From an uncultured Candidatus Saccharibacteria bacterium (lineage in GTDB: Bacteria > Patescibacteriota > Saccharimonadia > Saccharimonadales > Saccharimonadaceae): a stretch of 64,000 bases of DNA. This document shows, one piece after another, positions 1 through 64,000 of the stretch. A model generated the notes under the pieces. It was not told where the DNA came from. It saw only the letters and a list, made by a program, of their open reading frames with translations, and did no database searches. The DNA lies in the NCBI GenBank assembly GCA_964593465.1, contig CAZQJY010000001.1, positions 74,480 to 138,479 on the forward strand, written 5' to 3'. The position numbers were made by a program, and so were the translations under genes. Each line of letters starts with the position of its first letter. Within the stretch, counting starts at the first letter, position 1.

Positions 1-300
1 TCCACCTCCCACCCGAGAAGTCTCTCACCTCTTCTCCTACCGGTGGCGCAAGCAAAAATAACGACGTAGCCGCTCCCGTTACCCTCCTTGCAATATGTGT
101 ATTTTATTGACTTACTACATATGTAGTGTCTACGTACAATGATAGACCCTATATATGTGGGTTTCAAGCCTTTTATGCGATTTTGTATGGGTAATTTTCA
201 CCACACGGCATCCCGCCTCTGTTATATATTACCTAGTGTCTTGTTTTGTTTTTACAACGCTATATGTAGCGTTTATGATTATGAATGTAATATAATTGTA

Positions 301-329
301 TTGACTTTTTAGATATTTTATGGTAATAT
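301..329 (+). promoter_or_regulatory. sigma70-type promoter of the 363..590 gene
   Basis: TTGACT (301-306), 17-nt spacer ending in TGG, TAATAT (324-329). Confidence 0.6.
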
Positions 330-362
330 GAAAGCATCCCCAACAAGAAGGAGAGGGAGTAC

Positions 363-590
363 ATGAAGAGCTTCATGTCGAACCCGGTAGGGTTCATCGT
401 GGCGATGATAGTCGTACTGGTACTAGCAGCATCATACATCGACACCATTGTCACCGTTGGTGCAATCGTCATCATCGTGATGGCGATCGGATGGGCGGGT
501 AGAGCCTACCTGGAGCGCAACAAGCGCCGCCGACGCCACGAGAAGGTTGAGCTACGAGAGCGCGAATATCGCGCCCGCCGCGGCCACTAG
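363..590 (+). CDS. small membrane protein (two hydrophobic segments, Arg-rich tail)
   Basis: 75-aa ORF with purine-rich SD (GGAGAGGGAG) and upstream promoter; hydrophobic N-half, basic C-tail. Confidence 0.7.
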   Translation: MKSFMSNPVGFIVAMIVVLVLAASYIDTIVTVGAIVIIVMAIGWAGRAYLERNKRRRRHEKVELREREYRARRGH

Positions 591-675
591 CCTATCTCAC
601 CCAGGGAACCCCTTGGGCTCTGTTGAGTCGCCTACGCGATTCCATTGTCCAAGGGGGTATTTTCATTTTAAGCAA

Positions 676-701
676 GATATCGCTTCGCTCCTCCATTCAC
701 T
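676..701 (-). repeat. dispersed REP-like element, copy 1 (end motif of a ~600-800 hairpin-rich tract)
   Basis: gatatcgcttcgctcctccattcact, similar to 3776, 10195 and 20852; nearby hairpins gagtcgc-ctac-gcgattc and gcgcta-cttcg-tagcgc. Confidence 0.55.
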
Positions 702-801
702 TATAAAAATATGTAAACACATTTTTATTTCGTTCATTGCGCCGAACACTCGGGTTGCGCTACTTCGTAGCGCCCGAGAGTTCGAAGCTCGACTCGGAGA
801 A

Positions 802-839
802 ATAGAATAACCACGACCATCTGGTCGTGGTTATTCTAT
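802..839 (-). terminator. tRNA-Ser(CGA) terminator hairpin
   Basis: perfect 18-bp inverted repeat atagaataaccacgacca / tggtcgtggttattctat abutting the CCA end. Confidence 0.8.
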
Positions 840-929
840 GGCGGAGAGGAAGAGATTCGAACTCTCGGTGGATTTTTAGTCCACACCGCTTTTCGAGAGC
901 GGCACCTTCAACCACTCGGACACCTCTCC
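839..929 (-). tRNA. tRNA-Ser(CGA)
   Basis: GGAGAGG..CCTCTCC acceptor stem, CCGCT-CTCGAAA-AGCGG anticodon arm, long variable arm, GTTCGAATC, encoded CCA. Confidence 0.95.
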
Positions 930-998
930 AGAGTGCACTGAATATTTTAGCATAGATCTCTCGCTCAACAGAACTGCCAGTAAAGGCTATTCACAAAA

Positions 999-1032
999 GA
1001 AAATAACCCCACTGAACCGTGAGGTTATTTTC
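999..1032 (-). terminator. tRNA-Arg terminator
   Basis: gaaaataacc..ggttattttc inverted repeat right after the tRNA 3' end. Confidence 0.7.
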
Positions 1033-1033
1033 A

Positions 1034-1110
1034 TGGTACACCCGACAGGATTTGAACCTATGGCCTTTGGCTCCGCAAGCCAACGCTCTATCCAGCTGAG
1101 CTACGGGTGC
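1034..1110 (-). tRNA. tRNA-Arg(GCG)
   Basis: GCACCCG acceptor stem, TTGGC-TTGCGGA-GCCAA anticodon arm, GGTTCAAATCC T-arm, CCA; 77 nt. Confidence 0.92.
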
Positions 1111-1168
1111 TCAAAAGTGATTTGACACTAGAGGTAATTATATCAAAACTATGCACAGAATACAAGAG

Positions 1169-1780
1169 TTAGAGGCGGAACATTTTGACAAGTTGATCGA
1201 CAAAATCTGGATGCAACTCCTGCATAGGCAAACGCTCGCCCACCAGATCAACTATGTTCTCGCCAGCCTCCACCGGAAAGTATACCTGTAAACTCGGACG
1301 AAAACGTTTTACCGGTATAAACTCTATGAGATTTTCCTTGCCATCGTGCATCACGCCAAAGGCTTTGTACTCAGTAAAATCATATAATCTTTCGTTGGCA
1401 TGCAAGCCTTCGCTATCTAGCCTATAACTCACCATTCGTGGTGGGCGAATATGCATCACCACTATTGCGATAGCCATCACAATCCCCAAAGCAGACACGG
1501 TAAAAGGTGTCTTAAGTACAAAGATGTCGAGCAAGATAATTGCCACTACTGCCACTGCCAATATAGCGTACCAAATTGGACCCTTGTCTGGAGAGATAAA
1601 CTCCTTGGACTGCCACTCCACTTTGCTGGGTGCCAGACGAGTTTTACCACCACGCGCACCGTCCATTTGAACAGGCGCAGCCGCACTACCGATAGATAGC
1701 GTGATATTTGGCGTCTGTCGAACAACGGCAGGCTCAGCTGTATCTGTATCCTCCGACAACTTTGGAGCATCTTGCTTCAT
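1169..1780 (-). CDS. conserved CPR-type membrane protein (DUF5673/PH-like C-terminal domain)
   Basis: W-x-S-x-EF..K..WY then two TM helices and Y-x-L..EG..YDF..Y pattern; start moved to ATG 1780 (TATACT 6 nt upstream). Confidence 0.65.
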   Translation of the reverse strand: MKQDAPKLSEDTDTAEPAVVRQTPNITLSIGSAAAPVQMDGARGGKTRLAPSKVEWQSKEFISPDKGPIWYAILAVAVVAIILLDIFVLKTPFTVSALGIVMAIAIVVMHIRPPRMVSYRLDSEGLHANERLYDFTEYKAFGVMHDGKENLIEFIPVKRFRPSLQVYFPVEAGENIVDLVGERLPMQELHPDFVDQLVKMFRL

Positions 1781-1879
1781 ATTGCTAGTATAGCATGAGC
1801 GTTGTGGGAAATACCAGGAAAAACGATTGTCGAATATAAACCTAGGATGCACATATAGCCATCATGGTCACCGCTATTA

Positions 1880-3672
1880 TTACCTGCTAAAATAGCTCCA
1901 TATACTCGAGAATCCTCTATAGCTTGCTGCCTGCTTCTGAAACCCTGTGTTTGGCGCAAGAGGAAGCACTGGCGTAGTAGTGCCGGGCGCAAGCAGTGGC
2001 ACATCCTTGTCCTGATTGTTGGCATCAACTAGAGTACCCTGCTCGGTGTTTGGCTGATCAATAGATTCGGTCGGGTCAATAGGGTCAGTGGGTTCGATTG
2101 GCTCGACAGCTTTTTCTACGTTGAGTGTAAATGACTCACCAAACCACGTACGCATGTCTAGTGGAATTTCGTCGGTAGCAACTTCCAGTACACCATCGAG
2201 CGCATCGTCAGGAATTGTAATCGTAAATGATGCTATATCATTATTGCTCAACGGCACACGAGCGACCGAACCGTCGCTGAGTGTCGCCAGCTGTACAGGT
2301 ATCGTATATGTTGCACCTGGTCGCACAGGATTTGGCAACTCAGCTGTACGCACCACCCATGTAGGGATAACTACTAGCCCTGGATTTTCTGTCACCACCG
2401 CACATGCTGGTGTAGGATCATGCGGGTCTTGACTACACCCCACCAATTTGCAGGTGCAGAAATTGGTGCATCACTGGTGTTCTCGATCCCAACATCATTA
2501 GCCGCCAAACGGTTTTCTGTTATGACAACATTTGTCGGTGAGCCGCTGGCATTGCTTGTACTACGTACAGCGGCATTCAGGCCAACGATTTCGTTACCAA
2601 GAATCGACACCGCATCCATTGCTCCGATTATGCGAATACCCGTTGTATTGTGCGATATATCTGCAGACGAAAATCCATCACCCTCAATAAGATTGCCTTC
2701 GATATGTAAACGTTCAACACTCTGCCCGACACCCGCAAGTGCAGGCGCTTGGACGGCAATTGCATTTTTCATTCCGTTGATAGCACTAATGTGATTGTTA
2801 GTGATTTCAATATCACTAAACCCACCATTGAGCCTACCGGGCGCAGTCTGTGCTATCGTCACACCACGCCCTATAAAGATATTGTTGTCGATTGTGATTT
2901 TGCCCAAATTTGGACCATTAACAGGGATACCATGCCCGATAAACAGCGACGTCGCCCCAAACGGCCCTTCGTGTAGTGTTGAATTCTGCAAAGTGATATC
3001 GTTGCGCCAATCTTCAAACAACACCCCATTACCACGTGTACCAGAAACCTCTATTTGGCTGAGTGCTGCAGCAGGCTCTGGGAGCGATGCAATACCTGCA
3101 AAATAAATACCGTAATCAGTCGCGCTGTCAGACAAGCCAGTCCCCTTAACCTCAATATTCGAAAGACTTACAGGGTATGTCGTTGGAAAAGGAGTTGTCG
3201 CACCTGAACGTACAAAGATACCAAAACGACCACCTGTGGCATTTTTACGACTAAAATTCTGCAATGTAAAACCCGAAAGATTTATCTCGCCATCGCGGCT
3301 GGTATGAATTCGAATTGTACCATCTTGAGTGTAGCCACCGTTTGTAAGTCCTCCGTCAATAATTGTCTGCCCTTTGCCAGCACCAACAATTGTCAGTGGC
3401 TTACTGATAAGAATCTGTGTCACTGTGTATGTGCCCGCTTCTATAGAAATCGTATCATGCGCCGCAGCAGCATCAACTGCCGTCTGGATGTCACTATACG
3501 CACAGCCACTTGGGCAGACATCGAGTATCGCAGCTCGTGCGGGTGATATTACCTGTAGCAACACAACTACAGCCACAAATCCCGCCACTACCACTGCTGC
3601 GATACTCAGAAACGAGATACTGCCTACTGGAGTGTTCAAACGACGAGGTTGCGAGATGTGAAGGTGGTTCAT
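1880..3672 (-). pseudogene. frameshifted secreted parallel beta-helix (pectin-lyase-like) surface protein with LAPNTG sorting motif
   Basis: ORF 2392..3672 (TM/signal, YSDIQTAVDAA..GTY, beta-helix repeats, NWWG) continues in ORF 1880..2446 (GCSQDP..LAPNTG) after a one-base shift at the C4 run 2438-2441. Confidence 0.7.
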
Positions 3673-3775
3673 TGTTGTGTTTTTGTTTTATGTATTTGTA
3701 GATTCTTATGTTAATAATTAGCATAGATTTGTAAAAAAGTCAAGTGTACAGTTTACATGTGGAAAATGAGAACAG

Positions 3776-3803
3776 GATATCGCTTCGTTGCACTTTGCTC
3801 CGC
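3776..3803 (-). repeat. dispersed REP-like element, copy 2
   Basis: gatatcgcttcgttgcactttgctccgc downstream of tRNA-Ser(GGA). Confidence 0.55.
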
Positions 3804-3835
3804 AAAAGTCAGGCTCTCATCACTTGCATCTCACG

Positions 3836-3875
3836 CATAGAAAAACTACGACCAGATAGTCGTAGTTTTTCTATG
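3836..3875 (-). terminator. tRNA-Ser(GGA) terminator hairpin
   Basis: 17-bp inverted repeat catagaaaaactacgac / gtcgtagtttttctatg. Confidence 0.8.
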
Positions 3876-3963
3876 GCGGAGAGAACAGGATTCGAACCTG
3901 CGAAACGGTTACCCGTTTACACGCTTTCCAAGCGTGCGCCTTCAACCACTCGGCCACCTCTCC
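3874..3963 (-). tRNA. tRNA-Ser(GGA)
   Basis: CACGC-TTGGAAA-GCGTG anticodon arm, long variable arm, GGTTCGAATCC, CCA. Confidence 0.95.
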
Positions 3964-4080
3964 AATAAGTCATCTCTATTCTACCAGAATCATACATCAA
4001 ACAGCGAAAAGTTCATCCTACAACATTTCCATCCCGCTCAAGGTTGCGCCATCTCTGTTTTTCACCCTATAATAGTAAGA

Positions 4081-4869
4081 ATGAAAAAATCGACTCCAGC
4101 ACCAGTCATAGCTTTACACGGACTCACAAAGCGCTACGGCATTGGCGATGCCGAGCAGACGGTGCTAGATGGAATTGATCTCGAAATAAAAAAAGGTGAG
4201 TTTATAGCCATCATGGGCCCGAGCGGCTGTGGCAAAACTACCTTGCTCAATGTACTCGGCTTGCTCGACAAGCCAGATGACGGTGAGTACAAGCTCGACG
4301 GCAAAAACGTCGAACGTCTTAGTAGCGCCAAACGTGCCGAAATCCGTTCGGGGCGTATTGGCTTTGTGTTTCAGAGCTTCAATCTCGTGCCACGTCTTAG
4401 TGTTATCGAAAATGTCGCGTTACCACTCGCCTACACTGGCACATCTCACGTCAAAAGCCTCAAAAAAGCCAGTTCTATGCTCGGCCAATTTCACCTCAAC
4501 GAGCGTGAATACTACATGCCATGGCAGCTTTCTGGCGGGCAAACCCAGCGTGTAGCCATTGCCCGTGCACTAGTCAATGATCCAAGCATCATCCTAGCAG
4601 ACGAACCAACAGGCAACCTTGACAGCAAATCTAGCCACATTATCCTCGAAGAGCTTTCTGATATCCACCGTCGTGGCAACACTATCATCATGGTCACGCA
4701 CAACCCCGACATGACTACCTATGCCGACCGTGTCATCACTATGCTCGACGGACGCATAGATACCGACACCAAGACAACTGTTATCAAAAACAGCCGTTCG
4801 GCAAATAACGTCAAAAAAGTTTCACTTGGTTCGCGCAGTAAAAAACCTACCAAAAAGGAGAAAAAGTAA
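4081..4869 (+). CDS. ABC transporter ATP-binding protein, MacB/LolD family
   Basis: GPSGCGKT Walker A, LSGGQTQRVAIARAL, ILADEPTGNLD; start set at ATG 4081. Confidence 0.92.
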   Translation: MKKSTPAPVIALHGLTKRYGIGDAEQTVLDGIDLEIKKGEFIAIMGPSGCGKTTLLNVLGLLDKPDDGEYKLDGKNVERLSSAKRAEIRSGRIGFVFQSFNLVPRLSVIENVALPLAYTGTSHVKSLKKASSMLGQFHLNEREYYMPWQLSGGQTQRVAIARALVNDPSIILADEPTGNLDSKSSHIILEELSDIHRRGNTIIMVTHNPDMTTYADRVITMLDGRIDTDTKTTVIKNSRSANNVKKVSLGSRSKKPTKKEKK

Positions 4870-6105
4870 ATGCGCCTACTCATTTTTAGCCACATTAGTG
4901 TTGCGCGCGAGTCTCTGCGCCGCAATCGCTTACGCACCATCCTCACTACACTTGGTATCACACTCGGTGTCACCTGTATCACCGTTATCCTAGCGCTTAG
5001 CTTTGGTGCAATTAAACTCATCGATGACCAAGTCGATGCACTTGGTGGCAACATCATGGTGCTTCGTCCGGACAACAACAAGCCTCTACGTGATTTTCGC
5101 GACGCAATTATTCCGCTTGGTGGTGACTCGTTTACTGTGAGCTCACTCACCGAACGCGATTACAAGACAATTGCCGATCTCGACGGAGTAGCAGAAGCAT
5201 CTCCACTAATGTCTGTTGCGGGATCTGTTGCAACAGTCAATGGTAAAAACACTAATGCACCTATCATTGCCACAACCCCCGCGCTTGCAGCCATATCGGA
5301 CCTCAAGATCCAAGATGGACAGTTCATAGACCACGTCACCAACCAAACAACAGCTGTCATCGGTCAACAACTCTCCGTCGACATGTTTGGCACCGACCAA
5401 TCAATTGGCCGCGTATTCAAAATCCGTGGCCAGCAATTCACCGTCATTGGTGTACTCAAGCCAGTCAACGACTCAATTAATTACAACAATATCAATATCA
5501 ACAACGCTGCTATCATTAGCCTCGACAGTGGCAAATCATTCAACCAAGGCATTGCCCAGATCCGCCAGATCAACATCAAAGCCAAAAACCCGGCTCAGAT
5601 TCCCAAGCTGTCTAAGCAGATTACTAAACTCATTCGTGACAACCATGGTGGCGAACACGATTTTAGCCTACTTGTCGGCAAAGAAATATCACAACCAACC
5701 TCCACGCTCTTTACTATTATCAGCATGGTAGCTGCAATCGTTTCGGCCGTATCGCTCATCATCGGTGGTATAGGTATCATGAACATCATGCTAGCAAATG
5801 TAGCTGAACGTACCCGTGAAATCGGCATCCGTAAAGCCGTCGGTGCCAGCGACTACCATATCACCTTCCAGTTCCTCATCGAAGCACTTGTGATGAGTGT
5901 ATCGGGCGGTGTTATTGGTTTTTTGCTTGGCTACGCTATTGCCTTGCTGCTAGGCACATTCCTGCCGTTTAGCCCAGGATTTTCGTGGCAAGTACCTGTT
6001 GCATCCATTGGTACATCTGTTATTGTCGGTGTCCTGTTTGGGCTCTATCCGGCCCTACGTGCGGCACGCAAAAACCCTATCGAAGCATTGCGACAGTATC
6101 ACTAG
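4870..6105 (+). CDS. MacB/FtsX-type ABC transporter permease
   Basis: RTILTTLGI, GGIGIMNIMLANVAERTREIGIRKAVGA, GLYPALRAARKNPIEALR. Confidence 0.92.
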   Translation: MRLLIFSHISVARESLRRNRLRTILTTLGITLGVTCITVILALSFGAIKLIDDQVDALGGNIMVLRPDNNKPLRDFRDAIIPLGGDSFTVSSLTERDYKTIADLDGVAEASPLMSVAGSVATVNGKNTNAPIIATTPALAAISDLKIQDGQFIDHVTNQTTAVIGQQLSVDMFGTDQSIGRVFKIRGQQFTVIGVLKPVNDSINYNNININNAAIISLDSGKSFNQGIAQIRQINIKAKNPAQIPKLSKQITKLIRDNHGGEHDFSLLVGKEISQPTSTLFTIISMVAAIVSAVSLIIGGIGIMNIMLANVAERTREIGIRKAVGASDYHITFQFLIEALVMSVSGGVIGFLLGYAIALLLGTFLPFSPGFSWQVPVASIGTSVIVGVLFGLYPALRAARKNPIEALRQYH

Positions 6106-6148
6106 ATTCGTACATCCATTCACATTATAGTTAAATTGTGATATAATA

Positions 6149-6700
6149 GTGAATAATATGCCTAGAAATCCTAGGTATATACAACAAGAGAGGTCAACGA
6201 TGAGCCTAGCAGAAGCAACCGCGGTAGAAGTCGTGCGTACTGGACGTCTGGCCAAAAGCACCGTCGAGAACCTGGCAACATTCGCTAAGCGTCCGTTCGT
6301 CTTCAGTCATGTCGATAACAAGACACGCATCTTGCTCAACAAGATGCAGACCGCAAGACCCGTAAAACCATCTATCGAAGTATACGACGCGGACGGCAGC
6401 ACTCTGGGTTCCTACGAAAATGATGCCGTCACTATTGCACTTGTCCGAAAGTGCCTCGAAGCAGGTGTGCGAGTACAGTTTATATACTACTGTACTGGAA
6501 TCGGTCTCATCTATACCTGCGACCGCAAGCAGAATGATGACAAAGAGCCCCTGCAAGTCACGACAAAAGACTTAACAGTCTACCCACCAAGTGGCCATGC
6601 ATGGCGACAGCCTCTCAATGACTCACTCGAGTTCACGATCACCGATCTATCGGTGCCCAGCGGTGTAATCTTTCACCTCGAAAGGTACATCACGGAGTAG
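6149..6700 (+). CDS. hypothetical protein
   Basis: 183-aa ORF filling an intergenic gap, TGATATAAT promoter upstream; start may be ATG 6200. Confidence 0.6.
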   Translation: MNNMPRNPRYIQQERSTMSLAEATAVEVVRTGRLAKSTVENLATFAKRPFVFSHVDNKTRILLNKMQTARPVKPSIEVYDADGSTLGSYENDAVTIALVRKCLEAGVRVQFIYYCTGIGLIYTCDRKQNDDKEPLQVTTKDLTVYPPSGHAWRQPLNDSLEFTITDLSVPSGVIFHLERYITE

Positions 6701-6714
6701 TATCGGCCACTCTA

Positions 6715-6767
6715 AGCCCGCCCACCAGCGAGTTGCGAGCCACCTTGGCTCCTCGCTAGGGCGGGCT
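6715..6767. terminator. GC-rich nested hairpin between convergent genes
   Basis: agcccgccc/gggcgggct enclosing agcgag/ctcgct and gagcc/ggctc. Confidence 0.5.
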
Positions 6768-6777
6768 CGTAACTTTT

Positions 6778-7818
6778 CTAGGCTAGTTGTTTTTTGAATT
6801 TCTCTATCAGATCTACAGGCACTGGGTCAACACCATTGAGTACTGCAACATATATACTCACAAAATCTGCCAATATACAGCCCCATAGCATCTGTGCCAG
6901 CGGTGTATCGCCCTGCAAATTCACTACGTGCGACTTTGGTCGCCGTCCACTCAGTAATCTATCGCTCACAGCAAATCGCTTTTGAATGCGTTCGTGCTCA
7001 AAACTACTCACCAAGTCGAACACCGCAAACGGTTTCTCCACCGGATGACTCGTCCACCCCATAAATTCATTGTGGTTAAATTCTGGTAGCTCGTTCCAAA
7101 AAGCCACGTTTTTCGCATTTTCGTTCCAGCTAATTTTCCACTTATACGCTACGGGTGCCATGAGATGCCCTGCATAGAACACTGGTGTTTTACCTACCGC
7201 AAACAATGCAAGTTGTTTGGCAATGTTTTTGTCGGTTGTAATCTCTTTTGCCCAGATAGCTGTTTCGCTTTGCAACCACTCGCCATATCTTGCAATCTCA
7301 TCGTAATATTTTTGATCAATCAGCTCAAAATGTATCAACAACTTCACAAGTCCGCGCAGATTATACAGCATCGCCATACGAGGCTGAATCCCACTCGGCA
7401 ATTCTACCGAAGTAACATTTCGCTCACGAGATTTATCCATCAGCCGTCCACCAGCTGCCAACACAGCAAGCTGTGCACCACGGGCCACAGCATCATCAAA
7501 AGCAGCTAGCGTTTCTTCTGTGTTGCCAGAATAACTACTACATATCACCAATGTATGTTCATCTGCGTAGTGTGGTAATTGATATGTGCGCACCACTTCT
7601 ATCTGAAGTGGTAGCACCTCCTGAAGCCAACTTTTTGCCAGTAATGCAGCCAACGCCGAGCCACCCATACCCGTTACAATCACACGCGCAAGACGACGGT
7701 TATCATGCTCTGGGTACAAAATCTTCGCATCATATTGCGTTTGCTCCCATTCTATTGCCGCCACACCCAGTGCATCCGACGGATCTTTTTGCGCATACAC
7801 TTGCACATCGTCTAACAT
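6778..7818 (-). CDS. bifunctional phosphoglucose/phosphomannose isomerase (SIS domains)
   Basis: GMGGSAL, SSYSGNTEET, KWKISWNENAK, ELPEFNHNE motifs. Confidence 0.9.
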   Translation of the reverse strand: MLDDVQVYAQKDPSDALGVAAIEWEQTQYDAKILYPEHDNRRLARVIVTGMGGSALAALLAKSWLQEVLPLQIEVVRTYQLPHYADEHTLVICSSYSGNTEETLAAFDDAVARGAQLAVLAAGGRLMDKSRERNVTSVELPSGIQPRMAMLYNLRGLVKLLIHFELIDQKYYDEIARYGEWLQSETAIWAKEITTDKNIAKQLALFAVGKTPVFYAGHLMAPVAYKWKISWNENAKNVAFWNELPEFNHNEFMGWTSHPVEKPFAVFDLVSSFEHERIQKRFAVSDRLLSGRRPKSHVVNLQGDTPLAQMLWGCILADFVSIYVAVLNGVDPVPVDLIEKFKKQLA

Positions 7819-7914
7819 ACCACTCCTTTTATTGCTTCGTAGGTAACATATTGCTTATGTCTATATATTCATGATACAGTATTTAGTAAAAGAATTGTAA
7901 CTAAAAGTTTAGAG

Positions 7915-8439
7915 GTGGGCATGAATATTCAACCAGATACAACAACCAATATCAGCGACGACCAAGAATTGGCCAAAGTACTTGCTGGTGTCAACGGCGC
8001 CGCAGATGATGCTGCCGAAGAAGTCCAAGAAGAGCCAGAGGTCACCACGGTACCAGCTCCGGAACCAGAACCAATCGCAATCGCACCGCTACCCGTTGCT
8101 TCACCCGTACCCACCCGAGACAATCTCGAAGATGTCAAATTAGAGGCTATCAATGAGCTTCGCCCGCTCATCGACAAACTTGATCTTCCAGCCGAAGAAA
8201 AGTTCGACACCTATCTTCTCCTTATTCGCTGCACAGACGACAAAGAACTCGTACCCCCGGCACACGAAGTTGCCAAACTCATCGAAGACGAATCTCGTCG
8301 TGCACTCGCGCTTCTCGACATCATCAAAGAAATCGACTACCTTGCGAGCAAAACTCCTGTACCAGAAGAACTCGCTACAGAAACTGGCGCACCGGCAGAG
8401 CTTGGTGGTGATATTTCTATCCCAGCTCCAGAATTCTAG
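7915..8439 (+). CDS. acidic hypothetical protein (Saccharibacteria-type)
   Basis: 174-aa ORF with Pro/Glu-rich linker and helical core LKxxAxxELRPL..EKF..YLLLIR. Confidence 0.7.
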   Translation: MGMNIQPDTTTNISDDQELAKVLAGVNGAADDAAEEVQEEPEVTTVPAPEPEPIAIAPLPVASPVPTRDNLEDVKLEAINELRPLIDKLDLPAEEKFDTYLLLIRCTDDKELVPPAHEVAKLIEDESRRALALLDIIKEIDYLASKTPVPEELATETGAPAELGGDISIPAPEF

Positions 8440-8460
8440 GAACTATCACCGTTGTTCCAA

Positions 8461-8529
8461 CAAAACACCCTGTCGTATACAGGGTGTTTTGATTTGCACA
8501 AAGCAAATACCGCTCATACGAGCGGTATT
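8461..8529. terminator. two back-to-back terminators between convergent genes
   Basis: caaaacaccctgt/acagggtgttttg (8461-8491) and aataccgctc/gagcggtatt (8506-8529). Confidence 0.75.
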
Positions 8530-8550
8530 GTCGAATCCTAGTAACCCAAA

Positions 8551-10194
8551 TTACATCATACCCATGCCAGGCATGCCACCGCCAGCCGCTGGCGCTTCTG
8601 CCTCTGGAATGTCGACGACGAGCGCGCCCATAGTCGCAGCTGTACTTGCGATAGATACAGAGTTTTGCACCGCTTCTTTGGTGACGCGTGCTGGGTCGAT
8701 TACGCCAGCTTTTTTGACGTCCACGAGGCCATTTTCTGGCGCGTTGACGTCGATGCCAAAGCCAGGCTTGCCGCTTTCCACCTGCGCAAGTAGCGCTTCA
8801 CTATTGAGTCCTGCATTTGCCATAATCTGGAGGAACGGCTGTTTGAGTGCGTTTTTGAGAATCAATTTACCGGCTGAGTGTGAGTCTGCGCCATCGGCTT
8901 TGATAGCAGTCGACAGATTGACTAGTGTCACACCGCCACCCGCGACGATACCTTCAGCTAGAGCAGCCTTGGTAGCAGCCACAGCGTCGTCTACGCGGAA
9001 TTTCTTTTCGTCAATCTCGGTCTCGCTCGCGCCACCAACTTTAATAACAGCTACCTTGCCGCTCAGCGCTGCTGCGCGTTTTTCGTATTGTTCGCGGTCG
9101 TAGTTGCTTGGTGCGTTTTCGGCCTGTGCCTCGATTTGCGCAATGCGTGCTTTTACGTCGGCCGCTTTGCCCGCACCCTCGATAATGGTGCTCTCGTCTT
9201 TGCCGATAATCATCTTGCGCGCCGAACCAATCACCTCGAGACCTGTGTTTTCAAATGTCGTACCACGCTCTTCGCTTACTACTGTCGCGCCAGTGAGTAC
9301 CGCGATATCTTCGAGTACTTCTTTGCGGCGATCACCAAAGCTTGGTGCTTTGACGACCACACTATTAAATGCACCTTTGAGTTTATTGAGCACGAGAATA
9401 CTTAGCGCTTCGCCCTCGACTTCATCAGCGATAAGCACCAAGTCTTTTTTGCCTACCTGCGCCATTTTTTCGAGAATCGGTGCCACGTCCTGAATGCTGC
9501 TGAGTTTTTTGTCTGTCAACACGATAGACGGCTTCTCAAATACCGCTTCTTGGCGATTGACGTCTGTTACAAACAAGGCCGATGCAAAGCCTTTATCAAG
9601 GTGGAAGCCTTCGACCACTTCGCTCTCGAGCTCGAGTCCTTGGCCAGCTTCTACTGTCACGACACCATCTTTGCCGACTTTTTCGATGATGTTAGCAATC
9701 AACTCACCAATCTCTCGACTCCCCGCTGAAATAGTCGCGACTTCTGCCACACGGTCGCTTTTGCCTTCGATTGATTCAGCTTGCTTCTCAAGTGATTTAA
9801 TCACATCTACAGCTGCCGCTTCGATACCTTTGCGCAGCTCTTGTGGATTGTGGCCAGCTGCGATGAGGCGATTTGCCTCTTTGAGGATGCTATACGTCAG
9901 CACTGTCACGGTTGTTGTACCGTCACCCGCTACCTTGTTAAGCTTGGTTGCTGCCTGCTTGATAAGCTCTGCGCCAACTTTGTAACCTAGTGTTTCGTCG
10001 TCGTTTTCTGGCAGCTCCACGCTCTCCGCTACTGTCACGCCGTCGTGTGTCACCGTCGGGCCACCATAGCCTTTGGCAATCACTACGTTGCCGCCCTTAG
10101 GGCCATAAGTTACCTTTACTGCGTCGTACAGCGCCTTCGCGCCACCAAGTACACGCTCGCGCGCATCTTCGTTATAAAAAATCTTCTTTGCCAT
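8551..10194 (-). CDS. groL: chaperonin GroEL
   Basis: MAKKIFY..VKVTYGPKG, AGDGTTT, VKAPSFGDRRKE, GGMPGMGMM tail; start at ATG 10194. Confidence 0.98.
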   Translation of the reverse strand: MAKKIFYNEDARERVLGGAKALYDAVKVTYGPKGGNVVIAKGYGGPTVTHDGVTVAESVELPENDDETLGYKVGAELIKQAATKLNKVAGDGTTTVTVLTYSILKEANRLIAAGHNPQELRKGIEAAAVDVIKSLEKQAESIEGKSDRVAEVATISAGSREIGELIANIIEKVGKDGVVTVEAGQGLELESEVVEGFHLDKGFASALFVTDVNRQEAVFEKPSIVLTDKKLSSIQDVAPILEKMAQVGKKDLVLIADEVEGEALSILVLNKLKGAFNSVVVKAPSFGDRRKEVLEDIAVLTGATVVSEERGTTFENTGLEVIGSARKMIIGKDESTIIEGAGKAADVKARIAQIEAQAENAPSNYDREQYEKRAAALSGKVAVIKVGGASETEIDEKKFRVDDAVAATKAALAEGIVAGGGVTLVNLSTAIKADGADSHSAGKLILKNALKQPFLQIMANAGLNSEALLAQVESGKPGFGIDVNAPENGLVDVKKAGVIDPARVTKEAVQNSVSIASTAATMGALVVDIPEAEAPAAGGGMPGMGMM

Positions 10195-10290
10195 AATGTT
10201 CGTTTCGCTCCGCTTCACTTGTGAGACAAAACTACGTTTTTTCTCATCGCGCCAAGAAATTTATGCGAAAATTTCGTCGGGCTGCTCTTT
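10195..10290 (-). repeat. dispersed REP-like element, copy 3, in the groES-groEL spacer
   Basis: cgtttcgctccgcttcact plus small hairpins in an unusually long 135-nt spacer. Confidence 0.45.
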
Positions 10291-10329
10291 TTTCCTTGCC
10301 GTGTGTGCGGAGCTGCTCCTTTCTAGTTA

Positions 10330-10593
10330 TTAAACTGTTGCTAAAATATCTTCTTCTTTGACAATCAAATACTCAACATCATTGATCTTAAGCTCTGTCG
10401 TCGAATACTCTTTATAGACAATCTTGTCGCCCTTTTTTACAGCTTTGGCATCTGGCCCTACAGCCACTACCTCTGCTACAACAGGCTTTTCCTTAGAACT
10501 ATCTGGAAGATACAAGCCGCTCGCGGTTTTTTCTTGCGCTTTTTCCCGCACAGCCACAACACGATCTGCCAGTGGTTTGATAGGTGAACTCAT
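10330..10593 (-). CDS. groS: co-chaperonin GroES
   Basis: IKPLADRVV..KTASGLYLPD..EKP..VAVG..YLIVKEEDILA. Confidence 0.97.
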   Translation of the reverse strand: MSSPIKPLADRVVAVREKAQEKTASGLYLPDSSKEKPVVAEVVAVGPDAKAVKKGDKIVYKEYSTTELKINDVEYLIVKEEDILATV

Positions 10594-10645
10594 GTATTTT
10601 CCTCCGTGTTTATTAGCTTTACATGTCTAATTATAGCCAACACAA

Positions 10646-10672
10646 TTGGCACTTGCAAGCATAGAGTGCTAA
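10646..10672 (-). promoter_or_regulatory. CIRCE element (HrcA operator)
   Basis: minus strand TTAGCACTC-N9-AAGTGCCAA (2 mismatches to consensus), directly after a TATAAT at 10673-10678. Confidence 0.85.
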
Positions 10673-10724
10673 ATTATACATTATCTATTGTATATTTATA
10701 GTTATTATGCTATAGTATAAAAAT

Positions 10725-10994
10725 ATGCCTCGTTTAGAACGCTACCATATTGATAGTTTTTCTGCCGAAAAACACCTAGATCACGATAGCTCACTCAATG
10801 AGCCTGTCTTTATGACAACCCCAGGTGGTCAAGGTGCGTTTGAATATCTCTATATCTCTACCTATGACACTTCAGCAGTCAAATCAGCCCGCATTGGTGG
10901 CACTGCACTCCTTGCTGGCGCCAATTTCAATGGACACCTCAGCCTTGTAGACAACAATGGTGAGCTTACCGTGCGTCATCACTCCGTGTCATAG
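10725..10994 (+). CDS. hypothetical protein
   Basis: 89-aa ORF with TGCTATAGT promoter just upstream; overlaps the 3' end of the convergent gene. Confidence 0.55.
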   Translation: MPRLERYHIDSFSAEKHLDHDSSLNEPVFMTTPGGQGAFEYLYISTYDTSAVKSARIGGTALLAGANFNGHLSLVDNNGELTVRHHSVS

Positions 10995-12138
10995 AGACCC
11001 CTGCACGACGCTGCGCAAGCCATGTCTGAAACGGCATATTGTAATACTGCTCAACACGCGAAATGTAGTCGTCACGATCAGTCTGCGGTATATAGTCACG
11101 AATCTTTCCGTCACGAAACCTCTCGGCAAGATGTTTCATATCTCGTCGCAGCTGAGACCCGCGCGTATCATGTCGTCCGTTCATGGCCATAAATGGCGTG
11201 CTGAGCACATATTTACCAAGTCGCTGCTGCCTGTTTGGCGACTCACCAGACCATTCAGTATCGACGTCCTCAATCCCGCCTCTACCATCAGACCGCGACG
11301 CATCATACCAGATAGGCTTCTCTGTATCTGTAATCTTTTTATACATTTCGTCTTGCCCCTGATCATAAAAATCATAGATGTAGGTGCTTGGCGTCGAGAA
11401 AAATACAGGTTCAAAATCTGTATCAGGTAACGCTCTCTGAAGTAACATATCTGCAATTGTGAGTGTAGCCTTTGAAGATTTCACCTCATCGACAATCGCC
11501 ACATGCTTACCGTCCATCACCGTTGGCATGTCCCATAGGGCAATCAGCTCATCTGTTTTACGCGTCCCTGCCTCAACACTCGTAATCAAATCTTCCGCTT
11601 GCGCCATATGCTCGTCGTCCAGGTATAGTGAACGTATGCGCGCCACTTGATTTAACAGAAAGTCTGAATCCATCTTGTCTAGATTTAATTCACTTGGATT
11701 AATATAACGTCCACGAAAATCCTCACGGCTATATCCCATAGCATACAGCCAGTTCTCTTTGTCGATATTAAGAAATGATGCCTGTGGTTTTTGTTCAGAG
11801 GACATATCCCGCCATAGCTCACTCACCAATGCTCGGACAGGTCGCGCCGATTTATCAAGATAAATAGCACCGTCAACTGGACCTTGTGTGCGACGTTCCC
11901 CATAAAGGAAGCAATCACCTTCATCAATAGATCCGTCTAGCGCACCTATCAGGCGATCTGTATCGTTGATCAGATCTTTCTCTACATCTTCAACAGGTTT
12001 CGACACATACTCCATGCGATACAGTTCGTTGCCATGTTTTGGGTCGCGCCCTGCACCCTTAATAACACCACGAGTAGTCTCGTTGATCACTTCGTACTCG
12101 TAGGGAGAAGATGGAGCTATGTTTATTTTTTCTGACAT
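10966..12138 (-). CDS. hypothetical protein with PRTase-like motif
   Basis: 390-aa ORF; KHVAIVDEVKSSKATL resembles the type I PRTase loop; upstream TTGACA..TATGCTAATAT promoter. Confidence 0.7.
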   Translation of the reverse strand: MSEKINIAPSSPYEYEVINETTRGVIKGAGRDPKHGNELYRMEYVSKPVEDVEKDLINDTDRLIGALDGSIDEGDCFLYGERRTQGPVDGAIYLDKSARPVRALVSELWRDMSSEQKPQASFLNIDKENWLYAMGYSREDFRGRYINPSELNLDKMDSDFLLNQVARIRSLYLDDEHMAQAEDLITSVEAGTRKTDELIALWDMPTVMDGKHVAIVDEVKSSKATLTIADMLLQRALPDTDFEPVFFSTPSTYIYDFYDQGQDEMYKKITDTEKPIWYDASRSDGRGGIEDVDTEWSGESPNRQQRLGKYVLSTPFMAMNGRHDTRGSQLRRDMKHLAERFRDGKIRDYIPQTDRDDYISRVEQYYNMPFQTWLAQRRAGVSMTRSDDAR

Positions 12139-12231
12139 GTATGTATGGTTTTTATATTATCTACGTATATAGATAGATATTAGCATAAAACTATACATAT
12201 GTCAATGTCGCAAGCACGTTGTGGCGATTTG

Positions 12232-13518
12232 TTAACCAGCGAGTTCTTTTACCACCGCCGCATCATTCCAAGGAATCCGTTCGCCATTCACAATGCGGAA
12301 TGTCTCGTGCCCCATGCCCGTGACGAGAATTGTATCACCTTTTGTCGCGATAGATAGCGCTTTTTCTATCGCCTCGCGCCTATCAGCTATCTCTGTCATT
12401 TTTGCAGTCGCCTTGGCTTGTTCGACACCCTCTATCACCGCTTTGCGGATGGCATCTGGGTCTTCGTTGTAACTCTCCTCGTCTGTCACGATGATGCGGT
12501 TAGCCAAGCGCCCCGCTATCTCGCCCATGATAGGTCGTTTGAGCTTGTCGCGGTCACCACAAGCGCCAAATACCAAGATGACGCGGTTTTTAGTAATAGC
12601 TTTGGTAGTTTCGAGCAGCTTCTCTAGCGCATCGGGCGTATGCGCATAGTCTACAATCACCTCATACGGCTTATCGCCGATATCCACGCGCTCAAACCGC
12701 CCCGGAATTTCCTCAAGATCGGCCACACCTTCCACAATTTTATCCACACTCACCCCTAGCAAATATGCAATCGTCGCTGCAGCTGTCATATTGCTGATAT
12801 TAAACTTACCTGGTAAGTGCGTCGCCAGCTCCAGCTTGGTCTGATGATCAAACACCACGTCAGCCTCGCTACCTTTTTTGTATAATTTGGTACGTTCGAT
12901 ATGTGCTTCGGCCTCTTTGTGTTCGCCATACGTCATCTTTTGTTCGCCTGCATCAAACTTGTCGTAATAGTCAAACCACTCGTCATCGCGATTGAGTACC
13001 ATATAGCGTGGTTCATCTGCAAACAGCAGCGCCTTGGCAGCGGCATACTCTTCCATCGTCTTGTGATAATCCAAGTGATCCTGCGTCAGGTTGGTCATCA
13101 CGGCCGCCTCTATCGGCACGCCGTCAAGCTTATGCTGATGTAGTGCATGACTGGTGATTTCGAGCATCACATAATCTACCTGAGCCTTTTTGGCATCACG
13201 AAAAAATTCTTGCATACGAGCAGTTGTGCCCACAGTTGCGTTGAGATCATTGAGCTGTATTTCTCCCGCCACTTCTATAAGTGCAGTGCTAAACATCGCC
13301 GTTTTGTAGCCTGCAGCTTTGAGAATCGAATTGATGTAGTTAATCGTCGTCGTCTTGCCATTTGTACCAGTGACAGCAATTACCTTGAGTCCTCGTGCAG
13401 GGTAGCCGTAGCGAGCACTCACCGCTTTGACACGTGTCTTGCGATAGCTCTCTTCCAGCTTACGGACAGATTTCTGTGGCAGCGCTTTACGCACCCCTCG
13501 AACAAGCTTTTCCTTCAT
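12232..13518 (-). CDS. murE: UDP-N-acetylmuramoyl-dipeptide--diamino acid ligase MurE
   Basis: AVTGTNGKTT, EITSHAL, TNLTQDHLDYH..Y..AK, VDYAHTPDALE, VFGACGDRD..KRPIMG. Confidence 0.93.
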   Translation of the reverse strand: MKEKLVRGVRKALPQKSVRKLEESYRKTRVKAVSARYGYPARGLKVIAVTGTNGKTTTINYINSILKAAGYKTAMFSTALIEVAGEIQLNDLNATVGTTARMQEFFRDAKKAQVDYVMLEITSHALHQHKLDGVPIEAAVMTNLTQDHLDYHKTMEEYAAAKALLFADEPRYMVLNRDDEWFDYYDKFDAGEQKMTYGEHKEAEAHIERTKLYKKGSEADVVFDHQTKLELATHLPGKFNISNMTAAATIAYLLGVSVDKIVEGVADLEEIPGRFERVDIGDKPYEVIVDYAHTPDALEKLLETTKAITKNRVILVFGACGDRDKLKRPIMGEIAGRLANRIIVTDEESYNEDPDAIRKAVIEGVEQAKATAKMTEIADRREAIEKALSIATKGDTILVTGMGHETFRIVNGERIPWNDAAVVKELAG

Positions 13519-13591
13519 ACTATTTAGTATACGCCTGGTGGGCGCCGTCCTCAACCGTCATATATAATGACGATTTATAAATTTACAAGGA

Positions 13592-14020
13592 TTAGTTTCT
13601 GCGCCACACCGACACAGGCTCGTCGTCACCGTATGATTCGAGCAGGTCTGAGCCACAAAGCTTGACGCACATCTCTACGTGCAATTCATTCGTGCCTGTT
13701 AGTGTTGTAACACCAGCACAACTACGAGACAATTCCGCCGCTTCTTCTTGACACTTGTCTGCAAAAGCCCCGCACCCCTCAAAAGCATCTTCGACCGCGA
13801 GATTACGACTCAATCGCTGCGGGTCCACTCCTCCATTTCGCTCTAATGCCACAATCCGTTGCGTTCGCGGACTTGCAAACAGGGCTGCTCGTGCAAGCTC
13901 TTCGGCCACAACAAGCTTCTCCTGAATCTGCTTCTTCATCTCTCGTACCTTAGGGCATTCTTGGCAAGCCTCCGGCACAATCAGCTGATCTTCCGCAAAT
14001 ACATCCATAAACTCACTCAT
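13592..14020 (-). CDS. Cys-rich hypothetical protein
   Basis: 142-aa ORF with CxxC (CQEC) and further Cys. Confidence 0.6.
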   Translation of the reverse strand: MSEFMDVFAEDQLIVPEACQECPKVREMKKQIQEKLVVAEELARAALFASPRTQRIVALERNGGVDPQRLSRNLAVEDAFEGCGAFADKCQEEAAELSRSCAGVTTLTGTNELHVEMCVKLCGSDLLESYGDDEPVSVWRRN

Positions 14021-14102
14021 ATGCCAGGTATACTCTTTTTTTGAATTAGTGTCAAATATTATCGCTAAAATTGACCTTCTAGTGGTATAATTTCACTAGT
14101 AT

Positions 14103-15179
14103 ATGTTGATATTGGGAATCGAGAGTAGTTGTGATGAAACCGCTGCCGCAGTCGTTAAAGACGGCAAGCGGCTGCTCAGTAATGTTGTAAATTCACAAAT
14201 TGACATACATGCCGAATATGGCGGCGTTGTGCCAGAGGTAGCAGCGCGGAGTCATCTAGAGGTCGTCAATCCTGTTATTAACAAGGCACTGAGTGATGCA
14301 GGTGTGACGTGGAGTGATATCGATGCGATTGCCGTCACTTACGCGCCAGGTCTCTCCGGCTCTCTACTGATTGGTACAATTGCTGCCAAGACGCTGGCGT
14401 ATTTACACGACAAGCCGCTGTATGCGATTCATCATGTAGAGGCGCATGTGTATGCGAATTTTATCACCGAGACTACGGGCGACTTACGATTACCCAGCAA
14501 GCAGCCTGAATTTCCTATGCTCGCCCTAATAGTCAGTGGCGGACACTCGCAACTAGTTCTCTTCCGCGGCCACGGTAGCTACACGCTGCTTGGGCAAACC
14601 CAAGATGACGCTGTCGGTGAAGCGTTCGACAAAGTCGCCAAGATCGTCGGCCTCTCCTACCCTGGCGGGCCATCTATCGCAAAAGCCGCCGAAACAGGTG
14701 ATGCCATGCGGTTCACGTTGCCAAAAGCCAAGCTCGCGGGCAAATACGACTTTAGCTTCTCCGGCCTCAAGACAGCCGTTCTGCGCACAGTACAGCGAGA
14801 AGTGGGCGTAGACTTCACTTTTCCCTCTCACGAGCTTCCAGCGCGCGTAAACGACGAATTACGGCATGATATTGCGGCGAGCTTCCAGCGAATTGCTATT
14901 GAGACGCTCGTCGATAAAGCCAAGCTCGCCTATGAAGAATACTCTCCCGCTTCCGTTGTCATCGCCGGTGGCGTAGCAGCCAATCAAGAGTTGCGACACC
15001 AGCTCTCTGCCACGCTGCCTCTCGACATCGAATACGCACCAATTCAGCTCTGCACCGACAACGCTGCCATGATTGCCACGCTTGGCTATTACAGAAGTCA
15101 GATCGACCAGCCCATCAGCCCATTCGAGCTAGAAATCCGCCCAAGCCTATCTATGTCAGTAAAGGAGAGTGTTGTATGA
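14103..15179 (+). CDS. tsaD: tRNA N6-adenosine threonylcarbamoyltransferase TsaD
   Basis: ILGIESSCDETAAAVV, HHVEAH, SGGHS, DDAVGEAFDKVA, CTDNAAMI. Confidence 0.97.
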   Translation: MLILGIESSCDETAAAVVKDGKRLLSNVVNSQIDIHAEYGGVVPEVAARSHLEVVNPVINKALSDAGVTWSDIDAIAVTYAPGLSGSLLIGTIAAKTLAYLHDKPLYAIHHVEAHVYANFITETTGDLRLPSKQPEFPMLALIVSGGHSQLVLFRGHGSYTLLGQTQDDAVGEAFDKVAKIVGLSYPGGPSIAKAAETGDAMRFTLPKAKLAGKYDFSFSGLKTAVLRTVQREVGVDFTFPSHELPARVNDELRHDIAASFQRIAIETLVDKAKLAYEEYSPASVVIAGGVAANQELRHQLSATLPLDIEYAPIQLCTDNAAMIATLGYYRSQIDQPISPFELEIRPSLSMSVKESVV

Positions 15180-16117
15180 CACACAACGATTTATCAGTTC
15201 ATTTTTTACAATCGGAGTCGTGGCAAAAATTTCAGGAATCGCTGGGCCGTAAAGTATTTCACCGCACTGGCGATGGCTGGGAGTACCGCGCCATCCTAGA
15301 GCCAGCGCGCTTTGGTTTGAGTCGCCTCTATTGCCCCTATGGCCCGACTGCCTCTAGTCCTCGTTCGCTCAAAACTGCGCTTGATTCACTGGCGGCGCTT
15401 GCTCGCAGTCAAAAAGCAGCATTCTTGCGCGTGCAGCCACTTGGTACAGATTTTAGCGCAGCGCAGCTTAAAAAACTCGGTCTGCACCAAATTGCCTACT
15501 CGCAACCTGCACACACCTGGTGTATAGATACCACTCGCCCTACCGATGAGCTTATTGCCGATATGAAACAAAACAATCGCAACCTCTACCGCACGTATGA
15601 GAAAAAAGGCATAGTGTATCAAAAGAGCCACAAACCCGAAGACGTCTCTCGGCTCACTTCCCTGCTCCATGGTGTAGCGGCACATAATCAGATCTCCATA
15701 CATCCAGATAGCTACTTTGAGGCGCAGGCCGAGGTGTTGCTATCTACCAAGGCCGCATCTCTTCACTTCATGACATACGAGGGTAAAACAATTGCCGCCG
15801 CACTGGTATATGAAGATAACTACGCCTCGTACTATGCACACGCTGCTGCCGCTCACGAACATCGCAAACTTGGTGCCAGTACTGCCCTACTCGCACAAAT
15901 TATCGTCGACACACACGAGCAAGGCAAGCAAGTCTGCGACCTCTACGGCATTACCGATAGCGATGACCCGTCCCATCGCTGGGCAGGATTTACACGGTTC
16001 AAAAAATCGTTTGGCGGCTATGAAAAAGCTCTTTCCAATACATACGAGTACCCTATTGATAGGCTGCGCTATGGCGCCTACAAAATAGCGAAATCCGCCA
16101 AAAAACTTTTGTCATAG
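15176..16117 (+). CDS. FemABX-family (lipid II) peptidyltransferase
   Basis: HFLQSESW, YCPYGP, YDLYGI..WAGFTRFKKSFGG; ATGA overlap with tsaD. Confidence 0.88.
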   Translation: MTHNDLSVHFLQSESWQKFQESLGRKVFHRTGDGWEYRAILEPARFGLSRLYCPYGPTASSPRSLKTALDSLAALARSQKAAFLRVQPLGTDFSAAQLKKLGLHQIAYSQPAHTWCIDTTRPTDELIADMKQNNRNLYRTYEKKGIVYQKSHKPEDVSRLTSLLHGVAAHNQISIHPDSYFEAQAEVLLSTKAASLHFMTYEGKTIAAALVYEDNYASYYAHAAAAHEHRKLGASTALLAQIIVDTHEQGKQVCDLYGITDSDDPSHRWAGFTRFKKSFGGYEKALSNTYEYPIDRLRYGAYKIAKSAKKLLS

Positions 16118-16238
16118 CACCACTAGGGCAACACCTGTGTTTACACTATACCCCGAAGCATGACAACTCTCCCCTATCTATGCTATACTACAAAGTACAA
16201 ACAAACATGTGGCAAAACCTGGGTAGGTAGCCTCGCGT

Positions 16239-16287
16239 ATTTTCACGTGAAAGGTTTAGTTTTGCTCAAGTTTTTTCACGTGAAAAA
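16239..16287. promoter_or_regulatory. tandem parS-like palindromes
   Basis: TTTCACGTGAAA (16241-16252) and TTTTTCACGTGAAAAA (16272-16287); 12/16 and 14/16 to TGTTTCACGTGAAACA. Confidence 0.5.
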
Positions 16288-16310
16288 TTACTTTTTGATC
16301 AGGAACAGAC

Positions 16311-18860
16311 ATGCAGCTAGCAAAAACATACGAGCCGAATCAATACGAACCGAATATCTACGCCATGTGGGAAACCTCTGGCGCTTTTTCTCCAAAAGGG
16401 GAGGGCGAACCCTATAGCATCGTGATGCCGCCACCAAATGCCAATGGCAACCTGCACGTCGGTCATGCACTCATGGTGGAGGTAGAGGATATCTTGATCC
16501 GCTACCACCGTATGAACGGTTACGACACGGTTTACCTACCGGGTGCAGACCATGCTGGGTTTGAAACATGGGTTGTCTACGAACGGATTTTGCGTGAAAA
16601 AGGGCAGAGTCGTTTTGACTTTAGCCGCGAACAACTCTATAGCCAGGTCTGGAACTTTGTTGATGAGCAGCGTGGCAATATGGAATTGCAGCTACGCGCA
16701 CTTGGTGCTAGCGCAGATTGGCCAAAACTAACCTTTACACTCGATAAAAAAGTAATCGACACTGTCTATACCACATTCAAAAAAATGTGGGATGATGGCT
16801 TGATTTACAGAGGTGAGCGCATCGTCAACTACAGCACCAAGTACCAAACAAGCTATGCTGATATAGAAGTAGAACACAAGACGGAGAAGGGTACACTCTG
16901 GAAAATAGCCTATCCGCTAATCGACAAAGTAGGGGAGTTGATCGTAGCAACAACTCGCCCAGAAACACTCCTTGGCGACACCGCCGTCGCTGTGCATCCA
17001 GAGGATGAACGCTACAAGCACCTGATTGGCAGTAAAGTACAACTACCCCTGGTGCACCGTGAAATCCCCGTCATCGCCGACGAGTACGTTGATCCTACAT
17101 TTGGCACCGGTGTCGTCAAGATTACACCCGCTCATGATCCAAACGACTTTGAGATGGGCAATAGACATGATTTGCCACGTATCCAAGTGATTGGTTTTGA
17201 CGGCAAGATGACAGAAGAGGCTGGCAACTACTTCGGTCTAGAAGTAGAGGATGCTCGTAAAAAGGTACTCGCTGCACTCGAAGCACTAGAGCTACGCAGA
17301 GGAGAAGAGGCGATTGAACACTCTGTGGGCTACGATTATAAGAGTGGGCTACCCATCCAGCCGCTCATCAAGGAACAATGGTTCATTAGCGTAAAACCGC
17401 TAGTAGAAAAAGCAAAAGCAGCCATTGAGGCAGGAGAGATTACTTTCTACCCAGAGAGTAAGAAAACCGCCATCCTACAGTATTTCGACAACCTCAAAGA
17501 CTGGAATATCTCGAGGCAAATCCCATGGGGTATCCCAATCCCAGCATTTGTGAATACGCACAACCCAGAAGATTGGATATTTGACACACGTGTCGACGAA
17601 AAAGAAATCGTTGTAAATGGCGCAACATATAGACGCGAAGAAGACACATTTGACACCTGGTTCTCTAGCGGGCAATGGCCTTATATCACTACCGATTATC
17701 TGGACAGCAGCGACCTAGCCAAATATTATCCTACTAGCGTACTAGAAACAGGTCACGACATCCTGTACCCATGGGTATCACGCATGGTTATGCTCGGTCT
17801 CTACGCTACTGGAAAAGTACCATTCAAAGATGTCTACCTCCATGGTCTCGTACTCGACGAGCACGGACAAAAAATGAGCAAAAGCAAGGGCAACGTGGTC
17901 AATCCTATGGAGACATTAGGGAAATATGGCTCCGACGCGCTGCGTTTTGGCCTCATCTCTAGCCGTAGCGCTGGGCAAAACCAAGCTTTTTCTATTAGCA
18001 AAGTAGTCGCGGGGCGCAATTTCTGCAACAAGCTCTGGAATATTTCGCGCTTCATCCTCGACAAACTAGGGGAGGACTACAAGCCCGGTGAACCAGAGAC
18101 TACATCACTTGCAGACGACTGGATTGTACGTCGGCTCAACGAAGCGTCAAAAAATATAGGTGAACAGATCAAACACTACCGCTTCGCAGAAGCGAGTGAA
18201 GCTATGTATCACGCTATCTGGGATGACGTAGCCGACTGGTATATCGAAGCTAGTAAAGCCGAGCCAAATCCAGACTTGCTAGTATGGGTGCTTGAAACCT
18301 GTTTGCGCCTGGCGCATCCATTTGCTCCGTTTGTCACCGAGACAATCTGGCAAACCATAGGCTGGACAGACAGCCTGCTTATCCTCGAACACTGGCCAGA
18401 AGCACTGCATTACGACGAAATTGCCGCAGGACAGTTTACGCGCGTACAAGCACTTGTGAGCGAAGCACGTTACGTGATGAGTGAATTGCCCGGCAACAAA
18501 CGTTATCCGATGCTTTTCCAGCAGGATTCGCTAGTAGGAGACAATGCGCAGCTTATCAAGCAACTATCTCGCGTGAGCGATGTAATGCAGGCAGATCAAG
18601 CCAGGGGTCTTCGTCTGGCAGCGTCTGGACGCGAGGCCTGGCTCGATATCGACGAAGATACACTGTATGAACACCAAACCAACTTAGAGGTACGCCTAGC
18701 TGAAACTAGGCAGAAAAAACTCTCGCTCGAAGCCCGCTTGGCTAATGAAAACTACATCGCCAAGGCTCCAGAGCACCTTGTAGAAGAAACTAAACGCGAC
18801 CTTGAAGCGACCGAAAAGCTAATCGCACAACTCGCAGCAGAGCTAGACGTACTAAGCTAA
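16311..18860 (+). CDS. valS: valine--tRNA ligase
   Basis: PPPNANGNLHVGHAL, DHAG, ATTRPETLLGD, WNISRQ, DTWFSSG, KMSKSKGN, C-terminal coiled coil. Confidence 0.97.
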   Translation: MQLAKTYEPNQYEPNIYAMWETSGAFSPKGEGEPYSIVMPPPNANGNLHVGHALMVEVEDILIRYHRMNGYDTVYLPGADHAGFETWVVYERILREKGQSRFDFSREQLYSQVWNFVDEQRGNMELQLRALGASADWPKLTFTLDKKVIDTVYTTFKKMWDDGLIYRGERIVNYSTKYQTSYADIEVEHKTEKGTLWKIAYPLIDKVGELIVATTRPETLLGDTAVAVHPEDERYKHLIGSKVQLPLVHREIPVIADEYVDPTFGTGVVKITPAHDPNDFEMGNRHDLPRIQVIGFDGKMTEEAGNYFGLEVEDARKKVLAALEALELRRGEEAIEHSVGYDYKSGLPIQPLIKEQWFISVKPLVEKAKAAIEAGEITFYPESKKTAILQYFDNLKDWNISRQIPWGIPIPAFVNTHNPEDWIFDTRVDEKEIVVNGATYRREEDTFDTWFSSGQWPYITTDYLDSSDLAKYYPTSVLETGHDILYPWVSRMVMLGLYATGKVPFKDVYLHGLVLDEHGQKMSKSKGNVVNPMETLGKYGSDALRFGLISSRSAGQNQAFSISKVVAGRNFCNKLWNISRFILDKLGEDYKPGEPETTSLADDWIVRRLNEASKNIGEQIKHYRFAEASEAMYHAIWDDVADWYIEASKAEPNPDLLVWVLETCLRLAHPFAPFVTETIWQTIGWTDSLLILEHWPEALHYDEIAAGQFTRVQALVSEARYVMSELPGNKRYPMLFQQDSLVGDNAQLIKQLSRVSDVMQADQARGLRLAASGREAWLDIDEDTLYEHQTNLEVRLAETRQKKLSLEARLANENYIAKAPEHLVEETKRDLEATEKLIAQLAAELDVLS

Positions 18861-18864
18861 TCGT

Positions 18865-19182
18865 TTATGCCAGCACAATAGTGTGGTCTGTCATATCCGC
18901 CTGACCAGGCAAACGGAAAAAGTCACGATCACTACTGTTGTGATGACGCGCCTTATCGTCACGTGGATCGCGAGCTATAGACGCCTGTGACTTACTGCCA
19001 AGAGGGTTACGCTCACTATGAGTATGCGCATGAGATGCAATAGCCGTACTTGCACCATCTATCTGGTGGTGACGAGCAACGACATGCACCGCTACTTTGT
19101 CGAGATTTGTATCGTGCAAACACACACCGCAAAGTGTGCTGAGTGCCAAAAAGCCGACGATAGGTTGAAAAACTTGTTGCAT
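18865..19182 (-). CDS. small hypothetical protein (N-terminal hydrophobic, His-rich)
   Basis: 105-aa ORF; upstream TTGACT-17-TAATAT promoter at ~19211-19239. Confidence 0.6.
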   Translation of the reverse strand: MQQVFQPIVGFLALSTLCGVCLHDTNLDKVAVHVVARHHQIDGASTAIASHAHTHSERNPLGSKSQASIARDPRDDKARHHNSSDRDFFRLPGQADMTDHTIVLA

Positions 19183-19263
19183 GATGTTTGTTTTAATTGT
19201 TTACGCTATTCATATTAGCATATTTTGTATAAATAGTCAAGCTTATGCTATACTAAACAGCGA

Positions 19264-19467
19264 ATGAGCTATTTCATCAAAAAGACAGCCTATATTCTTC
19301 TCTATATTCCACTCGGACTCATAGTTGCAATAGAGTCACCACATGCAATCGACTTTGTCGACAAGAATCGCATCAATAAACTACCGCTTGCAATGGCAGT
19401 TTTGATTATATTGGTAGCTCTAGCCCTCATTGCGGGGCTACTATATCTGCTATTGATATTCTTATAG
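19264..19467 (+). CDS. small membrane protein
   Basis: 67 aa with two hydrophobic segments; TGCTATACT upstream. Confidence 0.5.
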   Translation: MSYFIKKTAYILLYIPLGLIVAIESPHAIDFVDKNRINKLPLAMAVLIILVALALIAGLLYLLLIFL

Positions 19468-19468
19468 G

Positions 19469-19927
19469 CTATATATGGTGGTATTTGCCACCAGCCGCAA
19501 TCTCTTGTGCGCGATACAGCTGCTCAGTGAGTATTAGCCGCACTAGCTGATGTGGAAACACTAATTTAGACAGCGACCACACGACGTCTGCCCTCGTACG
19601 CAACTCGTCCGTGACCCCATATGCCCCACCAATGATAATAGTTACCGACCGACTGTGGACAAACTGTGTAGAGCAAAGCTCCGCTAGTGCTGGAGAAGAG
19701 ATATTTTTGCCTACTTCATCAAGTAAAATCACATATGAACTGGTATCGAGCTTGGCAAGTATGCGCTCGGACTCTTCTTGGCGTGCGCTAGCGTTCGCCA
19801 GGCTAGAATGGGGGAGTAGCTGCCATTCTACGTCATAGGGCTTGCTGAGGCGCTTTTGGTAACGCTCTATGCCCTCTTGTGCCCATGACTCATGTTTCTT
19901 GCCAATAGCTAGAATCTTGACTGCCAT
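19469..19927 (-). CDS. rlmH: 23S rRNA (pseudouridine1915-N3)-methyltransferase RlmH
   Basis: IIIGGAYG, SLSKLVFPHQLVRLILTEQLYRA..YHH. Confidence 0.95.
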   Translation of the reverse strand: MAVKILAIGKKHESWAQEGIERYQKRLSKPYDVEWQLLPHSSLANASARQEESERILAKLDTSSYVILLDEVGKNISSPALAELCSTQFVHSRSVTIIIGGAYGVTDELRTRADVVWSLSKLVFPHQLVRLILTEQLYRAQEIAAGGKYHHI

Positions 19928-19929
19928 AA

Positions 19930-20325
19930 CTACGCCAGCTTCAGCTGCTCGGCCACAGCCGCCAATACCGTGTGATCCGGCTCGTTGTTCATATCTGGTA
20001 CATGGCGGTATTCGCTTACCTCGCGAAATGGAATCAGATGAATATGCGCATGCGGCACGTCAATACCAATGATTTGCTCACCAATATATGGCACATTCAG
20101 CACCTCGCGCATGTGGCGGGCGATTTTTTGTACACTAGCTTGCAGCGCCTGATAATCAGTTTCGTCGAGATCCCACACAAACTCCACTTGCTTTTTAGGG
20201 ATTACGAGTGTGTGGCCAGGGGTAATAGGGTGGATATCCAGAAACGCATAGGTGTGGTCGTCTTCGTAGATTTTATGGCTAGGGATTTCGCCATTGATAA
20301 TACGGGTAAATATCGAATCTTGCAT
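19930..20325 (-). CDS. HIT family nucleotide hydrolase
   Basis: SIFTRII..AFLDIHP..GHTLVIPK..VPHAHIHLIP. Confidence 0.93.
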   Translation of the reverse strand: MQDSIFTRIINGEIPSHKIYEDDHTYAFLDIHPITPGHTLVIPKKQVEFVWDLDETDYQALQASVQKIARHMREVLNVPYIGEQIIGIDVPHAHIHLIPFREVSEYRHVPDMNNEPDHTVLAAVAEQLKLA

Positions 20326-20370
20326 ATCCCTAGTATACTAAAGTTAGGACACTCGTGTCATACTAGATGT

Positions 20371-20823
20371 ATGGACTCTACAATACTCGCAGTACGAGCG
20401 ATTACCGCACAGTATGGTCGCCAGCTACTCTGGCCGGTGCTGTGGATTGGGCTTGCTATCTATCTAATAATTTTTGGTGTCACATGGTGGCTGGCAACTT
20501 CTCTCAATAGCTGGTGGTGGCTTATAGAGCTTTTTGTCACGCCAATGTTTTTTGTCGGGACACTTTTGTGGATAGCTTGCTTCATTGTTATCCGTCGTAT
20601 TCACCCAAAACTCAACAAAGAGCAGCGCAAGCTTGTGCGTGAAATAGTAGGGCATGCCACCCACATCGCTGCCGAGATGGGTACGCCAAAATTCATCATC
20701 CTTGGACGAATCGTGCGTGATGTCGTGTTTGGCACCAGTATCCGCGGCTCCTACATCGGCGAGCTTACTGCAGAACCAGGCGAGGCGAAGCGGAAATTTG
20801 ACGAGCTGCGGCGGTCTTTGTAG
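20371..20823 (+). CDS. membrane protein
   Basis: 3' part of ORF 19972..20823 from ATG 20371; two TM helices; the 5' part is antisense to HIT and is not coding. Confidence 0.7.
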   Translation: MDSTILAVRAITAQYGRQLLWPVLWIGLAIYLIIFGVTWWLATSLNSWWWLIELFVTPMFFVGTLLWIACFIVIRRIHPKLNKEQRKLVREIVGHATHIAAEMGTPKFIILGRIVRDVVFGTSIRGSYIGELTAEPGEAKRKFDELRRSL

Positions 20824-20851
20824 TTTTTTGGTAAGTAGCATCGGGATGGGA

Positions 20852-20884
20852 GATGTCGCTTCGTTACACTTTACTACTCCGCTC
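20852..20884 (-). repeat. dispersed REP-like element, copy 4
   Basis: gatgtcgcttcgttacactttactactccgctc downstream of tRNA-Ser(GCT). Confidence 0.55.
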
Positions 20885-20948
20885 ATTTGCAAAATAAAAA
20901 GCTGACGCTGCTTTGTTTTTTCATTCGCTACATCGAACTCCGCATCAT

Positions 20949-20994
20949 TCCGCCAAGAAAAAAGACCCTTATCCGGGTCTTTTTTCTTGGCGGA
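20949..20994 (-). terminator. tRNA-Ser(GCT) terminator hairpin extending into the tRNA 3' end
   Basis: 20-bp inverted repeat tccgccaagaaaaaagaccc / gggtcttttttcttggcgga. Confidence 0.8.
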
Positions 20995-21080
20995 GGATGG
21001 GAGATTCGAACTCCCGCTACAGGTCTCCCCGTACTAACGATTTAGCAAACCGTCCCCTTCAGCCACTTGGGTAATCCTCC
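20988..21080 (-). tRNA. tRNA-Ser(GCT)
   Basis: GGAGGAT acceptor stem, ACGGT-TTGCTAA-ATCGT anticodon arm, long variable arm, GTTCGAATC, CCA. Confidence 0.95.
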
Positions 21081-21188
21081 ATGAATCCACTAGCTGACTT
21101 GGATTATTGTAGCATATCCACCCCTGATAGACAAACCTTATGTGTTTATAGTAAAATAGGGCTATCAACTAGCAGGAACTACAGCATC

Positions 21189-21605
21189 ATGAAACGAACT
21201 CTCCAATACATCGCAGTCGCCATAGCAACCAGTTTTTTGATTGGACTCAGTACACCAGCAGCTGCAGCGCAAATGCAAGGTGGCCTCCCTGGTGGCGCAG
21301 CGGCAGCTCGTGGTGACGGTCAGCCTGCGATACTGTTTGGAGATGGGGGTGTATTTGCCAAAATCACCAACATCATGCTGTTTATCGTAGGTGCGATCAG
21401 TGTCATCATGATTATCATCGGTGGTCTGCGCTACGTGCTCTCTGGCGGCGACTCTGCAAATGTGAGTGCAGCAAAAAACACCATTCTCTACGCCATAGTC
21501 GGTATTATCGTATCACTACTTGCGTATGCTGCAGTTAATTTTGTAACTGGTGCATTTGTCGACAACGGCGGCATGGGTGGTGGCGGTGGAGCAACAAGCT
21601 TCTAA
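21189..21605 (+). CDS. VirB2/TrbC-like (T4SS_pilin-type) pilin
   Basis: signal peptide, then ITNIMLFIVGAISVIMIIIGGLRY..GGD..AKNTILYAIVG; start ATG 21189. Confidence 0.85.
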   Translation: MKRTLQYIAVAIATSFLIGLSTPAAAAQMQGGLPGGAAAARGDGQPAILFGDGGVFAKITNIMLFIVGAISVIMIIIGGLRYVLSGGDSANVSAAKNTILYAIVGIIVSLLAYAAVNFVTGAFVDNGGMGGGGGATSF

Positions 21606-21668
21606 TACATTAGCTGACGCGTAGACCCTAGCCAGACAGAGGTAGACATGCTATAGTAGCAAGAGTCT

Positions 21669-21758
21669 GGAGAGATGACCGAGTGGTTGAAGGTACCGGT
21701 CTTGAAAACCGGCGTGCGGTAAAACGTACCGTGGGTTCGAATCCCACTCTCTCCGCCA
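21669..21758 (+). tRNA. tRNA-Ser(TGA)
   Basis: GGAGAGA acceptor stem, CCGGT-CTTGAAA-ACCGG anticodon arm, long variable arm, GGTTCGAATCC, CCA. Confidence 0.95.
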
Positions 21759-21792
21759 AATAAAATAACCCCCTTGCGGGGTTATTTTATTT
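21758..21792 (+). terminator. bidirectional terminator after tRNA-Ser(TGA)
   Basis: aaataaaataacccc / ggggttattttattt. Confidence 0.8.
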
Positions 21793-21819
21793 GATTGTAT
21801 AAAACCCAGCCTTTGTGAC

Positions 21820-22482
21820 CTAGATCTGCCGCATCAACACCAAAAAAGCTACATTTTCGGCCCCTGCGTCTCGCAGACATCTTACTGCTGCAGCAATAGA
21901 TGCGCCAGTAGTAGTGATATCGTCGCACACTACATACAACGCGTCTTGATCTAGCCGCTTAGCTCTCATCACAAATGCAGTATCTGCCTGTCTTTTACGC
22001 TTGGCAGCCGTTGCACCCACCTGTGCCTTGTTGTGGCGGCGTGCGAGCAGGGGAGTATCGCTGTAACCTCTCAACCGAGCAAATGCCCCAGAAAAGTCAC
22101 TTGTGTGATCAAACCCTCTGCGACGAATATGCGTAGTTGATGTCGGTAGCGGCACGATATGTATTAACCCTGGAAAGATTGGAGCAGCTACATCAAAACA
22201 TTTTGCCACCTGACTATATGCGGCTCGCTTGCACGCAAACTTATACTCATCTACAAGCCTCTGTAGCACACCGTCGCGTTCTGCCAAAACCACTTGTGTT
22301 ACACCCGCTAGGTCCAAACACTGCCTGCACTGTAAACCTACCAACAAACTATCACAAAAGATACATTGTTCACGCGGAGTAAGTTCGATGTCAAAAAAAC
22401 AATTATCGCAAATTTGTGCTCCAATCTCACCACAAGACAAACAGTAGTGGGGTGCCAGTCGTGAAAATAGCGAATCAAACAT
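21820..22482 (-). CDS. comF: ComF family protein (zinc ribbon + PRTase-like)
   Basis: CxxC pairs, YKF, VPLPT..RRGFDH, DDITTTGAS. Confidence 0.85.
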   Translation of the reverse strand: MFDSLFSRLAPHYCLSCGEIGAQICDNCFFDIELTPREQCIFCDSLLVGLQCRQCLDLAGVTQVVLAERDGVLQRLVDEYKFACKRAAYSQVAKCFDVAAPIFPGLIHIVPLPTSTTHIRRRGFDHTSDFSGAFARLRGYSDTPLLARRHNKAQVGATAAKRKRQADTAFVMRAKRLDQDALYVVCDDITTTGASIAAAVRCLRDAGAENVAFLVLMRQI

Positions 22483-22589
22483 TGTACTTTTTACGTATTT
22501 ATACCCTTGTTATTGATTATAGACCCTTGTTTGGTATACTAAAAGAGACTATTTGTCGACCTAGAGCCTAGAGAAAAGTGGAGGATATC

Positions 22590-23060
22590 ATGGCCCGTAA
22601 ACAAAACGACGATTTGCTAATCGAAGATGAACTAGCGGCAGCGTTTCTTGACGATACTGATTTGACCCAGGATCCACAAGACGATGTTGCGATAACACAG
22701 CCGACCGTAGACGAAGACGAGGTGGAAGACGACTTTCCCGGACAGCTAGCTGTAGATGTATATGAAACACAAGACGAGCTGGTTGTAAAAGCTCGTACTG
22801 CAGGCGTAAACAAAGATGACCTAGATGTGAGTATCAGCGAGGGTATTCTCACTATCAGCGGTACACTCAGCAGTGGCGACGAATCAGAAGCCAATAACTG
22901 GCACATCCAAGAATGCTACTGGGGTGAGTTTAGCCGCACACTAGCTTTGCCTTTGCCTGTCAAAGAAGACGAAGCTAAAGCCGCTCTCAAAGATGGCGTA
23001 CTAAGCATCAGCTTCCCGAAGGTAGAGCAGGAACAAGCCAAAAAGATTCAAATCATGTAA
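22590..23060 (+). CDS. Hsp20/alpha-crystallin small heat-shock protein
   Basis: VDVYET..LVVKARTAGV..LTISG..ECYWGEFSRTLALP..A.LKDGVLSI..PK; SD GGAGG before ATG 22590. Confidence 0.92.
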   Translation: MARKQNDDLLIEDELAAAFLDDTDLTQDPQDDVAITQPTVDEDEVEDDFPGQLAVDVYETQDELVVKARTAGVNKDDLDVSISEGILTISGTLSSGDESEANNWHIQECYWGEFSRTLALPLPVKEDEAKAALKDGVLSISFPKVEQEQAKKIQIM

Positions 23061-23080
23061 TATACGCCTCCGGGCCATAC

Positions 23081-23120
23081 ATACAAAACTGCCACCAGTT
23101 TCCTGGTGGCAGTTTTGTAT
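23081..23120. terminator. intrinsic terminator of Hsp20
   Basis: 18-bp inverted repeat atacaaaactgccaccag / ctggtggcagttttgtat. Confidence 0.8.
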
Positions 23121-23212
23121 TAGACCTTCCATACCCTGGTCTACATAGCAGTTTATATTCAAAAGAGGATACAGGCCCTGAATTGTTCCATAGAGCCGAC
23201 CTCATCCAAAAA

Positions 23213-23238
23213 ATCACCCCTTCCATGGAAGGGGTGAT
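23213..23238 (-). terminator. terminator of the pilin array
   Basis: atcaccccttcc / ggaaggggtgat with a T-run downstream on the minus strand. Confidence 0.7.
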
Positions 23239-23260
23239 AGGCGAGTAGCAACTATTCGTA

Positions 23261-23677
23261 CTAAGTTGTAGTAAACGTGCTAGTCACGAACTTCACAACT
23301 GCGTAGGCAAGTATCGCCACGATGAGGCCAATGATCGCATACATGATAGTATTTTTGGCTTGCTCTACCTGAGACGTATTACCGTTTGAAGTAGTATAGC
23401 GAATACCGCCAATGATAAGCATAATCACGCTAATCGCACCAATCAAAAAGAGCATCACGTTGGTAATTGTCTGAAATACACCACCATCGCCAATGAGCTC
23501 ATCTGGAGTGTCGTTACCCTTTGAACAGCTTGCACCGCCACTAATAGTCAGAGTGCTAGTGTCACAATCTGCATAGGCCGGGGTTGCCGCAGTGCCAAGC
23601 ACTACACCAAATGCCATCACGAATGCAAATGTTGATGCAGCCGCAATATTTTTTAGTTGTGTTTGTAATTTCTTCAT
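23261..23677 (-). CDS. VirB2-like pilin (array gene 6)
   Basis: ITNVMLFLIGAISVIMLIIGGIRYTTSNG..AKNTIMYAIIGL; Cys pair in the N-terminal region. Confidence 0.87.
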   Translation of the reverse strand: MKKLQTQLKNIAAASTFAFVMAFGVVLGTAATPAYADCDTSTLTISGGASCSKGNDTPDELIGDGGVFQTITNVMLFLIGAISVIMLIIGGIRYTTSNGNTSQVEQAKNTIMYAIIGLIVAILAYAVVKFVTSTFTTT

Positions 23678-23735
23678 CTTTTGATTTCCTTCCTTATAGT
23701 CTGTTTATACCATACCTGAGTACAAAAATAAATGT

Positions 23736-24104
23736 TTACTGGAACCTCGATACGACAAACTGTACAATCGCATATGCCACAATAGCCACAATCAAACCGA
23801 CTACCGCATAGAGGATTGTATCTTTGGCTGATTTTGTCTGGCTCGCATCGCCGTTTGATGTTACGTAGCGGATACCACCGATAATGATTGCGATTACAGC
23901 GATTGCGCCAATGAGGAAGAGTAGTATGTTTGTGATAGTGGTGATACCACTCTCAACAGTCGTGCCTCCAGTTTGTCCAGTTGCACCTGCACCATCTAAA
24001 ATCTTACTCTTGGCGTCTGCGAAGACACTACTTGTCATAGCCAAAGATACCGCCAGTGCGGACAACGTTGCGCCCGAAGCCTTTTTGTATATGTTTTTAA
24101 TCAT
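23736..24104 (-). CDS. VirB2-like pilin (array gene 5)
   Basis: ITNILLFLIGAIAVIAIIIGGIRYVTSNGD..AKDTILYAVVGL; SD AAGGA before ATG 24104. Confidence 0.87.
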   Translation of the reverse strand: MIKNIYKKASGATLSALAVSLAMTSSVFADAKSKILDGAGATGQTGGTTVESGITTITNILLFLIGAIAVIAIIIGGIRYVTSNGDASQTKSAKDTILYAVVGLIVAIVAYAIVQFVVSRFQ

Positions 24105-24147
24105 TTTTATATTCCTTATGTTTTTCATATTGCGTATTATATACTAC

Positions 24148-24546
24148 CTAGAATCTGTTTACAACAAAGTTGACAATACCACCAGCCATCAGTGCCACAA
24201 CCAAACCAATCACTGCGTACATGATTGTATCTTTGGCTGATTTGACCTGGCTTGGGTCACCATTTGCTGTAGCGTATTTGATGCCACCAATGATAATCAT
24301 AATGACTGCAATAGCGCCCAAGAGATAGAGAAGAATATTGATAATATTGCCAATCATCTTGCCTAGATTGTCGCTACCTGCACTACATACTGCATTGCTA
24401 CCAGCCGCCCTACAGCTATCCTGCACAACGTCTATAGCCTGTACGCTGTGTGTTGCTGCCACAGATACCAATAAGATTGAGGCAACCAACGCCACAACAA
24501 CTGCTACCAGCTGCAAAGTTTGCTTTTGTAGTATGTCTTTTATCAT
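24148..24546 (-). CDS. VirB2-like pilin (array gene 4)
   Basis: IINILLYLLGAIAVIMIIIGGIKYATANGD..AKDTIMYAVIGL; Cys pair. Confidence 0.87.
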   Translation of the reverse strand: MIKDILQKQTLQLVAVVVALVASILLVSVAATHSVQAIDVVQDSCRAAGSNAVCSAGSDNLGKMIGNIINILLYLLGAIAVIMIIIGGIKYATANGDPSQVKSAKDTIMYAVIGLVVALMAGGIVNFVVNRF

Positions 24547-24878
24547 TTGGCCATTCCTCCTGCTATAAATGATGTAATCGTAAATGCAGCCATAACAAGC
24601 ACCAGACCGATTACCGCGTAGAGAATAGCGTTTTTCGCCTGCTTAATCTTGGCTGCGTCGCCATCAGCTGTCGCATAGTAGATACCTGCTATCACAATTA
24701 CCAATACAGCTATTGCGCCAGCCAGCCAGTATACATTCTTGAGTACGCCATTTAACACGGCAGTATCTGTCGCTTTTGGTATGCCTGTGCTGCCTACATC
24801 TACGCCACCCAGACTATCACCAAACATAGTCTGGGTAGAGGTAGTGTAGGAAACGATGGTGTGTAGTATGTTATTCAT
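24543..24878 (-). CDS. VirB2-like pilin (array gene 3)
   Basis: WLAGAIAVLVIVIAGIYYATADGD..AKNAILYAVIGL. Confidence 0.85.
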   Translation of the reverse strand: MNNILHTIVSYTTSTQTMFGDSLGGVDVGSTGIPKATDTAVLNGVLKNVYWLAGAIAVLVIVIAGIYYATADGDAAKIKQAKNAILYAVIGLVLVMAAFTITSFIAGGMAK

Positions 24879-24888
24879 ATCTATCCTC

Positions 24889-25290
24889 CTAGATATTACT
24901 TAGTACAAACCTTACGATTGCAACCGACATGATAGATAGTAGCAATCCTATACATGCATTGATAATAGTTTTGCGACCTTTAGTATTGCCATCTACACTA
25001 CCTGCGCTGGTAATATACTGGAATCCACCATAGATAATGAATGCTGCCGATACATACGCCGCTACGTGTAGTAAAATCTCGACGATATTGCCAGCTACAG
25101 TGGCAGCAAACTTTGGAAAGTCCTTGACCTCAATATTACAATTACCGTCCGTTACCCCGCGATACCACGGAGGCATTGTAAGCAAGCCACCGCCACAACC
25201 ACTCTGGGGAGCTGCAGCTGCAACACCACCAAACGCAAGTGAGACACCGAATGCCACCACCCCCGCAAATAGTATAAGTTTTTGCATCAT
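24889..25290 (-). CDS. VirB2-like pilin (array gene 2)
   Basis: C..LLTMPPWY..C, FIIYGGFQYITSAG..GRKTIINACIGL. Confidence 0.82.
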   Translation of the reverse strand: MMQKLILFAGVVAFGVSLAFGGVAAAAPQSGCGGGLLTMPPWYRGVTDGNCNIEVKDFPKFAATVAGNIVEILLHVAAYVSAAFIIYGGFQYITSAGSVDGNTKGRKTIINACIGLLLSIMSVAIVRFVLSNI

Positions 25291-25676
25291 GAGAACACTG
25301 CCCCTGGTACCAAGAAATTAATAGCTGCGCCCATTAGTGCGTAGAGCACAAGGCCTATCACTACATTGCGGATTATCTCTTTGGCTTGATTTACCTGCTG
25401 CTCACTGTCGTGTGCAGATGCATAGAGAATCGACGCGTAAACAATAGCACCTACCGCCACTATACCGATGATGACCGTAAGGATACGGATAAACCACGCC
25501 AACATCTTAATGATGCCTTCCTTGCCCGTACCATCGCCGCAGTCGATGAGAGACGTTTTGATGCCTCCACAGCTAGCTGCTTGTGCCACATCGGGTGTCG
25601 CAAAAGCCAACATGCCGGCTGCACCGAGTCCAACGATGCCTGCCGCAAATATTGATAGTAGTTGTTTGATATTCAT
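25287..25676 (-). CDS. VirB2-like pilin (array gene 1)
   Basis: SCGGIKTSLIDC, IVYASILYASAHD..AKEIIRNVVIGL; start ATG 25676. Confidence 0.82.
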   Translation of the reverse strand: MNIKQLLSIFAAGIVGLGAAGMLAFATPDVAQAASCGGIKTSLIDCGDGTGKEGIIKMLAWFIRILTVIIGIVAVGAIVYASILYASAHDSEQQVNQAKEIIRNVVIGLVLYALMGAAINFLVPGAVFS

Positions 25677-25903
25677 AGTTCTTATGTACCAAGATATACT
25701 ATAGTGCAAATCACTGCAATACTATGCTAATTTTTTACTTTCAAGAGGCACGTCTATACTCTACAAAGACCTTGTGCTTATACTAGGCAATCGTGTAGAG
25801 TATAGACAGAGATGTCGGGGATAAAACAGACATACCATTTTATGAGTATTGCCGCTCAGTCGTGGCTACTGGGTGAGTTTCCTGACACCAAAGGAAAAGT
25901 GTC

Positions 25904-28591
25904 ATGATTCACAAGACGCTCTCCAGGGCTTTTCACCACAACAAACCGCTATTTTTTGCAGTAGCCTTTTTGATGGTCTCGATTACTAGCCTCGCATTCA
26001 ATGTAGCGAATTACTCTGTCTCATATGCTTGGTGCGAGAACAGGATAGATGGCTCATCCGAAAGAAATCACGACTGCCTAATCGATATGTATGACGAAAT
26101 GGGTAGCGAAGACCTAGCAGAAGGGTACACATTCGACCAGTACAATGCAGACATAGACACTTGCATGGGTGGCAATGCAGACGGAACATCCGGTAGTCCT
26201 GACGACCGTTCCGAATGCGCCAATGCCGTACTAACCTGCCGAAGACACTCCGTAGATATAAGCAAGTGCAGCAACGGCGACGTAACAGCCAGTATTGCTG
26301 AGTGGTGCAACGATGGCAAGAGGGGAAGTGCCGGTAGCGATGACTGTGACAGGCTAAAGAGCGAAAACGAAGACAGCTATGGCAAGTTACGCGACTCCTA
26401 CAAGGACAAGGCACGTGAGCATTGTTCTACAGCACAAACTCAACGAGATAGAGAGAATTGCGCAAAAGCCATAGAGGATGCATGTAATATACCTGGGCTG
26501 CAAGATGATGGCACTCCAAGCGGAACAAGTGCAGTAGCCGAGAGAAGACGGCTAAATAGTTGTTACGCAGAGGCACTAATGAATACCGCCACAACAAAAG
26601 AAGATTGTGAAGGTAGGGGTGGTAAGTGGCAAGCAAATAAGTGTGAGCCGGGTGATATTGAGTGTAAAAATGCCGCTGGCGATACAAAAACCGTTAAACT
26701 TGGCGAAGAATGTCCCGCTGGTTACACACCATCCGACCCTAATAATAATCCTCTCGGGGGAGATCCCAACTCTGGGGATCCGGATGCAGGAGGAGAGGAA
26801 GTTACTTGCGCCGTAGATGGAGTAGGCTGGATTGTCTGCCCGATATCAAACTTCCTCGCCAAAATAGCAGACACAGCATACAACCTCATAGAGGGCTTTC
26901 TTGGCTACAACATGATGAGCGACGCAGCTGCTAAAGATAAGCTACAAAAACAATGGTCCGTGTTTGCCAACTTGGCCAATGTAGCTTTTGTAATAGTATT
27001 TCTGATTGTTATCTTTTCGCAGGTGAGCGGATGGGGGATGGATAACTACTCACTCAAACGTATGATGCCGCGTCTTATTGTTGGCGCAATCCTCGTCAAC
27101 GCATCTTTTTGGATATGCGCCATAGCAGTTGATATGTCAAACGTACTAGGCACCAACCTCAAAGAACTACTTACACAGTCGGCAGGGAGCGGTGCGAATA
27201 ATGGCACCTGGGAAAGTGTGATGTCGAGTATTTTGACAGGTACCGCCGTTGTAGGAACAGCTATCGTCATTGGGGCAGTCGGAGCAGCACTTTCGGGCGG
27301 ATTCTTTGCACTACTAGGTCTAGCTCTACCTGTTCTAATAGGTGCACTAGTGGCAATCTTTACAGTATTCCTAATACTAGTAGCTCGCCAAGCACTCATC
27401 ACTATCCTTATAGTGCTTGCGCCCCTTGCGTTTGTAGCCAACCTACTCCCAAATACCGAGCAGTGGTACAAGAGATGGCAAAAAGCATTTATGGGTGTTT
27501 TGGTAGTCTTCCCTGCCATAGCTATACTTTTTGGCGGAGCCCAACTAGCTGCAGGTATTCTCATGAGTGCTGGCGGTATCACTATGAATATCTTTGCACT
27601 TGGCGTGCAGGCAGCACCACTCTTCTTAGTACTTACCGTCCTCAAAAAGCTGATGCAGGTGGATGGAATTGCAGGTATGTCGCAACGGTTTGGCGGCAAG
27701 TTAGGTGGCGCGCTCGGAAAAAAAGGACAAGAGGCAGCGAACAGGCGGCAAGCAAAATTCAATGCAAACCATATGGCACCCAGTAATCACAGCAGGTGGG
27801 ATCCTAGAAGATACGCAGGCGGAGCCGCACGGCGCGCAAAACAACATGCATGGGAGGACGGAATAACAGAGCAAAGAGCCAATGAGGCCTTTCGTAGTAG
27901 TAATTCAGAACGCCTGAGAAACGACCCTGAGTATAGAATGCGTATGGCTGGCAATAATGAAGATACGGCGAATCTACTCCGAGCACAGGCTGAGCAGCAG
28001 GGAGTTGAAGAGGCTACTAAGCATAAACAAGCATTTCAAACTAGATACGATGACATGAGTAGTGATGCGATAATGAGTGAGCTTGGCCTAACAATAGACA
28101 ATGACGGCAACATAGATGGCATGGAGCAAGCACTCGAGCGGAACGGTGCGCAGGTTGCTGCCGCAGTAGCCGCCCTTGGAAAGCGAGGTTTCGACAATAA
28201 CGGACACCTTGCTGGTATATCTAATGCAGTCATTGCGCATGCCGAAGGGTCGTCTATGGCACGTGGCGCAGTGGCTGAGTCTATGACTAATCTCGGTGTT
28301 ATGGGAGCGGGTGCTGCAAACGCAATGCGCATGGAGGGACCTGGTGGAGACAATCTTGATCGGCGACTAGCTGCATCAGCAGCAGGTATGAGCGAAGAGA
28401 ACATCGCAAAACTTCGAGGAAGTGAATTTGCAGCCGTTGCCAACGCAGCCCAACAAACAGGCAACTTCGATGCTATGACGAATTTAGTTGATAAATCAGA
28501 AAGACTTATTAACCCCGACCATCGATTGCATGGTCAGATAAAAGAAGGTACCATCCAAGAGATGGAACGATTAGGAATAAGACGACCATGA
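25904..28591 (+). CDS. VirB6/TrbL-like polytopic membrane protein with Cys-rich N-terminal domain
   Basis: CAVDGVGWIVCP, W..F.N.AN..F.I.FL..IFSQ, LVAR..L...L.PLA...LLP..WY.RW TM core; first gene of the T4SS-like operon. Confidence 0.75.
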   Translation: MIHKTLSRAFHHNKPLFFAVAFLMVSITSLAFNVANYSVSYAWCENRIDGSSERNHDCLIDMYDEMGSEDLAEGYTFDQYNADIDTCMGGNADGTSGSPDDRSECANAVLTCRRHSVDISKCSNGDVTASIAEWCNDGKRGSAGSDDCDRLKSENEDSYGKLRDSYKDKAREHCSTAQTQRDRENCAKAIEDACNIPGLQDDGTPSGTSAVAERRRLNSCYAEALMNTATTKEDCEGRGGKWQANKCEPGDIECKNAAGDTKTVKLGEECPAGYTPSDPNNNPLGGDPNSGDPDAGGEEVTCAVDGVGWIVCPISNFLAKIADTAYNLIEGFLGYNMMSDAAAKDKLQKQWSVFANLANVAFVIVFLIVIFSQVSGWGMDNYSLKRMMPRLIVGAILVNASFWICAIAVDMSNVLGTNLKELLTQSAGSGANNGTWESVMSSILTGTAVVGTAIVIGAVGAALSGGFFALLGLALPVLIGALVAIFTVFLILVARQALITILIVLAPLAFVANLLPNTEQWYKRWQKAFMGVLVVFPAIAILFGGAQLAAGILMSAGGITMNIFALGVQAAPLFLVLTVLKKLMQVDGIAGMSQRFGGKLGGALGKKGQEAANRRQAKFNANHMAPSNHSRWDPRRYAGGAARRAKQHAWEDGITEQRANEAFRSSNSERLRNDPEYRMRMAGNNEDTANLLRAQAEQQGVEEATKHKQAFQTRYDDMSSDAIMSELGLTIDNDGNIDGMEQALERNGAQVAAAVAALGKRGFDNNGHLAGISNAVIAHAEGSSMARGAVAESMTNLGVMGAGAANAMRMEGPGGDNLDRRLAASAAGMSEENIAKLRGSEFAAVANAAQQTGNFDAMTNLVDKSERLINPDHRLHGQIKEGTIQEMERLGIRRP

Positions 28592-28605
28592 GGATAATGT
28601 AGGAT

Positions 28606-29433
28606 ATGGCAGTATATAAAGTACCCCAAGACATCGAAGCCGAAGACAAGCTCCTCGGGCCGTTTACATTTCGACAATTCATCTATCTCATCGTAGTGGC
28701 GATGTCTGGTGGGCTGGGCTATATACTCTGGCAGCTAGCTCCGCCACTCGCGCTCATCTCTGCGCCACCAATTATCGTATTTGGCACACTTGCGCTACCA
28801 CTCAAAAAAGACCAGCCTATGGAAACATACGTAGGCGCAATGGTATCGTTTTACTTCCTCAAGCCCCGCAAGCGTTTTTGGCAGCCAGACGGCATCGAAT
28901 CACTCGTAGAGATTACTGCACCAAAAAACGCACCACCAGATCGCGTGAAGCACATCACGCAAGACGAAGCACGCGACCAGCTTGACTACCTATCCGACAT
29001 CGTAGAGTCTCGCGGCTGGAGTGTGCGTGGTGTTGGTGTTCCCCTGTCTGGCATCTCTGACACCACTGCCATGCAGCAACAACAGCCCGCCACGAGCGAA
29101 TACGACTCAGACGACATGTTTAGCAAAGGTAGCGCCAGCGCCCAAAGGTTTAGCCAAATCCTCGATAGCAGTGGCGGTACAGCTCGCGGCAAGCTACTTA
29201 CACAGTTCCAAGAACAAGCAAGCGCAATGCCCGCAGCACCGCCAGAACCAGCTACAACACAAAATCCTACGCCAAGCACTAGCGTAAACAGTGTATCTAC
29301 TGGTATAATTGACCTTGCAAACGATAACGCGGGACTTTCAGTGTCTGCGATGGCGAAAATCGCCAATATCCAGACCGATACAAAAGACCACGGATTATCA
29401 GATGGTGATGAGGGCGAGTTATCGTTACATTAA
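28606..29433 (+). CDS. PrgI family (VirB3-like) membrane protein
   Basis: YKVPQDIEAEDKLLGPFTFRQF, two TM helices, DQPME..KPRKRFW. Confidence 0.85.
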   Translation: MAVYKVPQDIEAEDKLLGPFTFRQFIYLIVVAMSGGLGYILWQLAPPLALISAPPIIVFGTLALPLKKDQPMETYVGAMVSFYFLKPRKRFWQPDGIESLVEITAPKNAPPDRVKHITQDEARDQLDYLSDIVESRGWSVRGVGVPLSGISDTTAMQQQQPATSEYDSDDMFSKGSASAQRFSQILDSSGGTARGKLLTQFQEQASAMPAAPPEPATTQNPTPSTSVNSVSTGIIDLANDNAGLSVSAMAKIANIQTDTKDHGLSDGDEGELSLH

Positions 29434-29470
29434 ACAGACAAAGTTGTTAGTAAACTAGGAGGGGTAGGGA

Positions 29471-30646
29471 GTGCAACCACAAAACCAGCAATATCCGCCG
29501 GCGGCAGATCCGTATGGCTATAATCCTGCAGCTCAGGGTGTACCCGCACAGCCTCCTATGGACCCGCAGCAGATGCAGCAGCCATATGTTGCCGCTCCTC
29601 AACCTGTGGCGGGAGTAGTAGACCCCTACACACAGCAACCCCCTATAGCACCAGCTTATCCGCCGGCGGCAGATCCGTATGGCTATAATCCTGCAGCTCA
29701 GGGTGTACCCGCACAGCCTCCTATGGACCCGCAGCAGATGCAGCAGCCATATGTTGCCGCTCCTCAACCTGTGGCGGGAGTAACGGATCCGTATGCCGGG
29801 CAACCCTCGGTAGCAATGCCGGAGCCAATCCCCACAGCCCCTACAACAAACCCAAATCTCATCCCCGACACAGCAGTGCAAGGTGCAACAGGTGCCAAAG
29901 AAGCGCCAAAAAAGGCACCTCAGCGCCCCAAAAACACCACCCAAAACACCTTACTCTTCTCGGAAATCCGTGACAATATGGTAGTTATGGCAGATGGCAG
30001 TTTTCGTGCGGTGATTGCCTGCGAATCCATCAACTTCGACCTAATGAGCGCGCGCGAACGCGAGGGTGTCGAGTTTAGTTACCAAAACTTCATCAATTCA
30101 CTCACACACCCAGTCCAAATCCTCATTCGTTCGCAAAAAGTTGACATCGGCCCCTACCTAGACCGCCTGACAAAAATCCGTAAGTCACAAGACAACATGC
30201 TCCTTGGGGTACTCATGGACGACTACATAGATTTTGTGGACATCCTAGCAGAGGAAGCCAACATCATGGACAAAAGCTTCTACGTAGTGATTCCGTATTC
30301 ACCAACAGGCGACCTAAGTAACATCAAAGACAAGGGCAAGGGATTTTTGGCTGGACTATTTGGTAGCACTACCAACCAAGCCATCACCAAGATCGACAAA
30401 ATCACTTACGAAAAAGCTAAGGATGAAATGAAACACCGCATCGACTCAGTCACAAGCGGGCTTTTCGCTATGGGTGTACACTGCGCGCAACTCAATACCA
30501 AGCAGCTCGGTGAACTTTACTATAGCTATTACAATCCAGACATCGCCATCCGCGAGCCTCTGGGTAACTTCGAATCCAACACCTTTACCTATGTACGCAA
30601 AGGCGAGGGCGAAGCACAAAGACCAAACATAGGAGGAAAAATATAA
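29471..30646 (+). CDS. T4SS VirB4 N-terminal-like partner (TcpE/TraC-type) with Pro/Gln-rich repeat N-terminus
   Basis: TQNTL..SEIRDN, NFDLMS.RE.E..Y..F.NSL..PVQI.IRS, FYVVIPY; upstream of the VirB4 ATPase. Confidence 0.72.
   Translation: MQPQNQQYPPAADPYGYNPAAQGVPAQPPMDPQQMQQPYVAAPQPVAGVVDPYTQQPPIAPAYPPAADPYGYNPAAQGVPAQPPMDPQQMQQPYVAAPQPVAGVTDPYAGQPSVAMPEPIPTAPTTNPNLIPDTAVQGATGAKEAPKKAPQRPKNTTQNTLLFSEIRDNMVVMADGSFRAVIACESINFDLMSAREREGVEFSYQNFINSLTHPVQILIRSQKVDIGPYLDRLTKIRKSQDNMLLGVLMDDYIDFVDILAEEANIMDKSFYVVIPYSPTGDLSNIKDKGKGFLAGLFGSTTNQAITKIDKITYEKAKDEMKHRIDSVTSGLFAMGVHCAQLNTKQLGELYYSYYNPDIAIREPLGNFESNTFTYVRKGEGEAQRPNIGGKI
29492..29782 (+). repeat. 126-bp perfect direct repeat (29492-29617 and 29657-29782; period 165 bp)
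   Basis: identical nucleotide copies encoding YPPAADPYGYNPAAQGVPAQPPMDPQQMQQPYVAAPQPVAGV. Confidence 0.92.
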
Positions 30647-32481
30647 TGGCCAAAAAGCAAGACGCTGTCGATATTGCTGCGCAGCAGCGTGCACGTGAAC
30701 AGGCCGAGGTGGAACAGGCATTCCTCAAGGGTGTCAATACACTTCGTGACCTGATTGCTCCTAGTAGCCTAGAATTCCACGCCGATCATTTCCGCCTAGG
30801 TACCAAGTATGGCCGCACGCTCTACATCTACGGCTATCCACGCCAGCTCTACACTGGCTGGCTTAGTAGTATTATCAACATGGACGAAGTGCTCGACGTA
30901 AGTATGTTCCTCTACCCAGTGGACACGCAAGTAGTGATGAACAACCTCAAGAAAAAGGTGACTCAGCTCGAAGCTAGCATGGCTATTAATCAAGAAAAAG
31001 GCAAGACACGTGACCCAGGCCTTGAAGCTGCGCTGCAAGATGCAGAGGAACTGCGAGACGAGTTGCAGGTGGGTAGCGAGAAATTCTTCCGCTACGGCCT
31101 CTATATTACGCTATACTCCGACAACCTAGAGGATATGACGTTTGTTCAAAACAAGGTAGAAACATTGTTTGGCCAGCAGCTCGTATTTAGCAAAGTAGCA
31201 AGCAGCCAGCAGGAACAAGGGCTCAATAGTACCGTGCCACACCTGATGGATCAGTTGCAGATTCGCCGCAACATGAACACAGGTGCTATCTCGACGTCGT
31301 TCCCATTTACCAGCGCCGACCTGACGCAAGAGCAGGGTATCCTCTATGGTATAAACATGCACAACAACGGTCTGGTAATCTTTGACCGCTTTACACTAGA
31401 AAATGCCAACATGGTGGTGTTTGCAAAGTCTGGTGCTGGTAAATCATTTACCGTCAAACTCGAGGCAGTTCGCTCGATGATGGTGGGCGCAGATGTACTT
31501 ATTATCGACCCAGAAAACGAGTACCAGAAGCTTAGCGATGCCGTGGGCGGCAGCTACATTCGTCTGAGCCTCAACTCTGACGTGCGCATCAATCCGTTTG
31601 ACCTACCAAAGGTAATCGACACAGAAGATAGCGACGACGCGCTACGCGCCAACCTTGTAACACTCCACGGCTTGCTCCGTCTCATGCTTGGCGGTGCTAC
31701 AGCTACAAACACCAACGTGACACTTAGCCCAGAGCAAGAAGCCGACCTAGACCAGGCACTTATCGACACCTATGCACGTATCGGTATCACTAGCGATCCA
31801 CTCACACACACCAGCCCTCCACCAACTATGAGTGACCTCTATGATACATTACTCCATATGGGTGGCACCGGGCCACAGCTAGCGCAACGCCTACGCAAGT
31901 TTACGAGCGGTACGTTTGCGGGTATATTCTCACAGCAGAGCAACGTAGACATCAACAACTCTATGGTCGTCTTCAATATTCGCGACCTAGAGGACGAGCT
32001 ACGGCCAATTGCCATGTATATCGTACTCAGCCACATCTGGAACATTACTCGCTCACAGCGCAGGAAGCGTATGCTCATTGTGGATGAGGCATGGCAACTC
32101 ATGAAATACGAAGACTCAGCAAACTTCCTCTTTAGCCTCGCCAAGCGAGCTCGTAAATATTACCTGGGGATCACCACAATCACACAGGATGTCGAAGACT
32201 TTATGAGTAGCAAAATGGGCCGCGCTATCGTAGCCAACAGCTCTATGCAGCTACTACTCAAACAATCCGCTAGTGCAGTAGATGTACTCGGCGATGTATT
32301 TAAACTCACAGAAGAAGAGCGCAAGCGCCTCGGCAGCTTCCCGGTAGGGCAGGGGCTTTTCTTTGCGGGGCAAAATCACGTACATATACAGGTGATAGCT
32401 AGCCAGACAGAGACGCAACTCGTCACGACAAATCCGCTCGAAGCAGTTAAGCAGGAAAAACAGCAAGAACAGCAAGGGTAA
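30646..32481 (+). CDS. VirB4-like T4SS ATPase
   Basis: AKSGAGKS Walker A, IIDPENEY, INPFDL, IVDEAWQLM Walker B, KRARKY, TQDVEDF. Confidence 0.92.
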   Translation: MAKKQDAVDIAAQQRAREQAEVEQAFLKGVNTLRDLIAPSSLEFHADHFRLGTKYGRTLYIYGYPRQLYTGWLSSIINMDEVLDVSMFLYPVDTQVVMNNLKKKVTQLEASMAINQEKGKTRDPGLEAALQDAEELRDELQVGSEKFFRYGLYITLYSDNLEDMTFVQNKVETLFGQQLVFSKVASSQQEQGLNSTVPHLMDQLQIRRNMNTGAISTSFPFTSADLTQEQGILYGINMHNNGLVIFDRFTLENANMVVFAKSGAGKSFTVKLEAVRSMMVGADVLIIDPENEYQKLSDAVGGSYIRLSLNSDVRINPFDLPKVIDTEDSDDALRANLVTLHGLLRLMLGGATATNTNVTLSPEQEADLDQALIDTYARIGITSDPLTHTSPPPTMSDLYDTLLHMGGTGPQLAQRLRKFTSGTFAGIFSQQSNVDINNSMVVFNIRDLEDELRPIAMYIVLSHIWNITRSQRRKRMLIVDEAWQLMKYEDSANFLFSLAKRARKYYLGITTITQDVEDFMSSKMGRAIVANSSMQLLLKQSASAVDVLGDVFKLTEEERKRLGSFPVGQGLFFAGQNHVHIQVIASQTETQLVTTNPLEAVKQEKQQEQQG

Positions 32482-32484
32482 TAC

Positions 32485-35400
32485 ATGTCTACTGCGCTCG
32501 ACGATGACAAGCTAAACCCTGCCAATACCTCCACTTGGGATGACGAAAGAGGTGCGCCAGCAATTAAAAGCGCCCGTGATGGAGAGCAGGCTAATTTTGA
32601 TCGTGAGCTCGACGGTATAACAAATGACTCCAATATATCCGACCTAAAAAATGCCGAAGGTAGCGGGGGCAACAAATCTGCAACTGACGGCAATATCGAG
32701 AAGAAAAAGGAAGAAGACGAAGAAGAGTCTGGTTTCAAAAAACGCCTCAAAAAATCTGGACCACTAATCGGTGTTGGTGGTATCATCGCAGCATTCATGG
32801 GTACTGCGAGCTTTTTTGGATTGCCTGCCGCACTACTTGTTACATTCGAGGGTGTTCTCACTAACGCAAACTCACACGATACGCGCGCTAATACAGTATT
32901 GATGCGTGGTCGCATGGGTGCAATGTTTAATAATATGCTTGGTACGGGCCGCGACTGCTCTGCCAGCAAAATCAAATGTAAAGTCGCAACCATGGGTAAT
33001 CGAGAGTTGAAGCGACTAAAGGCAATCGACGGCGTAGAGGTCGAGACCAATAAGTCCAAGAAAAACCCTTTTCGTAACAAAGTAAGAAAGATGTCTATAC
33101 CTCTAAGCGATGGCACGAAGGTAGAAGTGAAAAACGCCGCTGAGTTTAATCAGCTTATGCGTGATAACCCTGATTTTAGGCGAACAATGTTTCGTGTCCA
33201 GCATCCTATAGCCTCTGCATTTATAGGGGTTGGTAAAAATGGATGGTCAAAATTTAAAGACAAGATTCTCAAAAAATACAATATCAATATGGGAGATAAG
33301 TTTAAGGCATCCAAAAAAAAGGACCCTGAAGAGCGTGATAAAGAAAATAAAAAGAATATGAATGAAAAGACAGGTGCAGATACTGACAAGGATAAGAATT
33401 CGAGGATAGATAAGTATAAGAAGAAACTCAAAACCTCACAGCTTGGCAAAGCAGCCGACAAAGCCAAAGGTGGTATTAGAAAAGCTGCCATCAAATCTGG
33501 TGCTGGTGGTATAGCAGCGGGAGTTTCTTTGGCAACAATGCCAGTAGAATTAGCCTGTATGTCGTACAATATCATACGTGCATCGGTTGCTACAATCAAA
33601 GTAGCCTACATGAAAGATCTTGTGTCCTTTGCATATCCTTTTTTTCGCATAGCTAGCCAGTTACGCAATCAGGGAGATGTAGACCCTACCGAAGCAGAAT
33701 ATGTAGGTAAGAGAGTAGGTCTACAAGTAACCAAGTCTAGTGATAGCTCGATAGTTGGCAAAAATGCTACTGATTCTCAAGGTTTTCAGGCAGCCTTAAA
33801 CGGAGATGCCAGTAAACTAAAGGATCACACCAAGAAGCTTATGCCATGGTATATGGTTGGAGGAGTAAAGGGATCTGAGCTAATTAAAGGCGTACAAGAA
33901 ACCTTAGGTGGCAAAAAAAATATACGCAATATGTGTATAGCCGCAACTATAGCAGGGTTTGCAACAGGCGCAATTAGTGGAGTCGCCGCACTCGCGCAAT
34001 GCGCAACTATAGTTGGGTGTATTGCTCCGATTGCCGGAATGATACTAGGTTTTGTTGGTGGAGCGGTACTTGCAGATATTGTCGTAGACCAAGCTATAGA
34101 GGCTCTCACTAGCGAATCAGCTCAACGAATAGTCGAGGCGGGACTTGATGCCGATCTTGTAGGACCACCCCTAGGAGATGCTCTTGCCGGAGCAATGGCT
34201 ATCATGGGGACAGAAAAAGATCGCGCTTCTGGCCTTCGACCAGCAACAAGTACAAACGAAGTACTCGTCTACAACAAGACAACCGAGTCATATTACCAAG
34301 ACTACCTTGCTTTCGAGAAAGACGAGGCCGGAGAGACACCACTCAATCCATATAGAGAATTTTCGTTTGCAAATCAATTTATAAAAAGTATGTATCCTGA
34401 CGGGGTAAAAACAGATTCAATAGGAGGGATGCTTGGCAATCTCACGACAATCGCCATGACCCCAATGAAGCTCTTGGGCGGATCGGCCGCTTCTGCGGCG
34501 GCACGCAGTAGCGGATACTATATGCCAAATCCAATCACAGACGATATTGATAATCTTAAAAATGCTATTTCGCGTTGCGAAGATGTTCAGATGGAAGAAG
34601 TTGGATTTATATGCGATATGCACGGACGACCAGTGAGCGTCATAGACCCTAGGGTGCTAGGTTGTGCAGACAAGATGGCCAAGGGTGAAGATTTGATTGA
34701 TGTCGATGACGAAGGCACAAAGATGACAAAATGCTTCAGTGACATGATTGATTATATGACAGATAATGATTATATCGATGAGGAAGGCAAACCCACTAAA
34801 TTCGATACCTATAGCGACTGTGGGGGCGAGGAGGAGAAGAAGTGCGAGACAGACTACCTCTACTTCAAGGCATACTGCACAGAAGATAGGGTATACCCAT
34901 GGGGCACATCCGTCAGAGAGATAGATAGTGATATGATGAGCCCCAGCGCCACTAAGGCAAATAGCTGGAGAGATGGCGTACTATGCTCGGGCAAGAACGA
35001 AGCGGGAGAGGAAGATAGAGCATGGGCAAACAAAATCTATAACTTCTCATTCTACTACAACTTCTGCGAGTCACAGCTATCATTGCCAGAAAGTACAGAT
35101 GGATGCTGGGAAGACGAAGAAGCTGGGGGTAGCGGAAATGAAGCAAACACAAGCTCTGCTGAGAAAAATACTGGAGACTGGGAAGCGCCTGCAACTGGTA
35201 CGTGCGATGCGGCGTCCGGTGGATTCGGCTCCAGAGGTGGTGCGCACAAAGGTATCGATATATCAGCACCGTCAGGAACACCGCTTCTCGCGCCCACAAG
35301 TATGAAAATAATTTTTGTAGGAGTAAGTAGCGACGGTAGTACAGGTAACCAGGTCACCGCAACAGCAACCGACGGCTCAGATTATAGCTTTAGATTTATG

Positions 35401-35607
35401 CATATGCTCGAGAAAGGCCCGATGCAAGAAGGGCAAGAGGTGTCAAAGGGTACAGAGATTGGTAAAATAGGCAGCACAGGCGACTCTACCGGACCACACC
35501 TACACCTTGATGTATTCCCACCGAACGTTGATCCTATGTCATACGGCGGACAAGTTGATCCGATAAAAATATTCCAAGAACACGGAGTTACAATACCATG
35601 TCCATAA
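32485..35607 (+). CDS. giant membrane-anchored M23 peptidase (cassette 1)
   Basis: N-terminal TM, Gly/Ala hydrophobic stretches, C-terminal HKGIDI..HM..STGPHLH. Confidence 0.82.
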   Translation: MSTALDDDKLNPANTSTWDDERGAPAIKSARDGEQANFDRELDGITNDSNISDLKNAEGSGGNKSATDGNIEKKKEEDEEESGFKKRLKKSGPLIGVGGIIAAFMGTASFFGLPAALLVTFEGVLTNANSHDTRANTVLMRGRMGAMFNNMLGTGRDCSASKIKCKVATMGNRELKRLKAIDGVEVETNKSKKNPFRNKVRKMSIPLSDGTKVEVKNAAEFNQLMRDNPDFRRTMFRVQHPIASAFIGVGKNGWSKFKDKILKKYNINMGDKFKASKKKDPEERDKENKKNMNEKTGADTDKDKNSRIDKYKKKLKTSQLGKAADKAKGGIRKAAIKSGAGGIAAGVSLATMPVELACMSYNIIRASVATIKVAYMKDLVSFAYPFFRIASQLRNQGDVDPTEAEYVGKRVGLQVTKSSDSSIVGKNATDSQGFQAALNGDASKLKDHTKKLMPWYMVGGVKGSELIKGVQETLGGKKNIRNMCIAATIAGFATGAISGVAALAQCATIVGCIAPIAGMILGFVGGAVLADIVVDQAIEALTSESAQRIVEAGLDADLVGPPLGDALAGAMAIMGTEKDRASGLRPATSTNEVLVYNKTTESYYQDYLAFEKDEAGETPLNPYREFSFANQFIKSMYPDGVKTDSIGGMLGNLTTIAMTPMKLLGGSAASAAARSSGYYMPNPITDDIDNLKNAISRCEDVQMEEVGFICDMHGRPVSVIDPRVLGCADKMAKGEDLIDVDDEGTKMTKCFSDMIDYMTDNDYIDEEGKPTKFDTYSDCGGEEEKKCETDYLYFKAYCTEDRVYPWGTSVREIDSDMMSPSATKANSWRDGVLCSGKNEAGEEDRAWANKIYNFSFYYNFCESQLSLPESTDGCWEDEEAGGSGNEANTSSAEKNTGDWEAPATGTCDAASGGFGSRGGAHKGIDISAPSGTPLLAPTSMKIIFVGVSSDGSTGNQVTATATDGSDYSFRFMHMLEKGPMQEGQEVSKGTEIGKIGSTGDSTGPHLHLDVFPPNVDPMSYGGQVDPIKIFQEHGVTIPCP

Positions 35608-38144
35608 TGCGATTTATTCGATCGATAATACTTTTTTCTATGGCCACTACCATCGCCTTTACTTCTGTAACAGGGGCTACAGAGTACGGCTTCAGGGCAT
35701 CAAATGGAGTACTATACTATGATGAAGATGATAGGTGTGGCCCTAGCGGAGATAACTCCTCCAGCTCATCAGATGACGCGGATCTATCTAATGTATATAT
35801 CGTGGGAGACTCTATCACTGTAGGAGGATTGCGCTATGGTGATTATGTTGAAAAATTAAAATCTGCTGGTGCAAAAGAGGTACGGATTGTAGGGTCTAGC
35901 GGTGGTCGATTAGATGCGCCAGGTAGTGATGGGTGGATGGTTGAAACCGATGGTACACCCAAGCCACGTCCTGATAAACCCGGATTTGACTACATGCAAG
36001 AAGATAAAGATTTTATCAAAGACGCGACCACTGTCGTGATCGCACATGGCACCAATGGCATGCCGGGCGGCGCCAATGATATCCAAAAAGCTATCGATAT
36101 CATCAAGAACGACGCGGAGTCAAAAGCTAAAATATACTGGGTAGACATAGCTATTACTAATGGATCAGGATCAGGAACTCCAGGCACTGGTCCAGGAACA
36201 TACCATGACATATCCAGAAATCTCAATAAAGTTATTCACGACAATACCAGCAAGGGCTACTCTGTCATCTCATGGGCAAAGGCTGTCGATAGTGACTTTG
36301 ACCCGAATAAAAGCGAGCCTGCAAAAGACGCAAACAATATGCTTGGCGACGGTATTCACCCTGCCGACTACAATAAATATACAGATGTAATAGTAGACCA
36401 GCTCAAGGGCTCCGGGAACACCAATACGCCTTCAGATAACTCAGCCACCCCAGTAGCAACCGGCGAAGAGAACAGAGTTGTCATGACTAATGGCTTCACG
36501 GCAGGTAAAAACGGCCGTAAACGAATTATCGTGCACTGGACTGGCGCAAATTCGCTAGACAAAGCTCTAGAGTATAGAAGAAATACTGGAGACGGGTATC
36601 ATATACTCATAGATAAAGACGGCAAAGAAACCCGCACAGCAGAAGATGAACAAATAGCCTGGGGTGCGGCCGACTCAAACAAGGACAGCCTACATGTCTC
36701 AATGGTATCTGACGGATCCGAGAAGTTCGATCCAGAGTCTCCTCAAGTACGAGCACTCTCTGCACGTATTGGCAAATGGGCAAAACAGTACGACATACCC
36801 CTTAAGAAGATAAGTGGACCCGGTGTACTAGACAGTGGAGATGAAAAAGGTGTGCTTGGCCATCTAGATGTTCAAAATGCATCACCAGGTTCATACCCAA
36901 ACAAAGACCATCCAGATCCAGGAGAAGATTTTCCATGGGATGAAGTACTAAAAAACGCCGGCGGTGATACATCGGCGAGTGATGTTAGTGATGTATGTTG
37001 TGCTTCTGGCGGAAACACAGGCGGGTCAATAATTAACGCTAGTGTCGGAGGAGGAGGTGGCTGCGGTGTGGACAAAGATGGCGATCAAGGTAATAAGGAG
37101 CAGATCTGGTCATTTCTAATCAATAAGTTCGAAGGTGAAGGCTATAATCGAGATGAAGCCGAAAAAGCAGCCTCTGGAGTTATGGGGAATATGTGGCAAG
37201 AGACAGGTGGTAGTTTTAACCCTCATATTGACCACGGTATGGGTTGTAATAGCGGACCCGCAATAGGACTGAATCAGTGGTGTTTTGAGCGACAAACTAA
37301 TCTAAAAAACTTTGGCGAAGAAAAGGGTAATGGCTGGCAATGTCTGGGCACTCAATTAGAGTTTTTATGGGGTGAAATGACAACAACCCATAAGCATTTG
37401 TTCGAAGTTATGAAGGGTAAGCCTCCACGTGAAGCTGCCGAGATTTTCGACCATGGCGGGGATGGAGCGAGCCAGGGTATTGCAGGATTTGAAGAATCTT
37501 GGGATAGCCAAAAGGGAATGCATGTGCGCGCTGGATTTGCTGATGAAATTTACAAAGAGTTTACAGGTAAAGATCCTTCCACCCTCAGTAGCAATAGTAG
37601 TGCAAATTGCACCAACAAGAGCAGTACCGGTGCGCCAAACGGAAGCATCGCCGAAGTAGCAGAAGAGATGGCAAGCTGGGCCAAAGAGGCCGGAGGTACC
37701 TGCTACGCAAGTGAGGGTCACGGGACCCCTACCGAAGATATTAAACGAAGAGTAGAGAACCATTTTAGAGGGGTAGAAAACGGCGTCGACTGCTCCAGTT
37801 TTGTGCGAGCCGTCATGGTAACTGCTACAGGTAAAGATCCAGGGGAGAATGGGGCAAGGTCAAATACAACAACAGGAATCTGCAACTCACCATGGTACAA
37901 AGAAATATCTGAAAATGAAGCTGGCCCTGGCGATGTAATAGTAACCGGCGCAGGATGCAGCTCTCATGCAGCTGTCATCATCAAGGATGAGGGGAACGGA
38001 GTATTTACAACTGCCGACTCCCAAAGCCCTGGCTGCGGCCCAGATGGTTTTGGTCCTAATGTAGTTGAGGGTAGCCCGGGAAGCTGGAATAATGGTCAGC
38101 ACCCTAGAAAAATATTTAGGTTTGTCGAAAACACTCAAGTTTAA
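35598..38144 (+). CDS. secreted multi-domain cell-wall hydrolase: SGNH + amidase_2 + phage-tail-lysozyme-like + NlpC/P60 (cassette 1)
   Basis: signal peptide; GDSIT..HGTN..DGIHP; IIVHWT..YH.LID..LGHLDV..HPDPG; GVMGNMWQET..GLNQW; GVDCSSFV..PGD..H. Confidence 0.82.
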   Translation: MSIMRFIRSIILFSMATTIAFTSVTGATEYGFRASNGVLYYDEDDRCGPSGDNSSSSSDDADLSNVYIVGDSITVGGLRYGDYVEKLKSAGAKEVRIVGSSGGRLDAPGSDGWMVETDGTPKPRPDKPGFDYMQEDKDFIKDATTVVIAHGTNGMPGGANDIQKAIDIIKNDAESKAKIYWVDIAITNGSGSGTPGTGPGTYHDISRNLNKVIHDNTSKGYSVISWAKAVDSDFDPNKSEPAKDANNMLGDGIHPADYNKYTDVIVDQLKGSGNTNTPSDNSATPVATGEENRVVMTNGFTAGKNGRKRIIVHWTGANSLDKALEYRRNTGDGYHILIDKDGKETRTAEDEQIAWGAADSNKDSLHVSMVSDGSEKFDPESPQVRALSARIGKWAKQYDIPLKKISGPGVLDSGDEKGVLGHLDVQNASPGSYPNKDHPDPGEDFPWDEVLKNAGGDTSASDVSDVCCASGGNTGGSIINASVGGGGGCGVDKDGDQGNKEQIWSFLINKFEGEGYNRDEAEKAASGVMGNMWQETGGSFNPHIDHGMGCNSGPAIGLNQWCFERQTNLKNFGEEKGNGWQCLGTQLEFLWGEMTTTHKHLFEVMKGKPPREAAEIFDHGGDGASQGIAGFEESWDSQKGMHVRAGFADEIYKEFTGKDPSTLSSNSSANCTNKSSTGAPNGSIAEVAEEMASWAKEAGGTCYASEGHGTPTEDIKRRVENHFRGVENGVDCSSFVRAVMVTATGKDPGENGARSNTTTGICNSPWYKEISENEAGPGDVIVTGAGCSSHAAVIIKDEGNGVFTTADSQSPGCGPDGFGPNVVEGSPGSWNNGQHPRKIFRFVENTQV

Positions 38145-38160
38145 TAAGAGGAGATTCTCA

Positions 38161-38550
38161 GTGGATATAGAGTACATACAAAGTTGGATATATAGGTATC
38201 GTTTCTTATTAATCATCATTTTTGTCGTAATCATAGCGGGCTTAGTGGGCGTTACCTCAATGCAAAACTACCGTGATACACATATAGCAAAAGAAACGAT
38301 AAATAAAGTCGTTGATCCTGCAGAATTTGAAATAAAAAAAGTACTTCTGTCGAATGAAGGCTGGAAGTACGTACAGATTGCATATACACAAGGAGAACTC
38401 AAAGGCACGACCGCCGTAGCAATACTCCACGACGAAGCAGATAGAACAGTTCTTAAGGTTGGGCCCGGAACTAGTTTATCAAAAAGTGTTATGAAAAACG
38501 CAGGTGTACCAAATAATATCCAAGCGGAAATACTAAGAATATCCCTATAG
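38161..38550 (+). CDS. small single-TM accessory protein (cassette 1)
   Basis: SD GAGGAG then GTG 38161; N-terminal TM; ends in GPGT..GVP..I. Confidence 0.7.
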   Translation: MDIEYIQSWIYRYRFLLIIIFVVIIAGLVGVTSMQNYRDTHIAKETINKVVDPAEFEIKKVLLSNEGWKYVQIAYTQGELKGTTAVAILHDEADRTVLKVGPGTSLSKSVMKNAGVPNNIQAEILRISL

Positions 38551-38568
38551 TTCGCGAGAAAATTTATT

Positions 38569-40101
38569 ATGAATCGTAATCCACTAGATCCACTCAAAAA
38601 AATAATAATCTACACCACAGTAATAGGTGCCATTACCTTAAGTCTGTTATTTTTTATCATCAATTATACGTTTGCCTATATAGCCGTCGAGAAACCAGAC
38701 GGTATACGTGATACGCGCATATCACTGTACTACAACTCCTACCAGAAAGAGATTGGAAAACCAGGTCTCCATATAGTCAAAAGGGGGGCTGATGAAATAT
38801 CCGTCTGGTCTGGTGATAATATACATACATCGTCACCTTTTAAAACTCCTTGGTATGGATTCTCCTATAAAAAGATTAAAATTCAGTATGATAAGAATGC
38901 CGATAAAGCCGCGTATCAATCCATGCTTGATGATGCATGTGGTACGTACAGTAAAAATCTAGCCACCTTGTTGCAATATAAGTGTACAGCACCGAGGGCA
39001 TTAACTCGGTTCAATACGCCTGACCGCGGAGAGTGGACAACGAATAGCATATATTCTGAAATTTATTTTGCAAACATGTCACCAAAGCCTTATATAGGGG
39101 GGTTATTGGGCGTGGACTACGACCTACACCACCCGCCCAGCATAGTCGCTATTCGCGATAACGGCAGCACAAGAAAATTCAATCCACCAGAAGGATATAG
39201 GCAGGATACATTCTCATCCGCAAAGATCTTTACCGATACGCACACTACGGAAAATAATCGCTTTGTAATTGTAGAGTCAGACGGAACAATATATTTAGCC
39301 ACACCTACATCCGATGATTTGTCGGCTATAGAATATAAAAAGATTGAGACACCAAAAGATTACGATATAAACAACTCTCAAACAATATGCGACATCAAAA
39401 AAACTATTGTTGCATGTTACACAGGGCAGACGAGCACGCCAAAAGGAGCGGTAAGCTCTAAGCCAACGAGGTCATATATAACAATAATGAATTTCGAGAA
39501 TAATGATCGACGTGAAATCAAACTACAGGATAATTTAATTTTACAGAATTTCGTTATTACAACAGACAGTAGGATGTTTGGTAGTAATCGTGGTGAGTTA
39601 CTATACTTCAAACAAGATAGAAGTGGGGACAAAGCTTTAGGTATTAAAATGTCTAAAGAAATCTCGGCAATCTCGGCTGATGACGATATATACTTCATTA
39701 AAAACAATGGCATCTACAAGGCAAGCACTACCACCTTTGAGTCGTATCGAGTGTTCTATTCTCCAAGTATACAGCCGGTAAAACTTATGACAGTCGATAA
39801 AAAGGTGTTTACCATCGGTAAATCAACATTTATTAAAAACTATACCTATGCATGGCAACTCAATAACCAAGATAATACTACTAATTCTCCCCGAGCTATT
39901 GACCTACTTCCATCTGTACCAGAATCCTCAACATATGGCACAACTGACCTTTCAGAAGATAAGTTATACATAGTAACACCTCTCACTCGTTCATCAAGTA
40001 ATAAAGATACTGAAAGAATAAAGCGTAACACTCTCGACTATCTTAAGCTTATTGGAGTTAATACCGACGAATTTACTATCGTATATCCATACGACAAGTA
40101 G
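38569..40101 (+). CDS. single-TM extracellular accessory protein, probably beta-rich (cassette 1)
   Basis: 510 aa; N-terminal TM; AT-rich; C-terminal ..LDYLKLIGVNTDEFTIVY. Confidence 0.75.
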   Translation: MNRNPLDPLKKIIIYTTVIGAITLSLLFFIINYTFAYIAVEKPDGIRDTRISLYYNSYQKEIGKPGLHIVKRGADEISVWSGDNIHTSSPFKTPWYGFSYKKIKIQYDKNADKAAYQSMLDDACGTYSKNLATLLQYKCTAPRALTRFNTPDRGEWTTNSIYSEIYFANMSPKPYIGGLLGVDYDLHHPPSIVAIRDNGSTRKFNPPEGYRQDTFSSAKIFTDTHTTENNRFVIVESDGTIYLATPTSDDLSAIEYKKIETPKDYDINNSQTICDIKKTIVACYTGQTSTPKGAVSSKPTRSYITIMNFENNDRREIKLQDNLILQNFVITTDSRMFGSNRGELLYFKQDRSGDKALGIKMSKEISAISADDDIYFIKNNGIYKASTTTFESYRVFYSPSIQPVKLMTVDKKVFTIGKSTFIKNYTYAWQLNNQDNTTNSPRAIDLLPSVPESSTYGTTDLSEDKLYIVTPLTRSSSNKDTERIKRNTLDYLKLIGVNTDEFTIVYPYDK

Positions 40102-40148
40102 CAGTACTTCAATACAGACAATTACTTCTAGCAATTCCATTATATATA

Positions 40149-40177
40149 TTGCATAATAAGCAATTTTACGCTATACT
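40149..40177 (+). promoter_or_regulatory. internal sigma70-type promoter before cassette 2
   Basis: TTGCAT, 17 nt, TATACT. Confidence 0.5.
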
Positions 40178-40249
40178 CTATCTGTAACTACGTAATCTCG
40201 TGTGCCATAGTGTGGGAGCTTACGAGAGATGGGAAACTACCACTGCTCG

Positions 40250-43165
40250 ATGTCGACAAATTTAGACGACAATCCAGATAAATACGCACCTCGCTACGAC
40301 GGTGAGTATTTACGTAAGAGTGAGCAGCAGCCAGACACCCATACAACAGACGAGCAGCAGCGCCTAGATCCCCCTCAGACACACACAAATCCATCACCGC
40401 GAAGCCGCAAGCAATTGCTACAAAAAGCTTTTAGCAACATACGTGGCACGCGTTCCGCATCACCTATACTCCTCATTGCAATACTACTATTTGGTGGCGG
40501 TAGTATATTCACTGCTATATTAGCACCAGGTGCGACACTTTTGCATCTAGCCGATACACTCGAGCGTGACCTCAACAGTCAGCTCTCTGCAATGGACAAG
40601 ACCTCTATGCAGCTATGGCGCACGAAGCTCAAGCAAACAACCTCAGGCTCGTGCGGGGCAGTGAAGCTAAAATGTCGCTTTGCCACAGTCAATGAAGAAA
40701 AATTCAGCAAAGCCGTACAACGCGCAAATGGCGGACGCACAGACGTGCTCCGTGTTCACTACGACGAAACAAAAAAAGGAGTGCTTCCTGGCAGATCAGC
40801 CATAAAATCTTTTGAGTATATCGACGACAAAGGCGTCTCGCACTCACTTGATTCAGCTGAAAAGTTTACTAGCTTTATGAAAGAAAATACCGGATTTCGC
40901 TCGATGATGTACGGTGTGTATAGTCCGCGCTTTTCACCGTTTAAAAACAAAGCTACGATGAAGTTCTTGAACAAAAACAAAACCAGCTGGGCAAAAAAGC
41001 TTGTTGGCAAAAACGAAAAGGAAGTTGACGCCAGTGCCAAGCGAGCTATAAAAGGCACAACCACACTAGCAGTAACAAAACTTACACCCGTAACAGACGA
41101 AGACGGCAACCAGACGGGGGAATACGAAGACGAGAAGGGTAATAAATACAGCGCCGACGAAGCCAAGGGCTTACTCGAACAAGAAGAGCGGATCAAAAAA
41201 AGCCCGACAACACAAAAGGTACTTGGTAACATGGCAAAGGGTGTACTGATCACAGGTCTTGCCGACACAGCCTGCACCATCTATAACACCTCGCGTGCAG
41301 TAAGTGTCAGCGCCAAAACTATTCGTGCCGCCGAATTGGTACGCACAGGTAATATCTACGCTATAAACGAACCTCATGCTATCAAAGCCGAGATGGCCAC
41401 GCCAGAAACGGTACAATACGCCTCAAACAACATCATGGCCATGGAACCGCGCACAAAAGTAGCCGACGAATCCCAGCTTGCCAGTACACCGGCTGGTCAA
41501 AAGCTTGCTGAAATAGATAATCCTAGTGGTGGCCAGACCGGTATGGATTCTCCTATATACAAAATATCGAGCAGCCAAGACTACCCAGAAAAGCTTGATG
41601 CCGAGACACAAGCACTGCTACCTGGCGGTGGACTCACGGGCACACTTGATAGTGTTAATACTGACATCGCAAACGCACTTGGATCTAACGATCCCGCTAC
41701 ACTATCCGAACGCTGCAAGATAATCCAAAACCCAGTTGTGCGTGGTGGCTCGCTCATTATCGGTATTGCAGCGGGTGTTGGTAGTTTTGGTACAAGTACG
41801 GCTTTTTCCGTAGCAGGTAGTGCGGCACTTGGGCTCGCCCTACCATACCTGACAGCACAGCTTGCTGATATGGTCGCAGGTAATGTCACCGAGGGACTCA
41901 AGGGTAAGAATCTTGTAAGCGCTGTATCTGTGGGGGCATCGCTTACCTACAACGGTATTGCACGCAGCCAAGGCATGATGACGATGAGCCCCGAAAATAT
42001 GGCTGATTATCAAAACGGTAAACGTGAGTCACTTGTAGCATATGACGAGATAGACAAGATGGCAGCACGCAAAAACCCTTTTGATGTGACAAATCAATTC
42101 TCATTTACCGGCTCGCTAGTACGCAGCAGTCTGCCAATCGCAGCAACAATTCGCAGCAATGGCGCAGGCTTAATTCAATCTCTCCCACAAATAGCATCAG
42201 TTGCAGCCAAAGCAATACTGCCGATAGCTGGCGCCGCAAGCGAACGAGATACACTCGTCCGTGCAGAGAGGTATAAGATGTGCGACGATGTGGACTACAA
42301 GGCACTTGGCGACGATGTAGCTGTTGATATAACTTGTGTGATGAACTTTGGCCTGCCACAAGAAGCAATGTCACTAGAAATAGATGAGGCGACAGATTAT
42401 ATGATTGCCAATGGCGAGGTGGATGCTAATGATATATCTGGCGATCCTGTTGACAATGGCAACACCTGGAATTACGCCAAATACTTAGAGCAGTGTCGCG
42501 ACAGTCAACCAGGTGCTGTCGAAGATATAGAGTCCGAACCAACCAACGGTGCCGGTTGCACTGATGAGAAAAATTTTGAGAAAAATTATCACTATGCGAA
42601 GTTTGAGGTGATTCGAAATTCTGATGACGGTATAAGCCAAGAGCTTCCCGGCATGGACAGTGGCGCACAACAAGAGTTTACTGATGGCTCTGCAGGTGAA
42701 ATTGGACTCGACGGCTGGGCATATCCAACCGACAAAAACAAGACAGAGGTATCGAGTAATTTTGGTCCTCGTGACGGAAAACAACACAATGGTGCTGATC
42801 TTACAGGGCCTCTTGGTACACCTATTTATGCCGCGAGAGACGGCGAGGTGATTGCTGCGGGACCCGCTAGCGGCTTTGGTAACTGGATTGTCCTTCAGCA
42901 CGACGTCAACGGCAAGCGTGTCGACACCGTCTACGGCCATATGCAGCGCAGCGGCGTGCTGGTGCGCGTAGGGCAACGAGTAAAAGCTGGCGAGATGATT
43001 GGCCGCATTGGCAATGAAGGCCAAAGCACCGGACCACACCTTCATTTTGAAGTATGGGATGGCGGGCGTAGCGATATGGAAGGTGGGTCTGGCGGCAAGG
43101 CAGTCGATCCGGCATCGTTTCTCGAAAAAGCATCAAGTAGCAACAGTAATGCGAGGGATGTTTAA
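40250..43165 (+). CDS. giant membrane-anchored M23 peptidase (cassette 2)
   Basis: start MSTNLDD (ATG 40250) mirrors MSTALDD of the paralog; HNGADL..YGHM..STGPHLHFEV. Confidence 0.85.
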   Translation: MSTNLDDNPDKYAPRYDGEYLRKSEQQPDTHTTDEQQRLDPPQTHTNPSPRSRKQLLQKAFSNIRGTRSASPILLIAILLFGGGSIFTAILAPGATLLHLADTLERDLNSQLSAMDKTSMQLWRTKLKQTTSGSCGAVKLKCRFATVNEEKFSKAVQRANGGRTDVLRVHYDETKKGVLPGRSAIKSFEYIDDKGVSHSLDSAEKFTSFMKENTGFRSMMYGVYSPRFSPFKNKATMKFLNKNKTSWAKKLVGKNEKEVDASAKRAIKGTTTLAVTKLTPVTDEDGNQTGEYEDEKGNKYSADEAKGLLEQEERIKKSPTTQKVLGNMAKGVLITGLADTACTIYNTSRAVSVSAKTIRAAELVRTGNIYAINEPHAIKAEMATPETVQYASNNIMAMEPRTKVADESQLASTPAGQKLAEIDNPSGGQTGMDSPIYKISSSQDYPEKLDAETQALLPGGGLTGTLDSVNTDIANALGSNDPATLSERCKIIQNPVVRGGSLIIGIAAGVGSFGTSTAFSVAGSAALGLALPYLTAQLADMVAGNVTEGLKGKNLVSAVSVGASLTYNGIARSQGMMTMSPENMADYQNGKRESLVAYDEIDKMAARKNPFDVTNQFSFTGSLVRSSLPIAATIRSNGAGLIQSLPQIASVAAKAILPIAGAASERDTLVRAERYKMCDDVDYKALGDDVAVDITCVMNFGLPQEAMSLEIDEATDYMIANGEVDANDISGDPVDNGNTWNYAKYLEQCRDSQPGAVEDIESEPTNGAGCTDEKNFEKNYHYAKFEVIRNSDDGISQELPGMDSGAQQEFTDGSAGEIGLDGWAYPTDKNKTEVSSNFGPRDGKQHNGADLTGPLGTPIYAARDGEVIAAGPASGFGNWIVLQHDVNGKRVDTVYGHMQRSGVLVRVGQRVKAGEMIGRIGNEGQSTGPHLHFEVWDGGRSDMEGGSGGKAVDPASFLEKASSSNSNARDV

Positions 43166-45235
43166 ATGAAAAAGCTTCGTATTATCTCGCTGCTATTTGC
43201 TGCTATCCTAATCACGCAAGAAGTGATTTTTCCTATCGACGTAATGGCGATATCCGACCCAAATAGGTTAATACGTCAAGATGCGTGGGGTATTGATGAC
43301 GAATGCGGCGTACCAACAAGCACCAGTGAATCTACCGATAACCTGCAGGAGGTAGTGAACGAAATTGTAGACGACGCAAAAAATAAAGGTGTCAATGCAT
43401 CCATAAAAATAAGTGGTGATCAATCCGCCTCTGCCGGATCATCAAGTCAGATGCCATCTGCGTCTATTATAAAACTCTTGGTTGCTGTAGCACTGATGAA
43501 AAAAGATATACCCCTCAATGACGTACGCACAGACCTAGAAACTATGATTCGAGACTCTGATAATGCGGCCGCCAATAGACTTATCAATGCCGCTGGCGGG
43601 TTTGATGCTATCAATACAGCAGCTCGTGAACTAAACATAGAGAATGATATTCATATCGGACGAAAAATGCTCGAAACACCCACAGGTTCCGACCCAAACA
43701 CTATCTCATCTACAGGCTCCGATATACTACTTGGCGCTATCAAAAAGTCTGCTGATAGCAGTGATCCTGTGAGTAAAGAGTACGCAACTGCTATCATCTC
43801 TGCTATGAAGAGCCAAACTGTAAACACGAAATGGGGCTCTTCTGGTATTCCTAGGCAACATATCGCCCATAAAACAGGTGAACTTGGTGGTGCGCAGCAT
43901 GATGTGGGATATTTTCTCAAAGATGATAGGTGGCTAGCCGTAACAATCCTCACGAACGAGCCTAATAGTAATGGCTCTCAGGGTATAGAGGTGGTGAAAA
44001 ATGCAGCCAAAAAAATCTGGGACGCATGGGAAAAAGGAGGTGAGATAGGCGACGACAATCAAGAGTCTGAAACTGTAGGCTCTCAAGACGAGCTAACTAC
44101 TAGTAGCTCATGCTGTCTCGACCCAAGCGCCAGCCGCGTTGCTCTAGCCGGCAATAACAATGTCGAAAAAATACTCAACTTCTATATGCGTAAAGGCCTC
44201 AACCTTGCCCAAGCAAGCGGTATCGTTGGTAATATGATGCAAGAGTCTGGCCTCAAACCAAATATCGTACAGGGTGGACGACTTATAGCACCAGGCGAAA
44301 ACTATCGCATGCAAAACGGTGTAGGGTTTGGGCTGATTCAATGGACATTCACTGGCAGACAAAAACCACTCCAGGATCATGTCGATAAAATGGGTGTTAA
44401 GAATACCGACCTCAGTGGGCAATTGAGTTTTACATGGGTAGAATTAACCGGGCCGTATCTTTCAACGTTGAATAATCTCCGGCGTACCAACGATCCTATA
44501 CAGGCGGCTGTTGTTGTACACGATGGCTACGAAAAATCTGCTGACTCTGCAGGGCAGGTGCGAAGTGTGCGTGGTGGTAATGCAAAGAAAATTTTCGACC
44601 AATACAAAAACGCGCCGGCATTAGCTGGAAGCTCCGCTGCAAGCGCCATGAATAATCCGTCGGGATTAGAAGAAGTTGACGCACATGGGCAAGCTGACAC
44701 AGAAACAGCAGCTAGTGTGGACGAAAGTGGTGAATCCACAGGAGGCTGCGGCAGTGCAGCTGGCGGCAACTTCATAGATACTCTCAAAGCCTACGCTTGG
44801 CCAACATGGAAAGGTCTAGACACTAAACCCACCAACTCTTACGCAGGAGCTGTATCAAGAGCTTTGAGTGGAGGATTTTATGTTGGCGGCATCAGGTATA
44901 GAGGGATTGACTGTGGTGGATTTGTTACACTTCTAGTACGTGATAGTGGTTATGACAAGGGCTATAACTTCGATGGCAAAGGAGGCCCCACAAGCTCTCA
45001 GGAACAATGGATGCGCTCAAACTGGCAATCACTCGGGTCGAGCTCTAGTATTAACGCTGGTACGTTGCAACCTGGCGACGTTGCAATTAATTCAACTCAC
45101 ACGTTTATATACGTTGGAGATGTTCCAGGGTTTGGATCTAAAATAGCGTCCGCCTCACTCGATGAACGTGCACCAATGGCCGATACGCAACAGAGTCCAA
45201 CTCAACCGGGTTATAATTGGTACAGGAAAAAATAA
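43166..45235 (+). CDS. secreted multi-domain hydrolase: class A beta-lactamase-like serine peptidase + phage-tail-lysozyme-like + NlpC/P60 (cassette 2)
   Basis: signal peptide; SIIK, SDN, HKTG; GIVGNMMQESG..GLIQWT; GIDCGGFV..PGD..H. Confidence 0.85.
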   Translation: MKKLRIISLLFAAILITQEVIFPIDVMAISDPNRLIRQDAWGIDDECGVPTSTSESTDNLQEVVNEIVDDAKNKGVNASIKISGDQSASAGSSSQMPSASIIKLLVAVALMKKDIPLNDVRTDLETMIRDSDNAAANRLINAAGGFDAINTAARELNIENDIHIGRKMLETPTGSDPNTISSTGSDILLGAIKKSADSSDPVSKEYATAIISAMKSQTVNTKWGSSGIPRQHIAHKTGELGGAQHDVGYFLKDDRWLAVTILTNEPNSNGSQGIEVVKNAAKKIWDAWEKGGEIGDDNQESETVGSQDELTTSSSCCLDPSASRVALAGNNNVEKILNFYMRKGLNLAQASGIVGNMMQESGLKPNIVQGGRLIAPGENYRMQNGVGFGLIQWTFTGRQKPLQDHVDKMGVKNTDLSGQLSFTWVELTGPYLSTLNNLRRTNDPIQAAVVVHDGYEKSADSAGQVRSVRGGNAKKIFDQYKNAPALAGSSAASAMNNPSGLEEVDAHGQADTETAASVDESGESTGGCGSAAGGNFIDTLKAYAWPTWKGLDTKPTNSYAGAVSRALSGGFYVGGIRYRGIDCGGFVTLLVRDSGYDKGYNFDGKGGPTSSQEQWMRSNWQSLGSSSSINAGTLQPGDVAINSTHTFIYVGDVPGFGSKIASASLDERAPMADTQQSPTQPGYNWYRKK

Positions 45236-45894
45236 TGCAATACGAGCCAGCTTACTACATCGGAAAATATCGTACTCATATATTTGTGACATTTATCGTG
45301 CTATTAGTGGCTATTATTAGTTTTGTTATATATACGCAGTGGCGAAATTCTATCGAGCGAGCCGGCAAGATTGCCGTGCCTGTAGAGGTAGCTCCACGAG
45401 ATGCAAGTGTAAAATTAGGTGATGATTCTATAACTAGTCGCGGCACAGCCTGGATTACACCAGGCGAATACGAGGTCGTGGTGACACGCGAGGGATTTAA
45501 ATCACAAACACGTACAATTCGCGTATCCGAAGATGCTGAGCCATATATTTATATCGCACTCGCTGGCAACACAGACAAGGCAAAGAAGTGGCAAGAGTCG
45601 CACCAGTCGGAATACAAACGTCTCGAGCTACTCACAATTCAAAAATCGCGCGAATACAATACCAGGTTCAAGTCAAACAACCCAATTGTAAATATTTTAC
45701 CAATCAAAGATCCGTATTATTCCATAGATTATCGCAATAATAATGACAAGAATATTGAGCTAATTATTTATGGCACATCACCGCAATATAGGCAGGTAGC
45801 TGTGGATTTCCTGCGCAAACAGGGATACGATCCGATAGACTACAAAGTGACATATGAGGGATTTAAAAATCCGCTAGGAAACAACGATGAATAG
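45235..45894 (+). CDS. single-TM PEGA-like accessory protein (cassette 2)
   Basis: TAATG overlap with the hydrolase; TM; PGEYEVVVTREGF PEGA-like motif; LP..DPYYSIDY..AVDFLRKQGYDP. Confidence 0.78.
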   Translation: MQYEPAYYIGKYRTHIFVTFIVLLVAIISFVIYTQWRNSIERAGKIAVPVEVAPRDASVKLGDDSITSRGTAWITPGEYEVVVTREGFKSQTRTIRVSEDAEPYIYIALAGNTDKAKKWQESHQSEYKRLELLTIQKSREYNTRFKSNNPIVNILPIKDPYYSIDYRNNNDKNIELIIYGTSPQYRQVAVDFLRKQGYDPIDYKVTYEGFKNPLGNNDE

Positions 45895-46504
45895 TGTACG
45901 AGCTGGCAAGATTACTCGAATGATACTCATTGTCATTGCTGTAACTGCATGTCTTTATGGTGTGTGGGCATATATATTTTCGTTTCAAACAGTCACTTTC
46001 ACATTTGATGATAAGCTTGGCTACATAGAAATAGAGAATAGTAGTAAACAAAAATTGTACCCAAAAAACAATCAAGTCGCACGACTCAAAAAGGGTGAGT
46101 ACACAGCCAAAAATATTGGCAAAAACATCACCAAAGATACACGAAAAATCACTATAGCCAGTGGTATACAGAGCGTAGAGACATCATTTAGCTATACCGA
46201 AAAATATTTAGAAAAGCTATATGCAGCAGAAAAGGAAACTATCTACAAGGTACTTCTGCGTGAGTATCCAGAAATTAGCAAGTTGTATGTAATTCGCACA
46301 GACAGACTCTACGCTCGCGGTAATGTGTTTGGCGCGACACTCATTGCTAAAGATCAAAATAGTGATAATGCAGATACCTTGCGAGTAGTTATGCAAAAAA
46401 AATCCGATAGATGGGAAGTGCAATCCAAGCCGCCAACACCAATCCTTAGCGCAGCAGAATACCCGGATATACCGCGTGACGTCTTACTTAAAATCAACAA
46501 TTAG
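45887..46504 (+). CDS. single-TM accessory protein (cassette 2)
   Basis: N-terminal TM; LKKGEY; C-terminal WEV..PP..YPDIP..L. Confidence 0.75.
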   Translation: MNSVRAGKITRMILIVIAVTACLYGVWAYIFSFQTVTFTFDDKLGYIEIENSSKQKLYPKNNQVARLKKGEYTAKNIGKNITKDTRKITIASGIQSVETSFSYTEKYLEKLYAAEKETIYKVLLREYPEISKLYVIRTDRLYARGNVFGATLIAKDQNSDNADTLRVVMQKKSDRWEVQSKPPTPILSAAEYPDIPRDVLLKINN

Positions 46505-46507
46505 TAG

Positions 46508-47548
46508 TTATTGAAGCTCTATAACCGCAGCGCTATCGATACCCGTATAGGCATTTGTACTAGTAATAAACATTTGATTACCTCGGCATTTTTCCGCCAA
46601 GCGTTGTTGTCGTGATTCGTCGAGCTCAGCAAACACATCATCAAGCAATACGATAGGTGAGAGGCCAGTAGACTCGGATGCAACATCTACTTCGATAAAC
46701 TTGAGCGCCAGAATAATACTACGGATCTCTCCGCGCGATGCTACCGCCACTGCAGGCGATCCATTAAACTCGGATACTATATCATGCCTGTGTGGACCGA
46801 TACTTGTAAATCCTAGATAGGTGTCGCGTTCAAAATTTGTATGCAAGTCGTTCGTGAGCTTCTGTTCGATATTATCTATCATTGTGTGTGAATAATGGAG
46901 CGCTACAGCGTCATTTACCCCGGCAATAGTAGCATATGTATCGCCAAGTGACGTGTTTATGCGCTCTACCACTTGTGTACGTTCACGGATAATTTCGGCG
47001 CCATACTCTGCCAGCGACACATCCCATATAAACACCTCATCGCGCGATATATTTGAACTTTTAAGTAGAGCATTGCGTTGTCTTAGCGCTCGTTCATATT
47101 TGCGTACTGTAGTAGGGTAGTGTGGGTTGAGCTGCGAGATAAACGTATCTATAAACTGTCGACGACGCGTTGGTGAACCATGAAGTAGGCGTAGTTCGTC
47201 TGGCTCAAAGAGTATTACGGGATACTTTGCCCCAGGTGTCATGCGGTAGCTTTTTTTGCCGTTGATATCAAATTGCTTACGCCCAGACTGCTTAGTGCTA
47301 TCAAATTTTATAGTGCGCACATCATCACCAGCACTAACATCCACTCGCCACCATGTCTCGTCTCGTGCTAAAAAATCTACATCACTACCACGAAAAGAAG
47401 TGCCGCGAAGTGCGATATTAAGCGCTTCTAGAAGCGTTGTCTTGCCGGAGCCATTGCGTCCGGTAATCACGCTTACACGAGACGATATATCAAACCGCGC
47501 ATCATTATGAGAGCGAGTGTGTTGGACGCGCAAGCTTGTTATGTTCAT
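46508..47548 (-). CDS. recF: DNA replication and repair protein RecF
   Basis: GRNGSGKTTLLEA, LFEP..L..GSP.RRR.F.D, GPHRHD, SRGE.RS, LLDDVFAELD. Confidence 0.93.
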   Translation of the reverse strand: MNITSLRVQHTRSHNDARFDISSRVSVITGRNGSGKTTLLEALNIALRGTSFRGSDVDFLARDETWWRVDVSAGDDVRTIKFDSTKQSGRKQFDINGKKSYRMTPGAKYPVILFEPDELRLLHGSPTRRRQFIDTFISQLNPHYPTTVRKYERALRQRNALLKSSNISRDEVFIWDVSLAEYGAEIIRERTQVVERINTSLGDTYATIAGVNDAVALHYSHTMIDNIEQKLTNDLHTNFERDTYLGFTSIGPHRHDIVSEFNGSPAVAVASRGEIRSIILALKFIEVDVASESTGLSPIVLLDDVFAELDESRQQRLAEKCRGNQMFITSTNAYTGIDSAAVIELQ

Positions 47549-47551
47549 GTG

Positions 47552-48652
47552 CTAGCTCTTGAGCGGCATTACGATATGCTTGTAGTTTACTTTTTTCTCG
47601 TCACTCGTAAGAATCGTTGGCGCAAGCTTGCCAGAAAAGCTAAACACAACAGTATCGCCATCTACTACAGATAATGCTTCACTCAGATAACGCGAATTGA
47701 GCGTCACTGTGCCACCACCTGTCACAGCAGCATCAGCCTCGGAAGTGTTTTCACCCAATTCGGATGCCACAGAATGGAGTGATAATGTACCTGCATCTGC
47801 ATCGGCGGTAATAGTCACACTGCCACCACTGTCGCGAGCAAATAGCCCAGATATTTTAGTGATTCGCACAAACTCAGCTTTTGGTAGTACAACACGTGTT
47901 TCCGTCTTCTCGGGTATGAGCTGACGATATGGCGGAAAGTTACCACTAATAAGCTGACTTGTCACCTCGGCTTCATCAATACAGAAGCGCACCTGTAATT
48001 CATCAAAAAGTATCTCAACTTCTTCTGTAGCCTCGCCAATAGTGCGCAGGACTTCTTGTAGGGTGGTGGTTGGTATAATAGCCGCAACCTCACTTGTCGT
48101 ATCCACAAGCCATCGCTCTGCCAGGCGATATCCATCCGTACCAGCTAAATACAGTCCGCCTTCGTGAGAATGCCAGTATACACCCGTAAGAATTGGTCGT
48201 GTCGAATCATTTGATGTCGTGATGATAGTCTGTGCGACCGCTTGCTTGAAGTCACTCGCTGCAATACGATAGCGTACTGCTACATCTTCTTCAACAACAG
48301 GTAGTTCAGGGAAGTCCTCAGCATCAAGTCCATTAATTACCGAGCTGTACTTGCCAGATGTAATATGCAGCTGAGTACCTTTTACTTTGAGTTCGATTGT
48401 ATCTTTGGGTAGGCTTGATACAAAATCAGTAATCAAGCGAGCGGGAACTGTAATAGATCCAGGTGTGACAATCTTCGTGCCAATAAACTGGGTTGAGGCA
48501 ATTTCCATGTTCATCGCAGCCACTAATAGGCGATTGCCATCTGTACGTAACAAAATGTTATTCAATATTGGAAGCTGGGTACGGCTACTTGCAACTCTAC
48601 CCACTGCACTAAGTGCACGAGCTAAGTTTTCTTGGAGGACAGATAGTTCCAT
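47552..48652 (-). CDS. dnaN: DNA polymerase III beta clamp
   Basis: LPILNNILL, AMNMEI, TDGYRLAE, FPPYRQLIP, HIVMPLK. Confidence 0.97.
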   Translation of the reverse strand: MELSVLQENLARALSAVGRVASSRTQLPILNNILLRTDGNRLLVAAMNMEIASTQFIGTKIVTPGSITVPARLITDFVSSLPKDTIELKVKGTQLHITSGKYSSVINGLDAEDFPELPVVEEDVAVRYRIAASDFKQAVAQTIITTSNDSTRPILTGVYWHSHEGGLYLAGTDGYRLAERWLVDTTSEVAAIIPTTTLQEVLRTIGEATEEVEILFDELQVRFCIDEAEVTSQLISGNFPPYRQLIPEKTETRVVLPKAEFVRITKISGLFARDSGGSVTITADADAGTLSLHSVASELGENTSEADAAVTGGGTVTLNSRYLSEALSVVDGDTVVFSFSGKLAPTILTSDEKKVNYKHIVMPLKS

Positions 48653-48914
48653 AGTTGTTATTTATCCTTTCTTTTCTTTGTGTGTAGTTATAGTAGGGGG
48701 TGTGGATACGGTGGAAAAATAGTCTAAGTACAGAGGTGAAAGATGTGTAGTTGGTTGTTGAAAAAGTCTAGTAAAACTTGCGGATATAGTTGTGAAAAAG
48801 CTGTGTGTTTTGCACGATTTTTGTGCAAAGTATCGCAGTGCTGCATGATCTGTGGATATGGGTACACATTTTATCCAGCTAGTTGTGCGCAGTGAATACA
48901 CATATTGTCCACAA
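48653..48914. other. oriC unwinding sub-region (dnaA-dnaN intergenic)
   Basis: TAG TTA TAG TAG (DnaA-trios, 48685-48696), GGGG, TGTGGATAC GGTGGAAAA (48701-48718); further boxes at 48851, 48871 and 48905; plus strand changes from C-rich to G-rich here. Confidence 0.85.
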
Positions 48915-50285
48915 TTACGCATAGAGTTGCTCCCGAATCTCGGCAACGTGTTCACGCACGATAAAGTCTAGTTTGGTGGCTTTTTCTATCTTTTCGACAG
49001 AATGCATAGCTGTTGTATGATCCTTGCGGCCAAGTTCGCTTGCTATGATGGGAAAACTGAGGTGTAGCTCGCTTCGGAGCAGATACATAGCAATCTGACG
49101 CGGCAAGACGATGTGTTTGTCTCGCTTAGATCCACAGATTTCTGCCACAGGAATCTGAAAGTGCCGAGCAGTTTTATCGACAATCTGTTTGGCTGTGAGG
49201 TGGCGTGGTCGGGTTCGACGCACGTTGCCCAGTAGTCCCTCGGCTGTAGAGATATCTGGCGTAACACCGCGCATCTCTGCATAGGCGAGTAGTTGATTGA
49301 GCGCACCTTCAAGCTCACGGATATTTGTCTTAATGTTTTCCGCTAGGTATTCCACAGTCTCTTCGCCTAAATGTACGCCAGACATTTCAGCTTTGGCTTG
49401 GATGATGGCGCTACGCGTTTCAAAGTCCGGCATTTGTACATCGATAGTCATACCCCACTCGAATCGACTGCGTAAACGCTCTGTGAGCGTAGGGATGCTT
49501 TTGGGCGGCTTGTCGCTACTGATGATAATTTGTTTGTTGGATTGATGGAGAGTGTTGAAGGTGTGGAAGAACTCCTCCTGAGTTTTCTCTTTACCGGCAA
49601 TAAATTGCACGTCATCAACAATCAACACATCGGCATTTCGATATGTATCAGCAACCTTTTTTTTATTGCGGATGGCTTCGGTAAATTCTTTAACAAAAGT
49701 ATCGGTATTTATATAGACCACATTTTGCGAAGAATCCTTGGCTTTAATGGCGTTACCAACAGCCTGCATAAGGTGGGTTTTACCGAGCCCAACACCACCG
49801 TATAGAAAGAGAGGGTTGTATTTTGTACCCGGCTGCTCGGCTACGGCTTGGCATGCAGTATATGCTAGGTCATTACTAGATCCAACAATAAAGTTTTCAA
49901 AAGAGTAGCGTGGGTTGAGCTGTGGCGTTGCCGTGCGCCTGTTTCCAGGCACAGTGAGTTGTATAGCATCTTCTAGCGCAGGGGTGGATCTATTGGCCGT
50001 AACCTCTCGGTTTACAACAGTACGTTTACCCTTTGAGTTTACAACATAGTTGATTTTTTGTACGTCTATCCCGTTTTTTTCTAAAGCAGCTTTTACCTGG
50101 GAGTTGTACTTTGTCTGAAATTGACGGATAGCAAAGCTATTCTGTACAGCAATTTCTACGTAGCCGTCATTAGCATCTACAAGTTCTGTAGTTTGAAACC
50201 ACGTCGCAAAAATAGCTTTCGAAATAGACTTATCTAATTCTATTTCGCCTAATACACTTTGCCATAACGCATGAGTGGTTGCCAT
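48915..50285 (-). CDS. dnaA: chromosomal replication initiator DnaA
   Basis: LNPRYSFENF, YNPLFLYGGVGLGKTHL, DDVQFIAGKE.TQEEFFHTFN, RELEGAL, KDHTT; start ATG 50285. Confidence 0.98.
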   Translation of the reverse strand: MATTHALWQSVLGEIELDKSISKAIFATWFQTTELVDANDGYVEIAVQNSFAIRQFQTKYNSQVKAALEKNGIDVQKINYVVNSKGKRTVVNREVTANRSTPALEDAIQLTVPGNRRTATPQLNPRYSFENFIVGSSNDLAYTACQAVAEQPGTKYNPLFLYGGVGLGKTHLMQAVGNAIKAKDSSQNVVYINTDTFVKEFTEAIRNKKKVADTYRNADVLIVDDVQFIAGKEKTQEEFFHTFNTLHQSNKQIIISSDKPPKSIPTLTERLRSRFEWGMTIDVQMPDFETRSAIIQAKAEMSGVHLGEETVEYLAENIKTNIRELEGALNQLLAYAEMRGVTPDISTAEGLLGNVRRTRPRHLTAKQIVDKTARHFQIPVAEICGSKRDKHIVLPRQIAMYLLRSELHLSFPIIASELGRKDHTTAMHSVEKIEKATKLDFIVREHVAEIREQLYA

Positions 50286-50379
50286 TGTAGCCGTACTCTC
50301 CCTATATTGAATTTGTACCTCGATACCTTGTAGTAGGGTTTCGAAGTGTTCTATATAAAAACTATAACGAAGTATATAG

Positions 50380-50492
50380 TTTTCCACAAGCTATAGGACG
50401 ATGTAAAAAACTATCCAAAAAAGCTACAATTTATCCACATATCAGCAACAACATTAGTAATACTGTGGATAAACTATACATAAATGAGGATA
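50380..50492. promoter_or_regulatory. DnaA-box cluster upstream of dnaA (second oriC part / autoregulation)
   Basis: perfect TTATCCACA (50431) and TGTGGATAA (50464); near matches at 50380, 50411 and 50484. Confidence 0.85.
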
Positions 50493-50584
50493 ACTCGATA
50501 ACTACAGTATGATTTTTACCGCCCTGCAAGTGCAAACAGGCATCTCTTGAAAAAACAACAAATATAGGGTACTATAGGACAGAT

Positions 50585-50722
50585 ATGCCAAAGCGAACAC
50601 ACCAACCACATACTCGTCATCGCGCACGCACGCACGGTTTTCGTGCTCGTGTTTCGACCAAAGCTGGTCGTGCGGTGATTAAGCGCCGCCGAATTAAAGG
50701 CCGCGCTCGCCTCACTGTCTAG
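50585..50722 (+). CDS. rpmH: 50S ribosomal protein L34 (absent from the ORF track)
   Basis: own translation [45 protein letters not shown]. Confidence 0.96.
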
Positions 50723-50742
50723 TTTGACTTTTGAGGTATTCT

Positions 50743-50782
50743 AAATAACTGTCTCGGGTTTAAGCTTGAGACAGTTATTTTT
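50743..50782 (+). terminator. terminator/attenuator between rpmH and rnpA
   Basis: aaataactgtctc / gagacagttattt plus T-run. Confidence 0.75.
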
Positions 50783-50829
50783 AATTGTAGTACGGCTACT
50801 AGTACCACAAGGTGGTATACTTTTTATAT

Positions 50830-51183
50830 ATGTTAGCTCAGAAAAATCGGTTTCATGGTCATGCGAGCCTTAAATATGTGTATCGCAATGGGCTTGTCTC
50901 GCGCTCGCGATTTTTTATTGTAAGAGTAACAGTAAATACCCGTCGAAAAGCACCACGATGCAGTGTGGTGGTAAGTAAAAAGGTTCTAAAAAGTGCGGTA
51001 GGACGCAATCGTATTCGACGTCGTGTGTACCATATCCTCCATGAGCAGCTTGTGACTTTTGATGGTAGTCAAGATGTAGTGGTGGGTGTTTGTCTATCTG
51101 AGGTGGCTTTTATGGATCACATAGAGCTTAAAAAGCAGCTCACACAACAACTCAAAGAAGTGTCAGCTATCGCTACAAAGTAG
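50830..51183 (+). CDS. rnpA: ribonuclease P protein component
   Basis: VVVSKKVLKSAVGRNRIRRRV RNR motif; follows rpmH. Confidence 0.92.
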   Translation: MLAQKNRFHGHASLKYVYRNGLVSRSRFFIVRVTVNTRRKAPRCSVVVSKKVLKSAVGRNRIRRRVYHILHEQLVTFDGSQDVVVGVCLSEVAFMDHIELKKQLTQQLKEVSAIATK

Positions 51184-51235
51184 CAAAAATGATATAATTA
51201 GCTGAGTTACAAGTAAAAAAGAAGTGTGAGTTTAC

Positions 51236-52267
51236 GTGAATCTAATTGATACTGTTATTATCCAACCTATATTTAACGCGCTAATGTTGATATATGGACT
51301 GATCCCTGGTGGTGATTTTGGGGTGGCCGTTATACTGTTTACGATTTTAGTACGTCTACTTATGTGGCCGCTTGTCAAAAAACAACTCCATCAAGTTAAG
51401 CTCATGCGTAAACTTCAGCCAGAGTTGGTAAAAATCAAGAAAAAAGCCAATGGTAACCGCCAGCAAGAAGGTATGATGCAGCTAGAGCTGTATAAGAAGC
51501 ACAGTGTTAATCCTTTTCGTACAATCGGTATTTTACTAATTCAACTTCCAATTTTTATTGGACTTTTTCATGTGATACGTATTTTTACAGACCATCGTGA
51601 TGAGTTAGCAAAATTTACCTACTCTTTCCTGGAGAACTGGCAGCCGGTTGCAAACCTTATAGCAAACCCAGATACATTCAACCAGATGCTGTTTGGGATT
51701 GTTGATCTTACTAAGCACGCAGTTAATTTTAGTACGGGTGATTTTAGTCCATTTTTGATATTTATAGCGGTAGCGGCAGGTGTTTTGCAGTATGTCTCTA
51801 CTAAGCAGACTATGCCTCAACAAGAGAGTAAAAAAGGCCTCAGGCAGCTCATGGCCGAAGCTGCTGACGGCAAGCAGGTAAGCCAATCCGAAATGAACGG
51901 TGTGGTGATGCAAAAGATGGTTAAATTCATGCCAGTTATGATGGTGTTTATCATGGTGAGCCTACCAGGTGCTCTTGCATTGTATTACGCGGTTTCGACA
52001 GCTGTGGCAGTGTTGCAGCAACATATTTTACTTAAGCGCGACGAAGAGGAGATGGAAGATATTGCAGATATTGCCGACAAGGCTGTCAAAGATGCTGAGA
52101 AACAAGCCAAACGTCGCGAATCTAAAGCACAACAGGCGGAAGTAATTGCTACCGACACAAAGCCTCGTAAAAAAGCTGCAAGAGTAAAATCAACCAAAAA
52201 GAAGCCAACCCAAAAAGCTACTGTGCGTGTTGTTGCAAAGTCAAGCAAGAAAGGGAGGAAGTCATGA
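51236..52267 (+). CDS. yidC: membrane protein insertase YidC (short, monoderm type)
   Basis: FGVAVILFTILVRLLMWPL, LQPEL..IKK, LIQLPIF, ALALYY; Lys-rich tail. Confidence 0.93.
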   Translation: MNLIDTVIIQPIFNALMLIYGLIPGGDFGVAVILFTILVRLLMWPLVKKQLHQVKLMRKLQPELVKIKKKANGNRQQEGMMQLELYKKHSVNPFRTIGILLIQLPIFIGLFHVIRIFTDHRDELAKFTYSFLENWQPVANLIANPDTFNQMLFGIVDLTKHAVNFSTGDFSPFLIFIAVAAGVLQYVSTKQTMPQQESKKGLRQLMAEAADGKQVSQSEMNGVVMQKMVKFMPVMMVFIMVSLPGALALYYAVSTAVAVLQQHILLKRDEEEMEDIADIADKAVKDAEKQAKRRESKAQQAEVIATDTKPRKKAARVKSTKKKPTQKATVRVVAKSSKKGRKS

Positions 52268-52722
52268 GCCAACAAGAATCAATAGAGCTTGCCAGCAAAA
52301 CCGTGCAAGACATCATATCCTTTTTTGAGGTAAATGTAGATATCGAAACCCAGGTCGAGGATGATGTAATTAATATTGCAGTTGGATCGAGTGAACTTAA
52401 TAGTTTACTGATTGGGCGTAACGCTGAGACGCTTCGTAGTTTGCAATCTATCGTTGTAAGCGTACTGCGCAATCAAGATGCTGAAATCCAGCGCGTCAAC
52501 ATCGATATTGCGGACTATAAGAAGCAACGAGCCGAGAAGCTGGCAGAAAAAGCTCGTAGCTGGATAGAGGAAGTTCGTACCACGGGTGAATCACATGTAG
52601 CAAACCTCAACGCAGCTGATAGGCGTGTAGTGCATCACGTAGCGGCAGAGTATAGCGACATCAAGACATTTTCTGAAGGCGAAGGCCGAGATCGTCGATT
52701 GATTATTGCTCGTACCCAGTAG
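52264..52722 (+). CDS. jag: Jag/KhpB-like RNA-binding protein (KH + R3H, no Jag_N)
   Basis: LIGRNAETLRSLQ, DIADY, DRRVVH, SEGEGRDR. Confidence 0.88.
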   Translation: MSQQESIELASKTVQDIISFFEVNVDIETQVEDDVINIAVGSSELNSLLIGRNAETLRSLQSIVVSVLRNQDAEIQRVNIDIADYKKQRAEKLAEKARSWIEEVRTTGESHVANLNAADRRVVHHVAAEYSDIKTFSEGEGRDRRLIIARTQ

Positions 52723-53173
52723 TCGAGTTCTGTTCTTGTTGAGCTTTGCGTAACTTGGCGTAGGTACTTGCGCCAACGAGCGCAGCGCTTGCAATGGCTG
52801 TTGTAAGTGGGCCACCAGGTGCACGCTCAATAACCTGTTGAGCAGCCTCGTATGTATCCTGAGTGATGCCAGGTTTTACATGTTCAGCGGCGATCCATAC
52901 GCTGCTACCTATAAAAATGACAGCATGGGCAGTGTTTCTAAAAGCATCTACTTTTTCTTGGAATGCACTGCGCCTGGGTGTTTCTATCGAACCCTCTTGA
53001 TAATTTGATGGTCCATATTCATCCTGAGCTGGTTCAAAAGTGTTTTTTGCCACACCATAGGGCTGCATATCAGGGGTACCATCAGAATTCCATATATTAA
53101 CAGCAGTGGTATTGGGTGTAATTTCGGGGATAGGCCGCTATTCTTCGGTATTTGTTTTTAGAGTTTCTACCAT
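52703..53173 (-). pseudogene. hypothetical membrane protein with an in-frame TAG near its 5' end
   Basis: ATG 53173 is in frame with ORF 52703..53068 but has TAG at codon 12 (53138-53140); TTGACT-17-TAAAAT promoter ends 6 nt before that ATG. Confidence 0.45.
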
Positions 53174-53226
53174 GTATATATTTTAGCATAATTATTATAA
53201 AAAGTCAATATGCTTCTATATACCTA

Positions 53227-54318
53227 TCAATGTAATGCAATTTTATATTGATCAAGCGTTTCTTTGGCCATAGTGTGCCAAGAGTATTTTTCTCGCTGTT
53301 TTTTGCCGTTTGTAATGAGATTGGTGCGTAGTTCGTCGTTAATAAGTACATCACTTATAGCCCGTACGATATCATCGACACTGGTGGGTGTGAAATAGTG
53401 AGCTGCGTCGCCTAGTACTTCTGGCATACACGAGGCGTTACTACTTATCACGGGTGCATCGTATTGCATTGCCTCGAGTGGTGGTAGACCAAAACCTTCC
53501 ATGAGCGAAGGAAACACATATGCAGCGCAGTTCTTGTAAAGCCAGTCACGCTGGTCATCTTCGATAAATCCGGTAAAGTGAATGTTTTTATAGCCTTTTT
53601 TCTCAAAATACTCTTTAGTTATTTGTGCACTTTTATTGACGCGCCCTACAAGGATGAGTCCGAGATCAGGATGATTAGCTAATAGTTTTTGATGTGCATC
53701 GCCAAGGCGTTTGATATTTTTGTAATCACTTTGCTGGCCGACGTAGAGTAGAAATTTTTTATATGGTGTGTCATACGGTGTTACTTTGCCAGCTTGAAGT
53801 TTATCGGCTGCTTCGTAGGTGACAACTACTTTATCTTCTATACCTTTGTGAAATGCTTCTACCTCGCGTTTAACGGTCCATGTCGGCACGAGTACGCGAG
53901 TGCTAGTAGTGAGTGCACGGTGAAACGCGTATCGTCCTATGAGTTGTTTGATGTGAAATACTAACCAGTTTTTATCTGAGTTGTAGGTATTAAGAAGAGT
54001 GAGGTCGTGAAACGTGGTGATGTGCGTGCCCTTGTAACGTAGCGGTTGCTGTGGCATACAGAAATGTACCAAGTCTGCATTTAGCTCATTGAGATAACGT
54101 AAAAACCGTGTCTGTTCGGCAAATGAATAATTCTTAAAATCAATAGTTTGTACAGAAAAGTTTGGATTAGTCGGAGTATAAAAATCCCTGTCTTTACTTG
54201 GCACCAGGATTGTATAAGTATTATCGATATCAATCTGCTCAAGATAGTGGATTAAGCGCTCGACATAACGACCGGTAGAGCTGTTGATGATGCGAGCATC
54301 GATAGCGATATGGCTCAT
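53227..54318 (-). CDS. glycosyltransferase family 4
   Basis: IAIDAR, HDL, LYVG..YKNI, FVFPSLMEGFGLPPLEAM. Confidence 0.92.
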   Translation of the reverse strand: MSHIAIDARIINSSTGRYVERLIHYLEQIDIDNTYTILVPSKDRDFYTPTNPNFSVQTIDFKNYSFAEQTRFLRYLNELNADLVHFCMPQQPLRYKGTHITTFHDLTLLNTYNSDKNWLVFHIKQLIGRYAFHRALTTSTRVLVPTWTVKREVEAFHKGIEDKVVVTYEAADKLQAGKVTPYDTPYKKFLLYVGQQSDYKNIKRLGDAHQKLLANHPDLGLILVGRVNKSAQITKEYFEKKGYKNIHFTGFIEDDQRDWLYKNCAAYVFPSLMEGFGLPPLEAMQYDAPVISSNASCMPEVLGDAAHYFTPTSVDDIVRAISDVLINDELRTNLITNGKKQREKYSWHTMAKETLDQYKIALH

Positions 54319-55190
54319 GAAGATTGCCTCAGTAATTTTTGTAAGGCCGGGGTGATGTTCGTTACGCTATCGCACATAGTTACTCCAGCTTCTTGTAGCT
54401 TGGTAGTTTTGTAGCCTGCAGATTCCTGTTTACTTCCAAGAATAGCGCCAGCGTGACCAAGTTGTATACCTGCTGGTGCAGCGTGACCTGCAACATAACC
54501 AACGATAGGTTTGGTGATATGCGTTGCGATATAGTCTGCGGCTTTGTTTTCACTCTGACCGCCTATTTCACCAATCATCACGATAGCATCGACAGTTTCA
54601 TCTGATTGGAATTTTTTGAGACAATCGACAAAGTCTAGCCCCTTAATCTGATCGCCACCAATTCCTACTACGTAGCGCTCGCCAAGCCCTACTGTGGAAA
54701 GTGCTGCTACAACCTCGTAAGTGAGCGTACCACTGCGACTCACGACGCCGATTCGACCCGGTGTGAGGATTTGATTTGGGATAATACCAAGCTTGGATTC
54801 ACCTGGCGTGGCGATACCGGGGCAGTTGGGGCCAATGAGTATTGAATTACTCTTGGCTAGTTTTAGCTGCACTGCGAGCATGTCATGGACAGGAATACCT
54901 TCGGTGATACATACGATCAGTGGTACTTTGGCATCAATCGCTTCAAACAATGCACCGCGAGCATGAGCAGCAGGGACAAATATGACACTAGCATCTACCT
55001 TATGTTCTTTTTGTATGTCATGGATGGATTTATAGACAGGCACACCGTCAACTATTTGACCTGCCTTGTTTGGGGAAGTGCCGGCTACAATATTTGTACC
55101 GTAGGCGCGCATAGCTTGAGCGTGAAATGAGCCGTGTGAGCCAGTAATACCTTGTACTATCACGTTTTTTGGCGTGAATATGTTAGTCAT
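54315..55190 (-). CDS. sucD: succinyl-CoA synthetase alpha subunit
   Basis: VQGITG..G.FH, GPNCPG, SRSGTLTYE, GIGGD, IGEIGG, LGHAGAI phospho-His. Confidence 0.92.
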   Translation of the reverse strand: MTNIFTPKNVIVQGITGSHGSFHAQAMRAYGTNIVAGTSPNKAGQIVDGVPVYKSIHDIQKEHKVDASVIFVPAAHARGALFEAIDAKVPLIVCITEGIPVHDMLAVQLKLAKSNSILIGPNCPGIATPGESKLGIIPNQILTPGRIGVVSRSGTLTYEVVAALSTVGLGERYVVGIGGDQIKGLDFVDCLKKFQSDETVDAIVMIGEIGGQSENKAADYIATHITKPIVGYVAGHAAPAGIQLGHAGAILGSKQESAGYKTTKLQEAGVTMCDSVTNITPALQKLLRQSS

Positions 55191-56253
55191 TTAACTTTCC
55201 TATACTTGAGATTGCGGATGTTAGTGAGGAGTGAAGTGTAAGATCGCTTTTGGTTAATATTTCACGTGCCTCATGGATATTAGTACCCTCTAGACGAATG
55301 TAGAGCGTAGGGAGAGTGTCAATTTCATCGCGCGCAGCAAGAATGGCACGTGCTACTTCGTCGCAGCGAGTAATGCCAGCAAAGATATTGATAACGATGG
55401 CTTGGAGTTTAGGGTAGTCCATAAGCTTACGAAACGATGCTAATACCGACTCTTTGTTGGCACCACCACCTACGTCGAGGAAGTTGGCGGGTTCGTAGCC
55501 TGCGGCTTGCACCGCATCAACCGTCGCCATGGCAAGGCCTGCGCCATTAGCTATGGTTGCGACAGTGCCGTGACGATTTAGCTCTACAAAATTAGCACTG
55601 GCGGGCTTGTCGTAAAAATCCCAATCGGCGTGGCGAAATGCAGCGGCGTTATCGAGCTCCATCTTGCAGTCCGCTGCTACGGGTTTGTTGTCTGTTGTGA
55701 TGACGAGCGGGTTGATTTCGAGTAGTAGCGCGTCGTTGGCGTGCATGCAATCAAGTAGATTTTTTAGTAGTTCGCTTAGTGCAAATTCTTGATTTTCAAG
55801 CTCCAGGTATTCGGCTAGTGCAAGGGCGGTTGTCTCGATGGTAGCGGCACTGAGTATCTCACGGAAGAAAGCCTCGATAGGCTGCGACTCAATATCAACA
55901 CCGCCATCTTTGTGTGCCAGAAGGACGATCGCCTGTTCGTCACGATTAATGGTGAGATTGAGATATATTTCTCGGTCGATATCTACCAACTCTTCGACCA
56001 ACACGCTGACTGCTTTGTAGCCCTCTATATCCGCGGCGAAAACCGTAGGAAGCGTTTGCTTAAGTTCGGCCTGTGTTTTTACGATTTGTATACCACCGTA
56101 TTTATTACGTCGTCCAGTGAGTACTTGGGACTTGAGAACGGCGGGAAGATTTGATAAAAAACCACTAGTAGGATCAGTAATTAGTTGAGATTCTGGCACC
56201 GCGACGCCAGAAGATGCGAGCAGGGATTTTGCTTCATATTCAAGGAGTTTCAT
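55183..56253 (-). CDS. sucC: succinyl-CoA synthetase beta subunit (divergent)
   Basis: LLEYEAK, EINPL, DCKMELD, NGAGLAMATVD, ANFLDVGGGA, NIFAGITRCD, RLEGTN. Confidence 0.9.
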   Translation of the reverse strand: MKLLEYEAKSLLASSGVAVPESQLITDPTSGFLSNLPAVLKSQVLTGRRNKYGGIQIVKTQAELKQTLPTVFAADIEGYKAVSVLVEELVDIDREIYLNLTINRDEQAIVLLAHKDGGVDIESQPIEAFFREILSAATIETTALALAEYLELENQEFALSELLKNLLDCMHANDALLLEINPLVITTDNKPVAADCKMELDNAAAFRHADWDFYDKPASANFVELNRHGTVATIANGAGLAMATVDAVQAAGYEPANFLDVGGGANKESVLASFRKLMDYPKLQAIVINIFAGITRCDEVARAILAARDEIDTLPTLYIRLEGTNIHEAREILTKSDLTLHSSLTSAISSIGKLND

Positions 56254-56271
56254 CTCTTACTAGTATACCAC

Positions 56272-57279
56272 TTACTTACCGGTGAAGAATCTGCGAAACT
56301 TACGTAGACCAGTTTGGTCTGGCGGCAGATCGAGCCATAGGATGGATTTTATATAGTCTGCTGAGACTTTTCTGTTACGTTGTATTTTGATACGAGCCGG
56401 GACTGCATGGAACCAAAATAAGTACACACTCATAAGCAAACCCTTGACCGCAGGTGTGTATCGCTTTTTTTTGATTGCGTGTCCAAATATAAGCCAGTAG
56501 GCAAGCAGAAAGCGAAAACCGATAGGGAATAGTAGTCTAGAAGGGGTATTTTTTGCAAAAAGTAGCGGGAGATTTTTGAACGTATGGTAGATGGGTAGGT
56601 CGGGTAGACTCGAACTGGAGGCTCCACGTTTATGATAGATAATGGCTTTGTCTGTAAAATATGCCTTGTATCCATGAAGCTGTGCTCGAAAGCTCAGGTC
56701 TACATCTTCGTAGTACATGAAAAATGTTTCATCGAATAGTCCTACTTGCTGAAAAACCTCCGTATTGTAGAGTGTGCCTGCGCCACTGCCGCCAAAGACA
56801 AAACCACTTTTTGATGCATACTTAGTGAGTTTATCGCGATCTCTCGGAAAGGGAAGTCCCCATGTGGAGTACCAATCACCAGTACTATCGATTGTCTTGC
56901 GGTCACTATGGAGTACGAGACTTGTAGTGATACTACTAGCATATTCTTTACTAGCTGTCACAAGTTCTGTGAGCCATTTCGGGTGGGCGACAGCGTCGTT
57001 ATTGATGAGTGCTACATAATCAAAGCCGTACAGTAACGCGTTGCGTATACCAGTATTAACGCCGCCAGCAAAGCCAATGTTTTTTTGGTTATGAATTATA
57101 TGTATGCTATCCGATTTTATAGAATCGAGCAATACACGTGTACTTGGCTCGGATGACGCATTATCTACAACAAAAATCTCAAAATTTGTGTAACTTTGGC
57201 GTGTAAGTGACTCAACACAAGCAAGTGTGTCCGAGATTCCATTCCAATTTAGTACGATAACAGCAACTTTTTTAGTCAT
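56272..57279 (-). CDS. glycosyltransferase family 2 (rhamnosyltransferase-like)
   Basis: IVLNWN, VVDNAS, N.GFAGG.N, NNDA, GLFDE.FFMYYEDVDL..R. Confidence 0.9.
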   Translation of the reverse strand: MTKKVAVIVLNWNGISDTLACVESLTRQSYTNFEIFVVDNASSEPSTRVLLDSIKSDSIHIIHNQKNIGFAGGVNTGIRNALLYGFDYVALINNDAVAHPKWLTELVTASKEYASSITTSLVLHSDRKTIDSTGDWYSTWGLPFPRDRDKLTKYASKSGFVFGGSGAGTLYNTEVFQQVGLFDETFFMYYEDVDLSFRAQLHGYKAYFTDKAIIYHKRGASSSSLPDLPIYHTFKNLPLLFAKNTPSRLLFPIGFRFLLAYWLIFGHAIKKKRYTPAVKGLLMSVYLFWFHAVPARIKIQRNRKVSADYIKSILWLDLPPDQTGLRKFRRFFTGK

Positions 57280-59806
57280 TGATTTGATCCGTATAGGTAC
57301 GTGAAGTATATGATGCAATGATGCTTTGTGATTTTTTACTCATAGCGAGCAAAGCTTTGTTGCTGGTTTTTTTGTTGGCTATCTTTTCGATAGCACGGGC
57401 GATATCTTGTATGTTGGTATGATCAATAAGGTAGCCATTTTTACCATCGAGTAATTGCTCATCTACTCCTGAAGAGTTATTACGTAGTACGATGTGCCCC
57501 ATAGTCATACCTTCGGCAATATAGAGCCCAAACGTTTCATTGATAGAGCAACAGAGTACGGTATTACATTGGCTTGCGATTTGCATAGCCTCGGGCTTTG
57601 GTACGGTGTCGTGTATGGTGACAAACTTGCTTAGGGTTGATGCGGCAAGCCAACGGATTTGTTGTGATATATAGTCGTCTTGGCGCACGGAGAGGAGGCT
57701 AAGGTGAACGTTTCGATAGAGAGAAGGGTTCTTTGTATAGTAGTGGTCGACAAAATACTGCAATGCACTAAGTGCGAGCACCTGGCCTTTGCGACCATCC
57801 GAAGAGGTGCCGGAAAGCCACATATGTATCGTGTCGAAATCTTTTGCTACGCGAGGTTTGGTGTATTCGCTCGGTACATCAACTCGTAGGTGTACTACTT
57901 GGCCTTTTGTGCTTAGCATCTCTGCATACTCGTCGGCAGTTTTTTGTGAAGGATAGAGGAGGCTTAATTTATCTGAGTTTGCGAGTGATGTAATGCGTCG
58001 CAGGTTTTGCGTGTCAGAAAATACAGGATTTACTGCAGGGATTTGTGAGGGGTCTTCGTGTATGAACCAATGCGCGTGCTTAAGTCGCCCGAGCTTAAGC
58101 CAGGTGAGGATAAAATCTCGATACGAATCATAGATAGCGATGGTGTTGATGAGTACGAAGTCATCTGGATGCAAGCCAAGCTGCAGGCGAATAAAACGAA
58201 AACTAGCGCCATACACAGCCTTTTCTGGCTTGATTCCAAGCGATTTGAGGTAGTTTTCCTGTGGCTGGGTGATTCCTGGTGTAATAACACGCACGCATGC
58301 CGCACCGTAAGTATCCACATACTCCTCTATCATCTGTAGTAGTACGCTTGGTGCACCAGTGTGATCGATAGGGTGTGATATGAAGACAAACTGTTTATCT
58401 CTAGAGTTTGTGCGTTTATGGGTCTGTGCGGCGATAATATCGAATGCGACTCTGGCAGTTTTTCGAATGCCTTTAGTGCGGACTTTTTGCACGAGCTTGG
58501 CAGGGTTTTTGATAAGTGAGTAGGTTCGTGAGGTGTGAGGTTGTGCTATGAGTTGAGGTGTAGCTACTGCAATTAACTTTCTGAGAGATGCTTCTTGATT
58601 GTAGGGTAGTGTACCTGTATCGATGATGCGTGCAAGTGGTGCTGTGGCAGTATCCCAGTAGTAGGTTGCTTTGAGTTTCTGTACGTTTTTACGGATTTTT
58701 TGCAGCTGCTTTGGTTGCGTATGAGCTGCTGTAATGAGTTTCTCGATGCTTGTAGCTGACAAATCATCAAGCTGCATGGCAGCACCTTTTTGAACCATCT
58801 CATCACTTAGGGGGTCGCCACCATTAGTGATGGTTGCGGTTTCACCCCATACAAAATCAATCACGCGTGTACGCCACGAAAACTTGTTTTCTTCACCTGG
58901 TTGATTTAAGCTGACGATAATGTCGGCATGACTAAACCAATCAACTCGATCGTCGTAATCTATCCAATCAACAAAGAATACAGAGCGGTCTATGAGCTTG
59001 TGGTGGGTTGCGAACTCAAGTGCAGTGTCATATTGTCTGGCCATATCAGGGTTTGGATTGAAAGGATTTTTTCCACCCACAAACACAAACTTAATCGATG
59101 GATTACACGACAGTCGTTTGATCGCCTCTAGGTATTCTTCGACACGAAACCAAGGGTATAGCCCCCCAAACCACAGTACGACAAAATCATCCCTGGTGAT
59201 ACCTAGTGTACGATAAGGATTTTTAGTTGTAGCTGGTTTTTCACGGTGTAATCCAAACGGTGTATGGATGAGGCGCTTGGTATGGTACGATGCAGGGTTT
59301 ATGATGCCGAGCGCAGCCAGTACGCCTGTGTATAGTAATTCCTGCGCAGGGTTAGCATAGAGGAAGAAATCCCCACGTCGTAATGTGTGGTTGTGTCGTG
59401 CGAGGTCGGCCATGTAATTTTGATACTCAGTGGTTATGTCCTGTGCATTGCGTGCAGACACTTCTATATAAATAGGGACATATACATCAAGGATGAGCTG
59501 TGCGTCATCCCGAATATGGTCGGCGATAAATACCGATACGTCACCCATGCAGTAGCTCGCGATAACAGTGTCGTAAGAGTTGATAACTTGTATGAACTCA
59601 CTGTCGAGCTGCCATTGTATAAGTTTGATACCATCGTATTCTTCGAGTGTGAGGTTGAACCCGGCATTGATCGCGATAGTTACTTCGACACCCTGACTTG
59701 AAAGACCCTTAGCAAGCCCCCATGCCCGCATGCCACCACCCTCTATGGTCTGATGCTCTGGCGTGGGGACTGGTCCGTATGACACCACAAGACAGCGTTT
59801 ACTCAT
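57272..59806 (-). CDS. two-domain GT-B (GT4-like) glycosyltransferase
   Basis: GGGMRAWGLA, WFGGLYPW, RTRVIDF; second half with RKGQ..A, ETFGL.IAEGM..G. Confidence 0.8.
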   Translation of the reverse strand: MSKRCLVVSYGPVPTPEHQTIEGGGMRAWGLAKGLSSQGVEVTIAINAGFNLTLEEYDGIKLIQWQLDSEFIQVINSYDTVIASYCMGDVSVFIADHIRDDAQLILDVYVPIYIEVSARNAQDITTEYQNYMADLARHNHTLRRGDFFLYANPAQELLYTGVLAALGIINPASYHTKRLIHTPFGLHREKPATTKNPYRTLGITRDDFVVLWFGGLYPWFRVEEYLEAIKRLSCNPSIKFVFVGGKNPFNPNPDMARQYDTALEFATHHKLIDRSVFFVDWIDYDDRVDWFSHADIIVSLNQPGEENKFSWRTRVIDFVWGETATITNGGDPLSDEMVQKGAAMQLDDLSATSIEKLITAAHTQPKQLQKIRKNVQKLKATYYWDTATAPLARIIDTGTLPYNQEASLRKLIAVATPQLIAQPHTSRTYSLIKNPAKLVQKVRTKGIRKTARVAFDIIAAQTHKRTNSRDKQFVFISHPIDHTGAPSVLLQMIEEYVDTYGAACVRVITPGITQPQENYLKSLGIKPEKAVYGASFRFIRLQLGLHPDDFVLINTIAIYDSYRDFILTWLKLGRLKHAHWFIHEDPSQIPAVNPVFSDTQNLRRITSLANSDKLSLLYPSQKTADEYAEMLSTKGQVVHLRVDVPSEYTKPRVAKDFDTIHMWLSGTSSDGRKGQVLALSALQYFVDHYYTKNPSLYRNVHLSLLSVRQDDYISQQIRWLAASTLSKFVTIHDTVPKPEAMQIASQCNTVLCCSINETFGLYIAEGMTMGHIVLRNNSSGVDEQLLDGKNGYLIDHTNIQDIARAIEKIANKKTSNKALLAMSKKSQSIIASYTSRTYTDQIND

Positions 59807-59833
59807 TTAGATATAGTATATCACCAAAGGTGT

Positions 59834-60649
59834 TTATTCTGCGATGCAGCGATTGACGATATTGATGTCGACATAAAGGTGGTTTTCTGAGTCGGTTGCA
59901 TCGGCATCGTAGTAGCTATATTTTTCTGCAATAATAATGCGATCTGCCGACACTCCACGCTCGGTAAGCCCTCGGGTCAGTGTGGCTGCTCGTTGTTGAA
60001 ACAAGTTGTTTAGCGCTTCTTTTTCTTCATCTTTGATTGTATCAATCCTCTGGTAGCCTTCGAGTTCAAATACAAAATCCTTGCTCTCGGCGTTCTTGTA
60101 AAAGTCTGCCATTCTGTCAACAAGTAAGTTTCCACCAACAGGCGTCTTGTACTCGTCCGATTCTGGCAAAAATATCATAGTTGCGCCTCGTATTTTACGT
60201 GCGTACACTTTGGTAGAGTCTATATATGAGAGATCTGATTTATCGAGACAGTGCGATGCGATTGATGCTTCTTGAGGGGTTTCGGCTTTGTCATCTTGTG
60301 GTAGGTTGCCAATACTGTCGCCGTATTTTATTGATACGATGCGATTATTTTCTATACCGATGCGGATTTTTTTTGGACTATAGATGTCAGTGAAATTATA
60401 GAGTATATATATAGTAGATTCGTGCTGGTTCGCAGCTACTTTAGTGTAGTTACGATGAGTAATTTTTGTTGCGGCCGGTAGTTCAGAGTAGAGAGACTGC
60501 ATGGCGGCTGTATCTCCCGCTAGGGCAGCTTTCATGTAATCATTTGCAAATGCTGTGGCGCGTGCTTGCGGAGACAAAAAGAAAAAATACCCACCGATAC
60601 TAGCACCTAGAACGAGGATGGTTGTAAGTATAACAACAAGCTTCTTCAT
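59834..60649 (-). CDS. membrane-anchored protein with degenerate OmpA-like C-terminal domain
   Basis: N-terminal TM; IF..ESD..FELEGY..N.LFQQRA..L..RGV.ADRI; start ATG 60649. Confidence 0.6.
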   Translation of the reverse strand: MKKLVVILTTILVLGASIGGYFFFLSPQARATAFANDYMKAALAGDTAAMQSLYSELPAATKITHRNYTKVAANQHESTIYILYNFTDIYSPKKIRIGIENNRIVSIKYGDSIGNLPQDDKAETPQEASIASHCLDKSDLSYIDSTKVYARKIRGATMIFLPESDEYKTPVGGNLLVDRMADFYKNAESKDFVFELEGYQRIDTIKDEEKEALNNLFQQRAATLTRGLTERGVSADRIIIAEKYSYYDADATDSENHLYVDINIVNRCIAE

Positions 60650-60668
60650 AGTGTTTACTAGTATACAC

Positions 60669-61775
60669 TTATGTGTCCGTGTTGCGTAGTACGGCCTCAC
60701 GTAGCTTATTGACATTTTTTGACCATGAAAACTGTGCAAGATGCGAAGATACACCCCTGTCTGGCACAGGATGACCATTTGCGAGTGTAACTTGAATTTG
60801 ATGGGCAAACTCTGCTGCGTGTTTAGGTGATGCGTACCGTACTGCGCTACCACCAGCTTCTCTGAGTATCGGGATGTCTGATGCTACAACTGGCGTATCT
60901 GATGTGAGGGCTTCTAGTACAGGCATACCGAAGCCTTCGTATAGAGATGGCATGATGAAAATAGATGCACCTTGGTAGAGTGTCGACCTATCTTCTTGAT
61001 CAATAAATCCTATGTGAGCTATATTACACCCCTGGCGTTTGGCGGATGCGATAACCTCTTCTGTCTCTTCTGTACCCCAGCCTTTTGCGCCCCCGATCAC
61101 AAGCGGGTGAGTATTACGAATGGATTCTGGCAGTAATTCATAGGCGTGAATAAGTGTTACGAGATTTTTGCGAGGCTCCATGGTGCCTAGGAAAAGCATA
61201 TAATCTCCATCTGGGATATTGTATTTACTACGAACTGTAGCAATGGCTTTGGCGGATTGTTTGCCAGTGAATGATTCATCGGGTGGAATTGTTGTGACAA
61301 CACAACGTTGTGGGTCAATATCAAATTCTTCTACCAGTTCTTTTTTGACTGTCTCTGATACTGTGATGATAAAATCTGCTTGTTGGATCGACTGCGGTAC
61401 AACTCGACGCAAGTGCGCTAGGTTTTTACTTTCTACGGCATCTGGGTAGTAGAGGTAGGTAAGGTCGTGAATGACAGTTGCACGCAATGTAGAGTGTGTG
61501 GTGGACCATGTATCAAAGTTTGGAAATATTGTAAGGTCAACATCCGGACACCCTAGATCAAATGGGATTAGCAGTAGCCCGTAGCTACTAAGTTTGGTAT
61601 AGGCTCGATAAGTGAATTGTGACGGTGTGTGGTGGGAGGAGAAAAAGTTTACATAATATGTATCGAGTGAAATATCTTGCTCACGAGAAAGCGCATCAGC
61701 AAGAAGCTGTGTGTAGTTTGCCACACCAGACTTGTTGGGTAGCGAGAGGCAGCCTGCTTCAAGACGAACTTTCAT
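60669..61775 (-). CDS. glycosyltransferase family 4
   Basis: KSGVANY, IHDL, LFLGTMEPRKNL, PSLYEGFGMPVLEA. Confidence 0.92.
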   Translation of the reverse strand: MKVRLEAGCLSLPNKSGVANYTQLLADALSREQDISLDTYYVNFFSSHHTPSQFTYRAYTKLSSYGLLLIPFDLGCPDVDLTIFPNFDTWSTTHSTLRATVIHDLTYLYYPDAVESKNLAHLRRVVPQSIQQADFIITVSETVKKELVEEFDIDPQRCVVTTIPPDESFTGKQSAKAIATVRSKYNIPDGDYMLFLGTMEPRKNLVTLIHAYELLPESIRNTHPLVIGGAKGWGTEETEEVIASAKRQGCNIAHIGFIDQEDRSTLYQGASIFIMPSLYEGFGMPVLEALTSDTPVVASDIPILREAGGSAVRYASPKHAAEFAHQIQVTLANGHPVPDRGVSSHLAQFSWSKNVNKLREAVLRNTDT

Positions 61776-61851
61776 ATCTACTAAGCATTATACTACCTGT
61801 CGTCGGGTCGCCATATATATTGGATTATATGTGGTAAAATGAGTGGTGAAT

Positions 61852-62661
61852 ATGAAAACTAGTTTCTTTGAAAAATACCACTATTCCATGGTGTTGCTAC
61901 GCCAGCTTGTCATTACCGAATTCAAGCTTCGTTATCAAGGTTCAGTGCTTGGGTATGTCTGGTCGCTGCTTCGTCCGTTATTTTTATTTTTGATTTTATA
62001 TGTCGTGTTTGTCCACTTTCTCAAGATCCAGGGTGGCGAACATTGGCCTGTTGCGATGCTGTTGGGTATTGTACTATGGAGTTTTTTTGCCGAAGTAACA
62101 AACAATGGTATCACATCGATTGTTGGACGAGGAGATGTGATACGAAAAATCAACTTCCCTAAATACGTCATTGTTATAGCCGGGACAATTTCTGCATTTA
62201 TCAATCTACTTCTCAATATGCTTATTATTGCGGTGTTTATGCTTATTAATCAGGTGGAGCTTTCTTGGCACGCATTACTTTCACCATTATTAGTAGTAGA
62301 GGTGTTTGTATTTGCGCTAGGCTTGTCCTTTTTACTAAGTGCGATATTTGTAAAGCTTCGCGACATCAACTATATATGGGAAATTATTATGCAGGGGCTT
62401 TTCTATGCTTCGGCGGTAATCTACCCAATTTCGATGGTGGCGGAAAAAAGCGAGGCTGCAGCCAAATTCTTGCTACTTAACCCTGTGGCGCAAGCAATTC
62501 AGGATATGCGCTTTACACTTGTAAGTCAGGATACGCTCACACTTGTTTCACTGGCTGGATGGAAGTGGATGGCTATCCCTCTCGGTATTGTTGCGGTCAC
62601 GTTTGTAGTCGGTGCGCTGTACTTCAAGAAAAAATCGCCGACATTTGCGGAGGAGATATAA
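61852..62661 (+). CDS. wzm: Wzm-type ABC-2 polysaccharide export permease
   Basis: EFKLRYQGSVLGYVWSLLRPL, RDINYIW, FYAS..YP, LNP. Confidence 0.88.
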   Translation: MKTSFFEKYHYSMVLLRQLVITEFKLRYQGSVLGYVWSLLRPLFLFLILYVVFVHFLKIQGGEHWPVAMLLGIVLWSFFAEVTNNGITSIVGRGDVIRKINFPKYVIVIAGTISAFINLLLNMLIIAVFMLINQVELSWHALLSPLLVVEVFVFALGLSFLLSAIFVKLRDINYIWEIIMQGLFYASAVIYPISMVAEKSEAAAKFLLLNPVAQAIQDMRFTLVSQDTLTLVSLAGWKWMAIPLGIVAVTFVVGALYFKKKSPTFAEEI

Positions 62662-62664
62662 GAC

Positions 62665-63918
62665 ATGAGTGATGATCAAGTAGTAGTTAGTGTCAAAAAT
62701 GTCAAAAAGGATTTTCATCGCCCGCACGACAAAAGTTCAAAATCTATCAAGTCGGCTATAATCCACGCTGGTAAAAAGAGGAACAAAGAGATTGATACTC
62801 AACATGCACTCAGGGGTGTATCATTTGATGTCAAAAAAGGCGAATTTTTTGGCATAGTTGGCCGCAATGGATCTGGTAAATCTACGTTACTCAAGATGAT
62901 TGCAGGTATATATCAGCCAACGAGTGGAGAGATAGAAACGCACGGTAAACTTGTGCCATTTATTGAGTTGGGTGTTGGATTTAACCCAGAGCTTACGGGT
63001 CGCGAGAATGTTTATCTCAACGGCGCACTCCTCGGATTCACGACCAAAGAAATTGACGCGATGTATGATGATATCGTAGAGTTTGCGGAACTTCACGAGT
63101 TTATGGAGCAAAAACTCAAAAACTACTCAAGCGGCATGCAAGTTCGCTTGGCATTTGCCGTTGCTATCAAAGCACAGGGTGATGTGCTGATTCTAGATGA
63201 GGTACTGGCAGTGGGCGACGAGGCTTTTCAGCGTAAGTGCAATGACTACTTCTTTAAGGCGAAGCGCGAAGGTCGTACAGTTATCCTTGTAACACACTCT
63301 ATGGATAGTGTGCGTCAATTCTGTAGTCGTGCGATACTCATCGACGAAGGTAAGATCCAGGCAGAGGGTAATCCAGATAAAGTCGCGGCTCGGTATAGCA
63401 AGATGTTCATCGATGAATATATAGAAGAAGTTAATCAGCAGAGTGATGATACCGATAAGCCGGTAAAGCCAAAACTGAGTGATGTAGAGGTCGCATCTCT
63501 CAAGGTCTTGCAGGATGGCAAGCCTAAAAAATCAGTAGAGTTCCGAAAACCCTTTTCCATAGAAGTGACGTTTGACTCTGGGTCGGCCTATGAAAAGGTT
63601 GTTGTGGGTGTGCACGTAGTAGATCCTGCGGGACGCACGTTACATAGGGTTTCAACGAGACGTCTCGAAAAATATAGCATCAAAAAAGGCATCAATACGC
63701 TGAGGTTTGATATTGACAACATACTGACAGACGGTGAGTATGTAATAAACCTAGCCGCAGAAGAAAAAGATAGTAAAAAGCTACTTGTTCAGGAGCATGG
63801 CGAACATGCTTTTACTGTGATTGGTCTCGATACGTCAAAGTACAGCAAACTGAGTATGACCCATCCGGACATTACAATCGTAGTAGATGGGGAGAAGCAA
63901 TCGGATGAGGCGCATTAA
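62665..63918 (+). CDS. wzt: Wzt-type ABC ATPase with C-terminal carbohydrate-binding domain
   Basis: GRNGSGKSTL, YSSGMQVRLAF, DEVLAVGD..F; ~150-aa Ig-like C-terminal extension. Confidence 0.9.
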   Translation: MSDDQVVVSVKNVKKDFHRPHDKSSKSIKSAIIHAGKKRNKEIDTQHALRGVSFDVKKGEFFGIVGRNGSGKSTLLKMIAGIYQPTSGEIETHGKLVPFIELGVGFNPELTGRENVYLNGALLGFTTKEIDAMYDDIVEFAELHEFMEQKLKNYSSGMQVRLAFAVAIKAQGDVLILDEVLAVGDEAFQRKCNDYFFKAKREGRTVILVTHSMDSVRQFCSRAILIDEGKIQAEGNPDKVAARYSKMFIDEYIEEVNQQSDDTDKPVKPKLSDVEVASLKVLQDGKPKKSVEFRKPFSIEVTFDSGSAYEKVVVGVHVVDPAGRTLHRVSTRRLEKYSIKKGINTLRFDIDNILTDGEYVINLAAEEKDSKKLLVQEHGEHAFTVIGLDTSKYSKLSMTHPDITIVVDGEKQSDEAH

Positions 63919-64000
63919 AAAGATCTATGATAAATACAGTCCTGTAAAGCGTAATACGCAGTATTTAGAACGAGTAGTTTTAGAGCAGGCGAACAAAGCC
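63905..64000 (+). CDS. 5' fragment of the next polysaccharide-cluster gene (truncated by the window edge)
   Basis: ATG 63905 overlaps the wzt stop; open to the edge (MRRIKKIYDKYSPVKRNTQYLERVVLEQANKA). Confidence 0.55.
   Translation, partial: MRRIKKIYDKYSPVKRNTQYLERVVLEQANKA

Follow-up and report, generated by a model that had tools for sequence, protein, structure and literature searches.

Hydrolases A and B, encoded within a 64,000-nucleotide window of a Candidatus Saccharibacteria genome, share the same overall layout but carry different enzymes in their N-terminal halves. The question raised by this locus is how such proteins accommodate different catalytic domains. A first-pass annotation had proposed that a slot bracketed by cysteines, and stapled by disulfides, accepts plug-in enzymes. 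There are two parts to the problem: (i) whether modules have indeed been exchanged in this slot; and (ii) whether the bracketing cysteines pair with one another.

The locus and its two hydrolases

Both open reading frames were confirmed, at 35598-38144 (A) and 43166-45235 (B), and three further genes lie within 35598-45235 (a 161-aa ORF, a 510-aa ORF and a 978-aa M23 protein). The context is that of T4SS hydrolases, with T4SS genes, a VirB4-like gene included, directly upstream.

21081-21605, T4SS_pilin, upstream of the hydrolases
28606-29433, PrgI, upstream of the hydrolases
30646-32481, VirB4-like gene, upstream of the hydrolases
32485..35607, + strand, 1040-aa membrane protein with M23 at its C-terminus (Pfam Peptidase_M23, 920-1011)
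35598..38144, + strand, hydrolase A, 848 aa: signal, N-motif Cys, SGNH, Amidase_2, CC, lysozyme, Cys, NlpC/P60
35598..35681, + strand, A signal peptide or membrane anchor, aa 1-28 (hydrophobic N-terminus in the sequence)
35682..35741, + strand, A N-terminal family motif YGFRASNGVLYYDEDDRC-G, last residue Cys47 (common to nearly all homologues)
35781..36365, + strand, A SGNH esterase cassette, aa 62-256 (GDS70-72, GTN151-153 and D251xxH254 intact)
36483..36941, + strand, A Amidase_2 (N-acetylmuramoyl-L-alanine amidase) cassette, aa 296-448 (Pfam)
36996..37001, + strand, A Cys467-Cys468 doublet, end of the slot (a third Cys, 489, is downstream)
37071..37517, + strand, A phi29-gp13-type lysozyme domain, aa 492-640, catalytic Glu535 (Pfam PF18013)
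37608..37610, + strand, A linker Cys671, with the NlpC/P60 domain beginning 6 aa on
37626..38057, + strand, A Cys-rich NlpC/P60-type endopeptidase, aa 677-820, Cys732/His790 (family HMM)
40229..43165, + strand, 978-aa membrane protein with M23 at its C-terminus (Pfam M23, 852-947)
43166..45235, + strand, hydrolase B, 689 aa: signal, N-motif Cys, beta-lactamase-like, CC, lysozyme, Cys, NlpC/P60
43166..43249, + strand, B signal peptide, aa 1-28, ...VMA/ISD (sequence; AF2 helix 2-29)
43250..43309, + strand, B N-terminal motif ISDPNRLIRQDAWGIDDEC-G, last residue Cys47
43343..44032, + strand, B PBP-A/class-A-beta-lactamase-like cassette, aa 60-289 (S100xxK, S131DN and K236TG intact)
44111..44116, + strand, B Cys316-Cys317 doublet
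44129..44608, + strand, B phi29-gp13-type lysozyme domain, aa 322-481, catalytic Glu360 (Pfam; PDB 3csr profile match, E 1e-10)
44747..44749, + strand, B linker Cys528, invariant in the family
44756..45232, + strand, B NlpC/P60-type endopeptidase, aa 531-689, Cys583/His645 (family HMM)

The end of the 1040-aa M23 gene and the start of hydrolase A share 10 nt (junction ATGTCCATAA), and the stop codon of the 978-aa protein abuts the start of hydrolase B in a TAAATG junction. The 1040-aa protein terminates in ...IPCP and has a Cys two residues from the end; the 978-aa protein has no C-terminal Cys. In each hydrolase a single exported or anchored polypeptide unites a glycosidase and a Cys peptidase (PF18013 and NlpC/P60-type, with a hydrophobic N-terminus), and homologues bear the names Candidatus Saccharibacteria or Mycosynbacter. 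A and B are thus best read as two putative Sec-exported peptidoglycan hydrolases of a Gram-positive-type T4SS locus of a Saccharibacterium, each of which would be translationally coupled to a membrane protein of about 1000 aa ending in an M23 peptidase.

The layout claimed for both proteins (signal, Cys, variable insert, CC, lysozyme, Cys, NlpC/P60) is borne out, as are the slot contents, SGNH plus Amidase_2 in A and a beta-lactamase-like domain in B. Amidase_2 (PF01510) covers 308-442 of A with 56.2 bits (cut-off 26), Phage_lysozyme2 (PF18013) covers 499-620 of A and 332-480 of B with 71.7 and 100.9 bits (cut-off 28.2), and Beta-lactamase2 (PF13354) covers 123-263 of B with 72.5 bits (cut-off 22) together with S100IIK, S131DN and K236TG; these domains belong to their families. 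The SGNH match in A (Lipase_GDSL_2, 69-255, 22.2 bits) falls under the PF13472 cut-off of 32.9, which the same kind of cassette exceeds in relatives P0066 (37.8) and P0123 (34.5), and the GDS, GTN and DxxH blocks are invariant across 12 cassettes. The NlpC/P60 domain of A (Pfam 728-800, 18.4 bits) is likewise under its PF00877 cut-off of 23, and is 42-48% identical to the NlpC domains of P0088 and P0122. For that of B there was no Pfam match at E 0.01, and it was detected only by the family HMMs built here; those HMMs missed the domain of the relative P0112, which Pfam scores as NlpC/P60 with 42 bits. The D-C-G and H-T residues of this domain are invariant across 57 sequences. Against the PDB, the SGNH cassette profile and the NlpC/P60 region of A gave weak matches only (OatA C-terminal SGNH domain, E 0.02-0.06), which are a lead and carry no weight as evidence. 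The lysozyme glutamates, Glu535 and Glu360, lie within GNMxQE(S/T)G, and the Glu is invariant in B-type alignments. All six modules retain their catalytic motifs.

The best sequence and fold matches of the B insert are Thermosynechococcus PBP-A (PDB 2j7v) and class A beta-lactamases, with which it shares SxxK, SDN and KTG, at 18-22% identity and, in this case, as a cassette inside a multi-domain hydrolase. In a Foldseek search of the B model against the PDB the TM-score to the target was 0.72-0.78; beta-lactamases took every place in the match list, which is uninformative for the other domains and for how the domains are arranged. A bona fide beta-lactamase was rejected, at 48.9 against an NCBIfam equivalog cut-off of 200. 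Because PBP-A is a DD-peptidase with the class A fold, the analogy suggests that the B cassette cuts or trims peptide stems.

Exchange of modules

Among relatives, in which 30 architectures were counted, the slot bounded by Cys47 and the CC is occupied by SGNH, beta-lactamase-like, Amidase_2, GH3, glucosaminidase or M23 domains. The most direct comparison comes from L001 and L002, which have the same T4SS synteny as the A/B locus and carry SGNH-Bla-CC-SLT-NlpC and SGNH-CC-Lys2-NlpC at the A and B positions. The N-motif of B is 70-79% conserved with orthologues and identity falls immediately past Cys47, then jumps at the CC from <30% to >90%; orthologues at the same locus diverge exactly between Cys47 and the CC. 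Similarly, B and P0006 resemble each other over aa 1-48 and, beyond an unrelated stretch, again from about 20 aa ahead of the CC. Domain identities are also incongruent within single proteins. P0025 and P0060 are 83% identical in their Bla domains as against 29% in Lys2, and the Bla domain of B is 68% identical to that of its paralogue P0088 as against 57-60% to those of orthologues. We conclude from these sequence comparisons that module exchange is real, on the grounds of differing inserts at orthologous loci and of incongruent domain identities. No clear foreign signature was found in GC or GC3 when cassettes were compared with cores.

The bracketed slot is not the only site of exchange. 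The linker between the lysozyme and NlpC/P60 domains is another: at least 25 members carry SGNH, Bla or Amidase_3 there, a number of relatives comparable to that of the bracketed slot, mostly with no added Cys. Core modules are replaced as well, Lys2 by SLT or glucosaminidase and NlpC/P60 by M23, M15 or C39. Of the proposed stapled scaffold, then, the conserved cysteines, their coupling to the insert and the plug-in exchange within the bracket at orthologous loci all stand; the confinement of insertions to the bracket does not, given the second site and the swapping of the core glycosidase and peptidase, and the single-slot interpretation is too narrow.

Cysteines of the linkers and their pairing

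Hydrolase B has cysteines at 47, 316, 317, 528 and 583, and hydrolase A at 47, 467, 468, 489, 550, 562, 582, 671, 702, 732, 762, 787 and 813. The cysteine positions are kept among relatives, and the loss of conservation that would speak against the claim was not seen. In 48 core-only relatives of 44-88% identity, the two linker cysteines and the catalytic one (C47, C256 and C315) are invariant, in linkers that are otherwise unconserved. A genome-wide search found the N-terminal motif only in hydrolase A, the form in B having diverged, and a general secretion tag in this genome is ruled out on this ground.

A Cys doublet (CC or CxC) immediately precedes the lysozyme domain in 59 of the 67 proteins with an N-terminal insert, among about 200 relatives, and in none of the 139 without one. 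The eight inserts without a doublet comprise five distant, non-family proteins, two with CxxC or C-x14-C, and one true exception. Since many members are close relatives, the raw counts overstate independence; among phylogenetically independent pairs drawn from a Lys2 tree, which may depart from the history of the N-terminal part, where recombination occurs, seven agree, none opposes and two are unchanged (sign test p ~0.016). P0115 and L082, the latter an exception beyond these eight, are genuine family members with an N-terminal insert and no doublet, and the bracket is therefore not required. It is usual without being obligatory, and marks one of two insertion sites.

The position of the doublet indicates how it relates to the simpler proteins. 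Its last Cys and the single Cys of core-only proteins occupy equivalent places, each about 5 aa ahead of the lysozyme, and Cys317 of B with 'LDPxxxxxxLAG' aligns with the single N-motif Cys and 'QDPxxxxxxLAG' of those proteins. The spacing itself varies (CC, CxC, CxxC, C-x14-C). In P0051-53, P0060 and P0063, a CxC also occurs at the junction between lysozyme and Bla insert in the second slot, with one extra Cys beyond the insert, a pattern that looks like two serial loops.

Several observations bear on whether the cysteines are oxidized. The mature Cys count is odd (3, 5, 7, 9, 11 or 13) in 106 of 108 NlpC/P60 members and even in members with M23 or M15 tails, which suggests one catalytic Cys plus pairs of others. 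Even counts are found in 46 of 56 exported-like proteins of the genome versus 139 of 344 cytoplasmic-like ones (Fisher p 5e-9), and one VKOR and two DsbA-like genes are present. Taken together, parity, the even-Cys bias of exported proteins and these genes make disulfides plausible. The link to VKOR is not tight, because hydrolases from genomes that lack it (44 of 121 in the order, in a survey that covered VKOR alone) retain their cysteines, a finding that weighs neither for nor against disulfides. AlphaFold2 models of B (57-sequence alignment) and of a compact Kribbella homologue (53 sequences) have confident domains, pLDDT <50 for all Cys-bearing linkers and pTM of ~0.44-0.45, and neither displays a staple geometry.

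We propose that A and B share a core in which a phi29-gp13-type lysozyme leads into an NlpC/P60 endopeptidase; this core is preceded by the family-specific N-terminal motif with its final Cys and carries a second invariant Cys in the inter-domain linker. These two cysteines most likely pair intramolecularly, which would join the N-terminus of the lysozyme to that of the peptidase. Wall-active cassettes (SGNH esterase, amidases, PBP-A-like DD-peptidase, GH3, glucosaminidase, M23) are exchanged, as the comparison of relatives shows, by recombination in low-complexity linkers. Where a cassette stands between N-motif and lysozyme, the single Cys becomes 'Cys ... cassette ... CysCys', and the likeliest pairing in B is Cys47-Cys316, closing the cassette loop, and Cys317-Cys528, closing the lysozyme loop. 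The cassette would then hang as a closed loop, and the N-terminal anchor would remain beside the core at any cassette size. We place the probability of this explanation as a whole (T4SS hydrolases, exchanged cassettes and two serial disulfide loops in B) at roughly 0.6.

The parity data fit equally well with a different pairing, C47-C528 with a local C316-C317, and this would be expected if the doublet were a scar of fusion. A cassette would arrive by recombination with the signal, N-motif and Cys of the donor gene, the new N-motif Cys would pair with the linker Cys, and the leftover Cys before the lysozyme would be neutralised by a neighbouring Cys, making the doublet a matter of bookkeeping and not a staple. 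P0115 and L082 indeed show that an N-motif Cys suffices when there is none before the lysozyme, and the variable spacing of the doublet is what a small local loop predicts. However, loss of the leftover Cys by one mutation would be an easier repair, and yet doublets stand to losses at about 59 to 2; doublets have also arisen again in independent lineages and are found in a second phylum, and the second-slot CxC with its extra Cys after the Bla insert resembles serial loops. Vicinal disulfides are rare and strained. We consider this account unlikely.

The second phylum is Actinomycetota, in which about 34 Kribbella proteins have the organization TM-C-M23-C(x)C-Lys2-C-NlpC, with the same bracket around an M23 domain and the Cys pattern retained at 27-30% identity. 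Their gene context is a housekeeping setting in which no T4SS or M23 partner gene was found; the bracket is therefore not T4SS-specific. This argues against bonds between the linker cysteines and the M23 partner or another T4SS part, an arrangement to which the Cys near the end of the 1040-aa partner of A would lend itself and for which the 978-aa partner of B offers no C-terminal counterpart. A four-Cys zinc site, or a redox switch acting on the catalytic Cys of NlpC/P60, would be related possibilities. Four cysteines are the typical count for a zinc site, and the disorder of the Cys-bearing linkers in AlphaFold2 is compatible with all of these roles, but core-only members have just two non-catalytic cysteines. 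Moreover, parity follows the presence of the catalytic Cys in almost every member and therefore argues for self-contained pairing, so that we regard intermolecular, metal or redox roles as improbable. That the cysteines are passengers of chance or shared ancestry with no structural role gains something from the close kinship of many members, which inflates the raw counts; it is nevertheless very hard to reconcile with cysteines that stay invariant amid unconserved linkers, with an association that holds in independent contrasts, and with a pattern kept across phyla at such low identity.

Known systems and significance

The family recalls the VirB1-like hydrolases of Gram-positive conjugative T4SSs, PrgK of pCF10, TraG of pIP501 and CwlT of ICEBs1, which likewise lie in a T4SS cluster adjoining virB4, have an N-terminal membrane anchor or signal, and join a glycosidase to a Cys peptidase of CHAP or NlpC/P60 type, in some cases with LytM/M23 added. 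Their presumed task is a local opening of the wall for the T4SS machine (PMC12102498). In contrast, the glycosidase of A and B is of the phi29-gp13 type (PF18013) and not an SLT or CwlT muramidase, and the locus differs in having two paralogous hydrolases, extra cassettes (SGNH, amidase, PBP-A-like), the N-motif and the Cys bracket. A profile of 48 core sequences matched only phi29 gp13 in the PDB and no T4SS hydrolase structure. The label of CwlT homologue was rejected for the core on this basis and the analogy kept: the relation is one of architecture and context, with no detectable homology.

The closest parallel within the phylum is Candidatus Southlakia epibionticum ML1, whose T4SS cluster is SEML1_0006-0019 (Wang et al. 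2023, PMC10633639) and in which the homologues of peptidase and lysozyme encoded downstream of virB4 are reported to be indispensable for epibiotic growth (PMC12102498). By published description, these proteins share with A and B the locus position and the association of a lysozyme-type hydrolase with an M23 protein; module mosaicism, two insertion sites and a Cys doublet rule do not appear in the ML1 papers (PMC10633639, PMC12102498). The lysozyme domain has one solved relative, phage phi29 gp13, a tail-associated lysozyme with LytM/M23 (PDB 3csq/3csr; profile E 1e-10). P0108 and P0109 share the Lys2-M23 order of gp13; unlike A and B, gp13 is a tail protein that lacks a signal peptide, N-motif and NlpC/P60. 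Shuffling of many wall-hydrolase domain types is also described, in Payne and Hatfull 2012 (PMC3314691), for mycobacteriophage LysA endolysins, multi-catalytic and Actinobacteria-directed enzymes whose domains have recombined into dozens of organisations. LysA proteins, however, are cytoplasmic and holin-released, with a different cassette repertoire and neither export signal nor disulfide bracket. The A/B family is a variant of the known T4SS-associated modular hydrolases.

A broader building rule can be imagined, although as a whole it is doubtful and we raise it tentatively. A disulfide between flanking linkers may close every module, with neighbouring loops sharing a CC or CxC joint; a wall-active cassette may drop in at the N-terminal Cys and leave the arrangement of anchor and core unchanged; and a module may not be released when its linker is nicked. 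The rule may be older than the split between Saccharibacterial and Kribbella proteins, or may have been transferred between epibiont and host phyla, and it may be the structural basis of a fast cassette turnover that fits epibionts to host wall chemistry.

Finally, we note what the family offers whichever pairing holds. The growth of Saccharibacteria on Actinobacteria requires the T4SS cluster, wall hydrolases included (PMC10633639, PMC12102498), and here closely related genomes share locus and core while swapping esterase, amidase, DD-peptidase-like and glycosidase cassettes, which amounts to a natural experiment. The change from one Cys to Cys...CysCys is a sequence rule that flags N-terminal cassette sites. 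Even without real disulfide loops, the invariant linker cysteines still mark a functionally important feature; if the loops are real, they would account for the tolerance of a tethered enzyme towards inserts of 200-550 residues, and would provide a template for engineered multi-activity lysins.

Two hydrolase gene pairs and their domains

The genome comprises about 0.93 Mb in 22 contigs, and proteins of the window match database records of 'Candidatus Saccharibacteria' and 'Candidatus Mycosynbacter amalyticus'. The hydrolase region is adjoined by recF, dnaN and dnaA. Hydrolases A and B are each encoded by the second gene of a pair, and 5′ of the pairs are genes for a T4SS pilin, PrgI (VirB3-like) and a VirB4-like ATPase.

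Genes of the two pairs (window coordinates)
32485-35607: pair 1, first gene; membrane protein with C-terminal M23 peptidase, 1040 aa
35598-38144, strand +: pair 1, second gene; hydrolase A, 848 aa
40229-43165: pair 2, first gene; M23-ending paralogue, 978 aa
43166-45235, strand +: pair 2, second gene; hydrolase B, 689 aa

The genes of pair 1 overlap by 10 nt, and in pair 2 the stop codon of the 978-aa gene is followed at once by the ATG of B. The 1040-aa protein ends in ...HGVTIPCP (35590-35607), with a cysteine two residues from its end that the 978-aa paralogue does not have. Between the pairs (38065-40101) lie two genes, of 161 and 510 aa, with no match in Pfam or NCBIfam; their GC content (0.38-0.39) is below that of the flanking genes, and the syntenic loci L001/L002 of a related genome have counterparts of 127 and 528 aa in the same place.

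Domains of the two hydrolases (residues)
A, 69-255: SGNH (Pfam, below cut-off)
A, 308-442: Amidase_2 (Pfam)
A, 499-620: Phage_lysozyme2 (Pfam)
A, 728-800: NlpC/P60 (Pfam, below cut-off)
B, 123-263: Beta-lactamase2 (Pfam)
B, 332-480: Phage_lysozyme2 (Pfam)
B, 531-689: C-terminal, NlpC/P60-type (family HMMs built for this analysis)

Catalytic motifs are intact in A (GDS, GTN, DxxH, E535, C732/H790) and in B (S100xxK, S131DN, K236TG, E360, C583/H645), whose NlpC/P60-type domain has the invariant D-C-G and H-T. The cysteine layout described in the first-pass annotation is confirmed for both proteins by the cysteine positions, Pfam and the family HMMs: Cys47 is within DD(R/E)CG, a CC is found a few residues ahead of the lysozyme domain (467/468 in A, 316/317 in B), and a single linker Cys immediately precedes the peptidase (671 and 528, respectively). 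The SGNH cassette of A (window 35781-36365) has no close solved relative for its family; its best SGNH-type matches, weak ones to the C-terminal O-acetyltransferase domain of OatA (6wn9/6vjp, E 0.02-0.06), hint that it may act on peptidoglycan O-acetyl groups.

Module exchange around a cysteine bracket

A database search with B gave 120 relatives, almost all Saccharibacterial; close relatives of A are few. About two-thirds of the relatives are core-only, roughly 410-450 aa long and ordered as signal, conserved N-terminal motif, lysozyme, linker Cys and NlpC/P60. In 48 core-only sequences (44-88% identity) the motif, linker and catalytic cysteines are invariant, although the rest of the surrounding linkers is not conserved. 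The sole solved relative found for the lysozyme domain is phage phi29 gp13; CwlT, the expected match for the core, did not appear in the search for solved relatives.

The N-terminal motif (about 20 aa, D..F[FY]S.N.I..[FY]D..C) comes after the signal peptide and remains N-terminal whichever domain is next (window 35682-35741 and 43250-43309; homologues P0007-P0111). In this genome only A has it, B carrying a diverged form. The motif is disordered in AlphaFold2 models and might therefore bind a partner, for example the M23 protein. Several relatives from other genomes, each the first hydrolase of its locus (P0107, P0110/P0111, L013, L015, L018, L020, L022), have in place of NlpC/P60 a C-terminal segment of about 150-200 aa that contains 7-9 cysteines; it matched none of the family HMMs built here and, for P0110, the one protein run, nothing in Pfam.

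The proposed shuffling of catalytic domains is borne out by synteny with different inserts, by incongruent domain identities and by identity steps at Cys47 and CC. L001/L002 have the gene order of the window, and encode SGNH-Bla-CC-SLT-NlpC/P60 at the position of A and SGNH-CC-Lys2-NlpC/P60 at that of B (Bla, beta-lactamase-like; Lys2, gp13-type lysozyme). B and its orthologue P0006 are similar in residues 1-48 and 77% identical from about 20 residues before CC to the end, but unrelated in between. A resembles P0088 across the Cys-SGNH part (49%) and again from the linker Cys through NlpC/P60 (42%), with the middle segment exchanged (Amidase_2 and Lys2 in A, Bla and SLT in P0088) and the joint 'D.CCA..GGS' locally conserved. 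Between P0025 and P0060 identity is 83% in Bla and 29% in Lys2; between B and P0002 it is 59% in Bla and 92% in Lys2. The Bla nearest to that of B belongs to the paralogous-type P0088 (68%). Against orthologues of the same architecture, identity to B drops directly after Cys47 and rises from <30% to >90% at CC. On these sequence comparisons, domain identities are incongruent across relatives, and we regard as solid the conclusion that the shuffling is real and recent.

Domain maps of 134 proteins and 75 further genomic loci gave 30 architectures and two insertion sites. Slot 1 separates the N-motif Cys from the glycosidase and is occupied by SGNH, Bla-like, Amidase_2, GH3, glucosaminidase or M23 domains, singly or two combined; slot 2 separates the lysozyme from the linker Cys and takes SGNH, Bla-like or Amidase_3. 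The lysozyme itself can be substituted by SLT (P0088, P0098) or glucosaminidase (P0106), and M23, M15_4 or a C39-like peptidase can take the place of NlpC/P60. The single slot for plug-in enzymes originally proposed, between the first Cys and CC, is therefore real but one of two, and the scaffold is not fixed, since every catalytic module is replaceable.

When slot 1 is filled, a cysteine doublet (CC or CxC) stands just ahead of the glycosidase, independent of the type of insert or glycosidase: 59 cases with an insert have the doublet and 8 do not, compared with 0 and 139 when the slot is empty. The eight discordant cases are five distant non-family proteins, two with CxxC or C-x14-C, and one true exception (P0115); a second true exception, L082, was found after the count. 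The state of slot 1 has several well-separated origins on the lysozyme-domain tree, and phylogenetically independent pairs gave seven agreeing, none opposing and two unchanged (p ~0.016). The last doublet Cys is about 5 residues ahead of the lysozyme HMM start, at the site of the single Cys of core-only proteins ('C317-LDPSASRVA-LAG' in B aligned with 'C-QDPGVGSIV-LAG'), and thus the cassette sits exactly at the ancestral Cys. Inserts in slot 2 are mostly without added cysteines; a Bla lineage there (P0051-53, P0060, P0063), ordered lysozyme, CxC, Bla and Cys, shows at the sequence level the doublet logic of slot 1. The literature searched on this system yielded no paper describing the doublet rule, which is not proof of absence. 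Overall, the initial observation holds and its interpretation holds in part: cysteine positions are conserved, as seen in the core-only invariance and in the doublet tracking the slot 1 insert, and domains are shuffled, but the slot is not the sole one.

Proposed pairing and distribution of the cysteines

Indirect evidence that the cysteines are disulfide-bonded is good. Mature cysteine counts are odd (3 to 13) in 106 of 108 members with NlpC/P60, as expected from one catalytic Cys plus pairs, and one of the two exceptions is due to a truncated signal peptide. Counts are even in members whose last domain is M23 or M15, which lack a catalytic Cys. Among Cys-containing proteins genome-wide, even counts occur in 46/56 exported-like versus 139/344 cytoplasmic-like proteins (Fisher p 5e-9); such a bias is known to mark organisms whose exported proteins are oxidised. 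Genes for one VKOR and two DsbA-like proteins are present (C2:98114-98503, C1:178026-178499, C5:20361-20882). Of the 121 genomes of the order that were sampled, 44 lack VKOR; hydrolases from these retain their cysteines, which speaks neither for nor against disulfides. AlphaFold2 models of B (mean pLDDT 84, pTM 0.44) and a compact Kribbella homologue (86, 0.45) have confident domains, with every Cys-bearing linker below pLDDT 50. We infer, at a probability of about 0.6, that the conserved cysteines form serial intramolecular disulfide loops, and a putative disulfide staple is plausible. In B the pairs could be either C47-C316 with C317-C528, or C47-C528 with C316-C317.

About 34 species of Kribbella (Actinomycetota) have membrane-anchored proteins of the form TM-C-M23-C(x)C-Lys2-C-NlpC/P60 (L041-L080; e.g., L042:9440-11083), with 27-30% identity to the Saccharibacterial core. 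The single locus inspected lies among housekeeping genes (ABC transporter, enolase superfamily, aminotransferase, 2-oxoacid dehydrogenase) and has no T4SS genes, which argues from that locus that the bracket is a property of the protein family rather than of the secretion system. The Kribbella occurrence could reflect either shared ancestry or transfer between the epibiont and host phyla. The cysteine bracket is real, recurrent and cross-phylum.

Relation to known systems and proposed function

In architecture and context, A and B are like the VirB1-like hydrolases PrgK, TraG of pIP501 and CwlT. In S. epibionticum ML1, peptidase and lysozyme homologues 3′ of virB4 are essential (PMC12102498, PMC10633639), and they have the same locus position as the A and B pairs. 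The mosaicism of the family is similar to that of mycobacteriophage LysA endolysins (PMC3314691).

Most likely, A and B are the wall hydrolases of a Gram-positive-type T4SS, secreted through Sec and each translated together with a membrane protein that has an M23 tail. Jointly they are predicted to cut glycan and stem peptides, in either the cell's own wall or the host's, with de-O-acetylating, amidase and DD-peptidase-like activities predicted for the cassettes. The comparisons show that cassettes are swapped through recombination in low-complexity linkers; the putative disulfide loops would make the N-terminal cassette a closed hanging loop and keep the N-terminal anchor beside the core.

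Follow-up and report, generated by a model that had tools for sequence, protein, structure and literature searches.

A SucCD gene pair in a Saccharibacteria surface-glycan locus and its probable role as supplier of succinyl-CoA to OpgC-type acyltransferases

The DNA considered here is a window of 64,000 nucleotides from an uncultured Candidatus Saccharibacteria bacterium (assembly GCA_964593465.1). According to open reading frames and family matches, sucC, sucD and a GT4 glycosyltransferase gene lie on its minus strand, within an array of GT2 and GT4 genes that faces wzm and wzt (Table 1). One locus thereby brings together several glycosyltransferases, an ABC-2 permease and a Wzt_C-bearing ATPase; it has the composition of a Wzm/Wzt surface polysaccharide locus and continues beyond the window with two DUF4422 genes, Glf, a GT4 gene and GalE. 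At the other end, the glycan array closes with GT4a, which is conserved in this place and adjoins jag, yidC and rnpA. The region is situated on a 192-kb contig together with dnaA, dnaN, rnpA and yidC, and its GC content equals that of the rest of the window, so that a binning artefact is not the source of sucCD.

Table 1. Genes of the sucCD locus (window coordinates) and the two opgC genes located elsewhere in the same genome (G000, contig coordinates)
Feature	Position	Strand	Remarks
GT4 glycosyltransferase, GT4a	53227..54318	-	363 aa; Pfam Glycos_transf_1 + Glyco_transf_4
sucD, alpha subunit	54315..55190	-	291 aa; Pfam CoA_binding + Ligase_CoA
sucC, ADP-forming succinate-CoA ligase beta subunit, compact	55183..56253	-	356 aa; Pfam ATP-grasp_2 + Ligase_CoA
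GT2 glycosyltransferase, directly upstream of sucC	56272..57318	-	Pfam Glycos_transf_2
Protein with two GT-B halves, C-terminal half GT4	57272..59806	-	844 aa; Pfam Glycos_transf_1 (724-817); weak Glyco_trans_1_2 (224-376)
Signal-anchored protein, no family match	59834..60649	-	start probably internal ATG (MKKLVV...)
GT4 glycosyltransferase, GT4b, first gene of the minus-strand array	60669..61775	-	Pfam Glycos_transf_1
wzm, ABC-2 permease of glycan exporter, divergent from the GT array	61843..62661	+	Pfam ABC2_membrane
wzt, ABC ATPase with Wzt_C glycan-recognition domain	62665..63918	+	Pfam ABC_tran + Wzt_C
OpgC-family (PF10129) AT3-type acyltransferase gene	C3:58642-59793	+	outside window
OpgC-family (PF10129) AT3-type acyltransferase gene	C7:33398-34501	-	outside window

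A preliminary description of this DNA had reported overlaps of 8 nt between sucC and sucD and of ATGA between sucD and the GT4 gene, as well as flanks of GT2/GT4 genes and wzm/wzt. The junctions read from the sequence agree: sucC and sucD share ATGACTAA, the stop of sucD and the start of GT4a share ATGA, and 18 nt separate the GT2 stop from the sucC start; the flanks are borne out by the Pfam matches. The GT2 gene matches rhamnosyltransferase and GlfT1 models of NCBIfam, both below cut-off. For the signal-anchored protein, no match was obtained in Pfam or NCBIfam, and an internal start is probable because the longer reading frame would extend about 185 nt into the upstream GT4 gene. A 339-aa ORF, a 121-aa ORF and the N-terminal half of the 844-aa protein were considered as hidden acyltransferases and rejected, as they have no family match and look like an exported protein or a GT-B fold.

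Both subunits look intact, with the catalytic residues kept, and the acid that they activate would be succinate. The best NCBIfam model for the beta subunit is that of SucC (NF001913; 283.9 bits, below the cut-off of 370), ahead of a malate-CoA ligase model at 221.9 bits, and TIGR01016 is likewise matched below cut-off (268.8 bits against 375.55); the alpha subunit exceeds the cut-off of the equivalog NF004230 (375.9 bits against 336). In an alignment that includes the E. coli protein and 50 further sequences, Lys46, Glu197, Asn199 and Asp213 of the beta subunit are conserved, as are NGAGLAMAT.D, PANFLDxGGGA and NIFxGITRCDE in its C-terminal acid/CoA domain, whose motifs are nearly canonical; FAGI replaces FGGI in most Saccharibacteria. 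Pairwise comparison aligns His246 of the alpha subunit (in the phosphohistidine loop GHAGA), Glu208 and Cys123 with E. coli SucD, and His142 is a leucine in this genome, at a position that also varies in outgroups. The glycine-rich ATP-grasp loop of the beta subunit reads KSQVLTGRRNKYGG here and KCQVHAGGRGKAGG in E. coli. The substitution of TGRRNKYGG for GGRGKAGG, pointed out earlier, is therefore real in this protein, but the TGRRNK[YF]GG form is a derived trait limited to a sub-clade at least 58% identical to this SucC, and other Saccharibacteria keep GGRGK[AL]GG. Comparison with the closest relative (L001) gives dN/dS values of 0.11 for sucC and 0.035 for sucD, and both genes are under purifying selection. 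In a FastTree tree of 177 SucC sequences, the Saccharibacteria are monophyletic and the donor lineage is not resolved; tblastn gave Elusimicrobia and archaea as the best outgroups, and in this tree neither is their specific sister.

In the 99.97%-complete genome, tblastn searches with E. coli queries detected none of GltA, AcnB, Icd, SucA/B, SdhA/B, FumA/C and Mdh, while SucC and SucD, the positive controls, were both matched; the TCA cycle that the lineage had been described as lacking is accordingly represented by SucCD only. Among enzymes that make or use CoA thioesters, Pta, AckA, PflB, PFOR, AceF, ScpABC, AtoDAB, AdhE, EutE and CaiABCD were not found, nor were DapD, CoaE, Dfp (CoaBC), FabH/D and AcpP, and the genome contains no AMP-binding ligase, Hexapep acyltransferase, Kbl/ALAS-like enzyme or HemB. 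A family I, III or ScpC-type CoA-transferase, 2-oxoglutarate dehydrogenase and methylmalonyl-CoA mutase are also missing, and no other recognisable enzyme that forms a CoA thioester or produces succinyl-CoA was detected beside SucCD. Several conventional uses of succinyl-CoA were rejected on these grounds, namely DAP/lysine synthesis (DapD and Hexapep proteins missing), heme synthesis through ALA synthase (Kbl/ALAS-type enzyme and HemB missing) and the methylmalonyl-CoA pathway (ScpABC missing), and no fatty-acid or acyl-carrier metabolism was detected in the genome. Three GNAT genes are present. A ferrochelatase homologue is encoded despite the missing HemB.

The arrangement of the locus is widely shared. 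The order wzt-wzm, GT, sucCD, (GtrB/GtrA), GT4, jag-yidC-rnpA and dnaA recurs in more than 30 Saccharibacteria species, and sucCD lies within a wzm/wzt-GT locus in 33 of 35 related loci, so that the linkage is not a peculiarity of this assembly. The translational coupling of sucD to the GT4 gene proposed earlier has a narrower basis: the ATGA overlap is real here but genus-specific, direct abutment being confined to this genome and L001, and in the remaining species 1-5 kb of further glycan genes separate the two. Hand annotation of the neighbourhoods of L033 and L034, the two sucCD loci that diverge most within Saccharibacteria, showed no glycan context. Orthologues of GT4a occur in all relatives, including those devoid of sucCD, and the sucCD-less congeners retain the same glycan genes; in one of them (G507) the GT2 gene adjoins GT4a directly. 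Repeated losses of SucCD have left the glycan genes in place. Its distribution also restricts the lineage for which the preliminary description had spoken, since the enzyme was found in a single GTDB family, in about one third of the species, and 'Saccharibacteria' is too broad a designation.

Two AT3-type acyltransferase genes of this genome, both outside the sucCD cluster, provide candidate recipients of succinyl-CoA. OpgC_C (PF10129), a family that takes its name from a glucan O-succinyltransferase, is the best Pfam match for both (84.2 and 111.6 bits, cut-off 21.4) and is matched over its full length (profile positions 1-350 of 358). Both copies carry an R-X10-H motif, RGLFIVIIIIDH at residue 16 and RGGFLIAIIVDH at residue 20; AT3 proteins keep this motif without exception in their first transmembrane helix (PMC9833829). 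The Arg, an Asp and the His are invariant in an alignment of sucC-adjacent OpgC copies, and a crude hydropathy scan, set against the roughly 10 transmembrane helices expected of this class, gives about nine hydrophobic segments for the C7 copy, with the peaks of the C3 copy being less well resolved and fewer. One gene stands beside murT/gatD-like genes and the other between cytochrome-oxidase and NDH-2-like genes. By analogy with named members of the family and from the coupling to SucCD, these proteins may transfer succinyl groups from succinyl-CoA to a glycan.

The coupling is evident from 301 genomes of the family to which the source genome belongs, in which 99 have both sucC and opgC, one sucC only, 23 opgC only and 178 neither, corresponding to an odds ratio of 766 (Fisher test, uncorrected for phylogeny); opgC is thus present in 99 of 100 sucC-positive genomes versus 23 of 201 sucC-negative ones. 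The lone exception with sucC only is 89% complete. The accessory gene COX1, used as a control in the same sample, has an odds ratio of 3.0 with sucC, and the link between sucC and opgC persists both within COX1-positive and within COX1-negative genomes. The generic AT3 family PF01757 is associated with sucC more weakly than the OpgC-specific model (odds ratio 22), because genomes lacking sucC carry other AT3 types. In at least eight genera, sucC and opgC are jointly missing from some species whereas other species of the same genus have both. OpgC has no general need for SucCD: opgC without sucC occurs in the 23 family genomes, at least five of them 98-99% complete, and in 33 genomes of other Saccharimonadia families.

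Physical linkage is frequent as well. A co-directional opgC lies immediately upstream of sucC in 9 of 35 sucC-centred loci and in 14 of 33 opgC-centred loci, the latter collected by an alignment-based search (a single-sequence search gave one relative only), and the same adjacency was seen in nine genomes of the family sample. It is found in at least 14 species, in several of which the opgC stop overlaps the sucC start, and the opgC-sucC-sucD trios still lie between wzm/GT2 and GtrB/GtrA/GT4.

Because sucC is almost always found together with opgC across relatives, often in one operon, its most likely function is to supply succinyl groups for the envelope; this favours glycan acylation, one of the two options raised in the preliminary description. 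Gene content, catalytic residues, purifying selection, missing TCA and CoA enzymes, locus position, co-occurrence and operons point the same way, and we assign a probability of roughly 0.6 to the reading, which rests on comparative data, that SucCD makes succinyl-CoA for the OpgC-mediated succinylation of an envelope polymer. SucCD would then probably be a dedicated precursor-supply enzyme rather than an enzyme of the TCA cycle. In the proposed mechanism, SucCD would combine ATP, imported succinate and scavenged CoA into succinyl-CoA in the cytoplasm; the two OpgC-family membrane acyltransferases, probably polytopic, would take the succinyl group from succinyl-CoA and move it onto an extracytoplasmic envelope polymer, and the CoA freed by the transfer would be recharged by SucCD. 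Both succinate and CoA would presumably be imported, a transporter for either not having been identified. The likeliest acceptor would be a galactofuranose-containing polysaccharide made and exported by the surrounding GT2/GT4/wzm-wzt locus, although the location of the opgC genes outside the cluster in this genome means that the acceptor may differ from the Wzm/Wzt glycan.

In a rather different view of the locus, an insertion in an ancestor brought sucCD close to oriC, where it merely stayed, its product serving OpgC on another polymer (for example peptidoglycan or a lipoglycan) or meeting some unrelated demand. High synteny is the general rule near oriC in this lineage, which makes position alone weak evidence, and the unchanged glycan genes of sucCD-less relatives, the abutment of GT2 and GT4a in G507, the L033 and L034 loci and the opgC paralogue beside murT/gatD-like genes are all in keeping with such a history. 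Nevertheless, the trios have kept their place between glycan genes, and GT2, sucC, sucD and GT4 form a compact co-directional series in which stops and starts overlap, so that this view is regarded as improbable. A slightly less improbable, but still unlikely, role is that of a CoA-charging enzyme for general use, whose acid specificity is altered or broad (for small acids such as acetate or malate) and which would feed the three GNATs as well as the two OpgC proteins. SucCD is the sole CoA ligase detected in the genome and might serve the GNATs too, which also require acyl-CoA; the beta subunit falls short of the SucC equivalog cut-off, with a non-canonical glycine loop in the sub-clade and FAGI in most Saccharibacteria, and SucCD homologues with new specificity exist, such as SauCD (PMC10413351). 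On the other hand, the SucC model outscores the malate-CoA ligase model, the acid/CoA domain is almost canonical in its motifs, and those members of the OpgC family that have been characterised transfer succinyl groups.

Formation of ATP by substrate-level phosphorylation from succinyl-CoA is the canonical role of SucCD, and the second option raised earlier was substrate-level ATP from scavenged acyl-CoA; the enzyme would then run toward succinate and conserve energy from succinyl-CoA or another acyl-CoA. The reaction is reversible and the energy metabolism of the organism is sparse; however, this option is unsupported since no enzyme producing acyl-CoA or succinyl-CoA was detected in the genome, neither the CoA-transferases, PFOR, PFL and PDH E2 nor 2-oxoglutarate dehydrogenase and methylmalonyl-CoA mutase, and CoaE and CoaBC are missing too. 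It also leaves unexplained why sucC virtually never occurs without OpgC, and the association with respiration, judged by COX1, is weak. An energetic role is consequently considered very unlikely.

To our knowledge, next to nothing is known of the surface chemistry of Saccharibacteria and other CPR bacteria, which live attached to bacterial hosts. Succinylation of an envelope polymer by one Saccharibacteria family is a testable prediction that singles out a three-gene module of opgC, sucC and sucD, for which natural presence and absence variants within single genera offer built-in controls. No mention of SucCD in Saccharibacteria was found in the literature searched, and its OpgC partner is a new result. 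An enzyme of 'central metabolism' would here have outlasted extreme reduction of the genome solely to provide for decoration of the surface, a caution against taking sucCD in metagenome bins as a sign of a partial TCA cycle. The question also arises of how CoA is obtained and maintained in organisms without CoA biosynthesis. A more speculative extension, which we hold to be doubtful, is a closed CoA economy: without CoA synthesis or CoA-dependent central metabolism, scavenged CoA would cycle between SucCD and OpgC for the sole purpose of decorating a galactofuranose-containing wall polysaccharide with negatively charged succinyl esters, as a lineage-specific determinant of host interaction or protection, gained once in one family and repeatedly discarded as a unit.

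Among characterised systems, E. coli SucCD (b0728/b0729) shares the two subunits with overlapping genes (34% identity for beta and 49% for alpha), the phosphohistidine loop, Glu208 of alpha, Glu197 of beta and the Mg/ATP ligands; the Saccharibacteria beta subunit differs in being about 30 residues shorter, in scoring below the equivalog cut-off and, in this sub-clade, in its TGRRNKYGG loop, and the enzyme stands without a surrounding TCA cycle, has its genes in a surface-glycan locus and is linked in its phylogenetic distribution to an acyltransferase. The acetate:succinate CoA-transferase/SCS cycle, known in hydrogenosomes and some anaerobes, similarly keeps an SCS in organisms without a complete TCA cycle, but it requires a CoA-transferase and a source of acetyl-CoA, both missing here: ScpC, AtoDA, CaiB, YdbK (PFOR), PflB, AceF and Pta have no homologue in the genome at E<=0.01. 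[quoted passage not shown]

On the acyltransferase side, mycobacterial SucT is a further AT3 succinyltransferase. In R. sphaeroides and B. abortus, OpgC and its homologue, respectively, add succinyl groups to glucans (Cogez 2002 and Roset 2006, as cited in PMC9558356); they share with the proteins described here a full-length PF10129 match, the AT3 R-X10-H motif and probably a polytopic membrane topology. Their acceptors are periplasmic or cyclic glucans; the OpgG/OpgH glucan synthase was not found in the present genome, so the acceptor should differ from the proteobacterial glucans. A tblastn search of the genome with E. coli OpgC gave no match. ExoH of S. meliloti (succinoglycan), MdoC/OpgC of E. 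coli and IcaC (PNAG) likewise pair a stand-alone membrane acyltransferase with cytoplasmic succinyl-CoA to modify an exported glycan (PMC9558356, PMC9833829), but belong to another Pfam family, PF01757 proper, and none is described with a dedicated SucCD. Proteobacterial OpgC draws its succinyl-CoA from the TCA cycle, whereas in this Saccharibacteria family a private SucCD, often encoded in the same operon, appears to be the supplier.

In the window, sucC and sucD lie within a tightly packed, co-directional gene array on the minus strand, as delineated by open reading frames and family matches, and the junctions reported in the preliminary description agree with the sequence as read: the sucC/sucD overlap reads ATGACTAA, and sucD overlaps the terminal GT4 gene of the array (GT4a) by ATGA. 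A gap of 18 nt separates the end of the GT2 gene from sucC. The array is flanked by the divergent wzm and wzt genes at one end and by the replication-origin region (jag/KhpB, yidC, rnpA, dnaA-dnaN-recF) at the other. The array is located on a 192-kb contig of a 925-kb genome (22 contigs, 99.97% complete, 0% contaminated), and the GC content of sucCD is unremarkable. Between GT4a and jag, a 121-aa ORF (window 52703-53068, minus strand) has no family match and is kept, at 48% identity, only in L001, the sucC locus of the closest relative.

Coordinates and annotation of the features discussed (window positions unless a contig of the same genome, C3 or C7, is named)
Feature	Position	Strand or orientation	Basis
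GT4	61775-60669	-	family match
Signal-anchored protein	60649-59834	-	without family match
Double GT-B protein, 844 aa	59806-57272	-	family match
GT2	57318-56272	-	family match
sucC	56253-55183	-	family match
sucD	55190-54315	-	family match
GT4 (GT4a)	54318-53227	-	family match
wzm + wzt (Wzt_C domain in wzt)	61843-63918	divergent from array	
OpgC-family gene (AT3)	C7:33398-34501	-	Pfam PF10129
OpgC-family gene (AT3)	C3:58642-59793	+	Pfam PF10129

The glycan locus carries on just past the window end (contig C1:138366-149584), where two DUF4422 proteins, Glf (UDP-galactopyranose mutase), a GT4, a NUDIX-like ORF and a GalE-type epimerase are encoded. The combination of Glf, the two DUF4422 proteins, the GT4 and the epimerase points to a galactofuranose-containing polymer as the putative cargo of Wzm/Wzt. 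One of the DUF4422 proteins is fused to a GT8-like part, and a run of N occurs at about C1:140.8-141.0 kb.

Judged from its sequence, the succinyl-CoA synthetase looks intact. SucD passes the NCBI equivalog cut-off (375.9 vs 336), whereas SucC falls below it (283.9 vs 370), and even so this model is the best-scoring one for the beta subunit, with malate-CoA ligase at 221.9. Identity to the E. coli proteins is 49% for SucD and 34% for SucC, with conservation of alpha His246 (GHAGA), Glu208 and Cys123, of beta Lys46, Glu197, Asn199 and Asp213, and of the SucC C-terminal-domain motifs NGAGLAMATVD, PANFLDVGGGA, NIFAGITRCDE and RLEGTN; alpha position 142 is Leu instead of His and varies in archaeal and Elusimicrobia sequences too. 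The dN/dS values against L001 (82% identity), which are rough because dS is near saturation, are 0.11 for sucC and 0.035 for sucD and indicate that both genes are probably under purifying selection. The TGRRNKYGG loop noted previously in place of GGRGKAGG in the beta subunit is present, but it is limited to a sub-clade at least 58% identical to the window SucC, within which it is conserved as TGRRNK[YF]GG, while all other Saccharibacteria SucC in the alignment carry GGRGK[AL]GG; judged from this distribution, the loop is a derived, selected variant, neither a lineage-wide trait nor a sign of decay. In some genera SucC and SucD form a fused polypeptide, as in P0130 (686 aa; SucC at residues 1-336, a linker, and SucD at 403-683, 50% identical to the window SucD), and genomes of genera g9 and g13 contain SucC open frames of 660-795 aa.

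The metabolic surroundings of this enzyme are sparse. In tblastn searches of the genome with E. coli K-12 proteins (E<=0.01), in which the controls SucC, SucD and Adk all matched, no match was obtained for the TCA-cycle and 2-oxoacid dehydrogenase proteins GltA, AcnB, Icd, SucA, SucB, SdhA, SdhB, FumA, FumC, Mdh and AceF, in agreement with the earlier description of a lineage lacking this cycle. The same searches found no acetyl-CoA/acetate enzymes (Pta, AckA, PflB/PflA, YdbK (PFOR), AdhE, EutE), methylmalonyl-CoA or CoA-transferase proteins (ScpA/ArgK/ScpB/ScpC, AtoD/A/B, CaiA-D), CoA-synthesis proteins (CoaE, Dfp), succinyl-CoA users (DapD, Kbl as a proxy for ALA synthase, HemB) or lipid-synthesis proteins (PlsX, FabH, FabD, AcpP). 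A six-frame Pfam search of the genome detected three GNAT acetyltransferase-family genes and two Acyl_transf_3 genes, and no AMP-binding ligase, Hexapep protein or CoaE. SucCD is thus the sole recognisable enzyme predicted to form CoA thioesters in this genome. Despite the lack of HemB and ALA-synthase-type enzymes, the genome encodes a homologue of the E. coli ferrochelatase HemH (C6:48752-49747; 39% identity, E 4e-75), whose substrate may be scavenged porphyrin destined for the cytochrome oxidase.

The two Acyl_transf_3 (AT3) genes, which are 30% identical to each other, both match OpgC_C (PF10129) best and over the full length (84 and 112 bits, vs 50 and 39 bits for the generic PF01757), and both contain R-X10-H, a motif found without exception in AT3 proteins (PMC9833829). 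OpgC of Rhodobacter sphaeroides, the namesake of PF10129, and its Brucella abortus homologue are needed for O-succinylation of periplasmic or cyclic glucans (PMC9558356); further AT3 succinyltransferases include MdoC, ExoH and probably IcaC, and cytoplasmic acyl-CoA is thought to be the donor (PMC9558356; PMC4726272). The C3 copy has a cytochrome bo3-type oxidase operon on one side and a type-II NADH dehydrogenase-like gene on the other (C3:53840-61051), with COX1 at C3:54972-56315 followed by a gene read as heme O synthase, cyoE, on size and position alone; these neighbours suggest that this Saccharibacterium respires aerobically. The orthologue of the C3 copy in the closest relative (JAPUEH010000010.1, L112:5325-6472 and L136; G522 C10:5358-6388; 80% identical) has two in-frame stops and is split into two frames, which reflects either gene decay or an error in the assembly; this relative retains sucCD and the C7-type opgC.

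The phyletic distribution ties the two families together. Of 401 genomes sampled from the class, 44 encode SucC, and every one of these belongs to the GTDB family of the window; inside that family it was detected in 100 of the 301 genomes, spread over 42 of the 95 genera. Among the same 301 genomes, PF10129 occurs in 122: 99 genomes encode both SucC and OpgC, 178 neither, 23 OpgC only and a single one SucC only, the last being 89% complete with its SucC match at a contig end (odds ratio 766, Fisher p 1e-55, phylogeny ignored). Since such Fisher tests ignore phylogeny, cytochrome oxidase subunit I (COX1), an accessory gene of similar frequency (130/301), was used as a control; its odds ratio with SucC is 3.0 in these 301 genomes, and the SucC-OpgC link persists in COX1-positive and COX1-negative genomes taken separately. 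Species with both genes and species with neither occur side by side within genera g1 (G507, G533), g8 (G074), g11, g15, g16, g24, g30 and g226, which indicates that sucC and opgC have probably been lost jointly and repeatedly. OpgC without SucCD is found in the 23 genomes of the family counted above, of which five or more are 98-99% complete, and in 33 genomes from other families of the class, whereas SucCD essentially never occurs without OpgC; this asymmetry makes SucCD look like an accessory of OpgC rather than the reverse.

Physical linkage points in the same direction. Nine of 35 sucC-centred loci have a co-directional OpgC gene directly upstream of sucC, with 35-46% identity to the C3 paralogue; eight of these were inspected, and in six the opgC ORF ends at the sucC start or 1-4 nt past it. 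A search centred on OpgC (alignment A1) gave 33 loci, 14 with the order opgC-sucC-sucD, adding five species. By coordinates, opgC and sucC are likewise neighbours in the complete genome G458 (CP011211, operon at 657942-661000), G185, G555, G098, G484, G441, G450 and G446 (two contigs), and in G579 opgC lies within about 750 bp of sucC. Genomes with a sucC-adjacent opgC usually have a second copy elsewhere; in the genome studied here, neither of the two copies is inside the glycan cluster.

The linkage of sucCD to the glycan locus is itself conserved. The window proteins were mapped by tblastn onto 35 Saccharibacteria loci whose SucC identity ranges from 44 to 82%, and 33 of these share the order wzt-wzm, (GT2 or GT4), sucC sucD, a variable segment of 0-5 kb, GT4a, jag yidC rnpA, dnaA; the linkage of sucCD to the glycan genes is therefore not unique to this assembly, although the direct sucD-GT4 overlap is confined to the window genome and L001. 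The variable segment usually encodes a 317-aa GtrB/DPM1-like GT2 and a GtrA-like protein, and occasionally a cellulose-synthase-like GT2, GH81, GH18-CBM5/12, ParA or others. At L005:3108-7523 and L011:13734-17656, the cellulose-synthase-like GT2 occurs with an HlyD-like protein and GH81, or with GH18-CBM5/12, as candidate extra exopolysaccharide or glycan-remodelling cassettes, and at L011:11096-12565 (MGCS01000002.1) a 489-aa Schlafen/AlbA_2 + HATPase_c_4 gene separates sucC from sucD, which elsewhere overlap. In the most divergent loci, L033 and L034 (44% identity), sucCD lies amid unrelated genes (CYTH and an MFS transporter; histidine kinases); the MFS gene following sucD (L033:12591-13751, OY969928) is a possible succinate importer. 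In G507, a sucCD-less genome of the same genus (97% complete), GT4a (78% identical) abuts GT2, followed by wzm/wzt, and eight further sucC-less genomes also retain glycan genes, so the backbone machinery is, on gene content, independent of SucCD, and a decoration role fits better than a biosynthetic requirement. Saccharibacteria SucC is monophyletic in a 177-sequence tree (support 0.92, or 0.996 with two unnamed sequences added), in which no sister group was resolved; monophyly and restriction to one family fit a gene pair acquired once and later lost many times.

The most economical reading of three independent lines, the gene content, the controlled phyletic pattern and the operon fusion, is that SucCD supplies succinyl-CoA for OpgC-mediated succinylation of an envelope polymer, in line with the glycan-acylation option raised previously. 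SucCD would activate succinate to succinyl-CoA, the OpgC proteins would carry the succinyl moiety through the membrane to the polymer, and CoA would be recycled. Three alternatives, to which we jointly assign a chance somewhat short of even, are that SucCD has a broader or different acid specificity, that the succinyl acceptor is a polymer other than that of the neighbouring locus, and that the enzyme runs for its ATP yield. The last, also put forward as substrate-level ATP formation in the preliminary description, is opposed by the searches of this genome, where tblastn and Pfam revealed no source of succinyl-CoA or any other thioester to feed it.

Both enzyme families are already known, and no mention of an orphan SucCD as an OpgC supplier in Saccharibacteria was found in the literature searched. 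The apparent novelty lies in how they are combined: an orphan SucCD acting, as predicted from the genomes, as the private supplier of OpgC, set in a wall-polysaccharide locus of a TCA-less, CoA-auxotrophic episymbiont.
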